Assembly: GCA_964555805.1 (NCBI GenBank)
Contig: CAZKTX010000002.1
Location: 1 to 52,392 of the forward strand
Reading direction: 5' to 3'
DNA from: an uncultured Rikenellaceae bacterium
GTDB taxonomy: Bacteria; Bacteroidota; Bacteroidia; Bacteroidales; VadinHA17
DNA: 52,392 nucleotides
Shown here: positions 1-52,392 of the stretch, one piece after another
Position numbering within the stretch: the first letter of the stretch is position 1
How the letters are laid out: every line of letters starts with the position of its first letter
Notes under the pieces: model-generated
What the model saw: only the letters and a program-made list of their open reading frames with translations
What the model was told of the DNA's origin: nothing
The model's database searches: none
Made by a program: the position numbers and the translations under genes

Positions 1-843
1 TTGATATTCCAAGCGATTGTCCGTACCTGATTATAGTATCACCTGCAATTACTTCCACGCCTACATAGAAGAAGAGAGCAATCACACCGAGAATGAGGTG
101 GGGGAACTGCCAGATGCTTGTTTTTTTCTCATTCGCCACGCCTACGGCTTCATCCTCTGCTTCCGTGTCCACATCGGGCAGATGAACGAATTTGATAAGA
201 AGTCCGAGAAGCACAAGCACAACAGCCATTATTATATAAGGTACAATAACACCTCTTGCCATTTCATCAAGAAGAAGTGCCCTCGATCCAGCATCGACAG
301 CCTTTGCCAGATTTTCTTCAATTATATGGGAATCCTTAAGGAGAACACTTGCAAGTATAATAGGGGCAAGAACTCCGGCAAACTTGTTTGCTATGCCCAT
401 TATACTGATACGCTTTGCAGCGCTTTCACGCGGACCGATGATTGTAACATACGGATTCACGGCAGTCTGAAGAAGTGCCAGACCCGTTCCTTCAACAAAC
501 AGACCTGTGAGAAACAGACCATAGGTTCTTGTTAGGGCTGCAGGTATGAAAACAAGAGCACCCGCTGCCATAACCCAAAGACCCACAGACATACCCATTT
601 TGAATCCTGTCTTTTTAAGAATCAGGGATGACGGAAGGGCCATCACTAAATATGAAATATAAAAAGCAGCTGTAACGAAATACGCCTGGAAATCATTCAG
701 CTCACAGGCTGTCCTGAGGAATGGTATAAGTACTCCGTTAAGCCAGGTGACAAATCCGAAGATGAAGAAGAAAAGTCCGATGATTGTAATCGCGAATACA
801 TAGTCCTTTCTGCTGATGTCGTTTGAAGAGTTGCTTGTAGACA
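1..843 (-). CDS. Sugar MFS transporter, FucP/GluP (L-fucose or glucose/galactose:H+ symporter) family; partial, 3' end lies beyond the window
   Basis: My own translation from the ATG at 843-841 runs open to position 1: MSTSNSSNDISRKDYVFAITIIGLFFFIFGFVTWLNGVLIPFL...LLQTAVNPYVTIIGPRESAAKRISIMG. This is the characteristic FucP/GluP N-terminal half. It is absent from the ORF track because there is no stop inside the window. Confidence 0.8.
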
Positions 844-916
844 TAATTATGGATTTAGGTTAGGTTTTTTCAGAATAGTCAAAACTAATCTTTTTTAATT
901 TCGCTGCAAAGCAAAA

Positions 917-1558
917 TTACTTTTCGATGGGATCCCCGGCTGATTTTTCCCTTGATCTTATGCCAAGGTAGCCCCCGTGATGCCGTTTTGAATAGTCCTC
1001 GGCAGTGAATCCTATTTTTTCCATCATCATCACAACCAGTGCATCGCCGATTACTGTAAATACAGTGGTTGAAGTGGTGGGAGTAAGGCCGAGCGGACAG
1101 ACCTCGGTAGGAGATCCGGTTGAAATGAAGTAATCGGCTTTTATTGCCAGGGGACTTTGCTCATTTCCGGTAATAACAATTACAGGCAGACCGGGAAACA
1201 GGCTATCCTTAAGATCGATCAGTTCTATTATCTCGCGTGTCTTGCCTGAATTAGAAATTACAAGCATAATATCGTTTTCCTGTAAGATTCCAAGGTCGCC
1301 GTGCTGAGCTTCGCTGGGATGAAGGAAAACTGCCGGAGTTCCCGTTGAACTGTAAGTCGTGGCTATATTGTTGGCTATCTGTCCTGCCTTGCCCATGCCG
1401 CTTGTAATTAGTTTGCCCCTCATCTCATGAACATGCCTGAAAATGATTTCGGTGACTGCTTCGTATGCATCATTTACCGGGATGTTCTTTATCGCAGAAG
1501 CTTCTCTCTCAAATATTGCAGCTATTTTTTCCTTCATTTCCTTAAAAATTACGTCCAA
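917..1558 (-). CDS. SIS-domain sugar-phosphate isomerase (KpsF/GutQ-like SIS module without CBS domains)
   Basis: 213 aa with the SIS signature LITSGMGKAGQIA ... MLVISNSGKTREI. The start at 1558 is TTG; an in-frame ATG at 1537 is an alternative. Confidence 0.75.
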   Translation of the reverse strand: MDVIFKEMKEKIAAIFEREASAIKNIPVNDAYEAVTEIIFRHVHEMRGKLITSGMGKAGQIANNIATTYSSTGTPAVFLHPSEAQHGDLGILQENDIMLVISNSGKTREIIELIDLKDSLFPGLPVIVITGNEQSPLAIKADYFISTGSPTEVCPLGLTPTTSTTVFTVIGDALVVMMMEKIGFTAEDYSKRHHGGYLGIRSREKSAGDPIEK

Positions 1559-1680
1559 AAGTACAAAAAAAACACCTTTGTGAATTTCATGAGGTGGTTT
1601 GTAAGATTATCCGAACTTATATGAAAAGAAATTCTATTTTTGTATACATGCTCTATTTTTAACCTGATCTCCCGAAAAGC

Positions 1681-2907
1681 ATGGCCAGTCCTGACGCCTC
1701 GCCGGAAAGCTCCGGTATTCGCGGATCGAAGCCCTACGTTGTAGCGACGGCATTTTTTGCATTACTTGCAATTGTTGGTTTCGCTCTTTACGGTCTTCCC
1801 TTTTTCTATGATTTTTTCGTGAAGGAGTTCGGATGGTCGCGTACTGTTGTCACGTCAGGAAATGCCCTTGGAAAACTCATTATAGCACCTCTCTTCGGAT
1901 TCCTGGCCGGTTGGCTTATTGACCGCTACGGACCCCGGAAACTGATGCTTGCCGGATCGCTTCTTGCCGGTTCGGCCCTGATCGGCTTGAGCATGATGAA
2001 CAACCTGGGCATGTTCTATTTTTTCTATATTCTTAACGCACTGGGATATGTTTTTGGTGGTCCGCTTCCCTGCCAGGTGTTGATATCGAGATGGTTTGAG
2101 AAGAACAGGGGCAAGGCCATGGGTATTGCCTATCTTGGAATAGGAACAGGCGGGGCAGTTGTTCCCTTGATTTCAACAACTCTTGAGAAAAACCTCGGCT
2201 GGCATTTGGCGCTAACAAGTGTAGGTGTACTTGTAATACTGTTCTCTTTTCCTCTTGCATTTTTCTTAAAAGAGACTCCCCGTGAACCTGTTGCAGTGAC
2301 ACGCAAGAAGCCTGAAATACCTGTATCCGGAATACTTAAGAACAGGAATTTCTATCTTCTTGCCATAGGAAGCATGTGTTCAATAGGGGCAGTTGGCGGT
2401 GTGAACCAGCATCTTAAGCTCTATCTCAGGGATCATGATTTCTCGCAGTCAAATTCTGCAACCATTATGTCGCTTGTACTGCTTTCAAGCCTGGCAGGCA
2501 GGGTGTTAATGGGGATGCTTGCCGACATCTTCCCGAGGAAATATGTTATGATACTCATATATTTAATTGTAGGAGCATCCATTCCCTTGCTTCTGATGCC
2601 TGATTTTCCGGGAAGGCTGTACATATTTGCAGTCATTTTCGGGATAGGTCTTGGTGGTGATTATATGATAATTCCACTGATGGCTGGTGACCTGTTCGGT
2701 GTAAGAATGCTGGGAAGGGTAATGGGAATTATTCTTGTGGCCGACGGAATTGCGGAATCTCTCTCTCCAATGATGGTGGGGGCCCTGTACAATGAAGCCC
2801 TTAAAAGCTATACAACTGGTTTCATCGTGCTCATATTCATAGCGCTGACAGGGGCGCTTATAGTATCATTTCTTCCCCGTCAGAATGCATTAACTGAATC
2901 AAACTAA
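1681..2907 (+). CDS. MFS transporter (12-TM, oxalate/formate-antiporter-like subfamily)
   Basis: 408 aa, hydrophobic throughout, with the MFS loop motif GWLIDRYGPRK between TM2 and TM3. A TAnnTTTG-like box (TATTTTTG) lies at 1635-1642 upstream. Confidence 0.8.
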   Translation: MASPDASPESSGIRGSKPYVVATAFFALLAIVGFALYGLPFFYDFFVKEFGWSRTVVTSGNALGKLIIAPLFGFLAGWLIDRYGPRKLMLAGSLLAGSALIGLSMMNNLGMFYFFYILNALGYVFGGPLPCQVLISRWFEKNRGKAMGIAYLGIGTGGAVVPLISTTLEKNLGWHLALTSVGVLVILFSFPLAFFLKETPREPVAVTRKKPEIPVSGILKNRNFYLLAIGSMCSIGAVGGVNQHLKLYLRDHDFSQSNSATIMSLVLLSSLAGRVLMGMLADIFPRKYVMILIYLIVGASIPLLLMPDFPGRLYIFAVIFGIGLGGDYMIIPLMAGDLFGVRMLGRVMGIILVADGIAESLSPMMVGALYNEALKSYTTGFIVLIFIALTGALIVSFLPRQNALTESN

Positions 2908-2927
2908 ACACTAAAACAATAACAATT

Positions 2928-4223
2928 ATGAAAAAGCTTATTTCAGGACTGTTCATTTCGGCATGTTTGCTGGCATGTGGAGCATTATATGGCCAGATTC
3001 CCGAGCAGATGATAAAGATTATTGTAACGCCCGATCATGAAGACTGGCAATACACTACAGGAGAAAAGGCTGGTTTTACAATCCAGGTCTTTTATCATCA
3101 GAATCCACTGAAGGGAGTTAAAGCCTTCTATGAGATAGGACCGGAGAAAATGGACCCTGTGAAAAGGGATTCGGTTATGCTGAACGGCAAACCGTTTGAA
3201 GTGAACGGAGGTACGATGTCATCTCCTGGTTTTCTGCGTTGTGTTGTGACTGTTGATTTTGAGGGACGCAGATACAGGGGGCTTGCCACAGCCGGGTTCA
3301 GTCCGCTGACAATAAAACCTACAGTTAAGTACCCCGACGACTTCAGGGCATTCTGGGATGCAGCCAAAGCCGAACTCGAAAAAGTCCCGCTTAATCCAAG
3401 GATGACGCTGATGCCTGAGAGATGCACGGAAAACACAAATGTATATAATGTCAGTATTCAGAACATTGGGAATTCAAGGATCTATGGCATTGTCTCAATC
3501 CCCAGAAAGGAAGGTAAGTATCCTGCAATACTGGAGGTTCCGGGAGCGGGTGTCAGGGCTTATTCCCCCGACCTTAACCTTGCAGAGCGGGGTGTTATTA
3601 CTTTCGTGATTGGAATTCACGGAATACCGGTGAATCTTGATCCGGGGGTATATCTTGACCTGGGAAGCGGTGGTCTGAGAGAATACTGGACTAACAATAT
3701 GGATAACCGCGACAGATATTATTATAAAAGGGTATATCTGGGTTGTGTCAGAGCAAATGATTTCATTGCCTCGCTTCCCCAGTACGATGGATCAAGCCTG
3801 GCAGTAACAGGGGGAAGCCAGGGCGGAGCTCTGTCAATCATTACAGCTTCGCTTGACCCTAGAGTTAAATACCTTGCTTCGCTATATCCTGCACTGTCCG
3901 ACGTCACAGGGTATTTGTCAGGCAGGGCAGGCGGATGGCCTCATTTCTTCGATAAGAACAATGTGAAGTATCACAATATCAAGGAGAAGCTTGAAACAAT
4001 ACAATATTATGACGTAGTGAATTTTGCAAGGGAACTAAAGGCAGCCGGTAACTATACATGGGGTTTCAACGACGAGACATGTCCTCCAACATCAATGTAT
4101 GCAGCATACAATGTAATTAATGCTCCAAAAGAACTTCATCTTGCACTTGAAACCGGGCACTGGACATTCCAGGAGCAGAACATCCGTCTTCAGAACTGGC
4201 TGATTGAAGTGCTTAAAAAATAA
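2928..4223 (+). CDS. Acetyl-xylan esterase / cephalosporin-C deacetylase family (CE7) with an N-terminal signal or lipoprotein peptide
   Basis: 431 aa with the nucleophile elbow GGSQGGALS, the Asp context FNDETCPP and the His context ETGHW. The N-terminus MKKLISGLFISACLLAC resembles a lipobox. Confidence 0.8.
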   Translation: MKKLISGLFISACLLACGALYGQIPEQMIKIIVTPDHEDWQYTTGEKAGFTIQVFYHQNPLKGVKAFYEIGPEKMDPVKRDSVMLNGKPFEVNGGTMSSPGFLRCVVTVDFEGRRYRGLATAGFSPLTIKPTVKYPDDFRAFWDAAKAELEKVPLNPRMTLMPERCTENTNVYNVSIQNIGNSRIYGIVSIPRKEGKYPAILEVPGAGVRAYSPDLNLAERGVITFVIGIHGIPVNLDPGVYLDLGSGGLREYWTNNMDNRDRYYYKRVYLGCVRANDFIASLPQYDGSSLAVTGGSQGGALSIITASLDPRVKYLASLYPALSDVTGYLSGRAGGWPHFFDKNNVKYHNIKEKLETIQYYDVVNFARELKAAGNYTWGFNDETCPPTSMYAAYNVINAPKELHLALETGHWTFQEQNIRLQNWLIEVLKK

Positions 4224-4475
4224 TCCGGCCTGTAAGGCACTTATCAGGTATAATGTCAAGAAAAACGAGTATTTTGATCAATGGTTGTTAATCAGGCATC
4301 AAATGGTTTTTTTCTTTTGACGTATGTCCTGTTTTAGTGGGTCATATATATAAAAATGTCTCATTTTGAGACACTTTGAAGCTAAGTTGATTTTGTTGTC
4401 AATGCTTTTTTTGTTACATTTGAAGAACAAATTGCTACCTGGTATGGAAGCACATTTTGAAAACTGAATCCTGAA

Positions 4476-6419
4476 ATGCGTATAACAGACACTGGAATCA
4501 AGGAGAAGATCAGAAAACTGGCATCGGTATTCTTTCATAAGTATTCAATACCCAGATGGACCCTTTTCTTGCATGACATGATCTCGGTTTTTCTAACCTT
4601 TCTCCTTTCATATTTGCTAAGGTACAATTTTGTTCCGGGTGATTTTCCAATGGAAACCGCCATGCTGCACGGTCTGATCACTTTATTCATTTACACTGTC
4701 TTTATTCTGGTTTTTCGCTCCTATGCCGGTCTTATCAGGCATACAACACTGACCGACATTTCAATGGTTTTCCTTACTACATCGGTTTCTGGTGTTGTAT
4801 TGGTACTATTCTCCCTGTTAAGTGAAAAATTGCATTTTGGCAATTACTTCACAATACCTGTTTCAATTCTGCTGATACATTATGTACTCATTACTGTTTA
4901 TTTTTTTTACATGAGAATTGCGGTAAAGGTGTTGTTCAGGTTCGCGCATCATTCATACAAGGGATTAAACAAGAGAGTACTGATCTATGGAGCTGGAGAA
5001 ATGGGATTTGTCGTGAAGCGTGTTCTAGTAAGTGACCCCAGGGGAGGATTCAGCGTCACCGGGTTTATTGATGATAACAGGCAGCTTCAGGGAAAGAAGA
5101 TCAATGACATTACTGTTTATAATTCGGATATTCTAAATCCGGGTTTTATAATTAAGCACAGGATACAAACTCTGGTTCTGGCTATTGCAAATCTGCAACC
5201 CGCTAAAAAAAGTGAGATAATACAACAGGCCATTGCCCTTAATATTGAAGTTCTTGAGACGCCTGCACTGGACAAATGGTTAAACGGTCAGCTTGAGGTC
5301 AGGCAGCTTCAGAAAGTCAAGCTTGAAGATCTCCTTGGAAGGGAACCCATAAAGCTTAACCTTGATGCAATCAGAAAGGGATTATCCAAAAAGACAATAC
5401 TTGTAACGGGAGCCGCCGGCTCCATTGGGTCTGAGATTGTCCGCCAGCTTTCAAGGTTTGGGACACAGAATGTAGTTCTTATTGATCAGGCAGAAACTCC
5501 CGTATTTCATCTTGAAAACGAACTCAGGAAGAACTTCGGGCACATGAAGTTCATAGCAATACTGGCCGATGTAACCAACATGGAAAAGATGGAGCAGATA
5601 TTTGCTAAATATCGTCCGGACGTTGTTTTTCATGCGGCAGCCTACAAGCATGTTCCGCTCATGGAAGCAAATCCCCATGAAGCATTACGTGTCAATGTGG
5701 GAGGAACAAGAATAATGGTGGAGCTATCTGTCAAGTATGGAGTCAAGAAATTCGTAATGATTTCCTCTGATAAATCTGTCAATCCCACAAACATAATGGG
5801 GGCATCCAAGAGGGTCTGCGAAATGCTTGTACAGACAAAATCGATGAAGGAAGGCGTTAAAACCCAGTTTGTAATTACCAGGTTCGGGAATGTGCTTGGA
5901 TCAAACGGATCGGTAATACCGCTGTTTAAAAGACAAATCGAAGATGGCGGGCCGGTTACTGTTACTCATCCGGATATTACACGATATTTTATGACAATTC
6001 CTGAAGCATGTCAGCTGGTTCTTGAGGCTGGTTTCATGGGAAATGGAGGAGAGATATTCGTGTTCGATATGGGTAAGCCTGTCAGGATAACCGATCTGGC
6101 AATAAACATGATCAAGCTTTCCGGTCTTGAACCGGACAAGGACATAAAAATAGAATATACCGGACTTCGCCCTGGAGAAAAGCTGTTTGAGGAACTGCTT
6201 TCTTCCGAAGAGGAAATACTTCCAACCCACCATGAGAAGATAAAGATCGCCAAAGTCGACAGAAAGGATTACAAGACTGAAGTACTGCATGTTATTGCAT
6301 CGCTCAGGAATATTTACGGTCTTACCGACGTTGAAGTAGTCGATTTCTTTGAGCTGCTTGTTCCCCAATATAAATCAGCCAAGCAGGCATTGAACGGCAG
6401 TCTGGAAAAGAAAAACTAA
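4476..6419 (+). CDS. Membrane-bound polysaccharide biosynthesis protein, CapD/WbpM/PglF-like nucleotide-sugar 4,6-dehydratase
   Basis: 647 aa. It has N-terminal TM helices followed by two Rossmann regions (LIYGAGEMG and VTGAAGSIGSE) and the SDR catalytic context AAAYKHVP. Confidence 0.85.
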   Translation: MRITDTGIKEKIRKLASVFFHKYSIPRWTLFLHDMISVFLTFLLSYLLRYNFVPGDFPMETAMLHGLITLFIYTVFILVFRSYAGLIRHTTLTDISMVFLTTSVSGVVLVLFSLLSEKLHFGNYFTIPVSILLIHYVLITVYFFYMRIAVKVLFRFAHHSYKGLNKRVLIYGAGEMGFVVKRVLVSDPRGGFSVTGFIDDNRQLQGKKINDITVYNSDILNPGFIIKHRIQTLVLAIANLQPAKKSEIIQQAIALNIEVLETPALDKWLNGQLEVRQLQKVKLEDLLGREPIKLNLDAIRKGLSKKTILVTGAAGSIGSEIVRQLSRFGTQNVVLIDQAETPVFHLENELRKNFGHMKFIAILADVTNMEKMEQIFAKYRPDVVFHAAAYKHVPLMEANPHEALRVNVGGTRIMVELSVKYGVKKFVMISSDKSVNPTNIMGASKRVCEMLVQTKSMKEGVKTQFVITRFGNVLGSNGSVIPLFKRQIEDGGPVTVTHPDITRYFMTIPEACQLVLEAGFMGNGGEIFVFDMGKPVRITDLAINMIKLSGLEPDKDIKIEYTGLRPGEKLFEELLSSEEEILPTHHEKIKIAKVDRKDYKTEVLHVIASLRNIYGLTDVEVVDFFELLVPQYKSAKQALNGSLEKKN

Positions 6420-6426
6420 TCCATAG

Positions 6427-6452
6427 AAAAAGCGCCCGAAAAGGCGCTTTTT
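6427..6452. terminator. Bidirectional rho-independent terminator between the capD-like gene and tRNA-Arg
   Basis: The stem AGCGCC (6431-6436) pairs with GGCGCT (6443-6448). It is flanked by an A-run upstream and a T-run downstream. Confidence 0.6.
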
Positions 6453-6453
6453 G

Positions 6454-6527
6454 TGATCCCGACAGGATTCAAACCTGTAACCTTCTGATCCGTAGTCAGA
6501 TGCTCTATTCAGTTAAGCTACGGGACC
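6454..6527 (-). tRNA. tRNA-Arg (anticodon ACG)
   Basis: The reverse complement folds by hand as a cloverleaf: acceptor GGTCCCG/CGGGATC, D-arm GCTT..GAGC, anticodon stem TCTGA/TCAGA with loop CTACGGA (anticodon ACG), and T-arm ACAGG-TTTGAAT-CCTGT. CCA is not encoded. Confidence 0.9.
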
Positions 6528-6656
6528 TTATTGTCAAAATCAGGTTGCAAATATAATAATTTTTTCTGCCTCTGTTAATGCTTATCTTTATTTGTCGGAA
6601 AATGTAAAATATTTCATATTTTATATCGTTGAAAATCATAAGACAAATTATATGAA

Positions 6657-9479
6657 ATGAAAAAAGCAACCTCAATAATACTGAAATCTCTTCTGGGGCT
6701 TATCCTTCTAATCCTGATTCTCCTGTTTTCAATTCCACTTATTTTCAGGGACAAGATAAAGGAGAAGGTTGTGAATGTAATAAATGAATCGGTTGAAGCA
6801 AGAGTGAGTTTTGGCGACTACAAGCTGGGATTCTTTAAAAACTTTCCCAACCTGACTTTTTCACTTGAGAACCTTTCGGTGGCTGGTGTCGGTAAGTTTG
6901 AGGCCGACACCCTTGCGGCTGCCAATTCAATTAATCTGGTTTTTAACCTGTCAAGCCTTTTCGGAAAGGGTGGCTATGAAGTTAAATCTGTTATAATAGA
7001 TGGCGCCGGAATTAATACTGTCGTGCTTGAGGATGGAAGCGCAAACTGGGATATAATGAAGGAAAGCGAGGAAACTGAAGCTGAAGTGGAAGCAGATTCC
7101 GGTGTAAAGATATTGCTGAAGGAGGTAAAACTGCTCTCCAGTTCCGTCTCATATGTTGATAGGGAATCGGATATTGCTGCATGGCTGGGTAATGTGAATG
7201 GTTCTCTGAGCGGTGATCTTGCAGGCAGCAAAAGCGATCTTGTAATAACCCTTGAATCGGACGACTTTGATTTTGTAATGGAGGACATGAAGTATATAAA
7301 CAGTGCAAAAGCAACTGCATTTGTGAATGTTCTGGCGGATATTGACAGCATGATATTCCGTCTCAGGGAAAATTCCGTGACAATAAATGACCTGCTTCTC
7401 AATTTTGCCGGTACTGTTGCAATGCCGGGAGATGATATTGAGACTGACCTTACATTCAGATCGGATGAGACATCATTCAAATCTCTTATATCCCTTATTC
7501 CGGCATTATATATGAAGGATTTTCAGGATCTCAAAGCTGAAGGCACATTTAACCTTGCCGGAAAGGCAAAAGGAATTTACAGCAGCGCCGACAGCACAAT
7601 GCCTGATATTTCACTTGATCTTACCGTGAAAGACGGGTTGATAAGCTATCACGCACTTCCCGAACAGATAAAAAGAATAAACCTCGAATCGTCAATATTT
7701 ATTGATGGGACGGATTTGGACAAGACAAGGGTGGATGTTTCGGGTTTTCATTTTGAACTTGCAGGAAATCCTTTTGACCTGAGGTTTTATCTCAGAACTC
7801 CAATGAGCGATCCCGATATCGACGGTTCAGCTAAAGGGAAAATCGATCTTACTGCACTTACAAAGGCTGTCCCGATGGATAGCATTAAGCTGGCGGGGTT
7901 GATAGACCTGTCAGTTGATATGGCAGGAAGGATGTCGATGCTCGAACAATCGCAATACGACAAATTTAAGGCATCGGGGAACATCAGCCTGAAAGACATG
8001 CTTGTAGCAATGACCGGATATCCCGAAGTTAATATCAGGGAGGCAGGAATGACAGTCACTCCTGCGTTTGCGGATCTGAAAAGTGCAGAGATAAGCATCG
8101 GACAGGGCAGCGATTTCAGTCTTGGAGGAAAACTGGAAAACTATATCCCTTACTTGCTGAAAAATGAAACAATAAGGGGAAACCTTTCAATGTATTCGAA
8201 ACAGATTGACTTCACTGAAATCATGTCGGGGATGGCAGATGATACAGCAGATGAAGACACATCATCGCTTGCAGTCATCAAAGTGCCGGGCAACATTGAC
8301 TTCGACTTTACAGCGAAGGTCGATAAGTTCAAATACAACAATATAAATGTAAGTAATGTGACAGGTCACATTCTTGTTAAGGACGGCATACTGACTCTAA
8401 AGGATACCGGAATGGATCTGCTCGGAGGCAAGGTGGCTTTCAATGCTGATTATGATACACGCGACACTCTTAATCCGTTTGTAAAAGCGGAGATGAATGT
8501 TCTTGATCTTGCAATTAAGGATGCATTTGAGGTCTTTAATACTCTTAAGATGCTTGCTCCGACAGCAAAGGGTATTGACGGCAAATTTGCTTTTAAACTT
8601 AATTACAGCAGCATGCTGCAGAATGATTTCATGCCCAGGATTTCGACAATAACAGGAGCAGGAAAAATGCAGTCAAGTGAAGTGACCCTGGTTGAATCCG
8701 CAGTATTTAATACAATGAAGGAGGTTCTCAAGGTGGGGAGAGGGTATACAAATACATTCAGGGATTTAAATATAAGCTTCAATGTAAAGGACGGACGTCT
8801 GTTCGTCAGTCCCTTCAATACCCGTGTCGGAAATATAAAAATGAACATAAGCGGTGACCAGGGTCTGGACCAGACTATCAATTATGTAATCAAAACTGAA
8901 ATTCCCAGATCAGAACTGGGAAATGCTGCAAATTCACTTATTGAAAGCCTGTCGGCGCAGGCTTCAGCATTTGGCGTTACAATTAAACCATCGGAGATAA
9001 TGAAGGTCAACGTCAATGTATCCGGGACTTTCCTTAAACCGGTTGTAAAACCGTTTTTTGGCAGCACACCTCCTGATAGCACATCTGTAATGAACATAAG
9101 GGAAACAGCCAAAGAAGCAGTAAAGGAAACAGTTGTTGAGAAAGTCGAAGAAGTCAGGGATAAGGTGAAGAGCGAAGCTGAGATACAGGGTGACAAACTG
9201 GTTCAGGAAGCGGAAGACAGAGGTCAGCAGTTAAGGGATGAAGCTTCAAGAACCGCTGAAAAGATCCGTCTTGAAGCCAGGGCTCAGGCCGACAAACTAG
9301 TAAAGGAGGCAGAATCCAAAGGCCCTATTGCCAGACTCGGGGCTCAGAAGGCAGCCGACAGTGTGATAAAAGAAGCAGACAGGAAAGCGGATCAACTTGT
9401 AAAAGAGGCCGATGAAAAGGCCCTTAAGCTTGTTGACGAGGCTAAGGCAAAGCGTGAGGAACTGCTTCAGAAGATATAA
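6657..9479 (+). CDS. AsmA-family outer-membrane biogenesis protein with a charged helical C-terminal extension
   Basis: 940 aa with a single N-terminal TM anchor (LLGLILLILILLFSIPLIF). The long beta-rich body is typical of AsmA/TamB-like proteins. The C-terminal approx. 126 aa are K/E/A-rich. Confidence 0.65.
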   Translation: MKKATSIILKSLLGLILLILILLFSIPLIFRDKIKEKVVNVINESVEARVSFGDYKLGFFKNFPNLTFSLENLSVAGVGKFEADTLAAANSINLVFNLSSLFGKGGYEVKSVIIDGAGINTVVLEDGSANWDIMKESEETEAEVEADSGVKILLKEVKLLSSSVSYVDRESDIAAWLGNVNGSLSGDLAGSKSDLVITLESDDFDFVMEDMKYINSAKATAFVNVLADIDSMIFRLRENSVTINDLLLNFAGTVAMPGDDIETDLTFRSDETSFKSLISLIPALYMKDFQDLKAEGTFNLAGKAKGIYSSADSTMPDISLDLTVKDGLISYHALPEQIKRINLESSIFIDGTDLDKTRVDVSGFHFELAGNPFDLRFYLRTPMSDPDIDGSAKGKIDLTALTKAVPMDSIKLAGLIDLSVDMAGRMSMLEQSQYDKFKASGNISLKDMLVAMTGYPEVNIREAGMTVTPAFADLKSAEISIGQGSDFSLGGKLENYIPYLLKNETIRGNLSMYSKQIDFTEIMSGMADDTADEDTSSLAVIKVPGNIDFDFTAKVDKFKYNNINVSNVTGHILVKDGILTLKDTGMDLLGGKVAFNADYDTRDTLNPFVKAEMNVLDLAIKDAFEVFNTLKMLAPTAKGIDGKFAFKLNYSSMLQNDFMPRISTITGAGKMQSSEVTLVESAVFNTMKEVLKVGRGYTNTFRDLNISFNVKDGRLFVSPFNTRVGNIKMNISGDQGLDQTINYVIKTEIPRSELGNAANSLIESLSAQASAFGVTIKPSEIMKVNVNVSGTFLKPVVKPFFGSTPPDSTSVMNIRETAKEAVKETVVEKVEEVRDKVKSEAEIQGDKLVQEAEDRGQQLRDEASRTAEKIRLEARAQADKLVKEAESKGPIARLGAQKAADSVIKEADRKADQLVKEADEKALKLVDEAKAKREELLQKI

Positions 9480-9483
9480 AATC

Positions 9484-9516
9484 AAAAAAGGCTGTTCCTT
9501 GCGGACAGCCTTTTTT
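9484..9516. terminator. Bidirectional rho-independent terminator shared by the convergent asmA-like and rplS genes
   Basis: The stem GGCTGTTC (9490-9497) pairs with GGACAGCC (9503-9510). An A6 run precedes it and a T6 run follows it. Confidence 0.6.
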
Positions 9517-9530
9517 AATATGAATCAATT

Positions 9531-9869
9531 CTAGAATTTCTTTTCCTTTATACGTGCTTTCTTTCCTGTAAGATCGCGAAGGTAGAATATCCTGGCCCTG
9601 CGTACTTTTCCATGCTTGTTTACTTCTATCTTGTCAATCGAAGGTGAGACCAGCGGGAATATTCTTTCAACACCGATATTTCCTGACATTTTTCTGACAG
9701 TAAAGGTCTCAGTGTGACCACTACCGCTCCGCTGAATAACTACTCCGCGGAATTGCTGAATTCTCTCCTTGTTCCCTTCCTTAATCTTATAGTGGACAGT
9801 AACGGTATCTCCGGCAATGAACCTGGGATATTCATTTTTTACTGCAAATTCCTTCTCAATAACATCCAT
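9531..9869 (-). CDS. rplS: 50S ribosomal protein L19
   Basis: MDVIEKEF...[33 protein letters not shown]...[26 protein letters not shown] is canonical L19. The ORF-track start at 9926 adds an implausible Cys-rich extension. Plausible starts are ATG 9869 (MDVI) or 9878 (MNLMDVI). Confidence 0.9.
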
Positions 9870-9997
9870 TAAATTCATTTCACAACAATTTTGTTTCAAA
9901 CAACATGATCTAAAATCAGGGTGCAAAAATACACATTTTCTTTATATTCCCAAACGCCGGTATTTAAATTTTGTCAATTATTGGCTAAAACCAATCA

Positions 9998-11731
9998 TTA
10001 ATGAGCGCCTCCTGCCGGAACAAGGAGCTTATTACCAGTGTCCTGAATGACCGATTTTTTCCATTTGTCGTCATAACCCGGCTGCATCGGGAAATCAGGA
10101 TATCCGTCTTCTGTAGTGGAGAACTTGCCGTCTTTTTCCTTCTTTATGTTTCCATCTATGTATTTGACAAGCAGGTATTCACTGAGTTTCTTCCATTCGC
10201 TGAATGTGTTGCGGGCAGTCGTGACTGAATACTTTGTAAGGTAATCGCGTGCTTTCCAGACATCATTGTCATAAAGTTTCTTTGCTTCCTGATCAATTTC
10301 TGAAGCAGTTTCCTTAATATATCTTGTTTCCAGTTCTCTCTGAACCTTAAGGGCATCCTCGCTCATCATGTCATAGCGAAGGTAACACTGGTTTGCAACC
10401 TGGTTGAACAGCCAGAAGGCAGAAGTGGGGGAGTAGGTAACCATGCTGCCGTTTCCTACCTTGAAACATTCGGGAATCTCGGTGATCCCGCAGTATATCG
10501 GATTAAAAACGGTTGTGCTTGCATCGTCAACGCCGAACCAGAAGATACCGCCGATAGGATCAGGAAGCCAGTTGCGTGATTCTGCAACAAAGACAAAACC
10601 GGTCTGCTGTGTGGCTGTAGCTCTTTCGTTACAGTAAGTTGCGGCGTTGGGGTCGTCGGATACTTTCCAGGAAAGAGGTCTCCAGCGGTATGGAGAGCCG
10701 AAGGGACCTGCGCCAATGTCTTTTCTCATGTCGAATTCTGTGCCCTCCAGATGATCGCGCATAAAATTCATGAGATCGTAGTTGGATACTTTACGGTTTG
10801 GTTTGACCCACAGAGGCATTCTCTTGCTGAGATCATGGCCTGAAACGTACCCTTTATACTGATCCATTTCGTTGTTCAGAGCCCTGAAAAACGCCCATAC
10901 CCTCATGTCGCAGAATCTTGCACCGTCGAAGGTAATCGGGTTGTAAGTGTCGGAAAAGCTGAACTCCTGGTCGGTTCCCTTGAAGAGCCCTTTGGTTCTT
11001 GCAAATTCAATTACATCCTGGGCGTAAACGCATTCAACAACAGGATCAAATATCCTGCGGAGGTCCTTTGATGTGATTGCATTGCTTGTCTTTTTGCCTG
11101 TGGCAAGCGGGAAAGTCTGAATCCTTGCCTGGTTTGCATGGCCGCTGACATATCCGTCGGGAATAAGGCGCGCAACCCATACGGCTCCCTTATTGCCCTG
11201 TCCTTTGCCAATTATTTCAAATATCCATGCCTCATTTGCATCGGCAATTGAGAATGATTCACCTGAGCTTGCATAGCCGTATTCAGCCACGAGTTCGGAA
11301 ATTACCTTAATGGCTTCCCTTGCATTTTTCGCCCTCTGAAGAGTGATATAGATAAGGCTACCGTAGTCGACAATGCCGTCAGGATCGACCAGTCCGTCTA
11401 AACCGCCGTAGGTTGTTTCACCGATCGACAGCTGGTGTTCATTCATGTTCCCTACAACCGAATATGTGTGACTTACCTGCTTGATTTTACCAAGGTATTT
11501 GCCGGTATCCCATTCGTAAACATCAAGCATTGCACCTTCAGGATAATCTCTTGAAGGCCAGTGGTAAAGTTCTCCATAAAGAACATGGGAGTCAGCTGAG
11601 TATGTTATCATTACCGAACCGTTGGCAGATGCTCCCCTTGTCACGATATAGTTAGTGCACGCAACCGATTCAGGAGCCTGGATCATCCAGGCAAAAATTA
11701 TTGCCGTTAGTATTGCAAATAGTTTCTTCAT
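9998..11731 (-). CDS. Secreted dipeptidase, peptidase family C69
   Basis: 577 aa. A signal peptide is followed directly by the nucleophile Cys context ESVACTNYIVTRGAS, which is typical of C69 (Ntn-hydrolase) dipeptidases. Confidence 0.85.
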   Translation of the reverse strand: MKKLFAILTAIIFAWMIQAPESVACTNYIVTRGASANGSVMITYSADSHVLYGELYHWPSRDYPEGAMLDVYEWDTGKYLGKIKQVSHTYSVVGNMNEHQLSIGETTYGGLDGLVDPDGIVDYGSLIYITLQRAKNAREAIKVISELVAEYGYASSGESFSIADANEAWIFEIIGKGQGNKGAVWVARLIPDGYVSGHANQARIQTFPLATGKKTSNAITSKDLRRIFDPVVECVYAQDVIEFARTKGLFKGTDQEFSFSDTYNPITFDGARFCDMRVWAFFRALNNEMDQYKGYVSGHDLSKRMPLWVKPNRKVSNYDLMNFMRDHLEGTEFDMRKDIGAGPFGSPYRWRPLSWKVSDDPNAATYCNERATATQQTGFVFVAESRNWLPDPIGGIFWFGVDDASTTVFNPIYCGITEIPECFKVGNGSMVTYSPTSAFWLFNQVANQCYLRYDMMSEDALKVQRELETRYIKETASEIDQEAKKLYDNDVWKARDYLTKYSVTTARNTFSEWKKLSEYLLVKYIDGNIKKEKDGKFSTTEDGYPDFPMQPGYDDKWKKSVIQDTGNKLLVPAGGAH

Positions 11732-11816
11732 AAATGATTTATTTGTTTTACAGTTATATCGACTGATGATTTCAAGAAATGCAAAGGTAACAAGCCGGAC
11801 AAAATTTCAAAGTGAT

Positions 11817-12563
11817 TCAGATCATTTTGACTGATTCAATGATTTTTTTTATCCTTTCCGGATCGGCCACTTTTCTTGTAAACTCGGGGATTCCGGTTTG
11901 ACCTCCCAGGAATATGCCATGACGACGGAAGATCATTTCACTGTCAATTTCAGTTCTTCCGGTCAGGTGCAATTCAGTTGCTTTGGTAGCTGTAAGTATC
12001 TGGGCTGCATTTGTTTCGTCAACTCCGCCTCCTGGCATGACAATTATCCTTTCGCCCGCCTGTATAATGAGCTGCCGGATCAGTTCAATCCCGTCACGGG
12101 CCTTGTTCCGCAGTCCGGATGTAAGAAGCCGTGATGCACCTGTGGCGATAACGTCTTCCAGTCCGCTGACAGGATCCCTGCACAGGTCGAATGCCCTGTG
12201 GAAAGTGGCGCTCATCGGGTATGCAAATTCAAAAAGCCGGGCTGTTCTTTCAACATCAACGCTGCCTCCCGGCAGGAGAATCCCGGTTACGATTCCGTCA
12301 ATGCCATTTTCAGCACACAGTTCGATATCCCTTCTCATAATGTCGTACTCGAGGTCGGAATACAGGAAGTCACCTCCCCTTGGTCTTATAAGAACATGAA
12401 GCTTGATATCGAGGTTGCTCCTTGCTGAAATTATATTCCCGTATCCGGGGGTGGTGCCTCCTTCAAGCAGATTATCACACAATTCTATCCTGTCTGCTCC
12501 GGCCGATTGTGCATCGATTGCAGAAGCAACACTGTCGGCGCATATTTCGAGCTTGAACTTCAT
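11817..12563 (-). CDS. cutC: Copper homeostasis protein CutC
   Basis: 248 aa. MKFKLEICADSVASAIDAQSAGADRIELC...GGTTPG...HRAFD is the CutC TIM-barrel signature. Confidence 0.85.
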   Translation of the reverse strand: MKFKLEICADSVASAIDAQSAGADRIELCDNLLEGGTTPGYGNIISARSNLDIKLHVLIRPRGGDFLYSDLEYDIMRRDIELCAENGIDGIVTGILLPGGSVDVERTARLFEFAYPMSATFHRAFDLCRDPVSGLEDVIATGASRLLTSGLRNKARDGIELIRQLIIQAGERIIVMPGGGVDETNAAQILTATKATELHLTGRTEIDSEMIFRRHGIFLGGQTGIPEFTRKVADPERIKKIIESVKMI

Positions 12564-12635
12564 TTACAAAAATTAATGCTGATAATAAAAGTAAGAATAT
12601 TTTAAGTATAATTGTGAATCATAAAAATTAAATGT

Positions 12636-13538
12636 ATGAAACCTACACTTTTAGTTCTTGCAGCCGGAATGGGCACGCGTTACGGAGGTAACAAACAGCT
12701 TGATGAAGTTGGGCCTTCAGGTGAGACAATTATCGATTATTCAATATACGACGCCATCCGTGCGGGTTTTGGGAAGATTGTATTTGTTATACGGAGGGAT
12801 ATCGAGGAACAGGTAAAGGAAAGGTTCGTTGAAAAATTACGTGGAAAAATTGAGGTAGACTATGTATTTCAGGAGATCACTAATCTTCCGGAAGGAGTGA
12901 AAGTGGCTCCGGACAGGGCTAAACCATGGGGAACCAGCCATGCAATACTTGTCACAAAAGACAAGATCAGGGAGCCTTTTGGCGTAATCAATGCTGACGA
13001 TTATTATGGTGTCGATTCATTTAAAATATTAAAGGATTTCCTTATTGATGACAAGGATCCAAACAACTTCTGCATTGTAGGCTATAAGCTTGGAAATACA
13101 CTTTCTGAACACGGCCATGTCAACCGGGGTGTCTGTAAGGTCGACGAAAAGGGCTTTCTCAGCCATATTGTCGAGACAAGGCAGATTGAAAAAACAAAGG
13201 AAGGAGCAAAGGCACCCGGGGCAAACGGAGAAACTATTCTGTTTACGGGAAACGAAATCGTATCTATGAACCTCTGGGGATTCAAACCCTCCTGCTACAA
13301 TTTTCTTGGTGAGGAATTCCGTAGTTTTATTCACAAATACGGGATGGATCTAAAATCGGAACTTGATATTCCGACATCAGTCGACAGGTATGTAAAAAGC
13401 GGTGAAATAACGATTCAGATACTTATGAGCAACGAAAGATGGTTTGGAGTAACCTACAGGGAAGACAAGCCGTTTGTTGTGGAAAGTATCAAGAAGATGA
13501 TCAGGAAAGGGATTTATCCGGCAAGGATCTATTCATAG
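12636..13538 (+). CDS. Sugar-phosphate nucleotidyltransferase family protein
   Basis: 300 aa with the N-terminal LVLAAGMGTRYGGNKQL (GxGTRxxxxxK) nucleotidyltransferase signature. Confidence 0.7.
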   Translation: MKPTLLVLAAGMGTRYGGNKQLDEVGPSGETIIDYSIYDAIRAGFGKIVFVIRRDIEEQVKERFVEKLRGKIEVDYVFQEITNLPEGVKVAPDRAKPWGTSHAILVTKDKIREPFGVINADDYYGVDSFKILKDFLIDDKDPNNFCIVGYKLGNTLSEHGHVNRGVCKVDEKGFLSHIVETRQIEKTKEGAKAPGANGETILFTGNEIVSMNLWGFKPSCYNFLGEEFRSFIHKYGMDLKSELDIPTSVDRYVKSGEITIQILMSNERWFGVTYREDKPFVVESIKKMIRKGIYPARIYS

Positions 13539-13539
13539 A

Positions 13540-15270
13540 TCACCATACAAAATCATAATTTAAGGTACTTTGATTGTTGCAGTTATCCGTCACTTTGATG
13601 GTCAGGCTGTGTTTTGTGCCTTTTTGAATCCTGCCCGGATCAAAGTTATGGATAAGAACATTGTTCTTCTGATCATATTCAAAGAGCGCCCATTTTCCAT
13701 CAATAACCGGTTCATAAGATTTTATACCTGAAAGGTCATCGCTGATTTTAATCCGCATGTTCTGCCTTCCGGCAAGGTTTGCCCCGGCAGAGAAACCGTT
13801 CGGAGTGATCTGAGGCGGGACTGTGTCGATTCCAACAAAGAATGTTCCGAATGTCCTCGGGTTGGCTGTTACAAAACCATTGTCCCACGAACTGGTTACC
13901 GGGGTCTTCCTGCCGATATTGTCAATCTGTAAAATAAGGAGTTTGGATTCTTTTCCGGCAGGTACCCTCTGAGTCTTCAGGGAAAGGCTGTACGACTTAT
14001 GAATGGGAGTATAGATGTTGTGGATATCGAATACGTCAGAGTACATTTCCGGAAGACCGGGGCTACTTTTAAATTCAAACCAGAGAGTGTCATAAAGAGT
14101 ACCGGTCGATAAACTGACTGCAACATCCTTTGTGACGAACTTATTGTTTCTGTTGAAAGGCATCATAATTCCGGAATTGGCAAGTGCATGATTTGAAGAA
14201 TTCTCCAGTTTAACGGTTCCGGAGTCAGATGTAACATTAAATGTAAGAACCGATTTATTACCGTGGATGTCCGATACCTCGATTTCCACTGTGTGTTTTG
14301 CATTATCAGAAAAGGTTACTATTCCCCTGTCTGTCAGATTTCCGTACACACTGAGTTTGTCGTTTGGCAGCCTGTAAGCTCTTTCGATATAGATGTTTTC
14401 CCGCATGGCAGTTTCATAATCGATATGACTGTTAACATACCTGGTTTCATTGAACGAAAATTCATCCATTACATAGCTGAACACCTGCCTGCCATCGACT
14501 TTCAACTGTATAGAATGGACGGAGAATCTGCTGCCTGAACCATTAATCAGATCGTACGACCTGAATCCGAACCCTGCAGGGCCGCTTATCGAAATTTCAT
14601 TTTTTGAAGATAATCCGAATTTTCCGTTTCCGCCCGATACATCGAGGCTCAGCATTTTGTTCCGTTTGTTTATAATTGTGTTTTTTGTGATAGGATAAAC
14701 AACAAGCTTTTCGATCACCGGTTTGATATTGTCTTCAACGCCAAAATCGAAAAGCAGGGGATTTACAGGGGTTTCCCCATCAGTCTTCCTTATTTCATAA
14801 TGAAGGTGCGGACCAGAGGAACTCCCTGAATTTCCCGAATACGCAATTATGTCTCCCTGTTCAAAAGAAAATCTTTCCTTTGGCGGCCAGAGTGTCACCA
14901 TAAAGCTTTTCTCCTCGTACTGTCTCGATACAACATACTCTTCGATCTCAGGTGTAAACCTTTCAAGATGTCCATAGACAGTTGAGTATCCGTTTGGATG
15001 ACGAACATATAGGGCTTTTCCGAAACCACCGGGTGAGATGCTGATCCTGTAGACATATCCCCTGGCAGCTGCAACGACCTCCTTTCCGGTCACTCCCTGA
15101 GTCCTGAGATCCAGGCCTGAATGAAAGTGATCGGTTCTGATTTCCCCGAAATTTGAGGAAAGTGACACGGGTATTTTAACAGGAGAGATGAATACTGAAC
15201 GATCTTCCGGTTTCTCATGAATGGATCCTGTAAGCAGTAGTGTAATAAGTATTGTCAGAAGTTCTGTCAT
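13540..15270 (-). CDS. M23 family metallopeptidase (LytM-type) with a large C-terminal beta-rich domain
   Basis: 576 aa with a signal peptide, the HxxxD motif (HFHSGLDL) and the HxH motif (GPHLHYEI). Confidence 0.8.
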   Translation of the reverse strand: MTELLTILITLLLTGSIHEKPEDRSVFISPVKIPVSLSSNFGEIRTDHFHSGLDLRTQGVTGKEVVAAARGYVYRISISPGGFGKALYVRHPNGYSTVYGHLERFTPEIEEYVVSRQYEEKSFMVTLWPPKERFSFEQGDIIAYSGNSGSSSGPHLHYEIRKTDGETPVNPLLFDFGVEDNIKPVIEKLVVYPITKNTIINKRNKMLSLDVSGGNGKFGLSSKNEISISGPAGFGFRSYDLINGSGSRFSVHSIQLKVDGRQVFSYVMDEFSFNETRYVNSHIDYETAMRENIYIERAYRLPNDKLSVYGNLTDRGIVTFSDNAKHTVEIEVSDIHGNKSVLTFNVTSDSGTVKLENSSNHALANSGIMMPFNRNNKFVTKDVAVSLSTGTLYDTLWFEFKSSPGLPEMYSDVFDIHNIYTPIHKSYSLSLKTQRVPAGKESKLLILQIDNIGRKTPVTSSWDNGFVTANPRTFGTFFVGIDTVPPQITPNGFSAGANLAGRQNMRIKISDDLSGIKSYEPVIDGKWALFEYDQKNNVLIHNFDPGRIQKGTKHSLTIKVTDNCNNQSTLNYDFVW

Positions 15271-15348
15271 GTCGGCAAATTGGTCTCTTGAAGTCGAGAT
15301 GCAAAACTAGGCTTATGAGTTGTTCTTCCAAAGTATTTATGTTAAATT

Positions 15349-15379
15349 TTTGAAAATTATATTATCTGTGCTACCTTTG
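15349..15379 (+). promoter_or_regulatory. Bacteroidota sigma-A type promoter (-33 TTTG / -7 TAnnTTTG) for the zapB-like/zapA transcription unit
   Basis: TTTG at 15349-15352, then a 19-nt spacer, then TACCTTTG at 15372-15379, 17 nt before the ATG at 15396. This matches the published Bacteroides consensus exactly. Confidence 0.5.
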
Positions 15380-15395
15380 CATTAAAGAAGTTAAT

Positions 15396-15689
15396 ATGTC
15401 CGTTCAGGGTCTTGAGGAGCTTAATTTACTGAACAAAAAGCTCGAAGAGTTGTTTGAAAGGTATAAAGATCTCAGAACAAAAATCGGGGATCTCAGGAAC
15501 GAAAATGATATATTGAAACGTTATATAGTAGAACGTGACAATAAGATTTTAGAACTGGAAAGCAAATACGAAAGGATCAGGATAACAGGAGCACTTACAG
15601 GTAAGGGAGAAGGAGCCGATGAGGCAAGGGGAAGGATTAATGAACTGGTGCGGGAAATAGACAGATGTGTTGCTCTTTTGAACAGATAA
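15396..15689 (+). CDS. Small coiled-coil protein, ZapB-like cell-division factor candidate
   Basis: 97 aa with heptad-rich sequence (LEELNLLNKKLEELFERYKDLRTKIGDLRNENDILKR). It lies immediately upstream of zapA. Confidence 0.45.
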   Translation: MSVQGLEELNLLNKKLEELFERYKDLRTKIGDLRNENDILKRYIVERDNKILELESKYERIRITGALTGKGEGADEARGRINELVREIDRCVALLNR

Positions 15690-15698
15690 GATATAGCG

Positions 15699-15992
15699 AT
15701 GGATGATAAGCTTTCAATCAGGGTCAATGTGGCTGACAGGTATTATCCATTGAAGGTGGAGAGGGATAACGAGGAAAGGATCAGAAAAGCTGCCAGGATG
15801 ATCAATGAGAAAGTGCTGCAATACAAACAGCGCTATTCTGACAAGGATGTACAGGATTTTCTGGCGATGGCTTCTCTGCAGTATGTGATCAAGCTGAACG
15901 AGGATGAGGAGCGGCTGGTCACGGACGAACTTCCGGAAGCCCTGAAGGAGCTGGTAAGGAAAATTGATGATGTTCTGGGAGAAAAAGAGTAA
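15699..15992 (+). CDS. zapA: Cell division protein ZapA
   Basis: 97 aa. LSIRVNVADRYYPLKVERDNEERIRKAARMINEKV...FLAMASLQ follows the ZapA family pattern. Confidence 0.8.
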   Translation: MDDKLSIRVNVADRYYPLKVERDNEERIRKAARMINEKVLQYKQRYSDKDVQDFLAMASLQYVIKLNEDEERLVTDELPEALKELVRKIDDVLGEKE

Positions 15993-16020
15993 CAGCGTTC
16001 TTTTAAATAGCAAAACTTAT

Positions 16021-16223
16021 TGCCCGCATTGTTTCTTCATTCGTTTTTGAAACTCAACACTTAAAACTTTGGAGTTATCCTTAGTGTAGTAAGGACAGGC
16101 CTCATCCCGGTTCGCCGGGAAACACTCCTTCGGGAGAGTCAGTGGAAGTTCAAGCTGTATTAGAAGCTCCAGCCATGTAGATATGGGGTTTTATAAAAGT
16201 TGGAGAGACTTTGCGGGTTTTTT
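16021..16223 (+). ncRNA. Structured non-coding RNA between zapA and rny; 6S RNA (ssrS)-like candidate, family not verified
   Basis: There is no ORF in this interval. A 17-position closing helix (16023-16039 with 16201-16217; 15 pairs, 2 mismatches) is followed by T6. An inner helix pairs UUGGAGUU (about 16068-16076) with AGCUCCAG (about 16165-16172). Two UUCG-tetraloop hairpins occur (CCCGG-UUCG-CCGGG at 16106-16119; CUCC-UUCG-GGAG at 16125-16136), plus UCCUUA..UAAGGA. In E. coli, ssrS lies directly downstream of zapA. Confidence 0.5.
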
Positions 16224-16246
16224 ATATATAATTTAACACTATTCAT

Positions 16247-17782
16247 ATGACACTAACCATATTATTGGCATCCGCTGCGCTTATTACAGGTTTCATTGCC
16301 TCATATTTTCTCTGGCATAAGGCGCTCAGGAACAAGAGTACGAAACTTATCAGCGAGGCAGAAGCCGAAGCTGAAGTGATCAAAAAGGAAAAGATACTTC
16401 AGGCTAAGGAAAGATTCCTTCAGTTAAAGGCAGAACATGAGAAGGTAATAAACGAGAAGAACAACAGGATAAACCAGGCTGAAAGCCGGATAAAGCAAAA
16501 AGAGCTTACATTATCTCAGAAGCTTGAAGAAGCACAGCGTAAGAAGACCGAGGCTGATGCAATCAGGGAAAACCTGACTTCGCAGATTGAGCTTGTTGAA
16601 AAGAAGAACGAGGAACTTACCAAACTTCACAGGCAGCAGGTTGACAAGCTTGAAGTTATATCCAGCCTGTCGGCCGAGGAGGCAAAGAACCAGCTGATCG
16701 AGTCGCTCAAGGAAGAAGCAAAGACAGGGGCAATGTCGTATGTGAATGAGATCCTTGACGAAGCAAAGATGACAGCAAACAAGGAAGCAAAGAGGATAGT
16801 CCTTCAGACAATCCAGAGAGTTGCTGCTGAAAACGCAATTGAAAATGCAGTCACAGTGTTTCATATCGAATCAGATGAAATGAAAGGCAGGATCATAGGC
16901 CGTGAAGGAAGAAACATCAGGGCGCTTGAAGCTGCAACCGGAGTTGAGATTATTGTTGACGACACTCCCGAGGCTATTGTACTGTCGGCATTCGACCCGA
17001 TCCGACGTGAGGTGGCCAGACTGGCGCTTCATCAGCTTGTTACCGACGGACGAATACATCCTGCAAGAATTGAAGAGATTGTTGACAAGACAAGGAAACA
17101 GGTCGAAGATGAGATACTGGAAGTGGGAAAAAGGACAACTATCGACCTTGGAATCCACGGCCTCCATCCTGAGCTTATCCGCCTTGTGGGGAAAATGAAA
17201 TACAGGTCATCATACGGGCAGAACCTGCTTATGCATTCAAGGGAGGTCGCGAATCTGTCGGCCATAATGGCGGCCGAGCTCGGACTCAATCCAAAGCTGG
17301 CCAAGAGGGCGGGTTTGCTTCATGACATTGGCAAGGTTCCGGATGATGAGCCCGAACTGCCGCACGCAATCCTCGGTATGAAGGTTGCTGAAAAATTCAA
17401 GGAAAAACCGGAAGTATGCAATGCTATTGGTTCACACCACGATGAGACTGAGATGACTACACTTATTGCTCCGATCGTTCAGGTTTGCGATGCAATCTCC
17501 GGAGCCAGGCCAGGTGCACGCCGCGAGGTTGTTGAATCGTATATTAAAAGGCTCAAGGAACTGGAGTCTCTTGCTCTTCAATACCCCGGCGTTATGAAAA
17601 CCTACGCCATTCAGGCAGGCCGCGAACTCAGAGTGATTGTCGGAGCTGAGAAGGTAACTGATAAGGAAGCTGAAAACCTTTCCTCTGAAATTGCAAGGAA
17701 GATCCAGAATGATATGACATATCCCGGACAGATCAAGATCACTGTAATCCGCGAAACGAGAGCGGTTAACTATGCAAAATAA
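16247..17782 (+). CDS. rny: Ribonuclease Y
   Basis: 511 aa with an N-terminal TM, a coiled coil, a KH domain ([13 protein letters not shown]) and an HD domain (LLHDIGK...HH). Confidence 0.95.
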
Positions 17783-17813
17783 ACACAGATAAGTAACTTC
17801 TTTTCCCGGGATA

Positions 17814-18974
17814 ATGTCAAAGATAAAACTGCTGAATATAGTAGGGGCGAGGCCTCAGATAATAAAGTCTTCAGCAATTAGCAGAGCAATACGGACAGGT
17901 TTTTCTGACCGGATAACCGAATTTACGCTGCATACCGGGCAGCACTATGACAAGGAAATGTCGGATGTGTTTTTCGATGAGCTCGAAATTCACAAGCCCG
18001 ACTATAACCTGGGTGTCGGATCGGCCAGGCATGGACGCCAGACTGCAGCCATGATAACGGGAATTGAGGAAGTCCTCCTTGAAGAAAAACCGGATGGCTT
18101 GTTGCTTTACGGCGACACCAATTCGACACTTGCCGGAGCAGTTGCAGCATCCAAACAGCATTTCCCCGTTATTCATATCGAGGCAGGTCTGAGATCATTC
18201 ACCAAGACAATGCCCGAGGAGCTTAACAGGATCATAAGCGACCATGCATCCACCTTGCTGTTTGCCCCGACAAATGCCGCCTTCAAGAATCTGATACATG
18301 AGGGTTTCAGGCCGGAAAACAGCCCTCCGTACACTATTGATAACCCTAAGATCTACCTTACGGGTGATATAATGTACGACAACTCCCTCTTCTTTGCAGA
18401 ACTGGCTGAGCGGAAAAAAGGCGAGCTTCCTGAGTCGCTTGAGATAGAAAGAAACAAATTTGTACTTGCTACGATTCACAGGGATATAAATACAGACGAT
18501 CCCAAAAGGCTGGAGACAATTCTCTCAACACTTAAGCACCTGGCAGAGGAATATAAGATACCGTTCGTAATGCCATTTCATCCGCGTACAATGAATTCGC
18601 TGAAGTCGGGTCTTGTAAACCTGCTTGAGGAACTGCGTAAATCGAAGTATATCCGGATAATTCCGCCTGTTTCATATCTTACAATGACTTTCCTCGAAAA
18701 GAACTGTTTTATGATAATAACTGATTCCGGCGGTGTTCAGAAGGAGTCTCATTTTTTCAAAAAACCGTGTATAGTTCTCAGGAGGGAGACCGAATGGATA
18801 GAGCTTGTTGCAAATGGCACAGTAATGCTGGCTGATGCCAACCCCGACCTTATCCGGCATGCTTTTGAGGGATATGTTCAGTCTGGTATAAGTCTGGAGT
18901 ATCCTGGTTTTTATGGCAATGGCAAGACATCCGAATTCATACTCAGGGAGATACTGTTGCTCCTGGAACGATGA
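17814..18974 (+). CDS. wecB: UDP-N-acetylglucosamine 2-epimerase (non-hydrolysing)
   Basis: 386 aa. KLLNIVGARPQIIK...GDTNSTLAGA...EAGLRS...PEELNR...TDSGGVQKE are WecB family motifs. Confidence 0.9.
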   Translation: MSKIKLLNIVGARPQIIKSSAISRAIRTGFSDRITEFTLHTGQHYDKEMSDVFFDELEIHKPDYNLGVGSARHGRQTAAMITGIEEVLLEEKPDGLLLYGDTNSTLAGAVAASKQHFPVIHIEAGLRSFTKTMPEELNRIISDHASTLLFAPTNAAFKNLIHEGFRPENSPPYTIDNPKIYLTGDIMYDNSLFFAELAERKKGELPESLEIERNKFVLATIHRDINTDDPKRLETILSTLKHLAEEYKIPFVMPFHPRTMNSLKSGLVNLLEELRKSKYIRIIPPVSYLTMTFLEKNCFMIITDSGGVQKESHFFKKPCIVLRRETEWIELVANGTVMLADANPDLIRHAFEGYVQSGISLEYPGFYGNGKTSEFILREILLLLER

Positions 18975-19033
18975 TTTCCGTGTTCCGGAAGAAATAAAAA
19001 CAGGTATAAACCGTTCTTTTCTAAAGTTTTTTC

Positions 19034-20017
19034 ATGAATCGCAGACTAAACGGCTATAAGGTACTTGTAACCGGCGGTGCAGGCTTCATCGGGTCGAACC
19101 TTGTTGAATCCCTGCTCGCTTCGGACAATTCAGTTGTATGCCTCGACAATTTCTCGACAGGAAAAAGGGAAAATATTTCCGGTTTTATTTCAAATCCACG
19201 TTTCAATCTCATCGAGGGAGATATTCGTAACTATGCCGACTGTGAACGAGCTGTTCAGGGAGTGGATTATGTTTTTCACCAGGCAGCCCTGGGCTCTGTG
19301 CCGCGATCGATAAAGGATCCGGTCACATCGACCGATGTTAATATAGGGGGCTTTGTGAAAATGATAAATGCATCGAGAGAGGCAGGCGTCAGAAGATTTA
19401 TCTATGCAGCCAGTTCCTCTACATATGGCGATCATCCGGGTCTCCCCAAGGTGGAGGACAGGATAGGCAAGCCCCTCTCTCCTTATGCAATTACAAAATA
19501 TGTGGATGAACTCTATGCTGCAAACTTTGCTTCTACTTATAATACAGAATCGATAGGTCTGAGATATTTCAACGTCTTCGGACGGCGCCAGGATCCTTTG
19601 GGAGCATACGCTGCCGTAATTCCCCTGTTTGTTAAGAAGATTATGAGCCATGAGGCTCCTGTTATAAATGGTGACGGAACTTATTCGAGGGATTTCACCT
19701 ACGTTGACAACGTTGTTCAGGCCAATCATCTTGCAGCCCTTACGGCAGACCCTGCTGCTGTAAACCAGGTTTACAACGTAGCCCATGGTGAGCGTACGAA
19801 TCTCAATGAACTGTTTGAAATGGTTAAGCAGCTGATAGGCAGGTTTGATAAGGAAGTTATGAGTTTAACGCCGGTATATGGTCCGGTAAGGGCGGGCGAT
19901 ATACCTCATTCCCTTGCTTCAATTGAAAAAGCCGGAAGACTGCTCGGATATAAGCCAACTCATACAGTCAGGGAGGGAATGGAAGAAGCAATAGACTGGT
20001 ACAGGGCCAATTTGTAA
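19034..20017 (+). CDS. NAD-dependent nucleotide-sugar epimerase/dehydratase (WbpP/TviC-like extended SDR)
   Basis: 327 aa with [24 protein letters not shown] and the YAITK (YxxxK) catalytic motif. Confidence 0.85.
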
Positions 20018-20038
20018 CATCTGTTACATTTCACGAAA

Positions 20039-20902
20039 TCAAATGATTCTCATTACAATCGCGGCAAGATCCATTATTGCCGGTTTATAGTCGTTCAGGA
20101 ATTCACCTGTAACCCTGTTCCCGATTACAAGGCAGACTGTAAGGGCTTTGTGTCCCAGAAGACCTGACAATCCATAGATAGCCGAACTTTCCATTTCGTA
20201 GTTGCTGATTGTCCTGCCCCGGAAAGAGAATTCAGCAAGCTTACCGTTGATTTCACTGTCAAATGTTTCAAGCCGGAGTTTTCTTCCCTGAGGTCCATAA
20301 AAGCCGGGAGCCGAAACTGTGATTCCCCTGATGAACTTTTCACCACGGAAAAGCTCAGCAAGTTCCTTGTTTGCATTTATTGCATAGGGGAAAGGAAGAG
20401 TATCGGGCCATTCAAGATATTCAGCCATCACCGACGACAGAACGTTGTCGAGCAGCCAGTCGTATCCCTCGTAAAAATGAATCAGGCCGTCGAAGCCAAT
20501 GGCGGTTTCGGCAAGAACATAGGATCCGGTCGGAACATCTGCCCTCAATCCTCCCGATGTGCCGATTCTTATAAGGGTGAGAGAAACAGTTTCAGGTTTT
20601 GGCTCACCAGTTTTAAGATCAATGTTGACTAGCGCATCAAGTTCGTTTATCAGAATGTCCACGTTGTCGGTTCCGATTCCCGATGAAATGATTGTAATTT
20701 CAGTACCTCCGGAGAATCCTGTGACTGTTTTGAATTCCCTGTTCTCCTTCCTTACGCGTATGTCGGTAAGAAGGGAAGACAACATATCCACTCGTCCGGG
20801 ATCGCCGACAATAATGATTTTGTCAGCTATGTCGCCCGGGAGAAGATTCAGATGGAAAATACTTCCGTCCCTGTTGGTTATCAGTTCGGTCTTCTTCTGC
20901 AT
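20039..20902 (-). CDS. Nucleoside phosphorylase (PNP/UDP-1 family, uridine-phosphorylase-like)
   Basis: 287 aa. Sequences such as IIVGDPGRV...IRIGTSGG...MESSAIYG are typical of this fold. Confidence 0.75.
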   Translation of the reverse strand: MQKKTELITNRDGSIFHLNLLPGDIADKIIIVGDPGRVDMLSSLLTDIRVRKENREFKTVTGFSGGTEITIISSGIGTDNVDILINELDALVNIDLKTGEPKPETVSLTLIRIGTSGGLRADVPTGSYVLAETAIGFDGLIHFYEGYDWLLDNVLSSVMAEYLEWPDTLPFPYAINANKELAELFRGEKFIRGITVSAPGFYGPQGRKLRLETFDSEINGKLAEFSFRGRTISNYEMESSAIYGLSGLLGHKALTVCLVIGNRVTGEFLNDYKPAIMDLAAIVMRII

Positions 20903-20947
20903 GTTAAAAAGTTAGGAACCAAAGATAGCAAATCCGGAAGAATCGTT

Positions 20948-22276
20948 CTACTGATAATACTCCATAATCCTTCCGGAAATAAGCATAAGGGATATTTCCG
21001 CCAGCTTGGCCTGATACTCGACAGAAAGCAGGCTTTCGCGGGCGTCAAGAAGGCTCTTCTGAACTTCCCTCAGATCTATTCCCGACAAACTTCCAAGTTT
21101 GTACCTTTCCATTGCGATATCGAGGTTCTCGCTTGCCGTCTGCAGGTTCTGGTTCTCGAGTGTAATCAGTCTGAGGTAATTGCTGTAAGCGCTGTAAAGA
21201 GTTATAAGGTCGGCTTTCACACCCTGTTCAATCTCCTGATACCGCAGTTTCCTGTTCTGTATTTCAATATCAGCGTTTTTTATGCTCCTCCTCTGGTTAA
21301 GGCCGTCGAAAATGTTCATGCCAAGAGTTAGTCCGTAGTTCATTCCATTTGTATTCTGGCGGTCCATTGTCCCTGCCGAATAATTGTTCAGGGTAGTCGT
21401 GTATCCGGAGGATGCATTAAGATACGGATAGCTTCTTGACGCTACAAGTTTTCTGTCAAACTCCGATATCGTTTTGTTTTTCAAGGCAATCAGCAGGCTT
21501 GTATTTTTTGCCAGTGTTTCGTCGAGAAGCTTCTCGAAAAGAAGTTCGGGATTTACGGAGATAGTAGTGTCCGCCGTGGAAAACAGCTGACTCAGGTCCT
21601 CAACGGCCATCAGCTCATTCAGGCGGATCTGGGCAGCCCTGACCACCTCAGTCTGACGCGAAAGTCTGGAACTGTCAGCATTGAGATACACCCTCGATTG
21701 CAATACCTGGAGTTTTGAGCTGGATCCAAGAAGATAGCGGTCCTCGTCAATCCTGAGTCGTTCTTTTGAAAGTACGACGGCATACTGAAGATTTTTTTGG
21801 AGCATTGTCTGCTCAATATAATTGTAGTATGCTGAAATTATACCTGACACAAGATTTTCAACTGCGAACTGAGTGTTAAGTTCACCCATCTGTTTCAGTT
21901 CGTTGAGCTTTTTATATGTGGTCTGAACATTGAAACCGTTGAAGATTGTCATTCCTATCGAAAGACCTGCATTTGCAGTTGCTGTGTGTTCTCCGTTTGA
22001 CTCTGTTTCGGTTCCGTCGGTGAAGTTTCTCCTTGTGCTGTTAATGTTTCCGCCATATCTGCCTGACAGGTCGAGAGAAGGAAGAAATCCGGCATTTCCA
22101 AGGGTGAAGTTGTTGTTTGCCACTTCCTCACTGTTTTTCGATATCAGCAGTGAGTAATTTTTTTCCAGTCCGATACTTATGCATTCATTAAGGTCGTATA
22201 TGACCTGGGAATGGGAATTTATGCTGACTGCCAGGAACAGCAGGCTAGGCAACAGCAGTCTTAGTTTCATCATCAT
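20948..22276 (-). CDS. TolC-family outer-membrane efflux protein
   Basis: The likely start is MMMKLRLLLPSLLFLAVSINSHSQ (signal peptide). The two repeated alpha/beta halves are typical of OEP/TolC. The start overlaps the 3' end of the RND gene, consistent with an operon. Confidence 0.85.
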   Translation of the reverse strand: MMMKLRLLLPSLLFLAVSINSHSQVIYDLNECISIGLEKNYSLLISKNSEEVANNNFTLGNAGFLPSLDLSGRYGGNINSTRRNFTDGTETESNGEHTATANAGLSIGMTIFNGFNVQTTYKKLNELKQMGELNTQFAVENLVSGIISAYYNYIEQTMLQKNLQYAVVLSKERLRIDEDRYLLGSSSKLQVLQSRVYLNADSSRLSRQTEVVRAAQIRLNELMAVEDLSQLFSTADTTISVNPELLFEKLLDETLAKNTSLLIALKNKTISEFDRKLVASRSYPYLNASSGYTTTLNNYSAGTMDRQNTNGMNYGLTLGMNIFDGLNQRRSIKNADIEIQNRKLRYQEIEQGVKADLITLYSAYSNYLRLITLENQNLQTASENLDIAMERYKLGSLSGIDLREVQKSLLDARESLLSVEYQAKLAEISLMLISGRIMEYYQ

Positions 22277-25200
22277 TATTTTTTGGTTCACTTGAGATGT
22301 AAGTATAAATGGCGGGCACCACGAAGAGTGTAAGGAAAGTTGAGAACAACATTCCTCCCACAACTGTAATACCCATAGCTACACGGCTTTGGGCGCCTTC
22401 GCCCAGTCCGAGAGCCAAAGGCAGAAGCCCGAAGATTGTTGCAAGGCTTGTCATAAGGATCGGCCGGAACCTGGAGGCAGATGCGCTCTTTATTGCATCC
22501 ACCTTGTTAAGGCCTGCAGCCTTTCTCTGGTTTGCGAATTCAACAAGCAATATTCCGTTCTTTGATACAAGCCCGATCAGCATTATAAGCCCGATCTGGC
22601 TGAAGATGTTCATTGTGACATCAAAATACCACATGAAAATAAGGGCTCCGGTAAGGGCAAGCGGAACTGTCATCATAACTATGAACGGATCCTTGAAGCT
22701 TTCAAACTGAGCGGCAAGTACAAGGAATATGAGTACGAGGGCAAGCATGAAAGCGAACATAAGGCTGGAGGAGCTTTCAAGATAATCCTTTGAATCGCCG
22801 TCAAGCGCCGTTCTGAATGAATCATCTAGCACCTCATCCGCTATCCTGTCCATTTCTGCTATCCCTTCACTTATTGTTTTACCCGGGACCAATCCTGCTG
22901 AAACAGTTGCTGCAACGAACCTGTTGTAACGGTACAGCTGGGGAGGTGCAGTTTCTTCCGACAGGGTAACCAGGTTGTCGAACTGGATCATTTCTCCCTT
23001 ATTGCTTCTTACATACAACGATTTAAGGTCAAGGGGCTTGTTTCTGTTTTCACGTGCGAGTTCACCAAGTATCTGGTATTGCTTGCCGTTCATGAAGAAG
23101 TAACCGAATCTCTGACCGCTGAGAGCAAGCTGCAGGGTCTGACCTATGTTTTGTGTTGAAACGCCGAGTGTAATCGCTTTTTCCCTGTTTATGTGAATCC
23201 TTAGTTCAGGCTTTGTGAATTTAAGATTCACATCAGCCATTTGAAGAATCTCGCTCTCATTGACTTTGTTCATGAAAGGAGGGATTACTTCCCTCAGCTT
23301 TTCTATGTCGGTTGCCTGCAGGACATACTGCACCGGCATACCCATTCGCCTCTGTCCGAATGTTGACTGCTGCTGAACAAATGCTCTTGCCTTTGTTTTG
23401 CTCCTCACATCAACGGAAAGCTGGTCAGCAATTTCCTGCTGCGACCGGCTTCTTTCATCAGGAGTTACAAGGTTGATCCTTATATTTGCAAATGTACCAC
23501 CCCGCACCATAGTTGTATAGGAGATTCGCTCCGGGACTTTTTCTTCAACAAGCTCAGCAAGGTCATCCACATAGGCAAGCATATATTCATACGTGGCACC
23601 TTCCATTGCAGAAGTGTTTATAGTAATCTGCGATCTGTCTTCAAGTGGAGCCATTTCGCCCGGAATAGAAAACCAGAGTAATCCAATCAGGCCAATTGAT
23701 ACTACAAGGATAACAAGTGCAAATCTGCGGTTTTTAAGGAAAGAATCCAGATTTCTTCTGTACCAGTCATTCATCCCGACGAAAAACGGCTCGGTCTTCC
23801 TGAAAATCCAGGTGTGGCTCTTTTCCTGACGCAGGAGCTTTGTGGAAACCATTGGTGTAAGCGAAAGAGCGAGGAAGGCCGAAATTGTTACTGTTCCGGC
23901 CATCACCATTCCGAACTCCCTGAATAACCGGCCGGTGATTCCCTCCAGGAAGATGATCGGGAAAAACACCGAAACCAGGGTTATTGTTGTAGAGATAATT
24001 GCAAAATATATCTCTTTTGAACCCGCTAACCCTGCTTCCATGGGAGGTATCCCCGATTCCACCTTTACGAATATATTCTCCATTACAACAATTGCGTCAT
24101 CCACGACGATCCCGATTGCAAGAACGAGAGCCAGCAGTGTAAGGACATTTATTGTGAAACCAGCCAGATACATTATGAAAAATGATCCGACCAATGAAAC
24201 CGGGATAACCAGAATAGGTATTATAGTAGCCCTCCAGCTCCTTAGGAAAAAGTATATAATAACAACCACGAGTGCGAAAGCAATAAAAATCGTATCCTCA
24301 ACCTCTTTAATTGAGGAGCGGATATATGCTGTGTTGTCGTAGTTCACATTAACCCGGACGTCATCGGGGAGGTCCTTTTTAATATATTCAAGACGCCTGA
24401 ATATCTCATCAACTATTTCTATATGATTAGATCCGGGCTGAGGTATGACGGCAATCATAGCCATTGGAACACCGTTGTTCTTCAGGATTCCCCTTATGTC
24501 TTCGGGACCGAGTTCGGCTCGTCCTATATCATTAAATCTGACGATCTGATCTCCGGTCTGCTTGATAATGAGATCGTTGAATTGTTTTGGTGTTGTCAGC
24601 AGTCCCAGCGTCCTGATTGTAAGCTGGGTTGTTGTTCCCTCGATGCTTCCTGATGGCAGTTCCACATTCTCACGCGATATGGCATCTCTGACATCCATGG
24701 GTGTAAGTCCGTACCCTGCCAGTTTCACAGGATCGATCCACAACCGCATAGAGTAGCGCTTTTCACCGAATATGTTTATTGCACTGACACCCGAAACAGT
24801 CTGGAGTTGTTCTTTTAGAGTCAGGTCGGCAATTTCGGAAAGCTGAAGAAGCGATCGCTTGTTGCTTTCAACAGTCAGGAAAAGAATTGGATTTGCATCT
24901 GCATCAGCCTTTGTCACTGTAGGAGGGTCACAGTCGCGAGGCAACCTTCTCTGAGCCTGTGAGACCTTGTCCCTAACATCATTTGCAGCAGTTTCCAGAT
25001 CGACAGAAAGTTCAAATTCAACTGTGATCCTGCTCGATCCCTGGCTGCTTACGCTTGTAAGGGTACGAACACCGGGGATACCGTTTATAGATTGCTCGAG
25101 TGGTTCCGTTATCTGTGTTTCAATAACATCTGAATTTGCTCCCGGATATGATGTATTGACAGATATTATAGCCGGGTCAACGCTTGGAAATTCGCGAATG

Positions 25201-25298
25201 CCAAGAAATGATACGCCTACTACTCCGAACAGGACAATCACAATTGCAAATACTGTTGCAAGAACCGGCCGGTTTATACTTGTCGATGATAGACTCAT
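22245..25298 (-). CDS. RND multidrug efflux permease (AcrB/HAE1 family)
   Basis: 1017 aa. The N-terminus MSLSSTSINRPVLATVFAIVIVLFG is followed by 12 TM segments and two large periplasmic loops. Confidence 0.95.
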   Translation of the reverse strand: MSLSSTSINRPVLATVFAIVIVLFGVVGVSFLGIREFPSVDPAIISVNTSYPGANSDVIETQITEPLEQSINGIPGVRTLTSVSSQGSSRITVEFELSVDLETAANDVRDKVSQAQRRLPRDCDPPTVTKADADANPILFLTVESNKRSLLQLSEIADLTLKEQLQTVSGVSAINIFGEKRYSMRLWIDPVKLAGYGLTPMDVRDAISRENVELPSGSIEGTTTQLTIRTLGLLTTPKQFNDLIIKQTGDQIVRFNDIGRAELGPEDIRGILKNNGVPMAMIAVIPQPGSNHIEIVDEIFRRLEYIKKDLPDDVRVNVNYDNTAYIRSSIKEVEDTIFIAFALVVVIIYFFLRSWRATIIPILVIPVSLVGSFFIMYLAGFTINVLTLLALVLAIGIVVDDAIVVMENIFVKVESGIPPMEAGLAGSKEIYFAIISTTITLVSVFFPIIFLEGITGRLFREFGMVMAGTVTISAFLALSLTPMVSTKLLRQEKSHTWIFRKTEPFFVGMNDWYRRNLDSFLKNRRFALVILVVSIGLIGLLWFSIPGEMAPLEDRSQITINTSAMEGATYEYMLAYVDDLAELVEEKVPERISYTTMVRGGTFANIRINLVTPDERSRSQQEIADQLSVDVRSKTKARAFVQQQSTFGQRRMGMPVQYVLQATDIEKLREVIPPFMNKVNESEILQMADVNLKFTKPELRIHINREKAITLGVSTQNIGQTLQLALSGQRFGYFFMNGKQYQILGELARENRNKPLDLKSLYVRSNKGEMIQFDNLVTLSEETAPPQLYRYNRFVAATVSAGLVPGKTISEGIAEMDRIADEVLDDSFRTALDGDSKDYLESSSSLMFAFMLALVLIFLVLAAQFESFKDPFIVMMTVPLALTGALIFMWYFDVTMNIFSQIGLIMLIGLVSKNGILLVEFANQRKAAGLNKVDAIKSASASRFRPILMTSLATIFGLLPLALGLGEGAQSRVAMGITVVGGMLFSTFLTLFVVPAIYTYISSEPKNNDDETKTAVA

Positions 25299-25316
25299 TA
25301 TTTAATTAAGTTTGTT

Positions 25317-26423
25317 TTAATTTTTAACAAGGGTGTCCAGCACTACAGGAAGGTTTTGCCTCAACTGAAGAATTCCTGAAGTAATAAGCGTATCACCGAA
25401 ATTAAGGCCGCTTGTGATCTGAACCTGAGATTCTGTTCTGAGTCCGATGCCCACCTTAATAACTTGTGCCTTGCCATTTCTGTAAACGTAAACCATTTCT
25501 CCCTCCATCTCAGGAGTTATCGCCTCTGTCGGTACAGAAATTGCATTTTCTATCTGTGAGAGAAGAAGTGTAACCGATGTGAAACGCCCTGGCTTCAGTT
25601 CCTCATTATTGTTCGGGTAAAGAGCACGGATTACAATTGTTCGTGTTGCTACATCCACCTGGGGATCGACAGCATAAACTTTCGCATTGTAAATATCATT
25701 TGAACCGTCCATGCTAAAAGTCACGGGATAGCCGATTTTGATCTGATTTGCATATCGTTCGGGAATTGCGAATTCAATTTTTATAGGCTTTATCTTTACA
25801 AGCCGTGCGATTTTTGTCGAGGGATTTGTATAACTGCCTTCACTTACATACCTGAGGCCAATTATACCATCAAACGGAGCACGAAGTTCAGTTTCTGATA
25901 TTCTGGCACCAACAAGGTTTATATCAGCCTGAATTGTCTGAAGCTCGGTTACAATCTGGTCATAACTTTCCTTGCTTATTGCGTCCTTGTCGAGGAGGCT
26001 GCGCTGCCTGAATTCCTTTTCCTCTGTAAGTTTCTTCTGAGCCTGCAGCTTTTCGAGCTGAGCCTGAAGGGGTCTGTCATTTATTTTTGCAAGAAGATCG
26101 CCTTTCCTGACCCGGGTACCTTCAGTAAAATTGATTCCCACAATCTTCCCTGATGTTTCAAATGCGAGTTCTACAGTCTCGTCAGGTTTTAATGTACCCG
26201 TGCTGACATAAAGGTCGCTCATCTGCTGAGGTTTTATAAGGTAGCCGCTTACGTTAAGAACTTGCCGCCCTGACCCTCCGGGCCTTCCTCCTGCAGTCAT
26301 TCCCGGTCCGGCAGGACCACCTGACTTAGATGAAAAGATTGGCTTTATTTTAGGGTAAAATACAATAACTGCGGCCACAATGATAAGCAGAATTGTTATG
26401 ATCAGTCTGTTTTTTTTCTTCAT
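25317..26423 (-). CDS. RND efflux periplasmic adaptor (membrane fusion protein)
   Basis: 368 aa with an N-terminal anchor, a lipoyl/hairpin region (GDLLAKINDRPLQAQLEKLQAQ) and a beta-barrel. It is the first gene of the MFP-RND-OMP operon. Confidence 0.9.
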   Translation of the reverse strand: MKKKNRLIITILLIIVAAVIVFYPKIKPIFSSKSGGPAGPGMTAGGRPGGSGRQVLNVSGYLIKPQQMSDLYVSTGTLKPDETVELAFETSGKIVGINFTEGTRVRKGDLLAKINDRPLQAQLEKLQAQKKLTEEKEFRQRSLLDKDAISKESYDQIVTELQTIQADINLVGARISETELRAPFDGIIGLRYVSEGSYTNPSTKIARLVKIKPIKIEFAIPERYANQIKIGYPVTFSMDGSNDIYNAKVYAVDPQVDVATRTIVIRALYPNNNEELKPGRFTSVTLLLSQIENAISVPTEAITPEMEGEMVYVYRNGKAQVIKVGIGLRTESQVQITSGLNFGDTLITSGILQLRQNLPVVLDTLVKN

Positions 26424-26707
26424 ACCGGTCTGTACTAATAATAATTACTGTTGATTTGAGAACGTGCATGAACCACAAATGTTCACTCCTGATTCCTTTT
26501 TTTCGAAACCAACACAAAAGTAGATTATTTCACGTTCATTAAACATCATGCGATTTCTAAAATATGTTAAAACAAAGGTCACGCAATTTCAAGTGTTACT
26601 AAAATGTAAATATTCACTAAAGCATATCCGGAATTTAATGTTTCTTGATATTTTCGCAGATGCTTTCCGTGAAGGTACGGACTGCTAAATCACAACCACC
26701 TAATATT

Positions 26708-27175
26708 ATGATACAGAGAATACAGTCTTTATACCTGTTATTGACATCCATCGCGTCAGGATTATTCCTTTCCGGGCACTTTTTAAGCTTTTTTAATGAT
26801 TCGGGCTCCGGGATATTCATGAATTACAGGGGAATATGGATGGAGGGGGCCGGAGGTTCACTGCAAATTCAGGAAAGTCAGATAATCATTCCTGTTGTGG
26901 TTTTACTTATAATCATTCTCTCGCTAATTGCCATCTTTCTTTACAAAAACAGGAAAATTCAGATTAAGTTTGCTCTTGCGGCAGTTGTTCTTTCAGTTGC
27001 CTTAACAGCCCTGACAGCATGGTTTGCTTATTCGGCAGGGGAGAAGTATCAGGCAGTTCTGAATCCGGGTATCCGTACATTCCTTCCGCTTTTGATCCTG
27101 CTTTTCAGTATTCTTGCATTGCTGGGTATAAGAAAGGATGAAAACCTTGTCAGGTCATACGACAGACTCAGATAA
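26708..27175 (+). CDS. DUF4293-family membrane protein
   Basis: The start MIQRIQSLYLLL is typical of the family, and four TM segments follow. The ORF-track start at 26645 is a likely over-extension. Confidence 0.55.
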   Translation: MIQRIQSLYLLLTSIASGLFLSGHFLSFFNDSGSGIFMNYRGIWMEGAGGSLQIQESQIIIPVVVLLIIILSLIAIFLYKNRKIQIKFALAAVVLSVALTALTAWFAYSAGEKYQAVLNPGIRTFLPLLILLFSILALLGIRKDENLVRSYDRLR

Positions 27176-27199
27176 AAATCGCCGGAAGGTATTTAAGGA

Positions 27200-27658
27200 T
27201 CAGATTATATGAAGATTCTCCTGGTCGGTTATCTTTTCACAATAATGGCATTTAAGAGCCACGCTTTTCTTTGATACAACCCTGAAGCGGGTTGTAACCC
27301 GTTCAAAGTTGGTTATGCATTTGGGATTCATGCATTTTGCAATCCCGACAATTTCATCAGGTACTTCTACAACCTTTTTTTCAACAACTTCATAGTCCCT
27401 TATTATGTTAAGCTTTGCATCGGGAGCAACAAGGGCTATCCTGTTTATGTCGGTGTCCTCAAAGTACTTCCCGGATATCTTTATAATTGCTTTTTTGCCC
27501 AGTTTCTTGCTTTCGAGGTTTGTTCCGAAAGTGATCTGGCTGTCGATGTGGTCGAGTCCAAGGATTGAAATGACCTTAAAAAGATTCTTTGCCGGAATAT
27601 GGTCAATGACGGTCCCGTTTTCAATAGCGCTTACGCTGAGTTGTTTTGGTTCTTTCAT
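27200..27658 (-). CDS. pyrI: Aspartate carbamoyltransferase regulatory subunit
   Basis: 152 aa. [16 protein letters not shown] is present, together with a C-terminal zinc cluster CxxxxC...CxxC (CMNPKC...CHYC). Confidence 0.9.
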
Positions 27659-27671
27659 TTCTGCCTACGGA

Positions 27672-28580
27672 TTATTTAATTCCTAACAGTGAACATAATA
27701 TTGCCTGCCGGGTAAAGACCCCGTTCAGTGCCTGCTCAAAATAGTAGGCCTTCGGGTTTGAATCAACATCAGTATGTATCTCGTTCACCCTTGGGAGCGG
27801 ATGCAGTATCCTCATGTTTGGCTTTGTATTGGCAAGCATTGCGTTTTTCAGGACGTATACATTTTTAACTTTTTCATATTCAATGGGGTCAGAGAACCTT
27901 TCCCTCTGTACTCTTGTCATGTAAATTATATCAGCCCTTGAAATAATATCTGTAAAATCGAGGTGTTCATAGTATTTAAGACCAAGATTATCGAGGTACA
28001 GTTTGAATTCTTCAGGCATCTTGAGTTCTTCCGGAGAAATGAAGTTAAAAGTAGTGTTCCACCTCGACATTGCCATCATGAGCGAATGAACTGTCCTGCC
28101 GTACTTGAGGTCACCCACCATGAATACATTAAGGTTGTCGAGTGTCCCCTGCGTTTTCCTTATCGAATAGAGATCAAGCAATGTCTGGGTGGGATGTTGA
28201 TTTGCACCGTCACCTGCATTGATTACAGGTACTGAAGAAATTTCGCTTGCAAATCTTGCACTGCCCTCGATCGGGTGTCTCATTACTATAAGATCGCTGT
28301 AACTGCTTACCATCCTGATTGTATCATAAAGGGTTTCTCCCTTGGAGACGCTTGTTGCGCTCGCATCAGTGAATCCCACAATCTTTCCTCCCAGTTTGTT
28401 AATGGCGCTTTCGAAACTGAGCCTGGTTCTGGTTGACGGCTCAAAAAAGAGAGTTGCTATCACCCTGCCTTCGAGAAGCTTGCTTACAGGGTTCTTTTCG
28501 AATTCAACAGCATTGTCAAGGATTTTCAGGATCTCCTCGGTGTTTAAATCATCTATGGAAACCAAACTTCTGTTTTTCAT
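27672..28580 (-). CDS. pyrB: Aspartate carbamoyltransferase catalytic subunit
   Basis: 302 aa with the STRTR carbamoyl-phosphate motif ([11 protein letters not shown]), HPTQ and HPLPR. Confidence 0.95.
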
Positions 28581-28692
28581 TGCTTTGGCTGATTATGGAG
28601 TATGTGATATGCCTGAAACAAATTTATTCAAGAAGAGCCTTGGGAAGGATGCGTGTTGATAATTAACTAACAACTTTCAGATCTGCAATTTA

Positions 28693-29304
28693 TCAGAAAG
28701 TGCCTCTGTTGACATACTTCAGATTGTCAATTCTGTCGAGCGCTGAAAGTATTCTTTCACCCGATGAACGCCTGAAACTTATCGTCATACTGCATTCCAG
28801 AGCAAAAAACTGATCCGACTGACAGACTTCTTCTTCCTTTATTAACTTCATTACATTGTTTATTGAAGAGTAGGGAAAGCTTAGTTCATAATGATCCAGA
28901 ACATGATGCTCAAGTATTTCATTGTTAATCAGGCAGGATTCGGCTGCCGTCCTGTAGGCATTGATCAATCCGCTGACTCCGAGAAGTTTGCCTCCGAAGT
29001 ATCTTACAACAACAATTAGAATATTGGTTACCTGAAAGGCATTTATTTGTCCCAGGATAGGTTTCCCTGCACTGCCTGAGGGTTCTCCGTCATCATTAGC
29101 CCTGTAACTGCTCCTTTCGTGCCCGAGCATCCAGGCATAGCAATGATGCCTTGCGGAGTGGTGTTCCTTTTTTACCTGTGCGAGAATGCTTTTTATTTCT
29201 TCCTGATCCGAAACAGGGTAAGCCAGTGAAATGAACCGGCTTCCTTTTTCCTTATAGAGGCCTTCTGAAAATGATTTGATGGTGAGGTATGTATCCGGTT
29301 CCAT
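28693..29304 (-). CDS. yigZ: YigZ / IMPACT family protein (UPF0029)
   Basis: 203 aa. KGSRFI...HHCYAW...DDGEPSGSAGKPIL are the hallmark motifs. Confidence 0.8.
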   Translation of the reverse strand: MEPDTYLTIKSFSEGLYKEKGSRFISLAYPVSDQEEIKSILAQVKKEHHSARHHCYAWMLGHERSSYRANDDGEPSGSAGKPILGQINAFQVTNILIVVVRYFGGKLLGVSGLINAYRTAAESCLINNEILEHHVLDHYELSFPYSSINNVMKLIKEEEVCQSDQFFALECSMTISFRRSSGERILSALDRIDNLKYVNRGTF

Positions 29305-29423
29305 GAATGAAATAAAGCTGACGAACTTCCGTTCATACTACAGTGCAATATTAGCCATATTATGTCAGTAAGGTTTCCGGGTAATACGAAAAATGATACT
29401 TTTGTTTAAAAAAGAAATCAGAG

Positions 29424-29807
29424 ATGGGCGTGTTACTGGATGAAAAAGACCTTGGCAAACTGATAGTTATAGGCGACAGGATACTGATAAAACCAAAGGT
29501 TCCGCAGTCCAAGACGAAGAGCGGATTGTATCTGCCTCCTGGTGTCAATGAGAATGAAAAAGTTCAGATAGGCTATGTTGTCAAGGTGGGGCCGGGTTAT
29601 CCGATACCTTCGGTAACCGATGCCGATGAACCATGGAAAGGCAGAACAGAGGAACCAAAATATGTTCCCCTTCAGCCCAAAGAGGGTGATCAGGCAGTCT
29701 ACCTTCAGAACAGCGCCATTGAAATAGAGTTCAATAAGGAGAAATATATAGTCGTTCCGCAGTCGGCAATTCTTCTGCTTTTAAGGGATGACGGACTTTT
29801 TGAATAA
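29424..29807 (+). CDS. GroES (Cpn10)-like family protein, long form
   Basis: 127 aa. IGDRILIKP...SGLYLP...GYVVKVGPG...EGDQAVY matches the Cpn10 fold pattern with an insertion. Confidence 0.55.
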   Translation: MGVLLDEKDLGKLIVIGDRILIKPKVPQSKTKSGLYLPPGVNENEKVQIGYVVKVGPGYPIPSVTDADEPWKGRTEEPKYVPLQPKEGDQAVYLQNSAIEIEFNKEKYIVVPQSAILLLLRDDGLFE

Positions 29808-29817
29808 AAACGGTCAA

Positions 29818-30204
29818 ATGGAAAATGAATACCTGAGTAAGAAAAAAATTCTGATTGTAGAGGATGACGTATCAAGCCGGCTCTACCTCAATAAAATTCT
29901 GGAAAAGACCGGTGCATCTCTTTTAAGCGCCTGTGATGGAAAAGAAGCTATTGAGACCGCCATGGCCAATCCAGATATCGACATAATACTTATGGATATT
30001 CAGCTACCCCTGATCGACGGCTACGGGGCAGCAAAGGTAATCAGGGAACTTAGAAAGGATGTAATTATAATAGCCCAGACCGCCTACAGCCTTCTTGGCG
30101 ACCGCGAGAAGATAATTGCCTCAGGATTTGATGATTATGTGGTCAAACCGATATTTCCCCAGACACTGATCGAGAAGCTGACAAAGTTTTCAGGGAAAAT
30201 CTGA
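29818..30204 (+). CDS. Stand-alone response-regulator receiver domain (CheY-like)
   Basis: KKILIVEDD...ILMDIQLP...AQTAY...KP carries the receiver Asp/Lys positions. The ORF-track start at 29788 overlaps the upstream gene, so ATG 29818 (MENEY) is the more plausible start. Confidence 0.8.
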   Translation: MENEYLSKKKILIVEDDVSSRLYLNKILEKTGASLLSACDGKEAIETAMANPDIDIILMDIQLPLIDGYGAAKVIRELRKDVIIIAQTAYSLLGDREKIIASGFDDYVVKPIFPQTLIEKLTKFSGKI

Positions 30205-30221
30205 CTTCAGATAAATGCAAT

Positions 30222-31397
30222 TTACTCAGGATAAGCAGACAGCTGCCTGAATTCATATTCAAACTGTTCAATCTCACCCTTCCATCTTTCCCTCTCAATC
30301 CTCGCCGGAATAAAGTTAAGCAGGGAATTTCTCATAACTGAGTCACCTGACAGTATGTCAAAAGGCATCAGTCTGTATTCATACTCATAGGGTGGTTCGT
30401 TGAATTTCAGTGATCCTTCAGGAGAAGTCTCAATTATTGCAGAGAAAACCTCGTAGGCAGTCAATACAGGTAAAAAGACTGCCGGATCAGTAACATGTAT
30501 CTGGAGCCCGTTGCATACCTGACCGGCATATTTGTTAAATGTAGGAATGAAATTATGTGTTCTGAATATGCATCCCGGAATCCTTCTGCCGTCAAGGTTG
30601 ATCTTCAGTTTCTCTGAATCAATAAACGGAGCTCCTGATAATTCAAAAGGTATTGTAGTTCCTCTTCCTTCAGAGATATTAAGCGCTTCTGCCAAAACCA
30701 TACCCGGATAAACGATTGCTGTCCTGAGGGTTGGCATATTGGGTGAAGGAAGTATCCATGGCAAACCAGTCTGATCGAACAATGACTGTCTTCTCCAGTT
30801 CTTCATCCAGACTATATTAAGGGAGCAGTTAATGTTGTGTTTTTCCCTGATCCATAAAGCCATTTCACCGAGTGTCATCCTGTGGCAGAGAGGAATTGAA
30901 GCGCCGCCGACGAACGTGAAGTAGTCTTCCTTAAGCACCGGGCCGTCGAACTGAATCATGCCAATCGGGTTTGGCCTGTCAAGTATCCATATCGGTATCC
31001 CAGCTTTGGCACATGCCTCCATACAAAGCTTTACTGTCCAGATATAAGTGTACAGACGCGCTCCCACGTCCTGTAGATCAATTACAAACGCGTCAATACC
31101 GGCAAGCATTTCTGAAGTGGGCTTTCTGTGCTCACCGTACAGGCTGTGAACAGGAATTCCATAAAGGGGATGAACCGAACTGCTCCATTCTATCATATTG
31201 TCCTGTGTCTGTCCGTAAAGTCCGTGCTGGGGACCCAACACTGCTCCAAGGGTGGAGTCGGTCTTCTTGTGAAAAATAGTTATTATGTGAGTAAAGTCGG
31301 ATGCAACACTGGGAGCGTGGCAGAGTATTCCGACTCTTTTCCCGGCGAGTCCGCGGGGAGTATCATGCCTTATCTGGTCGAGTCCGGTTTGAATCAT
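30222..31397 (-). CDS. DUF1343 protein (exo-beta-N-acetylmuramidase NamZ-like)
   Basis: 391 aa. GILCHAPSV...GPQHG...FVIDLQDVGARLYTY...LDRPNPIG are DUF1343 family motifs. Confidence 0.8.
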   Translation of the reverse strand: MIQTGLDQIRHDTPRGLAGKRVGILCHAPSVASDFTHIITIFHKKTDSTLGAVLGPQHGLYGQTQDNMIEWSSSVHPLYGIPVHSLYGEHRKPTSEMLAGIDAFVIDLQDVGARLYTYIWTVKLCMEACAKAGIPIWILDRPNPIGMIQFDGPVLKEDYFTFVGGASIPLCHRMTLGEMALWIREKHNINCSLNIVWMKNWRRQSLFDQTGLPWILPSPNMPTLRTAIVYPGMVLAEALNISEGRGTTIPFELSGAPFIDSEKLKINLDGRRIPGCIFRTHNFIPTFNKYAGQVCNGLQIHVTDPAVFLPVLTAYEVFSAIIETSPEGSLKFNEPPYEYEYRLMPFDILSGDSVMRNSLLNFIPARIERERWKGEIEQFEYEFRQLSAYPE

Positions 31398-31588
31398 TGT
31401 ATAATTTTATTATGATGGGCTGATTTAACTATCTTTAACGGGTAACTCTATAATTGCCCTTTCAAAATTAAGCTAAAGTAAATATTCTTTTTTAAGTTTA
31501 TAACCTCGTTGTACTGATCTGCCTCCAGGCCTTATTTAAACCAGGGATCTCGTTACCTGTATGACATAAATGCTTTAAGAACAAATAA

Positions 31589-33355
31589 ATGAAAATAAAA
31601 ATATCTTATACCAGCTGGATTGTTATTCTTTTCACATCTGTTCTTCTTTCCTGCAAAGGCGGCGGAAGTGAGGGCGACCTGATAATTCTGGAAACAACCG
31701 ACCTTCACGGTGTTGTGCTTCCGTACGATTACATGGAACAGCAGAAAACTGACGTATCGCTTGCTTCAATCGCTTCATATGTAAAAAAAGCACGAAGCGG
31801 TACTGCTCCGGTAATTTTGCTCGATGACGGCGATAACCTTCAGGGACAGCCATCGGTCTACTACTATAATTTCATCGATACGGTTTCTCCTCACATAAAT
31901 GCCGTGGCATTCAATTCTCTGGAATATGATGCTATAACTGTAGGAAACCATGATATTGAGGCAGGTCATGCTGTCTACGACAGGCTTGTCAGGGAATACA
32001 ATTTTCCCCTGCTGGCGGCCAACGCTGTAAGTAAATCAACAGGCAAGCCTTATTTCAAGCCTTTTACAATAATAGAAAAGAAAGGGATCAGGGTTGCAGT
32101 ATTTGGAATGGTGACTCCTTCAATTCCTCAATGGCTGCCGCCGGAACTCTATTCGGGAATTGAATTCATGGATATGCTCGGGACCGCGAAAAAATATATG
32201 CCGCAGATAAAGAAGGAAAAACCCGATCTGATTGTGGGACTTTTTCATTCGGGTTGGGATGGAAAGGAAGATGAGGGAAATAACGGAAGTCATTATGACA
32301 AAAATGGAGTCGCAGCCATAGCTTACAATGTACCCGGGTTTGATGTTATTCTATGCGGGCATAACCACAATGTAATAAATACATCGATTATAAATTCCGA
32401 AGGCGACAGCGTTCTGATACTTGAGGGCGGGAGCAGGGCCCAGAAGATTGCACGGGTTGACATCCGCCTGGTCAGAAACAAGACCACAGGAAAGGTCCGG
32501 CCTGAACTCAAAGGCTCCATTGTGGATGTCAGGGATTACAGCCCCGACCCAGAGTATATAAGTAATTTCAAAGGTCACGATGCAGATGTAAAGGAATATG
32601 TAAGCAAAGTGATAGCCCATTCGGAAGCGAAAATGTCATCGAGGGATTCATATTTCGGCTCATCTCCGTTTGTGGACATGGTTCATTCAATTCAGCTTGA
32701 GATAACCGGAGCAGACATTTCCTTCACAGCTCCGCTATCATTCGACGTAAGCATTCCTGCAGGCCCGGTCACTGTGGGAGATATGTTCAAACTGTACAGG
32801 TTTGAGAACATGCTCTATACAATGTGGATGACTGGTTCGGAAATAAAAAAGTATCTTGAGTATTCTTATGCTGACTGGCTTAATACGATGAAAGGTCCGG
32901 GGGATAATCTGCTTAAATTCCAGAGGACAAAAAACGGAGTTATTCTTATCCGGAACGGTGAAGCCTGGCTTAAGAATCAGCCTTACAATTTTGACTCGGC
33001 TGCAGGTATCGATTATGTTGTGGATGCAAGTAAGCCGGAGGGAAAGAGAGTTACAATAAAGTCATTTTCGGATGGCACACCGTTTGATATGAACAAGCGA
33101 TATAATGTTGCCGTTAATTCATACAGGGGAAACGGGGGAGGAGGTCATTTTACTTCAGGAGCCGGGATTGATGCGGCAAAACTTCCGGAAAGGCTTGTGA
33201 GTTCGACTGATAAGGATCTGAGGTACTACATATTGGTTAATCTTGAAAACCGGAAAACAATCAGGCCGGTTGCTCTCAATAACTGGAAGATAGTCCCGGA
33301 AGCATGGGTAAAGAAAGCAAGGATAAGGGATTATGAGTTGTTGTTCGGAAAATAA
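31589..33355 (+). CDS. Bifunctional metallophosphatase / 5'-nucleotidase (UshA-like), lipoprotein
   Basis: 588 aa with a lipobox-like LLSC, metallophosphatase motifs TTDLHG, GDNLQG, GNHD and CGHNH, and a C-terminal 5'-nucleotidase domain. Confidence 0.8.
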   Translation: MKIKISYTSWIVILFTSVLLSCKGGGSEGDLIILETTDLHGVVLPYDYMEQQKTDVSLASIASYVKKARSGTAPVILLDDGDNLQGQPSVYYYNFIDTVSPHINAVAFNSLEYDAITVGNHDIEAGHAVYDRLVREYNFPLLAANAVSKSTGKPYFKPFTIIEKKGIRVAVFGMVTPSIPQWLPPELYSGIEFMDMLGTAKKYMPQIKKEKPDLIVGLFHSGWDGKEDEGNNGSHYDKNGVAAIAYNVPGFDVILCGHNHNVINTSIINSEGDSVLILEGGSRAQKIARVDIRLVRNKTTGKVRPELKGSIVDVRDYSPDPEYISNFKGHDADVKEYVSKVIAHSEAKMSSRDSYFGSSPFVDMVHSIQLEITGADISFTAPLSFDVSIPAGPVTVGDMFKLYRFENMLYTMWMTGSEIKKYLEYSYADWLNTMKGPGDNLLKFQRTKNGVILIRNGEAWLKNQPYNFDSAAGIDYVVDASKPEGKRVTIKSFSDGTPFDMNKRYNVAVNSYRGNGGGGHFTSGAGIDAAKLPERLVSSTDKDLRYYILVNLENRKTIRPVALNNWKIVPEAWVKKARIRDYELLFGK

Positions 33356-33380
33356 AGCACTAACTATCACGTTCTGAAAT

Positions 33381-34010
33381 ATGGGCAAAGTACAGGAGAA
33401 AAGTCCCCATGGGCTTGAGCTGCCACTGGTTGAAGAATTCTTTACAATTCAGGGCGAAGGATATCATTCAGGAGAGGCAGCATGGTTCATCAGGCTGGGT
33501 GGTTGTGATGTTGGCTGCAACTGGTGCGATTCTCGCTTTTCATGGGATCCGGACATGCACCCTCTGGTTCCGACTGAAAAGATTGTTGAACATGCACTGG
33601 GCTCAGGTTCCGGATCGGTGATTGTTACCGGCGGTGAACCTTTGATGTGGAATCTTGATCTTCTGTGCGATGGCCTTAAGAAAGGAGGCTTACGTACTTT
33701 TATTGAGACATCGGGGGCTTACAGCCTGAGTGGATTATGGGACTGGATATGTCTGTCACCAAAGCGAAACATGCCTCCGACTGAAGAAATCTGTCTCAAG
33801 GCAGATGAACTTAAAGTAATAATTGAAAGCAAAGATGATTTTGAGTGGGCTGAGAAATACAGGAACCTGGTCGGACCCCGGTGCAGACTCTACATCCAGC
33901 CTGAATGGAGCAGGTTCAGGACTGTCATTCCTGAAATCGTCAGCTATGTCAAGGAGAACCCCGACTGGAAAATATCCCTGCAGATACACAAATACATGCA
34001 TATTCCCTAG
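33381..34010 (+). CDS. queE: 7-carboxy-7-deazaguanine synthase (radical SAM)
   Basis: 209 aa. FTIQGEG...RLGGCDVGCNWCDS is the Cys cluster, and the size and layout match QueE. Confidence 0.85.
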   Translation: MGKVQEKSPHGLELPLVEEFFTIQGEGYHSGEAAWFIRLGGCDVGCNWCDSRFSWDPDMHPLVPTEKIVEHALGSGSGSVIVTGGEPLMWNLDLLCDGLKKGGLRTFIETSGAYSLSGLWDWICLSPKRNMPPTEEICLKADELKVIIESKDDFEWAEKYRNLVGPRCRLYIQPEWSRFRTVIPEIVSYVKENPDWKISLQIHKYMHIP

Positions 34011-34011
34011 T

Positions 34012-35955
34012 ATGAAGAAAGGGCTGGTCATAATTGCTGCGTTCATAATGATTTTCTTCATTCCCGGGAATCAGTGCTATTCGCAAAAGTACCACACAAC
34101 TTCGGTCAAAGCCCTTAAGTTCTACAAGTCCGGAATGACTGCCTTTGACTATATTGATTACATAAATGCCGAAAGCTATTTCAATCAGGCGATTGAAACT
34201 GATGAGAACTTTTTTGAGGCATATATGATGCTGGGGGAACTGCTCTCGAAGCAAAAGAGATACGGAGAGGCAGCCAGGAATTTCCAGAAAGCTGTCAGAC
34301 TCGATTCTACAGCCTACATGCCTGTCTTTTTCAACATGGCTACAGCCGAGATGATGTCGGGCGATTACGAAAAAGCGCTTGTTCATTACAAGGTTTATCT
34401 GGCTCAGGAAAAAATATCAGAAAAAAATAAAGCACTTGCAGTCAGAAACATCATAAACTGTGAGTTTGCCATAGAAGCAGTAAAAAATCCCGTTCCATTC
34501 AGCCCCGAAACTGTTGGTGATGGCATAAACACAAGTCATGATGAATACTGGCCTTCCATTACTGCTGACGGACAGACTCTCATGTTTACCCGTCAGACAA
34601 AACCGGGTGAAAATGTGCTCAGAAGAGGTATCTCACAGGAGGATTTCTATGTCAGCATCATGCAGGAATCAGTCTGGAAAGATGCCGTTAATGCAGGCAG
34701 TCCCCTGAACACAAGTCAGAATGAGGGCGCCCAGAGTCTTTCTTCCGACGGCAATTACATGTATTTCACAGCATGTGACCGTTCCGGCGGATTAGGAAGC
34801 TGTGATATATTCTTTTCGGCTTTCAGCAATAATCGCTGGTCGATTCCTGTCAATCTTGGGAGTCCTGTCAATACATCCTTCTGGGAAAGCCAGCCCGCGA
34901 TCAATGCTGACGGCCGGATGTTGTTCTTCTCGAGCAACAGACCCGGTGGGAAAGGAGGGAAGGATCTCTATTTTTCGGTCTGGAAATCGAACGGCAAATG
35001 GAGCTTTCCCCGTAATATGGGTGATAAGGTGAACACTCCGGGTGACGAGATGTCGCCGTTTATACATTTTGACGGAAGGACTCTTTATTTTGCTTCTGAC
35101 GGTCGTCCCGGGATGGGCGGCTCAGATATTTATTTCACAAGGATGCTTGAAGATACAACCTGGACCGAACCTGTGAACCTGGGTTTTCCCATTAATACCT
35201 ACAATGATGAGATGGGTCTTACAATAGAATCAGGAGGGGAGAAGGCGTATTTTTCGTCCAGAAGAGACGACAAGGGAGGAAAGGATATTTTTTCTTTCAG
35301 GCTCCACGAGGCTGTGCAGCCCGATCCTGTTGCATATATAAAGGGAAAAGTTACCGACAGGTTAACAGGTCAGATGCTTGTTGCAGAATATGAGCTTGTA
35401 AATCTGACAACCGGAAAATCAGTCTTCAATAACCAGACAGATTCCAAAGGCAATTTCCTGGTGTGTCTGCCATCCGGAAACAATTACGGCCTCAATATAA
35501 GCAAAGATGGTTATCTATTCTACTCAGAGAATTTTATGCTGGAGGGAACGCATTCTGTACTGCAGCCCTTCATTAAGAATATATTGCTCAGCCCTTTCAG
35601 GGTAGGGGAAAAGATGCTTCTTTCCAATGTGTTCTTTGAAGTTGATTCATGGCAGCTTAAAAAGGAATCTGTTGCCGAACTTAACATGCTGTCGGATTTA
35701 TTGAAAAACAACAAGGAACTCAGGGTTGAAATAGGGGGATATACTGATGCCACAGGGTCGGAAGAGCATAATCTTGACCTTTCTGAAAAGAGAGCGCTTG
35801 CAGTAGTTGATTTTCTTGTGAACAGCGGCATCCCTAAGGAGAGGCTTACTTACCGGGGATACGGCAATGCCTCGCCAGTTGGAGATAATGTCACATTCGA
35901 AGGACGAAAGCTTAACAGGCGAACTGAGGTTCAGATAACAGAGTATCAAAAATAG
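34012..35955 (+). CDS. TPR / PD40 (TolB-like beta-propeller) / CarboxypepD_reg / OmpA-domain envelope protein
   Basis: The true start is MKKGLVIIAAFIMIFF at 34012, since the track start at 33823 overlaps queE. Repeated PD40 motifs occur (E..P.I..DG..L.F.S.R.GG.GG.D). The C-terminal OmpA peptidoglycan-binding motif is GYTD..G....N..LS..RA. Confidence 0.85.
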   Translation: MKKGLVIIAAFIMIFFIPGNQCYSQKYHTTSVKALKFYKSGMTAFDYIDYINAESYFNQAIETDENFFEAYMMLGELLSKQKRYGEAARNFQKAVRLDSTAYMPVFFNMATAEMMSGDYEKALVHYKVYLAQEKISEKNKALAVRNIINCEFAIEAVKNPVPFSPETVGDGINTSHDEYWPSITADGQTLMFTRQTKPGENVLRRGISQEDFYVSIMQESVWKDAVNAGSPLNTSQNEGAQSLSSDGNYMYFTACDRSGGLGSCDIFFSAFSNNRWSIPVNLGSPVNTSFWESQPAINADGRMLFFSSNRPGGKGGKDLYFSVWKSNGKWSFPRNMGDKVNTPGDEMSPFIHFDGRTLYFASDGRPGMGGSDIYFTRMLEDTTWTEPVNLGFPINTYNDEMGLTIESGGEKAYFSSRRDDKGGKDIFSFRLHEAVQPDPVAYIKGKVTDRLTGQMLVAEYELVNLTTGKSVFNNQTDSKGNFLVCLPSGNNYGLNISKDGYLFYSENFMLEGTHSVLQPFIKNILLSPFRVGEKMLLSNVFFEVDSWQLKKESVAELNMLSDLLKNNKELRVEIGGYTDATGSEEHNLDLSEKRALAVVDFLVNSGIPKERLTYRGYGNASPVGDNVTFEGRKLNRRTEVQITEYQK

Positions 35956-35982
35956 AACAGCTGCCTGGTAAGACAGCTGTTC
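35955..35982. terminator. Hairpin terminator between the convergent ompA-like and kinase-like genes
   Basis: A perfect 9-bp stem pairs GAACAGCTG (35955-35963) with CAGCTGTTC (35974-35982) around a 10-nt loop. Confidence 0.55.
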
Positions 35983-36032
35983 CGGACTCATGCATCAGCA
36001 TGCAGACATCGACATCAACTTTTCTTCAATTA

Positions 36033-36869
36033 TCAGATAGGACTCATAGTATTGGAAAATTCGTTAATTGAGTTATCGTGGTTTTCAACTGACGCGACCG
36101 GGATGGCAAAGTAGATGGAAGAACCTGTCCTTCCGTTGTTTTCGATCCAGATCGATCCGTCCATCATCCGTATCAGTTTTCGCACAAGGGCCAGGCTAAC
36201 GGCTGTATGTATGTCGTCGTACCTGGCAAGGGATTCTTTTAAATCAATGCTCTGTAGGAATTCCCTGCATTTAAGGTAACCCTGCCCCGAATCAGTAATG
36301 CAGAACCTGATTTTGCCTTCTGTAATGCTATAACTGACTTTAATATAACCTGATTCCGTGTTGCTCAGAGCTATCTGGAATAAATTGCGAATTACTCTTG
36401 TAACCCTGTTCGCATCAAATAGGCAGTCAGGGCTATTGCAGACCACATTTTCTGAAACAAGCAGAAGATGCTTGTACCTTTCCTTCTTTAGTATTTCCCT
36501 GAACTCTGAAAACAGATCCGCGAACATCTTACCAGTATGAACGACTCCAGGCTCCGAAATTGAATTGCCAGCATCAATTATGGCGGAATCCAGAAAATTG
36601 TCGAAAAGGGAAATAATCTGTTCGCACGAATTATATATATGATTGCCGAACTCCTCCCTCTCGGGTTCACAGTATTCCGATTTGTTCATCATGAAAGAGA
36701 AGGCAACTATTGCGTTCATCCGGGTCCTCATCTCCCGCGATAATTCTGTCAGTACCGCGGAGGAACCGGATACCGGTTCAATTAACTGGTCAACGCTTCC
36801 GGCCTGATCCCTTTTCCCCGGAACCTGGTCGCCGGAATCACCCTTTATATGTCCAAACAGGTCGAACAT
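36033..36869 (-). CDS. Soluble histidine-kinase-like protein (HisKA-like + HATPase_c) with a substituted phospho-acceptor site; probable pseudokinase
   Basis: 278 aa with no TM or sensor domain. The H-box position reads LSREMRTRMNAI where the canonical sequence is SHE(L/I)RTP(L/M)NAI, so His is replaced by Arg. The N-box (IRNLFQIALSNT) and G1 (ITDSGQG) are recognisable. The G2 glycines are missing (TAVSLALV). Confidence 0.7.
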   Translation of the reverse strand: MFDLFGHIKGDSGDQVPGKRDQAGSVDQLIEPVSGSSAVLTELSREMRTRMNAIVAFSFMMNKSEYCEPEREEFGNHIYNSCEQIISLFDNFLDSAIIDAGNSISEPGVVHTGKMFADLFSEFREILKKERYKHLLLVSENVVCNSPDCLFDANRVTRVIRNLFQIALSNTESGYIKVSYSITEGKIRFCITDSGQGYLKCREFLQSIDLKESLARYDDIHTAVSLALVRKLIRMMDGSIWIENNGRTGSSIYFAIPVASVENHDNSINEFSNTMSPI

Positions 36870-36896
36870 TTTATCCAGTAAAGGTTAAATCAACAA

Positions 36897-37646
36897 TTAT
36901 TTCAGGTATCTGAGAATTTTCTTTGCTTGCTTTCTGTAGATTGTCTTTGAATCTTCGATTGCAGCAAGCTGATCCAAGGCCTTTGCTTTTTCACCCGTCT
37001 TTATGTAGCACAGGGCCAGATACCATTGCGCATGATCAATATAGAAGTTGTTATTATCTTGTATTACTTTTGAAAAGGAGCCGCTTGCTTCAGGATAATT
37101 CTGGTTTTCGAAGTTCGAAATGCCGTTAAGCAGTTCGGTATGCATATCGCCCGGATTGTCTTCAAGTACCCTGGAGAAGTATATAGCTGCATTCCTGTAA
37201 TCCCTGACGTTGTAGTATTCCACTGCAAGACGGAAATTATCTGAATTTGAAGCCATGTTTGCAGAACGGGATACTGTAGCAACTTCATAGGGCTTGTAGT
37301 ATCGGCTTATAATCTCGTCGCTGTCAGGCCTGCCTCTTGAAAGCAATGCTATGCTTCCAATTATTACAAGGCTGGTTATTATTGCTGCGTACCTGATATT
37401 GACAGGCTTTTTGGGTTTTACTTCAGGCACTGGTTCCTGGCGCCGTTTCTCAATAGCGTTCAGTTTGTTGCGAAGATTCATAATATCCCGGTCCTTCAGA
37501 ATCATATCGGTCCGGTTACGCAGTTCAACCTCACGGCGAAGCTTCTCATTGCCTTCCAGTTCTTTCCTGAACCATTCCTTTTCAGCTTCATCCATTTCAC
37601 CGGCATTATACCGCTCGATAAAGTATGAAAAATCAATTGTTTTCAT
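36897..37646 (-). CDS. Single-pass membrane protein with anti-sigma-like N-terminus and periplasmic TPR domain
   Basis: 249 aa. The N-terminal FIERYNAGEMDEAEKEWFRKELEGNEKLRREVE resembles anti-sigma N-domains but lacks the Zn ligands. A TM helix follows (IRYAAIITSLVIIGSIALL), and the C-terminus carries TPR-like repeats (AVEYYNVRDYRNAAIYFSRVLE..., AQWYLALCYIKTGEKAKA). Confidence 0.6.
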   Translation of the reverse strand: MKTIDFSYFIERYNAGEMDEAEKEWFRKELEGNEKLRREVELRNRTDMILKDRDIMNLRNKLNAIEKRRQEPVPEVKPKKPVNIRYAAIITSLVIIGSIALLSRGRPDSDEIISRYYKPYEVATVSRSANMASNSDNFRLAVEYYNVRDYRNAAIYFSRVLEDNPGDMHTELLNGISNFENQNYPEASGSFSKVIQDNNNFYIDHAQWYLALCYIKTGEKAKALDQLAAIEDSKTIYRKQAKKILRYLK

Positions 37647-37953
37647 CTTGATATAATTTTGGTTTTAAGTTATTATGGAACAACACATGCTCAAAAACTA
37701 TATACATATGTGCAAGTACCTGATACATGTGGGTTTCATATCAATATTAAATTTGCAAATACATTCAATCATCATCAATTCGGACCGATACCACGTGCGG
37801 ACCTGCTGCACGAGCCATAGCATTCCGAATGCAATTCTACAGCCGGGAATAATATTCCGGAAGCCCGGCTGAAATGTCAGTCGCCAAAAAGAAAACTGGT
37901 GCCGTTTTAAAACACTGTTTTCGCTAAAGCAGTATCCGGCAGCTATTTTTTTA

Positions 37954-38088
37954 TCAGATCTTGACAGGAGGTAATGAAGGTTTCAGGATGGGGTCGGCAT
38001 CACCACCTTTTACACAAATCATTTCTTCAACTGTCAGAGCATACACATCAAGATTCGCATCAGAGTTTTTTACGTTCAGGGTTTTCAT
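37954..38088 (-). CDS. 44-aa precursor peptide with a double-glycine (bacteriocin-type) leader, GG-Bacteroidales natural-product-precursor-like
   Basis: My own translation of the minus strand gives MKTLNVKNSDANLDVYALTVEEMICVKGG|DADPILKPSLPPVKI*. The leader fits the L(S/T)xxEMxx(V/I)KGG pattern cleaved by C39 peptidase domains. A C39-ABC exporter is encoded 4 kb away. The leader upstream of the ATG is A-rich. The ORF is too short for the supplied track. Confidence 0.7.
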   Translation of the reverse strand: MKTLNVKNSDANLDVYALTVEEMICVKGGDADPILKPSLPPVKI

Positions 38089-38332
38089 AGTGCTGATTTT
38101 TTCATTAAATATTATTTCGGATAATTTGCATTTTCAAGCCAAATTCTATGTAACATGTCGGTATACCCCGTTTTGTGACACTGAAAAATGAACTATTTTT
38201 AAAATATTTTTTATATTCAAGATAATCAACTACATACAAAAAGGGAAAAAATGACAATCAGACCGTCATTATAACATTTTTTGTAAACTTGCGTTTTGGC
38301 ACGGGGAAGCGACTAATTAATCATCGACCTTG

Positions 38333-41300
38333 ATGTTTTCAGGCATCTTCATAAAGTCCTTATTGCTGTTCTTCATTTCTGCTGCCAGTTTTTGCCAGGA
38401 AAATGCAATCTCAGATTCCGGTAATGAACTGGCTGGACTGAATGAAGCCTTTCATGCAACAATTGCTGCCGGTGACACTGCCGGGTCGAGGGATCTGCTC
38501 TATTCAATTCTGAAGATTCTCAGGGAGGAACGGTTTGACAATATTACAGTTTCCAATTCTCAGTATTATATAGGGGTATATTATCTTCTTAACGGCAGGA
38601 ACAAGGAAGCTGTAAGCTGGCTGGGATCGTCCGTCTCGTTACGTGAGAAGATGAAGACTGTCGACGACGTGTATGCAAAAAGTCTGTTTAATCTGGCTCT
38701 GGCACACTCCAGGCGCGGAGATTTCAGGAAGATGGAAGAAAGCATCCTTCAATCTATTGATGCTGAGAAGACCCTGCATGGAGAAAATAGTCCCGAACTC
38801 CTGGATGGATATTCTGCATTGACGGGGGCCTGCATCAGCCTTAAGGATTACAGCCGAGCCATAGAATTCGGCAACATGGCGCTTGATCTGATCGGGGTGA
38901 ACAAGACTGAGCATATTAAGGAAATGGCGATCCTTAATGTGAATATCGGGATCAGCCATGCCTTTCTGTCCGACTATGCAAAGGCTGTAATGTTTCTTGA
39001 GAGGGCAGAATCGTTGTATCGGTCCAATCCCATTCCAAAGGATGAAAATTATATTAACCTGCTTAACAGTCTTGCGTCAAATTACCACTTCCTCGGACAG
39101 TCTGAAAAATCCGAAAGGTATTTCAACAAAGGCATCAGCATGATAAACTATGCGAATTCAGATCTGTCGCTTAATTTTCTGAACAGCTTTGCAATAAATA
39201 TGGGAAACGCAGGAGAAGCGTACAGGGGGGAGAAACTCCTGGCCGTCTCACTTGCAAAAGCCGGTAAGGTCTTCGGTCAAAGCTCAAGGGAGTACTGCGA
39301 GGTACTTAAGAACTACGCCGAATATCTCAGAAATTTCAAACTGGATATTGGCAGATCCATTGTATTATTCGAACAGTGCCTTGAATTAATTAAGGTCAAC
39401 AGTGAGGATTCTGCTTTGAAAGAATCGGTTCTGCTGGGGTATGCCCTTGCTCTTTCAGAAAAAGGGGAGAATGAAAAAGCTCTTGGAATCATTTCAGACT
39501 TACTTTTTTCAGGCAAAGATGGGACAGACTCAGGTTCAGGTCTTAAAAGCCCCGGACCGGGCCTGCTTGTGCCAGACCAATGGTCGTTAAAGCTGCTTCA
39601 GGCAAGATACAGAATACTCCATGGGATCTATGGAGAGAAGGCAGATATGAGCTACCTTCTGGCGGCAGCAGAAACGTCCGAACTGATTGTTTCCCTTATT
39701 GAGAAGGTGAGAATTAGTATAAGCGAGGAAGAAAGCAGGCTTGTTCTCGGAGACAGGTTCAGGGATTCCTATCTGCATGCTATCCGCGATCTTGACCTGT
39801 GCTACAGTAAAACCGGCGACATCAGTTATCTGAAAAAGGCTTTTGAGTATTCCGAGAAGTCAAAGGTTGCGGGCCTGCTGACTTCAACGAGGGAACTCAG
39901 GGCCACAGAGTTTCATATCCCCGAAGAAACAGCAGAACTTGAGCGCGGGCTGAAAATGGAAATAGGCTACTATGAAGCCAGAATAAGTGAAGAAGAAACA
40001 AAGAAGGAAAGTGATGACTCCCTTATAGAGGAATGGAAGGAACTTCTCCTGTCCGCAACTCAGAAAAGAGACTCTCTGATAGCTGTTTTCGAACAGATGT
40101 ATCCCGGTTATTATCTTATCAAATACAATACTGAGGTTATTTCGCCGGAACAAATTCCTTCTATTTCCGGCCGGAACACAAACTACCTTAACTATATAGT
40201 GTCCGACAGCCTTCTCCATATTTTTGTTGCAAACAGGAAGTATCTCCGGCTTGTTACTATAAACATCGATTCTTCCTTTTTCAACAATATCAGAGAGTTC
40301 CGGGCTCTTCTGTCGGAGCCTGACAATAATGCCAGGTCAGGGTTTGACAGATATCTTTCAACGGGCTACAGTCTCTACGCGACAGTCCTGGAGCCAGTGA
40401 AACAGTATCTGATTTCTAACAGGCTGCTGATCTCCCCCGATAACATTCTTTCGTATATACCATTCGAAGCTCTGCCAGTAAGCACTGAAGCCGGCAGCAA
40501 TGCAATGTTCAGCGAAATTCAGTATCTTCTGAAAGATTACAGCGTTTCATATACATATTCGGCAACTATGCTTGCTGAATCCGTCGGCAACGATCAGAGC
40601 TTCTCAAACTCTGCTGTTGCATTTGCTCCGAGCTATAATGGCAGGATTGATGTTGACTCACTTATGAAAGCCAGGCAATCAGGTGTTTCATCACTTTACG
40701 ACCTTAAATTTGCACGGGCTGAGGCTGAGTATGTTGCAGAACTGACCGGAGGCAGGCTTTATCTCGACAATAACGCAAGAGAATCGGTTTTTAAAACCGT
40801 GGCAGCGGAATATGATATAATACATCTTGCAATGCATACACTGCTAAACGACAAGGACCCGATGCATTCAAAGATGATTTTTTCGCAGGGTAACGATTCT
40901 CCGGAGGACGGCAACCTTAATACCTGGGAGGTTTATGGTATTCCGCTTAAGGCGAAAATGGTTATTCTAAGTTCCTGCAACACCGGAAGTGGTTCTTTGC
41001 ATTCAGGCGAGGGCATCCTGAGCCTTGCCAGGGGCTTCGTTTACTCCGGATCAAGGTCAGTTGTTATGTCAATGTGGGAAATAGAAGACAGATCGGGTGC
41101 CGAAATAGTAAATAAATACTACAGGAACATCAGGCATGGCGTATCAAAGAGCAATGCATTGCGAAAGGCAAGGATTGACTATCTGAGAAATTCCGACATG
41201 TTGAGATCTCACCCTTATTTCTGGTCATCGCTGGTTATTTATGGCAACAATACTCCGATTTATTATTCCTTATGGCTGAAGATTTCTGCAGGACTTCTTA

Positions 41301-41350
41301 TACTTCTTATTCCGGCAATACTGATCCTGATCTATAGTAAATCCAGATAA
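38333..41350 (+). CDS. Exported, C-terminally membrane-anchored TPR-CHAT protein (caspase-fold protease)
   Basis: About 1005 aa with a signal peptide MFSGIFIKSLLLFFISAASFC|QENA and approx. 600 aa of TPR-like repeats. The C-terminal CHAT domain has an intact His/Cys dyad (IIHLAMHT ... MVILSSCNTGSG). A terminal TM follows (ISAGLLILLIPAILILIYSKSR). The ATG at 38333 directly follows the track's TTG at 38330. Confidence 0.85.
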   Translation: MFSGIFIKSLLLFFISAASFCQENAISDSGNELAGLNEAFHATIAAGDTAGSRDLLYSILKILREERFDNITVSNSQYYIGVYYLLNGRNKEAVSWLGSSVSLREKMKTVDDVYAKSLFNLALAHSRRGDFRKMEESILQSIDAEKTLHGENSPELLDGYSALTGACISLKDYSRAIEFGNMALDLIGVNKTEHIKEMAILNVNIGISHAFLSDYAKAVMFLERAESLYRSNPIPKDENYINLLNSLASNYHFLGQSEKSERYFNKGISMINYANSDLSLNFLNSFAINMGNAGEAYRGEKLLAVSLAKAGKVFGQSSREYCEVLKNYAEYLRNFKLDIGRSIVLFEQCLELIKVNSEDSALKESVLLGYALALSEKGENEKALGIISDLLFSGKDGTDSGSGLKSPGPGLLVPDQWSLKLLQARYRILHGIYGEKADMSYLLAAAETSELIVSLIEKVRISISEEESRLVLGDRFRDSYLHAIRDLDLCYSKTGDISYLKKAFEYSEKSKVAGLLTSTRELRATEFHIPEETAELERGLKMEIGYYEARISEEETKKESDDSLIEEWKELLLSATQKRDSLIAVFEQMYPGYYLIKYNTEVISPEQIPSISGRNTNYLNYIVSDSLLHIFVANRKYLRLVTINIDSSFFNNIREFRALLSEPDNNARSGFDRYLSTGYSLYATVLEPVKQYLISNRLLISPDNILSYIPFEALPVSTEAGSNAMFSEIQYLLKDYSVSYTYSATMLAESVGNDQSFSNSAVAFAPSYNGRIDVDSLMKARQSGVSSLYDLKFARAEAEYVAELTGGRLYLDNNARESVFKTVAAEYDIIHLAMHTLLNDKDPMHSKMIFSQGNDSPEDGNLNTWEVYGIPLKAKMVILSSCNTGSGSLHSGEGILSLARGFVYSGSRSVVMSMWEIEDRSGAEIVNKYYRNIRHGVSKSNALRKARIDYLRNSDMLRSHPYFWSSLVIYGNNTPIYYSLWLKISAGLLILLIPAILILIYSKSR

Positions 41351-41892
41351 TCCTTGTATTCAGGGTCGGATTTAATAAGCTCCATAAGAGCTTCTTTACT
41401 CATATATTTTTTTCTCCTGGCATATGATTCACTCTTGAAATTCATTAAGGAGGCGATTTCCGGGTATGATAATCCTTCTGAAAACAGCGTCAGGATTTTC
41501 TGTGCATCATTGCTCAGCTTTCTGAAAGCCCGGCTAACTATAGTCTCAAGAACCAGATTCGGATCATCACCTTCTTCATTATCAGGGAAGTCACCGTCAA
41601 TACCAGTGTTTCTCATCTTCTTCCTCAGCTGTACCTTCCAGACATTCCTTGCAATACCGAAGAAATAACCTTTCAGATCGGTCGTGAGGCTGAAACCATC
41701 TGCTGTGACCTGACGATAAAGCGTTATGATGGATTCCTGGAAAACATCAGGGATATCTGATTCTGATCCGCTGTTTTTTAATACATGATACCTTACAGTC
41801 TCAAGATAATTATCATAGAGCCAGTTCAGTATCTGATCATCCTGTCGCCGGATTCCATCAATTATTGCACTATCTGAGATTTTTCGGAACAA
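41332..41892 (-). CDS. Sigma-70 family (ECF-like) RNA polymerase sigma factor
   Basis: The region 2 pattern is DVFQESIITLYR...GYFFGIARNVW and the region 4 HTH is LSYPEIASLMNFKSESYARRKKYMSKEAL. There is no in-frame ATG near the N-terminus, so the candidate starts are TTG at 41892 (MFRKISDSAIIDGIRR) or TTG at 41931 as in the track. Confidence 0.75.
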   Translation of the reverse strand: MFRKISDSAIIDGIRRQDDQILNWLYDNYLETVRYHVLKNSGSESDIPDVFQESIITLYRQVTADGFSLTTDLKGYFFGIARNVWKVQLRKKMRNTGIDGDFPDNEEGDDPNLVLETIVSRAFRKLSNDAQKILTLFSEGLSYPEIASLMNFKSESYARRKKYMSKEALMELIKSDPEYKDYLDLL

Positions 41893-41920
41893 TTGCTGAT
41901 TTTTCGCCTGGATAAATTGA

Positions 41921-41928
41921 CAAATATA
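41921..41928 (-). promoter_or_regulatory. Candidate -7 box (TATATTTG) for the sigma-factor gene
   Basis: The minus-strand sequence TATATTTG matches TAnnTTTG exactly and lies 28 nt upstream of the TTG at 41892. No TTTG -33 element occurs at the consensus spacing. If this box is real, the 41931 start would be non-coding. Confidence 0.35.
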
Positions 41929-42052
41929 CAATTTCCCGCGACCTGCAGTAGCGGACTGTCAGCGGGCAAACTCGCAAATTTACAATTTAAGGCATTTATG
42001 ATAAATAATAAATATATTTACTCCTCTCAAATAAACGCTCAGGCACCGAAAA

Positions 42053-44239
42053 ATGTTATTTCCCTTTGTAAAACAATATGATGCGATGGATTGTGGTCCG
42101 GCGTGCCTCAAGATGATTGCGGCATATCACGGGAAGAATTTCACAATCGATTACCTGCGAAAAAAGTGCTTCATCACAAAAGAGGGAGTATCATTCCTTG
42201 GATTGTCGGAAGCTGCAGATTCTGTAGGGTTCAGAACGATGGGGGTCAAAATACCTTTTGGAGTGCTTCAGGAAAAGATTGCTCTGCCATGTGTGGTTCA
42301 CTGGCGCCAGAAACACTTTGTTGTTGTTTACAGGATCAGAAAGGGGAAAATTTATATTGCTGACCCTGCGACCGGGCTTGTCACTTTAACGAAGGATGAA
42401 TTCGAAAGGAACTGGGCCAATACATTTGTCGACGGAAAACCTGCCGGCCTGGCGCTGACTGTTGAACCGACTCCCTCGCTCTATAACATCGATGATCAGA
42501 CGGAGAAGACAGGAGGCTTCAGGTTTCTTATGAAATACTTCAGACTGTACAGGAAGTATTTCGGTCAGCTTCTGCTGGGGCTTCTTATCGGCAGCTGTAT
42601 CCAGCTTATTTTCCCCTTCCTTACTCAGTCTATTATCGACATCGGAATCAACAATAACGACCTGGGATTTATTTATTTAATACTCTTTGCCCAACTGGCA
42701 CTCATAGTTGGCCGGATGTCGGTTGAGTTTATCCGCGGATGGCTGCTCCTTCACATCGGATCGAGAGTCAATGTCGCTGTTGTTTCAGGCTTCCTTAATA
42801 AGCTGATGTCACTTCCCGTTGCCTTTTTTGATACACGGCTGACGGGAGACATTATTCAGCGAATTGAAGACAACAACAGGATTGAAGATTTTCTTACATC
42901 AGCCAGTCTCAGTATATTGTTTTCCTTTATGAATCTTATAGTGTTCGCTATTGTGCTTGCTGCTTTCAGTCTGAAAATATTCCTGATTTTCCTGACGGGG
43001 ACATGTCTTTACATTTTGTGGGTTTCTCTTTTTCTTAAACCAAGGGCGAAGCTGGATGATATCCGTTTCAGGGAAATGTCAGTTTCAAGCTCGAAGCTTA
43101 TAAACATTATAAACGGGATGCAGGAGATAAAACTGACCCAAAGCGAGACAAGCAAGCGCTGGGACTGGGAGGGCCATCAGGCATCCCTGTTCGCACTTAA
43201 GGTCAAGGGTCTCGGGCTTATTCAATATCAGTCGGCAGGCGCCACACTAGTAAATGAAGTTATGAATATTTTCATAACAATATTTGCTGCTACTGCTGTC
43301 CTCAAGGGACAAATGACGCTGGGTATGATGCTTGCCGTTCAGTTTATTATAGGACAGCTCAATATTCCTGTAAACCAGATTATAGGCTTCTTTCGAATGT
43401 CGCAGGATGCAAGGATCAGTCTCAACCGTCTCGCCGAGGTGCATAATATGGAGGATGAGGAACCATCGCCCGTGGACAAGCTTCAGCGGATGCCGGATGA
43501 CAGGACAATCAGGATACATAATCTTTCGTTTCAGTATGAAGGGCCCCGTTCTCCCTATGCCCTGAAAGACATCAGTCTTGATATTGAGCCTGGCCGGACA
43601 ACAGCAATTGTAGGCACAAGCGGAAGCGGAAAGACAACTTTGCTGAAGATGCTTCTTGGGTTTTATCAACCTGTTGACGGGAATATAGCTGTTGGCGGAA
43701 CAAGTCTGTCAGACATCAGTTTACGGTTCTGGAGAAAAAATACAGGAGCTGTAATGCAGGACGGATTCCTCTTTCCCGACACAATAGCAGGCAATATAGC
43801 CCCGGGGGCTGAGGTAATTGACGAGGCCAGACTTCGTGATGCGGTTGAAACAGCCAATATAAGGGAATTCATTGAATCTCTGCCGCTGGGATACAACACG
43901 AAGATCGGTGCAAATGGTCATGGTCTCAGTCAGGGTCAGAAACAGAGGCTGCTGATAGCCAGAGTAGTTTACAAGGATCCCGAGATAGTCCTTTTCGACG
44001 AAGCCACCAACTCACTTGATGCAAATACTGAAAAAGCCATAGTTGAAAACCTTTCAGGTTTCTTCAGAAATAAAACGGTTATTATTGTCGCCCATCGTTT
44101 AAGCACGGTCAGGAATGCAGACAAAATAGTTGTTCTGGAAGGAGGCCGGATCATTGAAACAGGAAATCACCAGGAACTTGTCAAAAATATGGGTGCTTAT
44201 TTTAACCTTGTAAAAAACCAGCTGGAACTGGGGAATTGA
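42053..44239 (+). CDS. Peptidase-C39-domain ABC transporter (double-glycine leader processing and export)
   Basis: 728 aa. The N-terminal C39 domain has the catalytic Cys (YDAMDCGPACL), His (HWRQKHFVVVY) and Asp context (IADPA). It has a 6-TM ABC membrane domain, Walker A GTSGSGKTT, signature LSQGQKQR and Walker B IVLFDEAT. Confidence 0.95.
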   Translation: MLFPFVKQYDAMDCGPACLKMIAAYHGKNFTIDYLRKKCFITKEGVSFLGLSEAADSVGFRTMGVKIPFGVLQEKIALPCVVHWRQKHFVVVYRIRKGKIYIADPATGLVTLTKDEFERNWANTFVDGKPAGLALTVEPTPSLYNIDDQTEKTGGFRFLMKYFRLYRKYFGQLLLGLLIGSCIQLIFPFLTQSIIDIGINNNDLGFIYLILFAQLALIVGRMSVEFIRGWLLLHIGSRVNVAVVSGFLNKLMSLPVAFFDTRLTGDIIQRIEDNNRIEDFLTSASLSILFSFMNLIVFAIVLAAFSLKIFLIFLTGTCLYILWVSLFLKPRAKLDDIRFREMSVSSSKLINIINGMQEIKLTQSETSKRWDWEGHQASLFALKVKGLGLIQYQSAGATLVNEVMNIFITIFAATAVLKGQMTLGMMLAVQFIIGQLNIPVNQIIGFFRMSQDARISLNRLAEVHNMEDEEPSPVDKLQRMPDDRTIRIHNLSFQYEGPRSPYALKDISLDIEPGRTTAIVGTSGSGKTTLLKMLLGFYQPVDGNIAVGGTSLSDISLRFWRKNTGAVMQDGFLFPDTIAGNIAPGAEVIDEARLRDAVETANIREFIESLPLGYNTKIGANGHGLSQGQKQRLLIARVVYKDPEIVLFDEATNSLDANTEKAIVENLSGFFRNKTVIIVAHRLSTVRNADKIVVLEGGRIIETGNHQELVKNMGAYFNLVKNQLELGN

Positions 44240-44249
44240 GAAACAGATC

Positions 44250-45578
44250 ATGGAAGATCAAGAAAAGAATGAGATAGTATATTCAGAACCTGTCAGGGAT
44301 ATAATGGGAGCTGTGCCCGGAGGGATACTGAGATGGGGTACGGCAATTATTCTTGCTGTACTGGTTCTTTTTATTTTCTTCCTGTGGCTCGTGAAGTATC
44401 CCGACAGGGTTCCCGCACCAGTTGAAATAACTACAGTAAATCCGCCTGCCATACTTGTTTCAAAAATATCCGGAAGGATTAAGAATCTTTACGTGAATGA
44501 CAGGGATGAGGTTGCTGAGGATCAGCTCCTTGCAGTAATGGAAACTGCAGCTTCGATTGGAGAGATAAACCGTCTTAAATCAATTGTTGACACTGTAAGT
44601 GACCCGGGAGAGCTGCAGCTGAAATCACTCCCTGCTTTTACCGAACTGGGAGAACTGCAGAGTTACTGGAGTTCATTCCTCAAAAGCCTGTCTGATTACA
44701 ATAATTACAATGTCAACGACTTTTATGGGAATAAGATCCTTTCTCTTACTGATGAAATAAACGCTATCCTGGCTTATATCGGAAGGATCAGGGTTAAAGA
44801 GAATTTGTATTCAGAGAACCAGGTGATTGAGACAAGAAAGTTCAGAAGGGATTCGTTACTTTTTTCAGAAGGAGTCTACTCGGAAAGTGAGCTCGAGAAA
44901 TCACGGCAGGCTCTTATCCTGCTTAATATCGAACTTCAGCAGGTTCGGCTCGATCATTCCCAGAAATCAATAGAACTGGCTGAAAAAAGGCAATTGCTTC
45001 AGGACTACAGGATAAAGCGAATAGAGGATCATGAGAAGTACTATTCTGTTCTTAGTGAATCTTTTATGAATCTCAGGGCTCAGTTAAGGATATGGGAAAA
45101 TACATATTTGCTTATATCCCCTGTGTCGGGGACAGTAACGCTTACAAGGTTCTGGAGCGAAAATCAGACGGTTGAAAGGGATGAGCCTGTTTTGAGCGTT
45201 ATTCCCAGGGAAACCGGCGACTATATCGGCAGGATCAGCCTCAAAATGAACCGTTCCGGAAAGGTCAAACCAGGTCAGGATGTCCATATCAAATTAAGCG
45301 GGTATCCTTATCTGGAGTATGGGATGGTAAGGGGAGTTGTAAAATCCAGGTCGCTGGTTCCTTCTGCCGATTCATATATAATAGAGATATCCCTGCCTCA
45401 GGGCCTGACAACCCTGTATGGCAGGGATCTTGATTTTTCGCAAAACATGCAGGGTACCGCGGAAATTATAACTGAGGACCTTCGTTTGCTTGAGAAAATT
45501 CTTAATCCTGTCAGGCATCTTGTTTCCCGGAACCGGAGCCGGGATATTTCCCTGAATAAGGCTCATAGTCATCCCTGA
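44250..45578 (+). CDS. HlyD-family secretion adaptor protein
   Basis: 442 aa with an N-terminal TM (WGTAIILAVLVLFIFFLWLV), a lipoyl-like segment, a long coiled coil and a C-terminal beta-barrel. It starts 10 nt after the ABC gene. Confidence 0.85.
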   Translation: MEDQEKNEIVYSEPVRDIMGAVPGGILRWGTAIILAVLVLFIFFLWLVKYPDRVPAPVEITTVNPPAILVSKISGRIKNLYVNDRDEVAEDQLLAVMETAASIGEINRLKSIVDTVSDPGELQLKSLPAFTELGELQSYWSSFLKSLSDYNNYNVNDFYGNKILSLTDEINAILAYIGRIRVKENLYSENQVIETRKFRRDSLLFSEGVYSESELEKSRQALILLNIELQQVRLDHSQKSIELAEKRQLLQDYRIKRIEDHEKYYSVLSESFMNLRAQLRIWENTYLLISPVSGTVTLTRFWSENQTVERDEPVLSVIPRETGDYIGRISLKMNRSGKVKPGQDVHIKLSGYPYLEYGMVRGVVKSRSLVPSADSYIIEISLPQGLTTLYGRDLDFSQNMQGTAEIITEDLRLLEKILNPVRHLVSRNRSRDISLNKAHSHP

Positions 45579-45714
45579 CCGAATGCAACGAGCCGCTAGC
45601 AGCCGGTTTCTGAACAGACTGCTTCTCTTTTCCTTTTTTGTAATACTTTCGGTAGAGGCTTATACCAACTGCTGCAATAACCACAATTGCAAAGAATGCA
45701 TCATTGCTTTTCAT
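45511..45714 (-). CDS. Hypothetical 67-aa single-TM protein (weak call)
   Basis: MKSNDAFFAIVVIAAVGISLYRKYYKKGKEK... has one clear TM followed by a basic patch. It overlaps the 3' end of the HlyD gene convergently by 68 nt, and I recognise no family. Confidence 0.3.
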   Translation of the reverse strand: MKSNDAFFAIVVIAAVGISLYRKYYKKGKEKQSVQKPAASGSLHSVRDDYEPYSGKYPGSGSGKQDA

Positions 45715-46002
45715 CTTTTCCTGATTTGAAAATTCCGGATAATCCGATTTTACAATTACTGAATTCAAATATATCAATTTTTTAAGCAGACAATAATCAT
45801 GTTTTAAACATACTGCAAACACTTCCGCTAACCCTTAATATTTCATCAATTACTGCATTTGAGCTTTATCAGCGTCTATTTCTTATTTTTCCATAATAGT
45901 TTGAGTTTTAATAAATAATTCAATATTTTCGTAGTCTGAAAAAATCATGGGTCACCATGGTATGGAGTATTATTGAAGATATTGAACCTTAAAGGATTGG
46001 AT

Positions 46003-49676
<3,674 letters not shown>

Positions 49677-49708
49677 GTGTGGCGGAAGGATAATATTAAT
49701 ACAGTAGA

Positions 49709-51676
49709 ATGGACAGGAATACTATTACAGGACTGATTCTGATATTCGCAATTTTTATCGGATTCAGTGTTTATAACGGCAGCAGGATGAACAAAGCTTA
49801 CTCTTCGGTCATCGAAGTGGCTGATTCATTGTACGCTGCCGGTGATCTTGAAAATGCGAGGGCTGAATATATAAATGCGCTTCGCTTTAAGCCTAACCAG
49901 GCTGATGCGGTGGCAAAAGTCAATGAGATCAACCGACTTCTGGGTTTCGCCCCTGCAGCACAGACAGCTGATACAATACAAGCTGTTAATACGCCTTCAG
50001 GATCGCTTAACCCGGTTCCCGCTGCGTTTGTGCCCGATTCGGGCAGATATGGAGCTTTCGGAGCCGCTGTTTCAGGGAATAATGAGTTCATTACTCTTGA
50101 AAACAACAGGATTGAACTGAAAATTGCAACAAGGGGAGGAAAGGTCTACTCCGCCAGGGTTAAAGATTACACAACTCACGACTCGCTTCCGCTGATCCTC
50201 TTTTCGGGCGATTCAACAGTGTTTGGCTTCAATTTCTATACAGCCGACAACAAGGCGATTCAGACAAACGATCTGTTCTTTACACCGGTTGGAGGCGACA
50301 ATCATGTGACTGTAACAAATGGCTCCGGAAGTGTAGTACTAAGACTTCTTGCCGGCGATGATAAATATATAGAGTATAAATATACGTTAGAGCCCGACAG
50401 GTACATGGTTGATTTTGATGTCGCCTTCAAATCACTCGATGGAGTCGTTGCCCCGAACCTGAGCAGCATAACCCTCGACTGGCGGATGTATTTGCCTCAG
50501 CAGGAAAAAGGGAGGCAGAATGAGGAATATTACACTACAATCAAATACAAGTATTTCCAGGACGACGTTGAAGGCATCAGGCTCAGGCAGTCAAAAGATG
50601 TCGAGACCTCAGACCTTCCAACAAAACTTAGCTGGATAGCCTTCCAGGATCAGTTCTTCTCATCTGTTATTATAAGCAAGGATCACTTCCTGAACGGTAT
50701 GGTAGTCTCCACAAAAACACCGGCCGATCCAAAGCATATCAGGTATTATACCGCAGAGGTTGGAGTTCCTTACACTCCCGGAACCGATAATAATGTCGGA
50801 ATGAAACTTTATTATGGTCCGAACCACATTTCCACTCTGAAAAAAGAAGGACTCGAGCTTGACAAGCTCGTATTTCTAGGAAAGAATATAATCGGATGGA
50901 TCAACAGGTTTATGATAATTCCTGTCTTCAACTGGCTCGAAAAGTACATTGGCAGCTACGGATTGATCATACTGATCCTTACAATCCTGATCAAAATTGT
51001 TCTGTTTCCGCTTACATTCAAATCATATCAGTCCACAGCCAAGATGCAGGTTTTGAAGCCAATGGTTGAAGAGATCGGCAAGAAATTCCCGAAGCAGGAA
51101 GATGCAATGAAAAAACAGCAGGCCACGATGGACCTGTACAAGCGGGCAGGCATAAATCCAATGGGAGGGTGCCTTCCTATGCTTCTTCAGATGCCTATTC
51201 TGTTTGCAATGTTCAGGTTCTTCCCGGTTTCGATTGAACTGAGGCAGGAGGCCTTCCTTTGGGCGACCGACCTTTCAACTTATGATTCAATACTGAATCT
51301 GCCATTCAAGATACCTATTTATGGTGACCATGTCAGCCTCTTTACCCTGTTGATGACAGCGTCAACTCTTCTCACAATGAAAATGACAAGCGCATCGCCG
51401 GGTCAGGATCAGCCGGGAATGAAGATGATGATGTATATGATGCCGGTAATGTTCATGTTCATGTTGAATAATTTTAGCGCAGGTCTGACTTATTATTACT
51501 TCCTGGCCAACATACTTACATATTTGCAGAACATAATCTCCAAGAGATTCATTGATGAAAATAAGGTTCTGGCCACACTAGAGGAAAACAGGAAAAAGCC
51601 ATTAAAGAAATCAAAATGGCAGCAGCGGCTTGAGGAAGCAGCTAAACAAAGAGGAATACAGCCTCCGAGAAAATAG
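49709..51676 (+). CDS. yidC: Membrane protein insertase YidC (long Bacteroidota form)
   Basis: 655 aa with an N-terminal anchor, a large periplasmic P1 domain and a conserved C-terminal core (GLIILILTILIKIVLFPLT...NPMGGCLPMLLQMPILFAMF). Confidence 0.9.
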   Translation: MDRNTITGLILIFAIFIGFSVYNGSRMNKAYSSVIEVADSLYAAGDLENARAEYINALRFKPNQADAVAKVNEINRLLGFAPAAQTADTIQAVNTPSGSLNPVPAAFVPDSGRYGAFGAAVSGNNEFITLENNRIELKIATRGGKVYSARVKDYTTHDSLPLILFSGDSTVFGFNFYTADNKAIQTNDLFFTPVGGDNHVTVTNGSGSVVLRLLAGDDKYIEYKYTLEPDRYMVDFDVAFKSLDGVVAPNLSSITLDWRMYLPQQEKGRQNEEYYTTIKYKYFQDDVEGIRLRQSKDVETSDLPTKLSWIAFQDQFFSSVIISKDHFLNGMVVSTKTPADPKHIRYYTAEVGVPYTPGTDNNVGMKLYYGPNHISTLKKEGLELDKLVFLGKNIIGWINRFMIIPVFNWLEKYIGSYGLIILILTILIKIVLFPLTFKSYQSTAKMQVLKPMVEEIGKKFPKQEDAMKKQQATMDLYKRAGINPMGGCLPMLLQMPILFAMFRFFPVSIELRQEAFLWATDLSTYDSILNLPFKIPIYGDHVSLFTLLMTASTLLTMKMTSASPGQDQPGMKMMMYMMPVMFMFMLNNFSAGLTYYYFLANILTYLQNIISKRFIDENKVLATLEENRKKPLKKSKWQQRLEEAAKQRGIQPPRK

Positions 51677-51818
51677 ACGTTTGACTTTTTAGTTGCTGAA
51701 TATTCTTACTGTTTGAAATATTTAGTTATCGAGTTATCCCTATAAGTTAAAAATACTTAATACGTTTCCCTGATTTAAAAAAAGGTTCTAATTTAGAATC
51801 TCCAATTTTTAGGGGAAA

Positions 51819-52392
51819 ATGGGGAAAAAAGTCAAGAATAAAGATTTAGCTGAAAGGCTGGGTGTGTCCAGTACTTTGGTGTCGCTGGTCCTTAATAACA
51901 AAGCTGACCAGCATGGGATCCGGAAGGATACCCAGGAAAAGGTGCTTGCTCTTGCAAGACAAATGGGATATTTTGATCTGCAAAGGGATCCGGTTGAAAG
52001 TGCTTCCGTCGAAGAAAAGCCCGGAATCATAGGGATGATAGTTCCTTCGCTGCACGATCCGTTCGTTTATGGAATAACACCTTATCTTCAGAAAGCCTTT
52101 GGCAGTATCGGGGTCGGGTTCTCGATAATGACAAAGGATCCTGATGACGGGAGGTACAACAGAATGGTAGGCGCTTTCAAGAAGTTTTACAGCGGACTTA
52201 TCCTTACAGGTGATGCGGCGGATGATTATACAATCCGTTCCCTCAGGGCGATGGGATATCCTTTTGTTTTACTCGAGAAATCCGTCAGGAACCTGCGGCT
52301 CAATACGGTCTGCACCGACTATTCCGATGGAGCCCGTAAGGTGATCGATCACATTGCAAAGCTCGGCTATAAAAATATCCTTATTGCAACGG
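51819..52392 (+). CDS. LacI-family transcriptional regulator, partial (3' end beyond the window)
   Basis: My own translation gives MGKKVKNKDLAERLGVSSTLVSLVLNNKADQHGIRKDTQEKVLALARQMGY (a LacI-type HTH), followed by the periplasmic-binding-fold start IIGMIVPSLHDPF. It runs open to the window edge, so it is absent from the track. Confidence 0.85.
   Translation, partial: MGKKVKNKDLAERLGVSSTLVSLVLNNKADQHGIRKDTQEKVLALARQMGYFDLQRDPVESASVEEKPGIIGMIVPSLHDPFVYGITPYLQKAFGSIGVGFSIMTKDPDDGRYNRMVGAFKKFYSGLILTGDAADDYTIRSLRAMGYPFVLLEKSVRNLRLNTVCTDYSDGARKVIDHIAKLGYKNILIAT

Follow-up and report, generated by a model that had tools for sequence, protein, structure and literature searches.

Does the interleaving of genes for a small exported peptide with genes for a sigma factor, a membrane protein, and a CHAT protease mark a single signaling system, or have two unrelated gene sets been held side by side? 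We approached this question in a window of 52,392 nt, by which we mean the whole stretch of DNA that was analyzed (contig CAZKTX010000002.1 of assembly GCA_964555805.1, from an uncultured Rikenellaceae bacterium). An open reading frame (ORF) check found all seven ORFs named in a preliminary description of this DNA in place, and Pfam and NCBIfam profile searches upheld their domain identities. They lie in the interleaved order kinase-like protein, anti-sigma-like protein, precursor peptide, CHAT protease, sigma factor, ABC transporter, and HlyD adaptor. The gene and domain identities, topology, catalytic residues, and conservation reported below, and the recurrence elsewhere of the sigma, anti-sigma-like, and CHAT genes, were established by computation only.

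Position and conservation of the cluster

The same gene order is present in about 160 related uncultured Bacteroidales loci, down to about 35% CHAT identity. It was kept in every related locus examined, so these genes are not neighbors by accident in a single genome. The flanks are kept too (queE and an OmpA/PorE-like gene on one side; DUF349, pyrG, and yidC on the other), and these housekeeping genes are as rigidly conserved as the cluster, again down to about 35% CHAT identity. The GC content of the cluster is unremarkable. The earlier proposal of an inserted accessory module fails because the position of the cluster between these flanks is fixed; the order and flanks shared by the approximately 160 related loci rule out an inserted island. 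Examination of the gene neighborhood was thus two-sided, in that the arrangement recurs but the flanks recur equally, and synteny alone does not prove linkage because the housekeeping genes are kept likewise.

Among the related loci, the junctions between cluster genes show no greater stability than those at the flanks. Because the flanks are as rigid and the junctions equally stable, the link of the peptide and exporter to the sigma factor could be frozen synteny. Two unrelated modules would then sit in an ancient syntenic block with no signaling link, the first an envelope-signaling system of sigma factor, anti-sigma-like protein, and TPR-CHAT protease answering another periplasmic cue and the second a GG-peptide export system with its own role. 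We regard this explanation as somewhat less likely than the signaling switch proposed below. The two sets are interleaved: the peptide gene is flanked by those for the anti-sigma-like protein and CHAT, and the sigma gene by those for CHAT and ABC. Separate loss of either set was never seen in about 100 to 150 loci, whereas two other cluster genes, those for the kinase-like protein and HlyD, are lost in some loci and are dispensable.

The sigma factor, the candidate anti-sigma protein, and the TPR-CHAT protease

The sigma-70/ECF-like gene of the preliminary description (41332..41892, minus strand) encodes a soluble protein of 186 amino acids (by hydropathy) that matches Sigma70_r2, r4_2, and the ECF model TIGR02937 (46.9 bits versus a cutoff of 42.9), which bears out the original call. 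Its TTG start at 41892 is conserved across the lineage, and the gene is present in 146/146 loci covering the region. The sigma and CHAT genes are convergent, their 3′ ends overlapping by 19 bp. Just upstream of the sigma start (approximately 41917..41936, minus strand), a footprinting alignment revealed the block GGAAAT(a/t)(c/g)TATATTTGTCAA, found at the same position in 68/81 sequences. This block includes TAnnTTTG, the Bacteroidetes −7 consensus, and therefore suggests a promoter of the housekeeping type for the sigma gene.

The candidate anti-sigma factor is a single-pass membrane protein of 249 amino acids (36897..37646, minus strand), whose gene is present in 108/108 loci covering the region. 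Hydropathy places its one transmembrane (TM) segment at residues 84 to 102. On one side of it lies a nearly invariant, cytoplasmic helical domain (residues 1 to 70, with the first 40 almost invariant in the conservation profile), and on the other lie a conserved, partly disordered juxtamembrane linker (residues 104 to 134, of low confidence in the AF2 model) and a periplasmic domain of three TPRs (residues 135 to 249). Profile matches are to TPR only and fall in the C-terminal half. The earlier name for this protein, a TPR anti-sigma-like membrane protein, is thus right as to the TPRs and the membrane segment; the anti-sigma label comes from the architecture, and the N-terminal domain matched no anti-sigma (ASD) profile or fold. 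The gene lies 3.7 kb from the sigma gene in the window and is not cotranscribed with it.

The third protein is a TPR-CHAT caspase-like protease of about 1,005 amino acids (38333..41350, plus strand) that matches TPR_12 and CHAT (E value of 1.6e-54). Its His/Cys dyad is kept: H832/H836 and C883 are invariant in the family, distant homologues included. Hydropathy indicates an N-terminal signal-like segment and a C-terminal TM segment (approximately residues 976 to 1001), and the bulk of the protein is predicted to be periplasmic and membrane anchored. The C-terminal segment was absent from the preliminary description. The predicted orientation puts both TPR domains and the CHAT domain in the periplasm, a compartment open to an exported peptide. 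In Foldseek searches with the AF2 model of the protease (pLDDT of 67.8; both of our AF2 models are of modest confidence, with pLDDT values of 66 to 68), the best match was craspase Csx29 (7xsr_C, E value of 2e-10), and the anti-sigma protein DdvA was also among the top matches (8rw5, E value of 5e-10).

Homologues of the sigma factor and the 249-residue protein occur near TPR-CHAT genes in two unrelated, nonsyntenic Bacteroidota contexts, one in Snuella sedimenti (L168) and the other on contig L172. In both, the homologue of the 249-residue protein is encoded directly downstream of the sigma homologue (28% identity, E value of 1e-21, in L168; 33% identity, E value of 3e-15, in L172), with TPR-CHAT genes nearby. 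The two anti-sigma-like proteins share the N-terminal motif and the TM segment with the 249-residue protein, and the L168 protein also shares its TPR domain, where the L172 protein carries a different sensor domain. Such pairing of a constant sigma-proximal domain with differing sensor domains is what one expects of anti-sigma factors. Three of the five out-of-lineage CHAT contexts have no sigma gene. The GG peptide and the C39-ABC gene are absent from both L168 and L172, as the presence of two unrelated modules would have it. The independent support beyond lineage synteny is thus for the sigma, 249-residue protein, and CHAT genes only, and the link of the peptide and exporter to the sigma factor is drawn only from the interleaved order, because both are absent from the out-of-lineage trios.

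The precursor peptide and its neighbors

The 52-kb window has a single leader-like ORF, the peptide gene (37954..38088, minus strand). It encodes a 44-residue precursor with a GG-type leader (MKTLN...EEMICVKGG) and, after VKGG, the 15-residue core DADPILKPSLPPVKI, which is free of Cys, as first described. No curated family in Pfam or NCBIfam was matched by profile searches; the leader is weakly TIGR04149-like, with a score below the cutoff. Orthologues were found in 72/80 genome loci, the remainder lacking coverage or being missed by the regular expression, and the peptide was found in all loci rechecked, that is, wherever the region was covered. The leader is conserved along with a Pro-rich C terminus. 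Across orthologues the core spans 12 to 24 residues and is not hypervariable: a conserved acidic stretch followed by Asp-Pro leads to a conserved PP[VI]x[IL]-COOH terminus, in which the Pro at −5 is invariant (72/72) and the last residue is Ile, Leu, or Val. One genome carries five tandem identical copies of the peptide. A short, Pro-rich, conserved core with a fixed C terminus suits a ligand of the colocated periplasmic TPR domains, which speaks against an unrelated neighbor. A mirror-tree test gave no specific signal of peptide-TPR coevolution, consistent with two modules frozen in place.

Downstream of the peptide gene, a terminator-like hairpin (GAAAAC...GTTTTC, inverted repeat I14) is followed by a T-run (37891..37922, minus strand) in a region where the alignment shows the family-conserved block CTGTTTT..CGAAAACAG; this hairpin would keep the transcript of the peptide gene apart from that of the TPR/kinase-like operon. 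A footprinting alignment identified a bipartite promoter-like or operator element, GTGTCACAAAAC-N8-CCGACATGT (38153..38181, minus strand), about 65 nt ahead of the ATG of the peptide gene, with at least 90% column conservation in about 70 species. Its spacer varies in sequence and is fixed in length in 64/65 sequences, while its distance to the ATG varies. A TGTC...GACA dyad lies within the element, which occurs once in the window (0 expected by chance) and, in the loci examined, only at this position. It does not match the Bacteroidetes −33/−7 housekeeping consensus and does not fit the usual ECF −35/−10 spacing. In contrast to the peptide gene, with its nonhousekeeping element, the sigma and ABC genes have −7-box-like promoters. 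The element is absent upstream of the sigma, ABC, and TPR genes and from L168 and L172; that the peptide gene shares no promoter motif with these three genes again favors unlinked modules.

The export genes lie on the plus strand. A 728-residue peptidase-containing ABC transporter (42053..44239) comprises C39, TMD, and NBD regions, matching Peptidase_C39 (127.7 bits), ABC_membrane, and ABC_tran; the C39 motifs Q8, C14, HFVVV, and ADP can be read in its sequence, and the gene is present in 100/100 loci covering the region. It is followed by a HlyD-type periplasmic adaptor of 442 residues (44250..45578) with one N-terminal TM segment and a match to the type I adaptor model TIGR01843 (69 bits, below the subfamily cutoff). 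The adaptor gene is present in 98/100 loci and is missing from some deep branches (L152, L157, L158, and L167). Overlapping its end on the opposite strand (45511..45717, minus strand) is an ORF for a small membrane protein of about 57 to 68 residues with one TM segment and a Lys/Gly-rich tail. This ORF is present in 90/100 loci, is called as a gene in L001 to L004, and matched no family in profile searches; it may or may not be part of the module.

A GG leader with a C39-ABC transporter and a HlyD adaptor is the classic export set of class II bacteriocins or microcins. The peptide might then be a class II-like unmodified bacteriocin or antagonistic peptide, with the sigma, anti-sigma, and CHAT genes regulating its production or providing self-protection, and the tandem copies and the weak resemblance of the leaders to class IIb bacteriocin and TIGR04149 leaders would fit this. 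We nevertheless give this explanation little credence. The core is only 12 to 24 residues, Pro-rich, acidic at its N terminus, and neither amphipathic nor Gly-rich; its motif is kept across about 150 species without diversifying; the locus is core and vertically inherited rather than strain variable; and the ORF list contains no immunity-like small membrane protein cotranscribed with the peptide. Profile searches also confirmed that the cluster holds no maturase, and no recognizable immunity gene was found inside it. For a nearby radical-SAM gene, the highest-scoring models were those of QueE, although the scores fell short of their cutoffs.

The remaining gene is an accessory one, which follows the TPR gene on the same strand after a gap of 27 bp (36033..36869, minus strand). 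It encodes a histidine-kinase-like protein of 278 residues (DHp plus HATPase_c) that exceeds the HATPase_c cutoff (40.1 bits) and falls just below that of HisKA (25.0 versus 26.9 bits). It has no TM segment by hydropathy, in agreement with its earlier description as soluble. Its H-box reads S-R-E-M-R-T, with Arg45 in place of the phospho-acceptor His, and its G2 box is degenerate. The claim that the kinase lacks this His is true of the present genome but describes a subclade trait: His is kept in 45/65 sequences, and Arg occurs in 20/65 (this genome and 19/64 orthologues). The gene is present in 103/108 loci covering the region and missing in 5/108. A single-domain response regulator is encoded about 6 kb away, and none is encoded in the cluster.

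It is improbable that this kinase-like protein and the orphan regulator control the peptide promoter, to which the dyad as a possible regulator-binding site and the proximity of the regulator would point, but the promoter element is conserved in the same genomes that lack the kinase-like gene (5/108) or its His (20/65); nor is it probable that the peptide is a CHAT substrate or a securin-like pseudo-substrate inhibitor, for which separase, a TPR-CHAT relative kept inactive by a pseudo-substrate (PMC11506125), and the acidic stretch and Asp-Pro of the core could be cited, but in which the peptide-CHAT interaction is hypothetical.

A proposed peptide-responsive switch and its precedents

The reading that we tentatively prefer, at a probability of roughly 0.4, is that a split, DdvA-like ECF sigma switch, gated by a protease, has come to use a dedicated exported peptide as its signal. 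One unit would comprise the sigma factor, the single-pass anti-sigma-like protein, and a separate membrane-anchored, periplasm-facing TPR-CHAT protease; the other would comprise a dedicated exported linear peptide, its C39-ABC exporter, and the HlyD adaptor. The precursor would be cut after Gly-Gly and exported, and the peptide (12 to 24 residues, PP[VI]x[IL]-COOH) would be captured by one of the two periplasmic TPR domains. Binding may activate the CHAT protease or expose its substrate, after which CHAT would cut the anti-sigma-like protein at site 1, in its conserved juxtamembrane linker. The sigma factor would then be freed by a site-2 protease encoded elsewhere, followed by cytoplasmic proteases, and would transcribe its regulon, plausibly including the peptide gene via the bipartite element, which would give positive feedback. 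That the sigma factor and the anti-sigma-like protein interact, that a TPR domain binds the peptide, that CHAT cleaves the anti-sigma-like protein, and that the peptide promoter depends on the sigma factor are inferences. The domains and topology, the matches of the CHAT model, the conservation in the lineage, the independent trios, the nearly invariant N terminus and conserved linker of the anti-sigma-like protein, the conserved C-terminal motif of the peptide and the unique element upstream of its gene, and the DdvA and Csx29 precedents argue for this switch; the equally rigid flanks, the trios that lack peptide and exporter, the missing anti-sigma match, the distance between the sigma and anti-sigma-like genes, the unshared promoter element, the absence of a specific mirror-tree signal, the sigma-less CHAT contexts, and the modest confidence of the structural models argue against it.

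The preliminary description knew of no described system with this architecture. This needs qualifying, since CHAT-linked or protease-gated sigma control is known or proposed for DdvA/DdvS, for craspase, and reportedly for CalpL/T/S. In streptococcal ComC/ComAB/ComDE/ComX and Blp-type circuits, a C39-ABC transporter with an accessory protein processes and exports a GG-leader peptide, which is sensed through a membrane histidine kinase paired with a LytTR response regulator; the end result is activation of an alternative sigma factor by the extracellular peptide, with positive feedback on the peptide gene. Our locus shares the peptide and the exporter with its accessory protein, and the sigma and feedback steps are proposed. 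It differs in that its kinase-like protein is soluble and dispensable and, in this genome, lacks the His, the cluster has no response regulator, and the candidate sensor is a TPR/anti-sigma/CHAT set located in the envelope of a Gram-negative cell. The PCAT export loci of class II bacteriocins and microcins and the Bacteroidetes GG-leader RiPP precursors (TIGR04149) likewise have a GG leader (here weakly TIGR04149-like), a C39-ABC transporter (here predicted to be competent), and a HlyD adaptor, but our cluster lacks a radical-SAM or other maturase (the nearby radical-SAM gene being QueE-like) and an immunity gene, and its very short, Pro-rich core is conserved rather than variable.

DegS is a PDZ serine protease that senses the C termini of misfolded outer-membrane proteins. 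In the DegS-RseA-RseP-sigma-E pathway, a single-pass anti-sigma factor undergoes regulated intramembrane proteolysis (PMC10028731). The proposed switch would resemble it in having a site-1 protease activated when a peptide-binding domain captures C-terminal peptides, but with a TPR-CHAT cysteine protease in the role of DegS and a purpose-made exported peptide as the candidate ligand. In type III-E CRISPR craspase, the TPR-CHAT protein Csx29 cleaves Csx30, an inhibitor of CASP-sigma/RpoE (PMC10028731, PMC9729208). Release of an ECF-like sigma factor through TPR-CHAT cleavage of a sigma-inhibiting protein is what we propose here, and Csx29 is the best structural match of our CHAT model (7xsr_C, E value of 2e-10). 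Craspase is cytoplasmic and RNA activated through Cas7-11, whereas our protease is predicted to be periplasmic and membrane anchored; the window contains no Cas7-11, Csx30, or Csx31 and no CBASS or CRISPR genes, and PADLOC gave no match.

The closest comparison is with DdvA/DdvS, an example of CHAT-linked sigma control in which the DdvA CHAT domain is proposed to make the site-1 cut in a flexible linker next to the membrane, with RseP acting afterwards; DdvA-like proteins were found only in Myxococcota and one Comamonas species (PMC11506125). Both systems have an ECF-type sigma factor, an N-terminal cytoplasmic sigma-proximal domain, one TM segment, and a periplasmic TPR-CHAT region with a His/Cys dyad. 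Our locus, however, divides these functions between two proteins, one of 249 residues that carries a small TPR domain of its own and a TPR-CHAT protein that has a signal peptide and C-terminal anchor. It lacks the zinc-binding ASD motif, and similarity at the sequence level does not extend past the Pfam CHAT domain. It also encodes a dedicated exported peptide and exporter, whereas DdvA has no known signal. We read the locus as a core, vertically inherited signaling module of an uncultured Bacteroidales lineage, and the constant association of its genes suggests an undescribed peptide-sensing gene switch.

Gene content of the cluster and its accessory components

The seven open reading frames (ORFs) of the preliminary description were all found in the window sequence at the coordinates first given, and profile searches upheld the domain assignment of each product. 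They encode a kinase-like protein (36033-36869, minus strand); a 249-aa TPR membrane protein (36897-37646, minus strand) with matches to TPR families only; a precursor peptide (37954-38088, minus strand); a TPR-CHAT protease (38333-41350, plus strand; TPR_12 and CHAT, E = 1.6e-54); a sigma factor (41332-41892, minus strand); a C39-peptidase ABC exporter (C39-ABC; 42053-44239, plus strand); and an HlyD-type adaptor (44250-45578, plus strand; TIGR01843 at a sub-threshold 69 bits). The absence of a maturase was also borne out: every cluster ORF could be accounted for, and the adjoining 209-aa radical-SAM protein scores best against QueE models. With all cluster ORFs checked, the precursor has no modifying enzyme beside it, while a RiPP assignment calls for at least one. 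No Rfam family matched the region at E ≤ 1, and PADLOC defense-system models found no match in the cluster beyond generic ATPase similarity.

The exporter carries Peptidase_C39 (127.7 bits), ABC_membrane, and ABC_tran, the domain set of a PCAT, and the catalytic motifs Q8, C14, HFVVV, and ADP can be read from its sequence. It matches TIGR01193 and TIGR03796 strongly, yet below their equivalog cutoffs. A small precursor with a double-glycine leader, the substrate type of a PCAT, accompanies it. The HlyD gene is absent from a deep branch of the lineage that includes loci L152, L157, L158, and L167 (e.g., L167:13637-15943), where the ABC protein is longer (768 aa); because this branch does without the gene, the adaptor is not essential to the module. 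Elsewhere in the window (20948-26423, minus strand), a complete RND efflux operon encodes an HlyD_D23 adaptor, an AcrB-type pump, and an OEP/TolC-like outer-membrane factor; the ABC-HlyD exporter lacks an outer-membrane channel of its own, and the last of these proteins is the nearest candidate for that role. A small conserved ORF (45511-45717, minus strand; about 57 to 68 aa), whose product has one transmembrane segment (TM) and a Lys/Gly-rich tail, runs antisense across the end of the HlyD gene; 90 of 100 loci have it, and it matches no family.

The kinase-like protein scores above the cutoff for HATPase_c and just below the Pfam cutoff for HisKA (25 bits against 26.9). It had been described as lacking the phospho-acceptor His, which is true of the window, where Arg45 takes its place, but is a derived trait of one subclade: among 65 sequences, 45 have His at this position and 20 have Arg. 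The G2 ATP-lid box is degenerate family-wide, and the window protein thus has neither the H-box His nor the intact ATP lid of a two-component histidine kinase. It is soluble, with no TM in a hydropathy scan, its gene is absent in several species, and it is an accessory component rather than a core part of the switch proposed here. About 6 kb from its gene (29424-30204, plus strand), a Cpn10-like gene overlaps the gene for a single-domain CheY-like response regulator (138 aa), a pair also kept in two other loci of the comparison (L003 and L004). The kinase-like protein could have this regulator as an orphan partner.

Conservation of the locus within its lineage

We scored four context look-ups, 80 species-representative genomes, and 80 metagenome contigs with phmmer or with family HMMs of the window proteins; the contigs were retrieved with an alignment of distant CHAT representatives. 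Every sufficiently covered locus has the same order and orientation: kinase-like (-), TPR membrane protein (-), peptide (-), CHAT (+), sigma (-), C39-ABC (+), HlyD (+), and small ORF (-). This order is maintained across about 160 loci, down to about 35% CHAT identity. Among loci covering the relevant region, the TPR membrane protein (108/108), the sigma factor (146/146), and C39-ABC (100/100) are always present; the kinase-like protein is found in 103 of 108 and HlyD in 98 of 100. The uncultured Bacteroidales that carry the cluster number several hundred species, known from digesters, peat, sediments, and soils, and full-length relatives of the CHAT protein in such bacteria also run to hundreds.

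The flanks (NamZ, 5'-nucleotidase, queE, and an OmpA/PorE-like gene on one side; DUF349, pyrG, and yidC on the other) are equally conserved. A junction count found the entire queE-to-yidC block to be rigid, with cluster junctions no more stable than flank junctions. The flank gene that always adjoins the cluster (34012-35955, plus strand) encodes a TPR, PD40, and OmpA protein, whose best matches, the CHU_0125 outer-membrane integrity and PorE type IX secretion families, both fall below cutoff.

The preliminary description took the cluster for an inserted accessory module, a view that does not hold: the cluster keeps its position and flanks in about 160 loci, its GC content is unremarkable, and a deep lineage has inherited it vertically as a fixed feature. 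The recurrence of the cluster in these loci means that its adjacency is not peculiar to one genome, but the flanks are just as fixed. Because they are conserved likewise, conserved adjacency alone cannot prove functional coupling. Nor can mirror-tree and partial-correlation analysis of the peptide core against each protein domain tell the readings apart, because flanking genes correlate just as strongly. Searching metagenomes with the distant CHAT alignment to break synteny returned the same lineage again; only five look-ups of very distant CHAT homologues reached beyond it.

The sigma factor, its candidate anti-sigma factor, and the TPR-CHAT protease

The sigma factor exceeds the cutoffs for Sigma70_r2 (27.3 bits) and the ECF superfamily model TIGR02937 (46.9 bits against 42.9), scores just below cutoff for Sigma70_r4_2 (23 bits), and is soluble by hydropathy scan. 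The shorter gene model first proposed is correct, with a TTG start at 41892 that is kept across the lineage. A longer, 199-aa sigma ORF was absent from the records on look-up, and the conserved TTG is the true start. This codon (41890-41892) is retained in nearly every lineage species, and the protein begins LF[RK][RK]ISD...; so weak a conserved start hints at deliberately low sigma translation. The CHAT and sigma genes run toward each other and share 19 bp at their 3' ends (41332-41350), an arrangement conserved in 154 loci (median, -27 bp) that could couple their expression through transcriptional interference.

In the window, no anti-sigma gene is co-transcribed directly downstream of the sigma gene; the candidate, the 249-aa TPR membrane protein, is encoded 3.7 kb away in a separate transcription unit. 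It has one TM (residues 84 to 102; hydropathy scan) and three AlphaFold2 (AF2)-predicted N-terminal helices (residues 11 to 40 at pLDDT 83 to 89, in a model of overall pLDDT 65.6). The N-domain (residues 1 to 82) has no Pfam match, matches of the family profile to PDB sequences are confined to the TPR domain, and Foldseek with the AF2 model returned nothing significant; the best of these insignificant matches (E of about 0.2) are CHIP/Hop-type peptide-binding TPR domains. Between the peptide and TPR genes lies an 8-bp GC-rich inverted repeat, CAGCCGGG...CCCGGCTG, with inner pairs (37840-37871), distinct from a terminator-like hairpin at 37891-37922.

The five very distant CHAT homologues sit in unrelated contexts, and two of these are informative about the candidate. 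Snuella sedimenti (Flavobacteriaceae; L168) encodes a 193-aa sigma factor that can be aligned full-length with that of the window (28% identity, E = 1e-21). Five base pairs after its gene, a 244-aa protein is encoded with the architecture of the 249-aa protein: an N-terminal motif, FEAYLTNELSQEARINFETRL (window: FIERYNAGEMDEAEKEWFRKEL), one TM, and a TPR domain ending WYLAL (E = 3e-6). The divergent operon adjoining this pair holds a TPR-CHAT protein, also with a signal segment and a C-terminal TM. On the second contig (L172), a homologous sigma gene (33% identity, E = 3e-15) comes after two TPR-CHAT genes. The gene that begins 19 bp beyond it encodes a 248-aa protein with the same N-terminal motif and TM but with a non-TPR periplasmic domain. 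The motif Y..GE[ML]...E...F...L is common to all three N-domains, and the anti-sigma-like gene directly follows the sigma gene in both out-of-lineage loci, an arrangement of the co-transcription type.

The hallmark of a sigma/anti-sigma pair is a conserved sigma-proximal N-domain that is combined with differing sensor domains and encoded directly after a sigma gene. The L168 and L172 pairs are the best evidence that the 249-aa protein is probably the anti-sigma factor of the window sigma factor. The same contexts, two examples only, are the best evidence that TPR-CHAT proteases are likely to belong with this sigma family; the remaining three of the five contain no sigma gene (S41 peptidases, ShlB-CHASE2, and a cyanobacterial context).

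The CHAT protein (about 1005 aa), separate from the 249-aa membrane protein, shows in a hydropathy scan a signal-like segment at its N terminus and a TM toward its C terminus, and its candidate dyad, H836/C883, is invariant in close and distant homologues. Compared by sequence with solved structures, its TPR part alone matched, so that its relationship to solved proteases needed a structural search. With an AF2 model (pLDDT 67.8), the best Foldseek match was Csx29 (7xsr_C, E = 2e-10), followed by DdvA (8rw5, E = 5e-10; 8rot), with separase lower on the list. Csx29 and DdvA are TPR-CHAT proteins known or proposed to control sigma factors. In craspase, Csx29 has been demonstrated to cleave Csx30, the inhibitor of CASP-sigma (PMC10028731). 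DdvA, a transmembrane anti-sigma factor with a periplasmic TPR-CHAT part, is proposed to cut its own juxtamembrane linker ahead of RseP, a cleavage still unproven; its activating signal is unknown, and DdvA-like proteins have been reported from Myxococcota and one Comamonas species only (PMC11506125).

Unlike type III-E craspase loci, the annotated parts of the window and of the compared loci contain no Cas7-11/gRAMP, CRISPR array, or Csx30/Csx31. With DdvA, the window CHAT protein shares a periplasmic TPR-CHAT fold, here predicted, and the His-Cys dyad. However, DdvA carries its ASD, TM, and TPR-CHAT on one polypeptide, while the window divides them between the 249-aa and 1005-aa proteins. 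By analogy, the locus looks like a split DdvA, in which the anti-sigma and TPR-CHAT parts would be separate membrane proteins facing one compartment. The juxtamembrane linker of the 249-aa protein (residues 104 to 134), conserved and modeled at low confidence, would be the counterpart of the DdvA cleavage site.

The exported peptide and a proposed protease-gated switch

The 44-aa precursor, which belongs to no curated family, has a leader ending ...EEMICVKGG, followed by D, the first residue of a Cys-free 15-mer core, DADPILKPSLPPVKI. The GG is invariant in 72 of 72 orthologues, and the conserved leader (...LSxEEMIxV[RK]GG) bears a weak likeness to the Bacteroidetes GG-leader family TIGR04149 (21.6 bits against a 25-bit cutoff). 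The peptide is present in every locus examined closely, its gene always lying about 230 bp upstream of the CHAT gene in divergent orientation. Cores are 12 to 24 aa long and nearly always Cys-free. In most of the lineage, acidic residues precede (E/D)P-I-x-[KL]-P-x-x-P-P-[VI]-x-[IL]-COOH; deep-branch cores end ...DPT[KR]PP[VI]IIE[IL]. Pro at -5 is invariant (72/72), and 65 of the 72 cores end in Ile. One species has five tandem, identical precursor gene copies (L045:8707-9637; 196-bp period, units 99% identical), and another locus, L077, has two diverged copies; such multiplication suggests selection for high peptide dosage.

Footprinting found housekeeping-like -7-box blocks at the sigma and ABC genes and no ECF-type promoter common to the cluster genes. 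The peptide gene alone has a bipartite element of its own, GTGTCACAAAAC-N8-CCGACATGT (38153-38181, minus strand; alternative search form, TGTCACA-N13-CGACATGT), with at least 90% conservation across about 70 species. The two halves are separated by a spacer of fixed length and variable sequence, and the element lies at no set distance from the ATG. It occurs once in the window, against 0 expected by chance, and in the loci at the peptide-gene position only. It is unlike the Bacteroidetes -33/-7 housekeeping consensus, its spacing does not match that of canonical ECF promoters, and it was not found near the out-of-lineage sigma and CHAT genes. We infer that the cluster's sigma factor may use it as a target. 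In L172, a motif, AAAAGGTAACCC(N1-2)GTTA(A)GAT, lies upstream of the sigma gene and of the first TPR-CHAT gene (4940-4975 and 13500-13530). It loosely resembles a conserved GAATTACCCTGAATTAG block in the 5' region of the window peptide gene (about 38110-38135, minus strand), and the likeness may reflect a shared sigma-family promoter or operator.

The best-supported reading, to which we give a probability of roughly 40%, takes the locus for an ECF sigma switch of a split, DdvA-like kind that is gated by a protease and has gained a dedicated exported peptide for its input. The exported peptide would bind a periplasmic TPR domain; the CHAT protease would then cleave the anti-sigma-like protein at site 1, further proteolysis in the membrane and the cytoplasm would free the sigma factor, and transcription from the peptide promoter would close a positive-feedback loop. 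A more specific claim is offered tentatively: that the unmodified, ribosomal, Pro-rich peptide is the natural activating ligand of a periplasmic, caspase-like TPR-CHAT protease that cuts a separate single-pass anti-sigma factor and frees an ECF sigma factor, in cell-cell or autocrine signaling in Bacteroidota.

The main rival, a possibility we hold to be real if not probable, is that the peptide/exporter pair has no relation to the sigma/anti-sigma/CHAT trio, the two being neighbors frozen in an ancient syntenic block. The rigidity of the flanks fits such a history, and neither the L168 nor the L172 trio has a GG peptide or C39-ABC gene; on the other side stands the peptide's presence in every closely examined locus. 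That the peptide is a bacteriocin is improbable: a GG leader and C39 exporter would serve one, but a short, conserved, Pro-rich peptide with a fixed C terminus is unlike a diversifying bacteriocin and looks as expected of a conserved receptor's ligand. Equally unlikely is that the peptide acts as a substrate or inhibitor or that the kinase-like protein is in control; against the latter stands the loss of its gene in several species.

As a circuit, the proposed peptide-input switch parallels the streptococcal ComC/ComAB/ComX system. Com/Blp pheromone systems encode a membrane histidine-kinase receptor and a LytTR response regulator along with the peptide and the PCAT; the window kinase-like protein has no TM, and the cluster contains no response regulator. 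The proposed logic is like that of DegS/RseA/sigma-E, in which C-terminal peptides activate the site-1 protease. The preliminary description knew of no published system with this architecture, and our literature searches found no paper describing it; CHAT-linked sigma control, however, has precedents, and every part of the locus belongs to a known family. What is new is the split organization and its occurrence in Bacteroidota, beyond the reported Myxococcota/Comamonas range of DdvA-like proteins. A strictly conserved association with an unmodified exported peptide is also new, and this peptide could be the missing signal.

TPR-CHAT protease-gated sigma factors have been described only recently. 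This locus is a natural split, with protease, presumed substrate, and candidate ligand as separate, small, genetically tractable parts; because they are separate and the candidate ligand can be synthesized as a 15-mer, the CHAT site-1 hypothesis is directly testable in vitro. To our knowledge, peptide pheromones are essentially unknown in Bacteroidota, and if the peptide is the signal, the locus would be a peptide pheromone circuit in this phylum. Were it indeed the ligand, a CHAT-gated sigma switch would for the first time have a defined signal, and the locus would represent a new Gram-negative quorum-sensing architecture. Even if the peptide is unrelated, the recurring trio of sigma factor, TPR anti-sigma-like protein, and TPR-CHAT protease in Bacteroidota takes the DdvA concept well past Myxococcota.

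Follow-up and report, generated by a model that had tools for sequence, protein, structure and literature searches.

The window analysed here, i.e., the whole stretch of 52,392 nt from an uncultured Rikenellaceae bacterium, contains a seven-gene module that includes a very small gene on the minus strand (Table 1). Translation of window:37954-38088:- gives MKTLNVKNSDANLDVYALTVEEMICVKGGDADPILKPSLPPVKI, followed by the stop codon. The initial annotation had described a 44-aa minus-strand peptide with a double-glycine (GG) leader at this position; it is present exactly so and, judged by its sequence and conservation, is a genuine gene encoding a double-glycine-leader precursor. All candidate partners of the peptide are encoded within 10 kb. 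This context, which the initial annotation did not cover, comprises an operon with TPR and kinase-like genes, a divergent TPR-CHAT gene, an ECF sigma gene, a promoter element, and a hairpin.

Table 1. Genes and sequence elements of the peptide locus, with their positions in the window
Feature	Position	Strand	Basis or remark
Soluble HisKA+HATPase_c protein, 278 aa	36033..36869	-	Pfam; no TM segment
TPR249	36897..37646	-	Pfam TPR hits, hydropathy, conservation, AF2 model
Stem-loop TACTGCTTT-AGCG-AAAACAGTG	37913..37934	-	20 nt past stop codon
Precursor peptide gene (44 codons + stop)	37954..38088	-	Translation, family alignments, purifying selection in frame
Stop codon of precursor gene	37954-37956	-	
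Predicted mature core DADPILKPSLPPVKI	37957-38001	-	
Leader, codons 1-29	38002-38088	-	
Probable 5' untranslated leader	38089..38153	-	Alignment of upstream regions
Conserved block CAAATTATCCGAAATAATATTTAATGA within 5' leader	about 38102-38128	-	Family consensus GAATTACCCGAAATA..AGTATCAATGA
Invariant bipartite element TGTCACAAA-N12-GACATG	38154..38180	-	66-92 nt upstream of ATG
TPR-CHAT protein, 1006 aa	38330..41350	+	Pfam CHAT (PF12770) E 1.6e-54 + TPR_12; divergent from peptide gene
ECF-type sigma factor	41332..41931	-	Sigma70_r2/r4_2, TIGR02937; TTG-start ORF as listed
Peptidase-C39 ABC exporter (PCAT), 728 aa	42053..44239	+	Peptidase_C39 E 3.4e-37, ABC_membrane, ABC_tran
HlyD-type periplasmic adaptor, 442 aa, one N-terminal TM helix	44250..45578	+	TIGR01843 E 2.8e-19, below cutoff; hydropathy

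The precursor peptide and its family

The consensus for GG leaders of PCAT cargo has a hydrophobic residue at -12, E at -8, hydrophobic residues at -7 and -4, and GG at -2/-1. The window peptide matches it with L-12, E-8, M-7, V-4, G-2, and G-1, corresponding to L18, E22, M23, V26, G28, and G29; no variation is seen at E22, M23, G28, and G29, nor, within the close family, at L18. A regular expression for a small ORF with a canonical GG leader matched once in all six frames of the window, whereas 200 shuffles of the window gave a mean of 0.05 matches, with 4.5% of the shuffles reaching one. Taken alone, this single match is suggestive. Because conservation is decisive on top of it, we accepted 37954-38088 as a real gene. 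The 15-aa core after GG contains four Pro, two Asp, two Lys, one Ser, and no Cys and has a net charge of about 0, in agreement with the Pro-rich, Cys-free, and nearly neutral core reported initially.

A single-sequence search with the window peptide found 39 full-length homologues, and a profile search found 267 clusters at 90% identity; when 1.84 billion representatives were scanned exhaustively with an HMM, 76 clusters at 50% identity were recovered. Family members have about 42-50 aa, a canonical double-glycine leader, and Pro-rich cores of 12-21 residues ending in PP-Φ-(K/R)-Φ-stop. ORF length and both ends are conserved over the 267 clusters, and core length, Pro positions, and the C-terminal end are kept in the family down to about 40% identity. 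This family of 267 clusters is undescribed; its carriers are uncultured Bacteroidales, and every one of them is a MAG. The gene was found as one copy in each of 24 GTDB species genomes scanned, and the locus is chromosomal, vertically inherited, and placed among housekeeping genes, with no sign of mobility. Contrary to the expectation that standard ORF callers would miss the gene, most relatives are called as 'hypothetical protein' by the JGI and NCBI pipelines, and in the near-identical strain L036 the peptide frame was called as an over-extended 100-aa ORF with a TTG start.

Orthologous loci also display a synonymous-substitution bias, with purifying selection in the peptide frame only. The window and locus L001 differ by 11 synonymous and two non-synonymous changes, and in the close group codon position 3 holds 16 of the 24 variable sites. 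We obtained pN/pS values of 0.20 for the peptide frame, 0.38 for the best antisense frame, and 1.0-2.7 for the other four frames. The C-terminal part of the leader is strongly constrained (dN/dS 0.05) and the core is constrained (dN/dS 0.16), selection on the core being purifying and not diversifying.

With the window peptide, NCBIfam gave no match even at E ≤ 10, which includes the TIGR04149 model that the initial annotation had pointed to, and Pfam likewise gave no match at E ≤ 10 and no ComC hit. TIGR04149 matched below its threshold in five of the 21 relatives scanned (best E 0.0013), and PF14406 matched neither the window peptide nor any of 21 family members scanned. The leader had been called typical of the Bacteroidota GG type: it is a canonical GG leader, but its likeness to TIGR04149 is weak. 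We rejected the identification as a TIGR04149/rSAM precursor, since the window peptide has no model match and the module no rSAM partners; the radical-SAM/SPASM maturase pair TIGR04148/TIGR04150 was found in the module at none of the loci. The sole radical-SAM gene nearby, 4 kb away, was rejected as a peptide maturase because it is QueE (TIGR04322, E 3.4e-32).

Regulatory elements and neighboring genes

The bipartite element upstream of the peptide gene is present once per locus, with fixed spacing, in 29/29 related loci and nowhere else in 20 kb; in the window, 0 occurrences are expected by chance. Six divergent loci (L030-L035) keep TGTCACAAA-N12-GACA, and all of them except L034 have the full GACATG. 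The element is a candidate alternative-sigma promoter or LytTR-type operator. Its 5' box TGTCACA is identical to the documented ECF41 -35 box (PMC3426412), whereas its conserved 3' block lies 13-14 nt away, compared to 16 ± 1 in the ECF41 geometry. Since the sigma and PCAT genes are preceded by housekeeping-type promoters without the element, a simple sigma-autoregulated loop is not evident. In metagenomes, the element also precedes other gene families, namely stand-alone LytTR regulators, secreted proteins beside YD/Rhs-like genes, and a LanC-like cluster, which hints at a wider undescribed regulatory class. The contigs on which it does so look Bacteroidota-like. Because the element precedes unrelated genes and its spacing is unlike that of ECF41, it may respond to a factor other than the local sigma. 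Neither a LytTR gene nor a gene for a small HTH protein was found in the window or in related loci.

Downstream of the peptide gene, the stem-loop has nine predicted pairs, five of them with compensatory double changes, across 16 loci. A simple terminator scan found no canonical T-tailed terminator, and the hairpin was seen only by comparative alignment; it is likely a partial terminator or a transcript-stabilizing hairpin.

In every one of the about 50 loci that are sequenced far enough, the peptide gene is followed by the TPR249 gene, even where the identity of the TPR homologue drops to 38%; in L034, the distance between the two is 1 nt. Relatives with at least 60% identity filled up the homologue list for TPR249. 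TPR249 is predicted to consist of an N-terminal cytoplasmic three-helix segment of about 80 aa, which is its most conserved part, a TM helix (82-105), and an outward-facing TPR domain of about 145 aa, and the AF2 model (pLDDT 68) shows the same three parts, the TPR domain being small. Foldseek searches of the PDB with this model gave generic TPR matches only (E at least 0.025), with weak likeness to periplasmic or peptide-binding TPRs and no anti-sigma fold. A profile of the N-terminus retrieved only spurious NMD3 matches from PDB sequences, and Pfam at E ≤ 10 gave nothing relevant and no anti-sigma domain. The topology and the conserved three-helix N-terminal unit fit a single-pass anti-sigma factor, with no sequence or fold match to ASD/ZAS. 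TPR249 is a candidate receptor and/or anti-sigma factor.

The kinase-like protein has a degenerate H-box in the window (SREMRT, with Arg in place of His). Arg occupies this position in 19/22 loci and His in L018, L019, and L027, as well as in L034; the gene is missing in one locus, L066. We counted the loss of the phospho-acceptor His in most lineages against the mechanism discussed below. The module contains no classical membrane histidine-kinase receptor or response regulator.

Hydropathy indicates that the TPR-CHAT protein starts with a signal peptide and ends in a TM anchor. Both motifs of the catalytic dyad, HLAMHT with the His and LSSCNTG with the Cys, are kept in 23/23 loci, and we predict the protein to be a periplasmic caspase-like protease. 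Comparison with PDB sequences revealed similarity of the TPRs to kinesin light chain only and no match to DdvA or Csx29; this missing sequence relation was also counted against the mechanism. The listed ORF of the sigma factor contains a housekeeping-type TAtaTTTG box, and its relatives are annotated with 186-188 aa; translation probably starts near 41892, for a protein of about 186 aa.

The exporter carries the catalytic Cys/His/Asp motifs QYDAMDCGPACL, HFVVVY, and IADPA and is similar over its full length to ComA (8hf4, E 5e-103) and PCAT1 (4ry2, E 1.5e-101). The initial proposal of a C39 peptidase substrate is thus matched by a co-conserved exporter with intact motifs 4 kb from the peptide gene, and the HlyD-type adaptor is co-conserved with the PCAT. 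CHAT, sigma, and PCAT genes are present wherever related contigs reach. Synteny extends over the entire 20-kb block throughout the clade, and co-occurrence is inseparable from phylogenetic inertia; we looked for rearranged contexts, including those of the most divergent peptides, and every look-up gave the same block. A mirror-tree analysis of peptide core/leader versus partner domains, with background genes controlled and 11 usable loci, yielded partial r values of 0.56 for PCAT-C39, 0.51 for the CHAT protease domain, and 0.57 for an OmpA/PD40 neighbor, and did not set the partner domains apart from the latter. PADLOC found no defense-system models beyond generic ATPase-domain matches on the ABC transporter.

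Possible function of the peptide

In Gram-positive bacteria, the classic pheromones are GG peptides that leave the cell through C39-ABC transporters. Signaling by PCAT cargo in diderms has been suspected since in-silico screens twenty years ago, and evidence is still lacking (PMC10986499). In the reading that we consider the likeliest, to which we give about an even chance, the peptide studied here is an exported, probably unmodified linear signal of 15 residues feeding an extracytoplasmic TPR/CHAT/ECF-sigma circuit. Going by the gene content, export appears well supported, while the sensing mechanism is what we infer. In the sequence, a canonical double-glycine precursor appears together with an adjacent C39-ABC transporter, whose catalytic triad is intact and which has a HlyD-type adaptor (step 1). 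Following the established PCAT mechanism, C39 would cut after Gly29 and DADPILKPSLPPVKI would be exported to the periplasm or the outside (step 2). The producing cell may then use the peptide as a signal of its own making and not as a toxin; the Pro-rich body of the peptide, together with its invariant free C-terminus PP-Φ-K/R-Φ-COOH, would be recognized extracytoplasmically by a TPR domain in the co-transcribed single-pass TPR protein and/or in the divergent periplasmic TPR-CHAT protease (step 3). By analogy with DegS/RseA/sigma-E, DdvA/DdvS, and Csx29/Csx30, binding could lead to CHAT-dependent proteolysis of the TPR membrane protein, acting as the anti-sigma factor, and free the adjacent ECF sigma (step 4). 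Driven by a dedicated element and insulated by the hairpin from the downstream genes, the peptide gene might form a high-output, feedback-capable signaling unit (step 5).

The earlier pheromone-like reading of the peptide fits every observation but is demonstrated by none. Plausible partners, i.e., an exporter, two extracytoplasmic TPR proteins, a caspase-like protease, and an ECF sigma, are all nearby, and the candidate ligand is simply synthesizable because it is explicit, short, linear, and apparently unmodified. Whether the complete chain operates is doubtful: a PCAT-exported Pro-rich 15-mer whose free C-terminus is bound by extracytoplasmic TPRs would cause the periplasmic TPR-CHAT protease to cleave a TPR-type anti-sigma and thereby release the ECF sigma, in effect a self-produced-ligand version of the DegS/RseA or DdvA pathway. 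If so, this would be the first peptide-based cell-cell signaling of Bacteroidota, with an unprecedented receptor logic; in the literature, we found no description of such peptide communication in Bacteroidota.

Other readings have to be weighed against an exported signal. Spurious calls are common among small ORFs, and this one lies between conserved non-coding elements. It might be untranslated and conserved as part of an RNA or as regulatory DNA, or the 76-aa ORF on the plus strand (37961-38191) might be the real gene. However, position-3 bias and low pN/pS are seen in the peptide frame only, the length and ends of the ORF are conserved across the family, an Rfam search of 36800-38400 gave no match, and the antisense ORF, which exists in the window as had been remarked initially, is interrupted by stops in many relatives. 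We regard an untranslated ORF as effectively refuted. A modified RiPP precursor with a maturase encoded elsewhere or unrecognized is very improbable. Although long conserved leaders are typical RiPP recognition elements and the leader is distantly similar to the rSAM-modified TIGR04149 family in the five relatives mentioned above, no rSAM/SPASM, LanM/LanC, YcaO, ATP-grasp, or other recognizable peptide-modifying enzyme (the TPR-CHAT protease apart) is present in the seven-gene module in about 50 loci. Moreover, the radical-SAM gene 4 kb away is QueE, and the core lacks Cys, contains just one Ser, and offers no conserved pair of residues for cross-linking, which is consistent with the initial view that the peptide is unlike rSAM or lanthipeptide substrates.

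The peptide could also be a narrow-spectrum unmodified bacteriocin or microcin-like toxin, exported by PCAT/HlyD, with the membrane TPR protein as an immunity or regulatory factor. GG leader, PCAT, and HlyD adaptor make up the standard class II bacteriocin/microcin export set (PMC12219008, PMC10233263), and the promoter element elsewhere precedes competition-flavored loci (secreted proteins by YD/Rhs-like genes and the LanC-like cluster). Class II bacteriocins and microcins, however, typically have a mature part of >30 aa that is cationic/amphipathic or Gly-rich and a dedicated immunity gene, whereas this mature part has just 15 aa with a net charge of about 0, and its four prolines preclude an amphipathic helix in DADPILKPSLPPVKI. 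No small multi-TM immunity gene adjoins the peptide gene, core selection is purifying, and the locus is of a vertically inherited housekeeping type with one copy in each of the 24 species genomes. The initial distinction from class II bacteriocins therefore stands, and we consider a toxin quite improbable. Rather unlikely, in our estimate, is a cell-autonomous peptide, exported to the periplasm only, where it would be a substrate, pseudo-substrate, or allosteric modulator of TPR-CHAT and thus a private feedback or envelope-status signal, not a population pheromone. A HlyD-type adaptor is present, and in diderms such adaptors usually serve export across both membranes, which argues against it. 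In its favor, the CHAT protease is predicted to be periplasmic and to have an intact active site, its gene always points away from that of the peptide, and the PP-Φ-(K/R)-Φ end of the peptide is invariant. In addition, CHAT proteases are sequence-specific regulators, e.g., HetF/PatU3 (PMC9457339) and Csx29/Csx30 (PMC10028731), and HetC has been proposed to export to the periplasm and not to the outside (PMC10986499). The cell-autonomous peptide shares steps 1-3 with the exported signal, from which it is computationally indistinguishable.

Comparison with known systems

In ComC/CSP-ComAB-ComDE, BlpC, and plantaricin A, a C39-ABC transporter likewise frees a short unmodified peptide of about 15-25 aa from its GG leader, and the peptide gene lies beside signaling genes (review PMC7595303). 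The PCAT of the locus aligns full-length with the ComA of these Gram-positive GG pheromone systems, but it belongs to a diderm Bacteroidales and is accompanied by a HlyD adaptor. Instead of the membrane HPK10-type receptor kinase and the LytTR response regulator of ComC-type systems, the locus has a membrane TPR protein, a soluble His-less kinase-like protein, a periplasmic TPR-CHAT protein, and an ECF sigma. With the TIGR04149/PF14406 precursors of Bacteroidetes, it has the phylum, a GG-type leader, and PCAT/HlyD export in common (PMC4573289, PMC8939145), whereas the window peptide has neither a match to these models nor rSAM partners and its core is Cys-free, Pro-rich, and conserved. The cyanobacterial systems EbfG1-4/PteB and HetC are diderm PCATs too, with developmental or biofilm roles of the cargo and not killing (PMC4997328, PMC10986499). 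Their cargo families differ, however, and no TPR/CHAT/ECF sigma module lies alongside.

In the DegS-RseA-sigma-E pathway, a periplasmic protease is switched on by a peptide motif at a free C-terminus and then cuts a single-pass anti-sigma factor; DegS is a PDZ serine protease that senses the C-termini of misfolded outer-membrane proteins. In contrast, the candidate sensor of the locus is a TPR/CHAT protein and the ligand would be a dedicated exported gene product, so that the likeness is one of analogy only. RNPP receptors (Rap, NprR, PlcR, PrgX, and Rgg) use TPR domains to bind short linear peptides from the C-terminal end of a secreted precursor. These receptors are cytoplasmic, belong to Firmicutes, and need re-import of the peptide, whereas the TPR domains of the locus are predicted to be extracytoplasmic. 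RNPP-type TPR peptide receptors are covered in PMC7595303.

In Craspase, a TPR-CHAT protease cuts an anti-sigma-like protein and thereby controls an ECF sigma (PMC10028731). This system (Cas7-11/Csx29, Csx30, CASP-sigma) is cytoplasmic, RNA-guided, and CRISPR-associated, whereas the locus has no CRISPR and its TPR-CHAT protein is predicted to be periplasmic, with a secreted peptide as candidate trigger. DdvA is likewise a periplasmic TPR-CHAT protein with an intact His-Cys dyad that is genetically coupled to an ECF sigma, and a signal-induced CHAT cleavage followed by sigma release has been proposed as its mechanism (PMC11506125). The CHAT protein of the locus has no detectable sequence similarity to DdvA and is a separate protein with a C-terminal anchor, and the role of anti-sigma would fall to another, small TPR protein that has no zinc-binding anti-sigma motif. 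While the trigger signal of DdvA is undescribed and no peptide gene is associated with it, the locus described here has a peptide gene, and it would give DdvA-type TPR-CHAT/ECF-sigma systems their missing piece, a known trigger.

Comparative evidence for the peptide gene

Translation of the minus strand yields exactly the 44-codon precursor proposed in the initial annotation (see the table), and the double-glycine (GG) leader recognized there carries the canonical positions L-12, E-8, M-7, V-4 and GG. A regular expression for a small ORF with a GG leader matched once when all six frames of the window (52 kb) were scanned, compared with a mean of 0.05 matches after shuffling; 4.5 % of the shuffled windows held at least one. 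Using a single-sequence search, we detected 39 full-length homologues of 44-45 aa. A profile search gave a family of 267 clusters, and when 1.84 billion cluster representatives were scanned exhaustively with an HMM, 76 peptide clusters emerged at the 50 % level, nearly all of 41-50 aa. The peptide occurs in 24 GTDB species genomes, all from uncultured Bacteroidales MAGs, with one copy found per genome. Because these homologues, clusters and species genomes settle the question, we regard the ORF as genuine. Sequence comparison thus confirms a real family of GG-leader peptides of predicted exported type that appears previously undescribed, as we found no description in the literature searched.

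Between the window and its relative L001, the peptide ORF shows 11 synonymous and 2 non-synonymous differences, and within the close group 16 of the 24 sites that vary are third codon positions. The pN/pS ratio was lowest in the peptide frame (0.20); the best antisense frame gave 0.38 and the other four frames 1.0-2.7. By part, dN/dS was 0.05 in the C-terminal part of the leader, 0.16 in the core and 0.53 in the N-terminal part of the leader. As judged from these codon patterns, purifying selection is confined to the frame of the peptide. Both homologues and selection, on which the initial annotation had made its proposal depend, were therefore found. The antisense 76-aa ORF was rejected as a real gene, since stop codons interrupt it in many relatives. 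The expectation that ORF callers miss the peptide did not hold: most relatives have it called as a "hypothetical protein". In the near-identical strain L036, a small upstream change abolishes the in-frame stop, so that the call (4857-5159) is over-extended through the promoter element to a 100-aa ORF with a TTG start, which ends in an unchanged copy of the 44-aa peptide. Among MFD long-read MAGs, the ORF is truncated or frameshifted in L022, L023, L028 and L029, and the listed gene calls of L002 are split into several short pieces; indel errors in assembly seem a better explanation for these cases than genuine pseudogenes.

The family leader follows the pattern MKTLNxE...F.EF.L[ST].EEMxx[VI][KR]GG and precedes a core of 12-21 residues, usually (D/E)-x-(x)-(D/E)-P-Φ-x-x-P-x-x-P-P-Φ-(K/R)-Φ-stop. 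Core length, proline positions and above all the C-terminal end are retained down to ~40 % identity, and across the family core and leader are equally constrained. This pattern fits a ligand read by a conserved partner and is contrary to a diversifying toxin. A divergent subtype in the metagenome loci L082, L104 and L108 ends in ...NPT(K/R)PPVIIE(I/L/F) instead of PPVKI; their TPR, kinase-like and CHAT neighbours are 28-44 % identical to those of the window, in unchanged gene order. The cytoplasmic juxtamembrane segment of the membrane TPR protein TPR249 (EPVPEVKPKKPVNI; EPIPVRKPTRTVNI in relatives) resembles the peptide core (DPILKPSLPPVKI / EPILKPSTPPIKI), which could be chance between Pro-rich linkers.

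The seven-gene module

Features of the peptide module and of other loci carrying the control element
Feature	Position	Strand	Remarks
Radical-SAM gene	33381-34010	+	QueE (7-carboxy-7-deazaguanine synthase); 4 kb from peptide
HisKA/HATPase protein	36033-36869	-	soluble; H-box SREMRT
TPR249	36897-37646	-	cytoplasmic three-helix segment of ~80 aa, nearly invariant; single TM helix; outward-facing TPR domain
TPR249 juxtamembrane segment	37395-37436	-	residues 71-84
Extra spacer segment	~37647-37745	-	~95 nt, just upstream of TPR249 start
Stem-loop	37913-37934	-	20 nt past peptide stop; comparative alignment
Peptide precursor gene	37954-38088	-	translation MKTLNVKNSDANLDVYALTVEEMICVKGG / DADPILKPSLPPVKI, then stop
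Bipartite element	38154-38180	-	TGTCACAAA-N12-GACATG; 66-92 nt upstream of peptide ATG
TPR-CHAT	38330-41350	+	1006 aa
ECF sigma	41332-41931	-	
Box region in sigma ORF	41893-41931	-	TAtaTTTG
C39-ABC exporter (PCAT)	42053-44239	+	
HlyD-type adaptor	44250-45578	+	
Small single-TM protein	45511-45822	-	between HlyD-type gene and DUF349
Small HTH-like protein, then 220-aa membrane protein and thioredoxin-like protein			4 element loci: L039, L044, L098, L103
Secreted Peptidase_S74-containing protein adjoining YD/Rhs-like genes			3 element loci: L051, L070, L048
Stand-alone LytTR DNA-binding proteins			3 element loci: L049, L064, L041; Pfam E 1e-15 to 1e-20

On the peptide strand, TPR249 and then the kinase-like HisKA/HATPase protein follow 3' of the peptide gene. 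In 19 of 22 loci the kinase-like H-box has Arg in place of the phospho-acceptor His, which L018, L019, L027 and the distant L034 keep; by eye, the G2 box seems degenerate. Upstream and divergent lies TPR-CHAT. From its signal peptide and C-terminal anchor it is predicted to be periplasmic, and its His/Cys dyad motifs do not vary across 23 loci. Further upstream follow the ECF sigma gene, the C39-ABC exporter, whose catalytic motifs are intact and which is similar to ComA and PCAT1 over its full length, and the HlyD-type adaptor. The sigma and CHAT genes are convergent and overlap by 19 nt at their 3' ends. The listed TTG start of sigma lies upstream of a conserved housekeeping-type box, and the true start is probably a downstream ATG (~186 aa), matching calls in relatives. 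A small single-TM gene is conserved among relatives with listed gene calls, mostly called at 55-59 aa; its product (MKSNDAFFAIVVIAAVGISLYRKYYKKG...) likely has ~57-67 aa, and the orientation of the gene makes co-transcription with the exporter unlikely.

The arrangement recurs in every examined locus with enough sequence, some 50 altogether, 20 of them new and retrieved by the promoter element alone, at neighbour identities as low as 34-38 %. Sequence data place the exported-type peptide family in a fixed seven-gene module. In L034 only 1 nt separates the peptide stop from the TPR start, and in L066 the kinase-like gene is missing altogether; the minimal conserved pair is therefore peptide plus membrane TPR protein. 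In this clade, synteny extends over the full 20 kb from NamZ to DUF349, a block embedded among housekeeping genes; synteny alone cannot prove functional linkage, and a mirror-tree test gave no discrimination between module partners and background.

The upstream element and the downstream hairpin

The bipartite element occurs once in each of 29/29 related loci, with fixed spacing and drifting spacer sequence; no further copies were found in the 20-kb related loci or in the window (0 expected by chance in the window). All six divergent loci L030-L035 retain TGTCACAAA-N12-GACA, with full GACATG in all except L034 (GACAC). Housekeeping-type boxes of Bacteroidota precede the sigma (TAtaTTTG) and PCAT genes. 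Five of the 9 predicted pairs of the stem-loop show compensatory double changes among 16 loci, and an Rfam search around the peptide gene and hairpin matched no family. The extra segment in the peptide-TPR spacer is common to the window and L009 and absent from other close relatives; in L009 it is bounded by a ~13-nt inverted repeat (GAAACCCACATGT...ACATGTGGGTTCC) and resembles a small palindromic insertion element.

The element may be read by the ECF sigma of the module or by a regulator of LytTR type whose gene lies elsewhere. The 5' box is identical to the documented ECF41 -35 box TGTCACA, but the conserved 3' block lies at 13-14 nt instead of 16 ± 1 (PMC3426412), and the sigma of the window has no ECF41 C-terminal extension. 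A metagenome scan found the element in 80 loci. In 20 of them a member of the peptide family lies 37-68 nt past the element; many of the remaining 60 matched by chance, as would be anticipated for 15 specified bases. A subset has flanks in common with the peptide family, GACATGTA following in 14 of these 60 against a roughly estimated expectation of ~6 %. This subset (TGTCACAAA-N12-GACATGTA with A/T-rich flanks) precedes recurring gene families, one of the three LytTR loci adjoining a LanC-like gene. LytTR operators have a 9-N12-9 geometry, which the element shares; no LytTR gene was found in the window or related loci. This recurrence and geometry suggest that the element belongs to a broader class of Bacteroidota promoters or operators that has so far gone undescribed.

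Proposed signalling and comparison with known systems

The sequence itself shows a precursor with a GG leader, a C39-ABC exporter that is intact and accompanied by an adaptor, a control element dedicated to the peptide gene, and a hairpin, and export of the peptide by PCAT is a well-supported prediction. The C39 domain would cleave after Gly29, releasing an unmodified Pro-rich 15-mer; no maturase was found in the module, the neighbouring radical-SAM gene being dismissed as a candidate because it encodes QueE. The exported peptide may then be sensed outside the cytoplasm by the TPR domains of TPR249 and/or TPR-CHAT, and this sensing might control the ECF sigma. Such signalling through TPR, CHAT and ECF sigma is the best-supported, if unproven, reading. 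The peptide has an invariant C-terminus of the kind typically read by TPR carboxylate-clamp or PDZ-like sensors, and in the DegS/RseA/sigma-E system the site-1 protease is switched on by a free C-terminal peptide. In DdvA/DdvS, a periplasmic TPR-CHAT is fused to an anti-sigma factor, and a model has been put forward in which a signal induces cleavage and sigma is then released (PMC11506125); in Craspase, the anti-sigma-like Csx30 is cleaved by Csx29 (PMC10028731). Two results count against this reading: TPR-CHAT showed no detectable sequence similarity to solved TPR-CHATs, and sequence and fold searches gave no support for TPR249 as an anti-sigma factor. The literature searched held no paper connecting CHAT proteins with double-glycine peptides.

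With PADLOC, no defence-system model was matched apart from generic hits to the ATPase domain of the ABC transporter. The peptide lacks the hallmarks of bacteriocins and microcins, in agreement with the initial view that it is atypical for class II bacteriocins. The accession TIGR04149, given there for the GG-type precursor model, is correct, but the family matches it at best marginally: the peptide fails the TIGR04149/PF14406 model, rSAM partners are absent, and it is not a member of these precursors. Although the module has no membrane receptor kinase, LytTR response regulator or ComC match and does not belong to the Gram-positive GG pheromones, it is these that the peptide would resemble in its working.

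Follow-up and report, generated by a model that had tools for sequence, protein, structure and literature searches.

A TPR-CHAT protease with predicted periplasmic topology in a conserved sigma factor and peptide module of Bacteroidota

Introduction

Can a caspase-like protease held outside the cytoplasm control a sigma factor encoded at its side, and what signal would set it off? The question is raised by a gene for a TPR-CHAT protein next to a sigma factor gene in a stretch of DNA of 52,392 nucleotides from an uncultured Rikenellaceae bacterium, referred to here as the window. An earlier note on this DNA read the product as an extracytoplasmic, tail-anchored protease and likened the pair to the CRISPR-associated Craspase, with the CRISPR components left out.

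The TPR-CHAT protease

38333..41350, + strand: TPR-CHAT protease, 1005 aa, ATG to stop (Pfam, AlphaFold2, Foldseek)
40835..40837, + strand: codon of catalytic His835 (HLAMHT), invariant in 75 sequences
40976..40978, + strand: codon of catalytic Cys882 (LSSCNTG), invariant in 75 sequences

The 1005-aa reading frame reported previously runs uninterrupted, and a CHAT protein of identical length and sequence is present in a public collection (P0001). The product is a genuine caspase-like (CHAT) protease, with peptidase activity predicted from its sequence. Pfam assigned CHAT (PF12770) to residues 679–973 (E = 1.6e-54, 185.8 bits, cutoff 24) in a match spanning positions 4–289 of the 289-position profile, and TPR_12 (E = 1.3e-25) within an array of ~20 TPR-like helical pairs. 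Both putative catalytic motifs, HLAMHT and LSSCNTGSG, are found, and the His/Cys dyad is intact, as had been claimed: His831, His835, and Cys882 are invariant in an alignment of 75 relatives, with His835 and Cys882 also invariant in a distant paralogue group.

The AlphaFold2 model (pLDDT 83.4, pTM 0.78) was compared with known structures using Foldseek, which matched separase, Csx29, and DdvA (E 5e-13 to 4e-12, probability 1.00). The best match was separase 9hma (5e-13), accompanied by Csx29 7xsr_C (1.7e-12, TM-score 0.58 normalised to target) and DdvA 8rot_A (4e-12). Model and matches together display the TPR-CHAT three-dimensional architecture and bear out the suspected likeness to Csx29 and separase. 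As in separase, whose repeats help substrate recognition, a helical-repeat array precedes the caspase-like domain; separase, in contrast, is eukaryotic, soluble, much larger, and regulated by securin and phosphorylation, with no role in membrane or sigma-factor signaling.

Membrane topology

38333..38398, + strand: signal peptide or N-terminal signal anchor, residues 1–22 (MFSGIFIKSLLLFFISAASFCQ) (hydropathy, 75/75 relatives)
41270..41347, + strand: C-terminal membrane helix and YSKSR tail, residues 980–1005 (hydropathy, AlphaFold)

Only two 19-residue stretches of the CHAT protein exceed 1.6 on the Kyte-Doolittle (KD) scale, within residues 1–22 and 975–1005. The C-terminal stretch reaches a KD of 2.66, is modeled by AlphaFold as a helix (980–1003), and is separated from the last CHAT strand by a gap of only ~8 residues. 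At the N-terminus, the model shows a helix at 2–18 (low confidence) followed by disorder at 18–28. These end features are kept across the family: an N-terminal hydrophobic region (10-residue KD > 2.0) occurs in 75/75 relatives, preceded by a median of 2 Lys/Arg, and the C-terminal helix exceeds a KD of 2.0 in 73/75. The tail beyond this helix comprises 3–9 residues, with 2–4 Lys/Arg in 75/75 relatives and almost no acidic residues. Among the distant paralogues (n = 31, 35–41% identity), a KD > 2.0 is found for the N-terminal segment in 27 and for the C-terminal helix in 25, and all 31 tails have at least two Lys/Arg.

According to the positive-inside rule, both ends lie in the cytoplasm or membrane, which places the TPR-CHAT body in the periplasm, with or without cleavage of the signal peptide. 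Judged from hydropathy and charge, the body almost certainly faces the periplasm and would be exported, in agreement with the tail-anchored topology first suggested. The cleavable signal peptide of the earlier note, with processing at SFC|QENA, stands as a segment and not as an exact site. Most relatives display typical n/h/c regions with an AxA-like site at the end, while close relatives read ...AVSFQQEF around the candidate position, making A-x-S|F cleavage at least as likely. A lipoprotein reading was ruled out, as the Cys near the N-terminus is not conserved in relatives.

That the N-terminal segment is no export signal, leaving CHAT cytoplasmic and tail-anchored, appears extremely improbable. 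Just one Lys precedes the hydrophobic region in the window protein, as this reading might expect; against it stand the retention of both hydrophobic ends and of the n/h/c and AxA-like features in relatives, the basic C-terminal tail, whose cytoplasmic placement leaves the body on the far side of the membrane, and a partner anti-sigma-like protein whose TPR domain also lies outside.

Gene content and distribution of the module

36033..36869, − strand: soluble protein of 278 aa with HisKA and HATPase_c, encoded at the end of the peptide operon (Pfam)
36897..37646, − strand: anti-sigma-like TM-TPR protein, 249 aa (TPR families in Pfam; AlphaFold of the N-domain)
37954..38088, − strand: double-glycine-leader precursor, 44 aa, with leader MKTLN..LTVEEMICVKGG and core DADPILKPSLPPVKI (ORF and GG motif)
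41332..41892, − strand: ECF-type sigma factor with a probable TTG start at 41892 (186 aa) (TIGR02937, Sigma70_r2, r4_2)
42053..44239, + strand: Peptidase-C39 ABC exporter, PCAT (Peptidase_C39 3.4e-37, ABC_tran, ABC_membrane; TIGR01193 1.5e-126)
44250..45578, + strand: HlyD-family periplasmic adaptor (TIGR01843 2.8e-19, under the family cutoff)

The CHAT gene is part of a module that comprises a GG-leader peptide, an anti-sigma-like TM-TPR protein, a kinase-like protein, the protease, an ECF-type sigma factor, and a C39-ABC exporter with HlyD. Three of these neighbors had been recognized (the sigma factor, the single-pass TPR protein, and the 44-aa ORF with its 15-aa core), while the double-glycine nature of the precursor and the membership of the exporter, HlyD, and the kinase-like gene in the unit had been overlooked.

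The same gene order recurs across about 80 Bacteroidales genomes, and the sigma gene adjoins CHAT in essentially all loci that reach past the CHAT 3′ end. Linkage was also examined in the distant paralogue group (~35–40% identity), drawn from unrelated metagenomes, without the QueE/PorE/DUF349 flanks and with varied gene orders. Among the 25 such loci whose flanks both extend for ≥3 kb, a sigma gene is present in 23, an anti-sigma-like gene in 24, and both in 22, with homology at 1e-31 to 1e-45 for sigma and mostly 1e-30 to 1e-69 for the anti-sigma-like protein. The CHAT–sigma linkage, whose absence from relatives had been named as grounds for abandoning the idea, thus held among both syntenic and distant loci. 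The kinase-like gene is linked to the module in 11/25 distant loci, ABC/HlyD genes adjoin it in only 3/80, and distant CHAT–sigma–anti-sigma loci often have no detectable peptide gene. The combination of CHAT with a membrane helix is no rarity: a threshold of E ≤ 1e-30 still gathers 10,971 cluster representatives.

The 52-kb window contains no CRISPR array, as previously observed, nor any tandem array, and its scanned ORFs gave no match to a cas family; relatives likewise have no cas context. No module protein matched PADLOC, and no defense genes were found in the locus, which is core-chromosomal and flanked by housekeeping genes.

The sigma factor and promoters

41921..41928, − strand: TATATTTG, housekeeping −7 box match, upstream of the revised sigma start
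38154..38180, − strand: promoter-like motif TGTCACAAA-N10/11-CGACATG, fixed 27-nt span, with the peptide ATG ~61 nt downstream

The sigma factor has the hallmarks of the ECF class (group 4): only sigma-2 and sigma-4 regions, a length of about 190 aa, and a profile score above threshold (TIGR02937, 46.9 bits, cutoff 42.9). Sigma70_r2 was also matched above its cutoff (27.3 bits against 24), with Sigma70_r4_2 slightly under (23.0 against 25.7). The start was revised on the orthologue consensus, which begins LFRKISD. The sigma and CHAT genes converge and share 19 nt at their 3′ ends.

Upstream of the revised start, TATATTTG is conserved among loci, as the reverse complement of TTGACAAATATA, and fits TAnnTTTG, the −7 consensus of housekeeping promoters in Bacteroidetes. 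The sigma and ABC genes bear such housekeeping-like boxes, not the special bipartite motif. The latter, built on TGTCACAAA, has a single occurrence in the window, where chance predicts 0.01, and one per locus in 75/81 sequences (1.54 Mb). In every locus whose peptide gene was covered, it lies upstream of that gene and on its strand. Over the roughly 23 kb analyzed per locus, no promoter other than that of the peptide operon bears it. Distant families with a different sigma factor carry a different but analogous bipartite motif in the same place. We regard the motif as a candidate target of the sigma factor of the module.

The anti-sigma-like protein

The 249-aa protein is laid out as a three-helix cytoplasmic N-domain, one membrane helix, a conserved juxtamembrane motif (YYxPY..RS), and a periplasmic TPR domain; the single hydrophobic helix follows residue 85, with the TPR C-terminal to it. 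Pfam detected TPR families only, and for the N-domain a cutoff as loose as E ≤ 10 brought up no family. AlphaFold modeled residues 1–84 as three helices (pLDDT 89), for which Foldseek returned only four matches in the PDB, RslA (three chains) and RsiW, at non-significant E values of 3.4–8.7. In each of the four, an anti-sigma domain is in complex with an ECF sigma. A profile match of the N-domain to RsrA was likewise weak and non-significant (E = 0.7).

Other traits of class I anti-sigma factors are present, namely a single membrane helix, an extracytoplasmic sensor, and a gene near that of the sigma factor: the two genes lie 4 kb apart in the window, and in many distant loci the paralogue adjoins sigma on the same strand. 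The architecture is consistent with anti-sigma function. In the window, the sigma and anti-sigma-like genes are not co-transcribed.

The peptide and its predicted export

35954..35983, − strand: terminator-like hairpin, 13-bp stem then T-run, after the kinase-like gene

The 44-aa ORF, which matched no curated family, contains a 15-aa core directly following Gly-Gly. The ORF is open and its GG motif conserved in >70 loci, synonymous changes exceed non-synonymous ones among close relatives, and one locus (L041) harbors five tandem copies. Its gene always adjoins CHAT in divergent orientation; in distant loci, a GG-leader mini-ORF divergently upstream of CHAT was found in 25 of 58 eligible cases versus 2 elsewhere in 927 kb. 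With the GG leader, C39 ABC transporter, and HlyD accessory protein, the double-glycine/PCAT export set is complete. The kinase-like protein that closes the operon has His in the H-box column in 46 orthologues and Arg in 20, and in the lineage of the window the phospho-acceptor His has become Arg.

Export of GG-leader peptides by C39-ABC and HlyD proteins is classic for class II bacteriocins and microcins, and GG-leader toxins, the bacteroidetocins, are reportedly made by Bacteroidetes. The locus could accordingly encode an antimicrobial, with TPR-CHAT serving immunity or self-protection and the sigma/anti-sigma pair only regulating production. We consider this very improbable, given cores of 7–35 aa that are acidic, proline-rich, and devoid of Cys, neither cationic nor amphipathic. 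The core has moreover been kept over deep divergence in one vertically inherited, housekeeping-flanked chromosomal locus, which is neither strain-variable nor mobile and has no immunity-type small membrane protein.

Co-divergence was assessed by partial correlation after control for the divergence of flank genes (permutation p about 0.003–0.005). Divergence of the peptide core tracks only the periplasmic parts of CHAT and the anti-sigma-like protein, with a partial r of 0.30 for the CHAT TPR array, 0.25 for the anti-sigma TPR, and 0.17–0.23 for the juxtamembrane segment, values that are suggestive only, since common ancestry and uneven rates inflate correlations of the Mantel type. No correlation was seen with the CHAT protease domain, sigma, the anti-sigma N-domain, the kinase-like protein, ABC, HlyD, or the flanks. 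The pattern argues for the peptide as a ligand, a role that the short, Cys-free, acidic, and proline-rich cores also favor.

The same data could be read with the peptide, once exported, as a CHAT substrate that is trimmed, matured, or destroyed in signal processing or quenching, the anti-sigma TPR as its receptor, and another protease removing the anti-sigma. Extended peptides are commonly held by TPR arrays, the core co-varies to an equal degree with the CHAT array and the anti-sigma TPR, and the peptide gene is always beside CHAT. This reading is nonetheless unlikely: cores from different families share no residue able to define a cleavage site, the core in the window family is already just 15 aa, and a 1005-aa anchored protease tied to sigma and anti-sigma, often with no detectable peptide gene, better fits a regulatory protease.

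Proposed mechanism

Gene content, topology features, fold, conserved linkage, promoter motif, and the co-divergence pattern were observed directly; from them we infer a mechanism in which the peptide triggers CHAT, the anti-sigma is cut, and sigma is released. The proposal is tentative, and we give it a little short of an even chance of being right.

The sigma factor would be made constitutively, as its housekeeping-type promoter implies, and be tethered at the inner membrane by the single-pass anti-sigma-like protein. The 44-aa precursor would be cleaved after Gly-Gly and exported via C39-ABC and HlyD as a short acidic, proline-rich linear peptide (DADPILKPSLPPVKI). The signal peptide would export TPR-CHAT, and the C-terminal helix would keep it on the periplasmic face, an anchoring that would leave only a few residues between the caspase-like active site and the membrane. 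Binding of the peptide to periplasmic TPR surfaces, whether on the protease, on the anti-sigma, or on the two together, may then activate or direct CHAT to make a site-1 cut in the juxtamembrane periplasmic part of the anti-sigma, after which intramembrane proteolysis would free sigma. Released sigma would transcribe the peptide/anti-sigma/kinase-like operon from the TGTCACAAA-N11-CGACATG promoter, giving positive feedback via the peptide and negative feedback via the anti-sigma.

Several points weigh against this scheme. PCAT/HlyD systems in diderms normally expel their peptide to the outside, so that a ~1.6 kDa peptide would need to re-enter the periplasm. The sigma gene in the window also has no special promoter and is transcribed apart from the anti-sigma-like gene, whose N-domain has no significant match. 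ABC/HlyD genes seldom adjoin the module in distant loci, and the scheme gives no part to the kinase-like protein, which in this lineage has lost its phospho-acceptor His.

Relation to known systems

Mechanistically, the proposal for the CHAT module is that of DegS-RseA-RseP-sigmaE. DegS of E. coli is an inner-membrane-anchored periplasmic protease activated by peptide C-termini that bind an accessory domain, whereupon it makes the site-1 cut in RseA, a single-pass anti-sigma factor. DegS belongs to the serine proteases and senses misfolded porin C-termini through a PDZ domain, whereas here the protease would be of the caspase-like Cys type, with TPRs as sensor, and would respond to a dedicated, locus-encoded exported peptide.

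The peptide branch resembles Gram-positive signaling. As in ComAB/CSP and BlpAB, a GG precursor would be cut and exported by a C39-ABC transporter; as in RRNPP systems, TPR domains are the likely peptide receptors, and autoinduction would likewise run through a dedicated promoter. Gram-positive pheromones are, however, sensed by two-component kinases or, after import, by cytoplasmic TPR regulators. The candidate receptors here are periplasmic, and the proposed output is anti-sigma proteolysis in a diderm.

The Craspase parallel survives in part. Craspase, of type III-E CRISPR loci, joins gRAMP/Cas7-11 to the TPR-CHAT protease Csx29, which acts on Csx30, beside an RpoE-type sigma. The TPR-CHAT fold and a CHAT protease beside an ECF-type sigma factor are shared, but the likeness is one of analogy: neither a CRISPR array in the window nor gRAMP or Csx30/31 among its scanned ORFs was found, and sequence identity is only 10–12%. 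Craspase works in the cytoplasm, where Csx29 docks on a Cas effector, is guided by RNA, and is switched on by its target RNA, whereas the CHAT body here would lie outside the cytoplasm by virtue of its signal-peptide-like N-terminus and C-terminal anchor.

The closest precedent is DdvA, not Craspase. In Myxococcus xanthus, DdvA is an anti-sigma factor with TPR-CHAT as its periplasmic domain, and in the mechanism put forward by its authors CHAT would make the site-1 cut, with RseP coming next (PMC11506125). The linkage of a periplasmic CHAT to an ECF sigma thus has a precedent; both systems pair a TPR-CHAT with a His-Cys dyad, periplasmic here by predicted topology, genetically with an ECF-type sigma.

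Since DdvA controls an ECF sigma for phage defense and its structure (8rot) matches the model at 4e-12, the module might likewise be a surveillance sensor, with TPR-CHAT detecting a foreign or damaged envelope protein (phage, competitor, or stress) to trigger sigma and the peptide as output. This is decidedly unlikely in view of the lack of PADLOC matches and defense genes, the core-chromosomal location, a sole motif-bearing promoter that drives the peptide operon itself, and the peptide/TPR co-divergence, which argues for the peptide as ligand.

There are also clear differences from DdvA, which combines anti-sigma domain, membrane helix, scaffold, TPR, and CHAT in one polypeptide. Here, anti-sigma-like protein and protease are separate, and the anti-sigma has its own TPR domain. 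The CHAT protein has no cytoplasmic N-domain, and its only membrane helix is C-terminal, next to CHAT, an opposite anchoring. A GG-leader peptide, an exporter, and a kinase-like protein are added, and DdvA serves anti-phage defense, whereas no defense regulon is apparent here. DdvA-like proteins have been reported only in Myxococcota and one Comamonas (PMC11506125), in contrast to the very large Bacteroidota family described here. The module is a widespread and hitherto undescribed gene unit of Bacteroidota, for which we propose a role in envelope signaling.

A Predicted Periplasmic TPR-CHAT Protease

The window contains a set of genes around a TPR-CHAT protease, which had been proposed in the earlier note to lie in the periplasm, anchored by its tail, and to be encoded next to a sigma factor.

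Features of the module and its regulatory DNA (window coordinates, strand, description)
35954-35983, minus: strong terminator-like hairpin after the peptide/anti-sigma/kinase operon
36033-36869, minus: soluble HisKA plus HATPase_c (kinase-like) protein, neighbor of the CHAT gene
36897-37646, minus: 249-aa protein with helical N-domain, single membrane helix, and C-terminal TPR, neighbor of the CHAT gene
37954-38088, minus: 44-aa ORF with canonical double-glycine (GG) leader (..LTVEEMICVKGG) and 15-aa core DADPILKPSLPPVKI, open and conserved
38154-38180, minus: conserved bipartite motif TGTCACAAA-N10/11-CGACATG, upstream of the peptide gene
38333-41350, plus: TPR-CHAT protease, uninterrupted ORF, 1005 aa
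40823-40825, 40835-40837, and 40976-40978, plus: codons of the invariant His831, His835, and Cys882
41332-41931 as called, minus: ECF-type sigma (TIGR02937, 46.9 bits, cutoff 42.9)
42053-44239, plus: Peptidase-C39 ABC exporter (PCAT), module gene
44250-45578, plus: HlyD-type adaptor, module gene

Pfam places a CHAT domain (PF12770) at residues 679-973 (E = 1.6e-54) and several TPR families in the N-terminal half. An identical counterpart is already present in the public protein collection, and the more than 200 close relatives (1000-1040 aa) all stem from uncultured Bacteroidales or Bacteroidota, with annotation limited to "CHAT domain-containing (tetratricopeptide repeat) protein". His831 and His835 (HLAMHT) and Cys882 (LSSCNTG) are invariant across an alignment of 75 sequences spanning 46-86% identity. 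A fold search was needed because the CHAT-family profile retrieved only TPR proteins, and no CHAT chain, among the 60 matches listed from PDB sequences. The AlphaFold2 model built on the same alignment was confident (pLDDT 83.4, pTM 0.78) and consists of ∼20 helical pairs, an alpha/beta domain, and a terminal helix (980-1003). In a Foldseek comparison with the PDB, the three top groups were separase (9hma, E 5e-13), the Craspase TPR-CHAT Csx29 (7xsr_C, E 1.7e-12, TM-score 0.58 normalized to target), and the anti-sigma factor DdvA (8rot_A, E 4e-12). Together, the domain, the invariant dyad, and the Foldseek matches identify the protein, by sequence and predicted fold, as a genuine TPR-CHAT protease whose dyad is intact, as had been proposed.

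Hydrophobic segments are confined to residues 1-22 and 975-1005. The N-terminal region is hydrophobic in 75/75 relatives, usually with Lys/Arg before and small residues after it, and the C-terminal helix is strongly hydrophobic in 73 of the 75; in the 3-9 residues that follow it, every relative has 2-4 Lys/Arg and hardly any acidic residues. Among 31 distant paralogues inspected (930-1140 aa, with 35-41% identity across the CHAT part), the same hydropathy threshold detected the N-terminal segment in 27 and the C-terminal helix in 25, and a basic tail was present in all 31. Since both termini would be cytoplasmic or membrane-embedded under the positive-inside rule, these features argue strongly for a periplasmic TPR-CHAT body, with or without signal peptide cleavage. 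The gap of ∼8 residues between the last CHAT strand (PYFWSSLVIYG) and the helix would bring the protease domain up against the periplasmic surface of the inner membrane. The extracytoplasmic, tail-anchored topology claimed earlier is thus strongly supported, with both hydrophobic ends and the basic tail kept among relatives, while the proposed cleavage site is uncertain. The Cys at that site (Cys21) is not conserved, and a lipoprotein reading of the N-terminus was rejected for this reason. A sortase/exosortase-type sorting signal at the C-terminal helix and basic tail was also set aside: the conserved PYFWSSLVIYG just before the helix aligns within the CHAT profile (match to residue 973, profile position 289/289) and is better read as the domain end than as a separate sorting motif.

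Sigma Factor, Anti-Sigma-like Protein, and Peptide

The sigma and CHAT genes are convergent, with 3′ ends that overlap by 19 nt (41332-41350). This overlap is kept in syntenic loci, short convergent overlaps are common among distant loci (e.g., L090, L106, and L112), and the arrangement hints at transcriptional interference or coupling.

The N-domain of the 249-aa protein has no Pfam match at E ≤ 10, and its profile gave only subthreshold matches in the PDB; the top match, a Nif11-type leader (E = 0.0026), was judged to be helical or low-complexity noise, and RsrA matched at E = 0.7. The N-terminal consensus, IExYLDGELsxxExxxFExxLxxxxELxxE, resembles the class I anti-sigma motif in its zinc-less form. 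Residues 1-84 are modeled by AlphaFold as a three-helix unit (pLDDT 89), for which Foldseek returned four PDB matches only, RslA (3hug, three chains) and RsiW (5wuq), both anti-sigma domains complexed with their ECF sigmas; the TM-scores were 0.57-0.64 (target-normalized), with E-values of 3.4-8.7 that are not significant. Based on these matches, the architecture, and the gene neighborhood, the 249-aa protein is a probable anti-sigma factor. A juxtamembrane motif, YYxPYx(5-6)RS, is common to the anti-sigma-like proteins of all families, with its Arg >90% conserved, and might conceivably serve as a recognition or cleavage site. One distant subfamily (L121, L122, L126, L127, L137, L141, L143, L144, L148, L150, and L156) has anti-sigma-like proteins of ∼505-512 aa that share the N-terminal motif but extend into a far larger C-terminal part; their partner peptides have very short cores of ∼10 aa (e.g., KSEDVYVDLN).

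The 44-aa peptide has no Pfam or NCBIfam match. Its ORF is open and retains the GG motif in >70 loci, synonymous changes outnumber nonsynonymous ones among close relatives, and the core follows the consensus (D/E)P-I-x-x-P-x-x-PP-x-x-(I/L); judged by this conservation, the ORF is real. The peptide gene occurs as five identical tandem copies with one promoter motif ahead of them in L041 (8710-9622, minus) and as two diverged copies in L074 (9381-9697, minus), and the peptide plus anti-sigma pair is duplicated in L150 (7295-9764). One of the main rival explanations takes the locus, with its GG-leader precursor and exporter, for a bacteriocin locus.

The kinase-like protein has neither a sensor domain nor a membrane helix, and no response regulator is encoded in the locus. 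Its phospho-acceptor His is replaced by Arg (LSREMRT), a change seen in 20 of 66 orthologues, the window's closest relatives among them; SHEMRT is kept in the other 46.

Conserved Linkage

The order QueE-PorE-kinase-antisigma-peptide-CHAT-sigma-ABC-HlyD-DUF349 is found in all sufficiently long loci of the CHAT family, for which 80 genome loci were recovered and 274 species-level genomes matched. Because the flanks are also syntenic, this order alone could reflect inheritance without selection, and 80 metagenome loci of the distant CHAT paralogue group were therefore examined. None of these (0/80) has the QueE, PorE, or DUF349 flanks. Sigma homologues (E about 1e-31 to 1e-45) and anti-sigma-like homologues (mostly 1e-30 to 1e-69) nonetheless occur together with the distant CHAT genes in varied orders and orientations. 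Where at least 3 kb was available on both sides (n = 25), a sigma was found in 23 loci, an anti-sigma-like protein in 24, both in 22, and a kinase-like protein in 11; the proposed association of CHAT with sigma genes is thus clearly maintained in relatives. In 25/58 eligible distant loci, a mini-ORF with a GG leader is found upstream of CHAT in divergent orientation, against 2 pattern matches in the other 927 kb. Many distant loci also carry a second anti-sigma-like paralogue directly adjoining the sigma on the same strand, the classic arrangement of sigma and anti-sigma genes. It is very probable that the CHAT protease and the sigma, together with the anti-sigma-like protein and the peptide, make up one functional module.

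Ten distant representatives checked were all of MAG or metagenome origin (10/10), with no cultured host among them. Two TPR-CHAT superfamily genes lie <10 kb apart in L103 (3573-6587 and 10001-12748) and L104 (2042-4837 and 7327-10209), pointing to several such paralogous modules in one genome.

Directly upstream of the module, a PorE-like type IX secretion/OmpA-family protein (33823-35955, plus; NF052230, 1.7e-90, below the family cutoff) is syntenic in 80/80 close loci. It is missing from the distant ones and therefore probably does not belong to the module. The remainder of the window is core chromosome, encoding RNase Y, CTP synthase, YidC, an AcrB-type efflux pump with outer-membrane factor, an AsmA-family protein, and C69 and M23 peptidases. 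Rfam matches a single feature of the window, a tRNA gene (6454-6527, minus). An imperfect 21/42-nt tandem repeat (46179-46300, plus) lies in the DUF349 gene, within the part that encodes the acidic N-terminal region.

Regulatory DNA

The bipartite motif TGTCACAAA-N10/11-CGACATG occurs once in the window, against 0.01 expected by chance, and exactly once per locus in 75/81 sequences (1.54 Mb), always spanning 27 nt. It lies upstream of the peptide gene(s) wherever a peptide gene is present (median 61 nt to the ATG) and not upstream of CHAT, sigma, or exporter. A search for this motif in the distant loci found none near the module; there, a different bipartite motif, GGGTTACCTTTT-N10-GGAATAAAC, takes its place ahead of the peptide gene, as expected if each family's sigma recognizes its own promoter. 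Within the mechanically called sigma ORF, in the stretch 41893-41931 (minus), lies a conserved TATATTTG box that matches the Bacteroidetes housekeeping −7 box TAnnTTTG; the exporter gene has a similar box. Given this box under the called start (TTG at 41931) and an orthologue consensus that begins at LFRKISD, the true sigma start is probably the TTG at 41892, yielding 186 aa. The housekeeping-like box and the peptide-operon motif fit a constitutive sigma that would drive the operon after release, and we infer that the sigma uses the bipartite motif as its promoter.

The 5′ untranslated region of the peptide gene (∼38089-38150, minus) holds a second conserved element, GAATTACCC(T/G)GAA(T/A)TAGTATCAAT..TTAAAA, which is also present at the same place in L001-L160 and is repeated ahead of each tandem peptide copy in L041; its AGTAT(C/T)AAT...TTAAAA part is common to distant families despite their differing promoter motifs. 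The 307-nt spacer between peptide and anti-sigma genes showed no significant RNA structure (z = −0.09) and no Rfam family.

Co-divergence of the Peptide Core

Pairwise divergence of the 15-aa core was compared with that of each protein segment in 43 taxa with all ten genes intact, with the divergence of the three housekeeping genes in the flanks as control. Only periplasmic parts gave positive partial correlations: the CHAT TPR array (r = 0.30; sub-block 276-400, 0.31), the anti-sigma TPR (0.25), and the anti-sigma juxtamembrane segment (0.17-0.23), with a permutation p of about 0.003-0.005 for each. Under the same control, the partial r was ≤0.10 for the CHAT middle, CHAT protease domain, anti-sigma N-domain, sigma, kinase-like protein, ABC, HlyD, peptide leader, and flanks. 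The kinase, CHAT middle, and anti-sigma N-domain evolve at similar rates without such a signal, which argues that this is not simply a rate effect. Co-divergence of the core with the periplasmic TPR parts is suggestive only, as Mantel-type tests are liberal on related sequences. Another main rival explanation makes the peptide the protease's substrate.

Comparison with Known Systems and Proposed Mechanism

The closest known system is DdvA-DdvS of Myxococcus xanthus, in which DdvA, the sole characterized periplasmic TPR-CHAT, is a transmembrane anti-sigma factor with a TPR-CHAT as its periplasmic domain (PMC11506125). The authors note that its activating signal is unknown; they propose signal-induced CHAT autoproteolysis before RseP cleavage, with the CHAT-driven site-1 cut as yet unproven, and anti-sigma factors of this type are reported only from Myxococcota and one Comamonas (PMC11506125). 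The third main rival explanation is that the module is a DdvA-like surveillance sensor. The module differs from DdvA in that protease and anti-sigma-like protein are separate rather than fused, the protease is anchored C-terminally, the anti-sigma-like protein has its own TPR sensor, and the unit further includes a dedicated GG-leader peptide with its exporter, as well as a kinase-like protein. It has no defense context: the flanks are housekeeping genes, and a reading as a known defense system was dropped because PADLOC gave no matches for the module proteins. It also belongs to a very large Bacteroidota family; a search with the CHAT and membrane-helix part retrieved 96,406 cluster representatives at E ≤ 1e-3, of which 10,971 reached E ≤ 1e-30.

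The earlier interpretation survives in its topology and conserved sigma linkage, whereas its parallel with Craspase is superficial, and DdvA provides a fused precedent. The TPR-CHAT fold and a nearby sigma are shared with Craspase, but no Cas effector or Csx30 was found among the neighboring ORFs scanned and no CRISPR array in the window, and the predicted compartment differs. In function, the module would most resemble DegS-RseA-sigmaE, in which the site-1 cut is made by a membrane-anchored periplasmic protease that a peptide activates; here those roles would fall to a caspase-like enzyme and a peptide encoded by the locus itself. A full-text literature search found no description of a CHAT/sigma/anti-sigma-like/peptide module, and among the papers listed by a search on CHAT proteins in named Bacteroidetes genera, none used the term "CHAT domain".

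In the best-supported model, the CHAT protease brings about release of the ECF sigma under the control of the peptide. The linear peptide, exported by the PCAT, would switch on the periplasmic, membrane-tethered caspase-like protease, which would then make the site-1 cut in the TPR-bearing anti-sigma factor and free the ECF sigma; this constitutively made sigma, once released, would drive the peptide/anti-sigma/kinase operon. We give slightly under an even chance to a peptide-triggered cut of the anti-sigma factor by the CHAT protease. The wider proposal, that Bacteroidota, as Gram-negative diderms, possess dedicated peptide circuits for cell-cell or autocrine signaling in which a PCAT-exported linear peptide allosterically activates CHAT, leading to anti-sigma cleavage and ECF sigma release, is rather unlikely by our estimate.

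Significance

The module splits the logic of DdvA into separate, testable parts and adds a locus-encoded candidate ligand, which makes the activation of an extracytoplasmic caspase-like protease directly testable and offers a tractable route to how such proteases become activated. To our knowledge, peptide-based signaling systems are barely known in this Gram-negative phylum, and the locus would be a genetically compact case if the peptide is the signal. Orthogonal sigma/promoter/peptide/protease sets would also be attractive synthetic biology parts in Bacteroidota. If the wider proposal is true, thousands of paralogous TPR-CHAT/sigma/anti-sigma sets would constitute a large, specificity-diversified family of peptide-gated proteolytic switches. 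Very many Bacteroidota proteins whose annotation now stops at "CHAT domain-containing" or "tetratricopeptide repeat" would likewise gain a function if the peptide is the signal.
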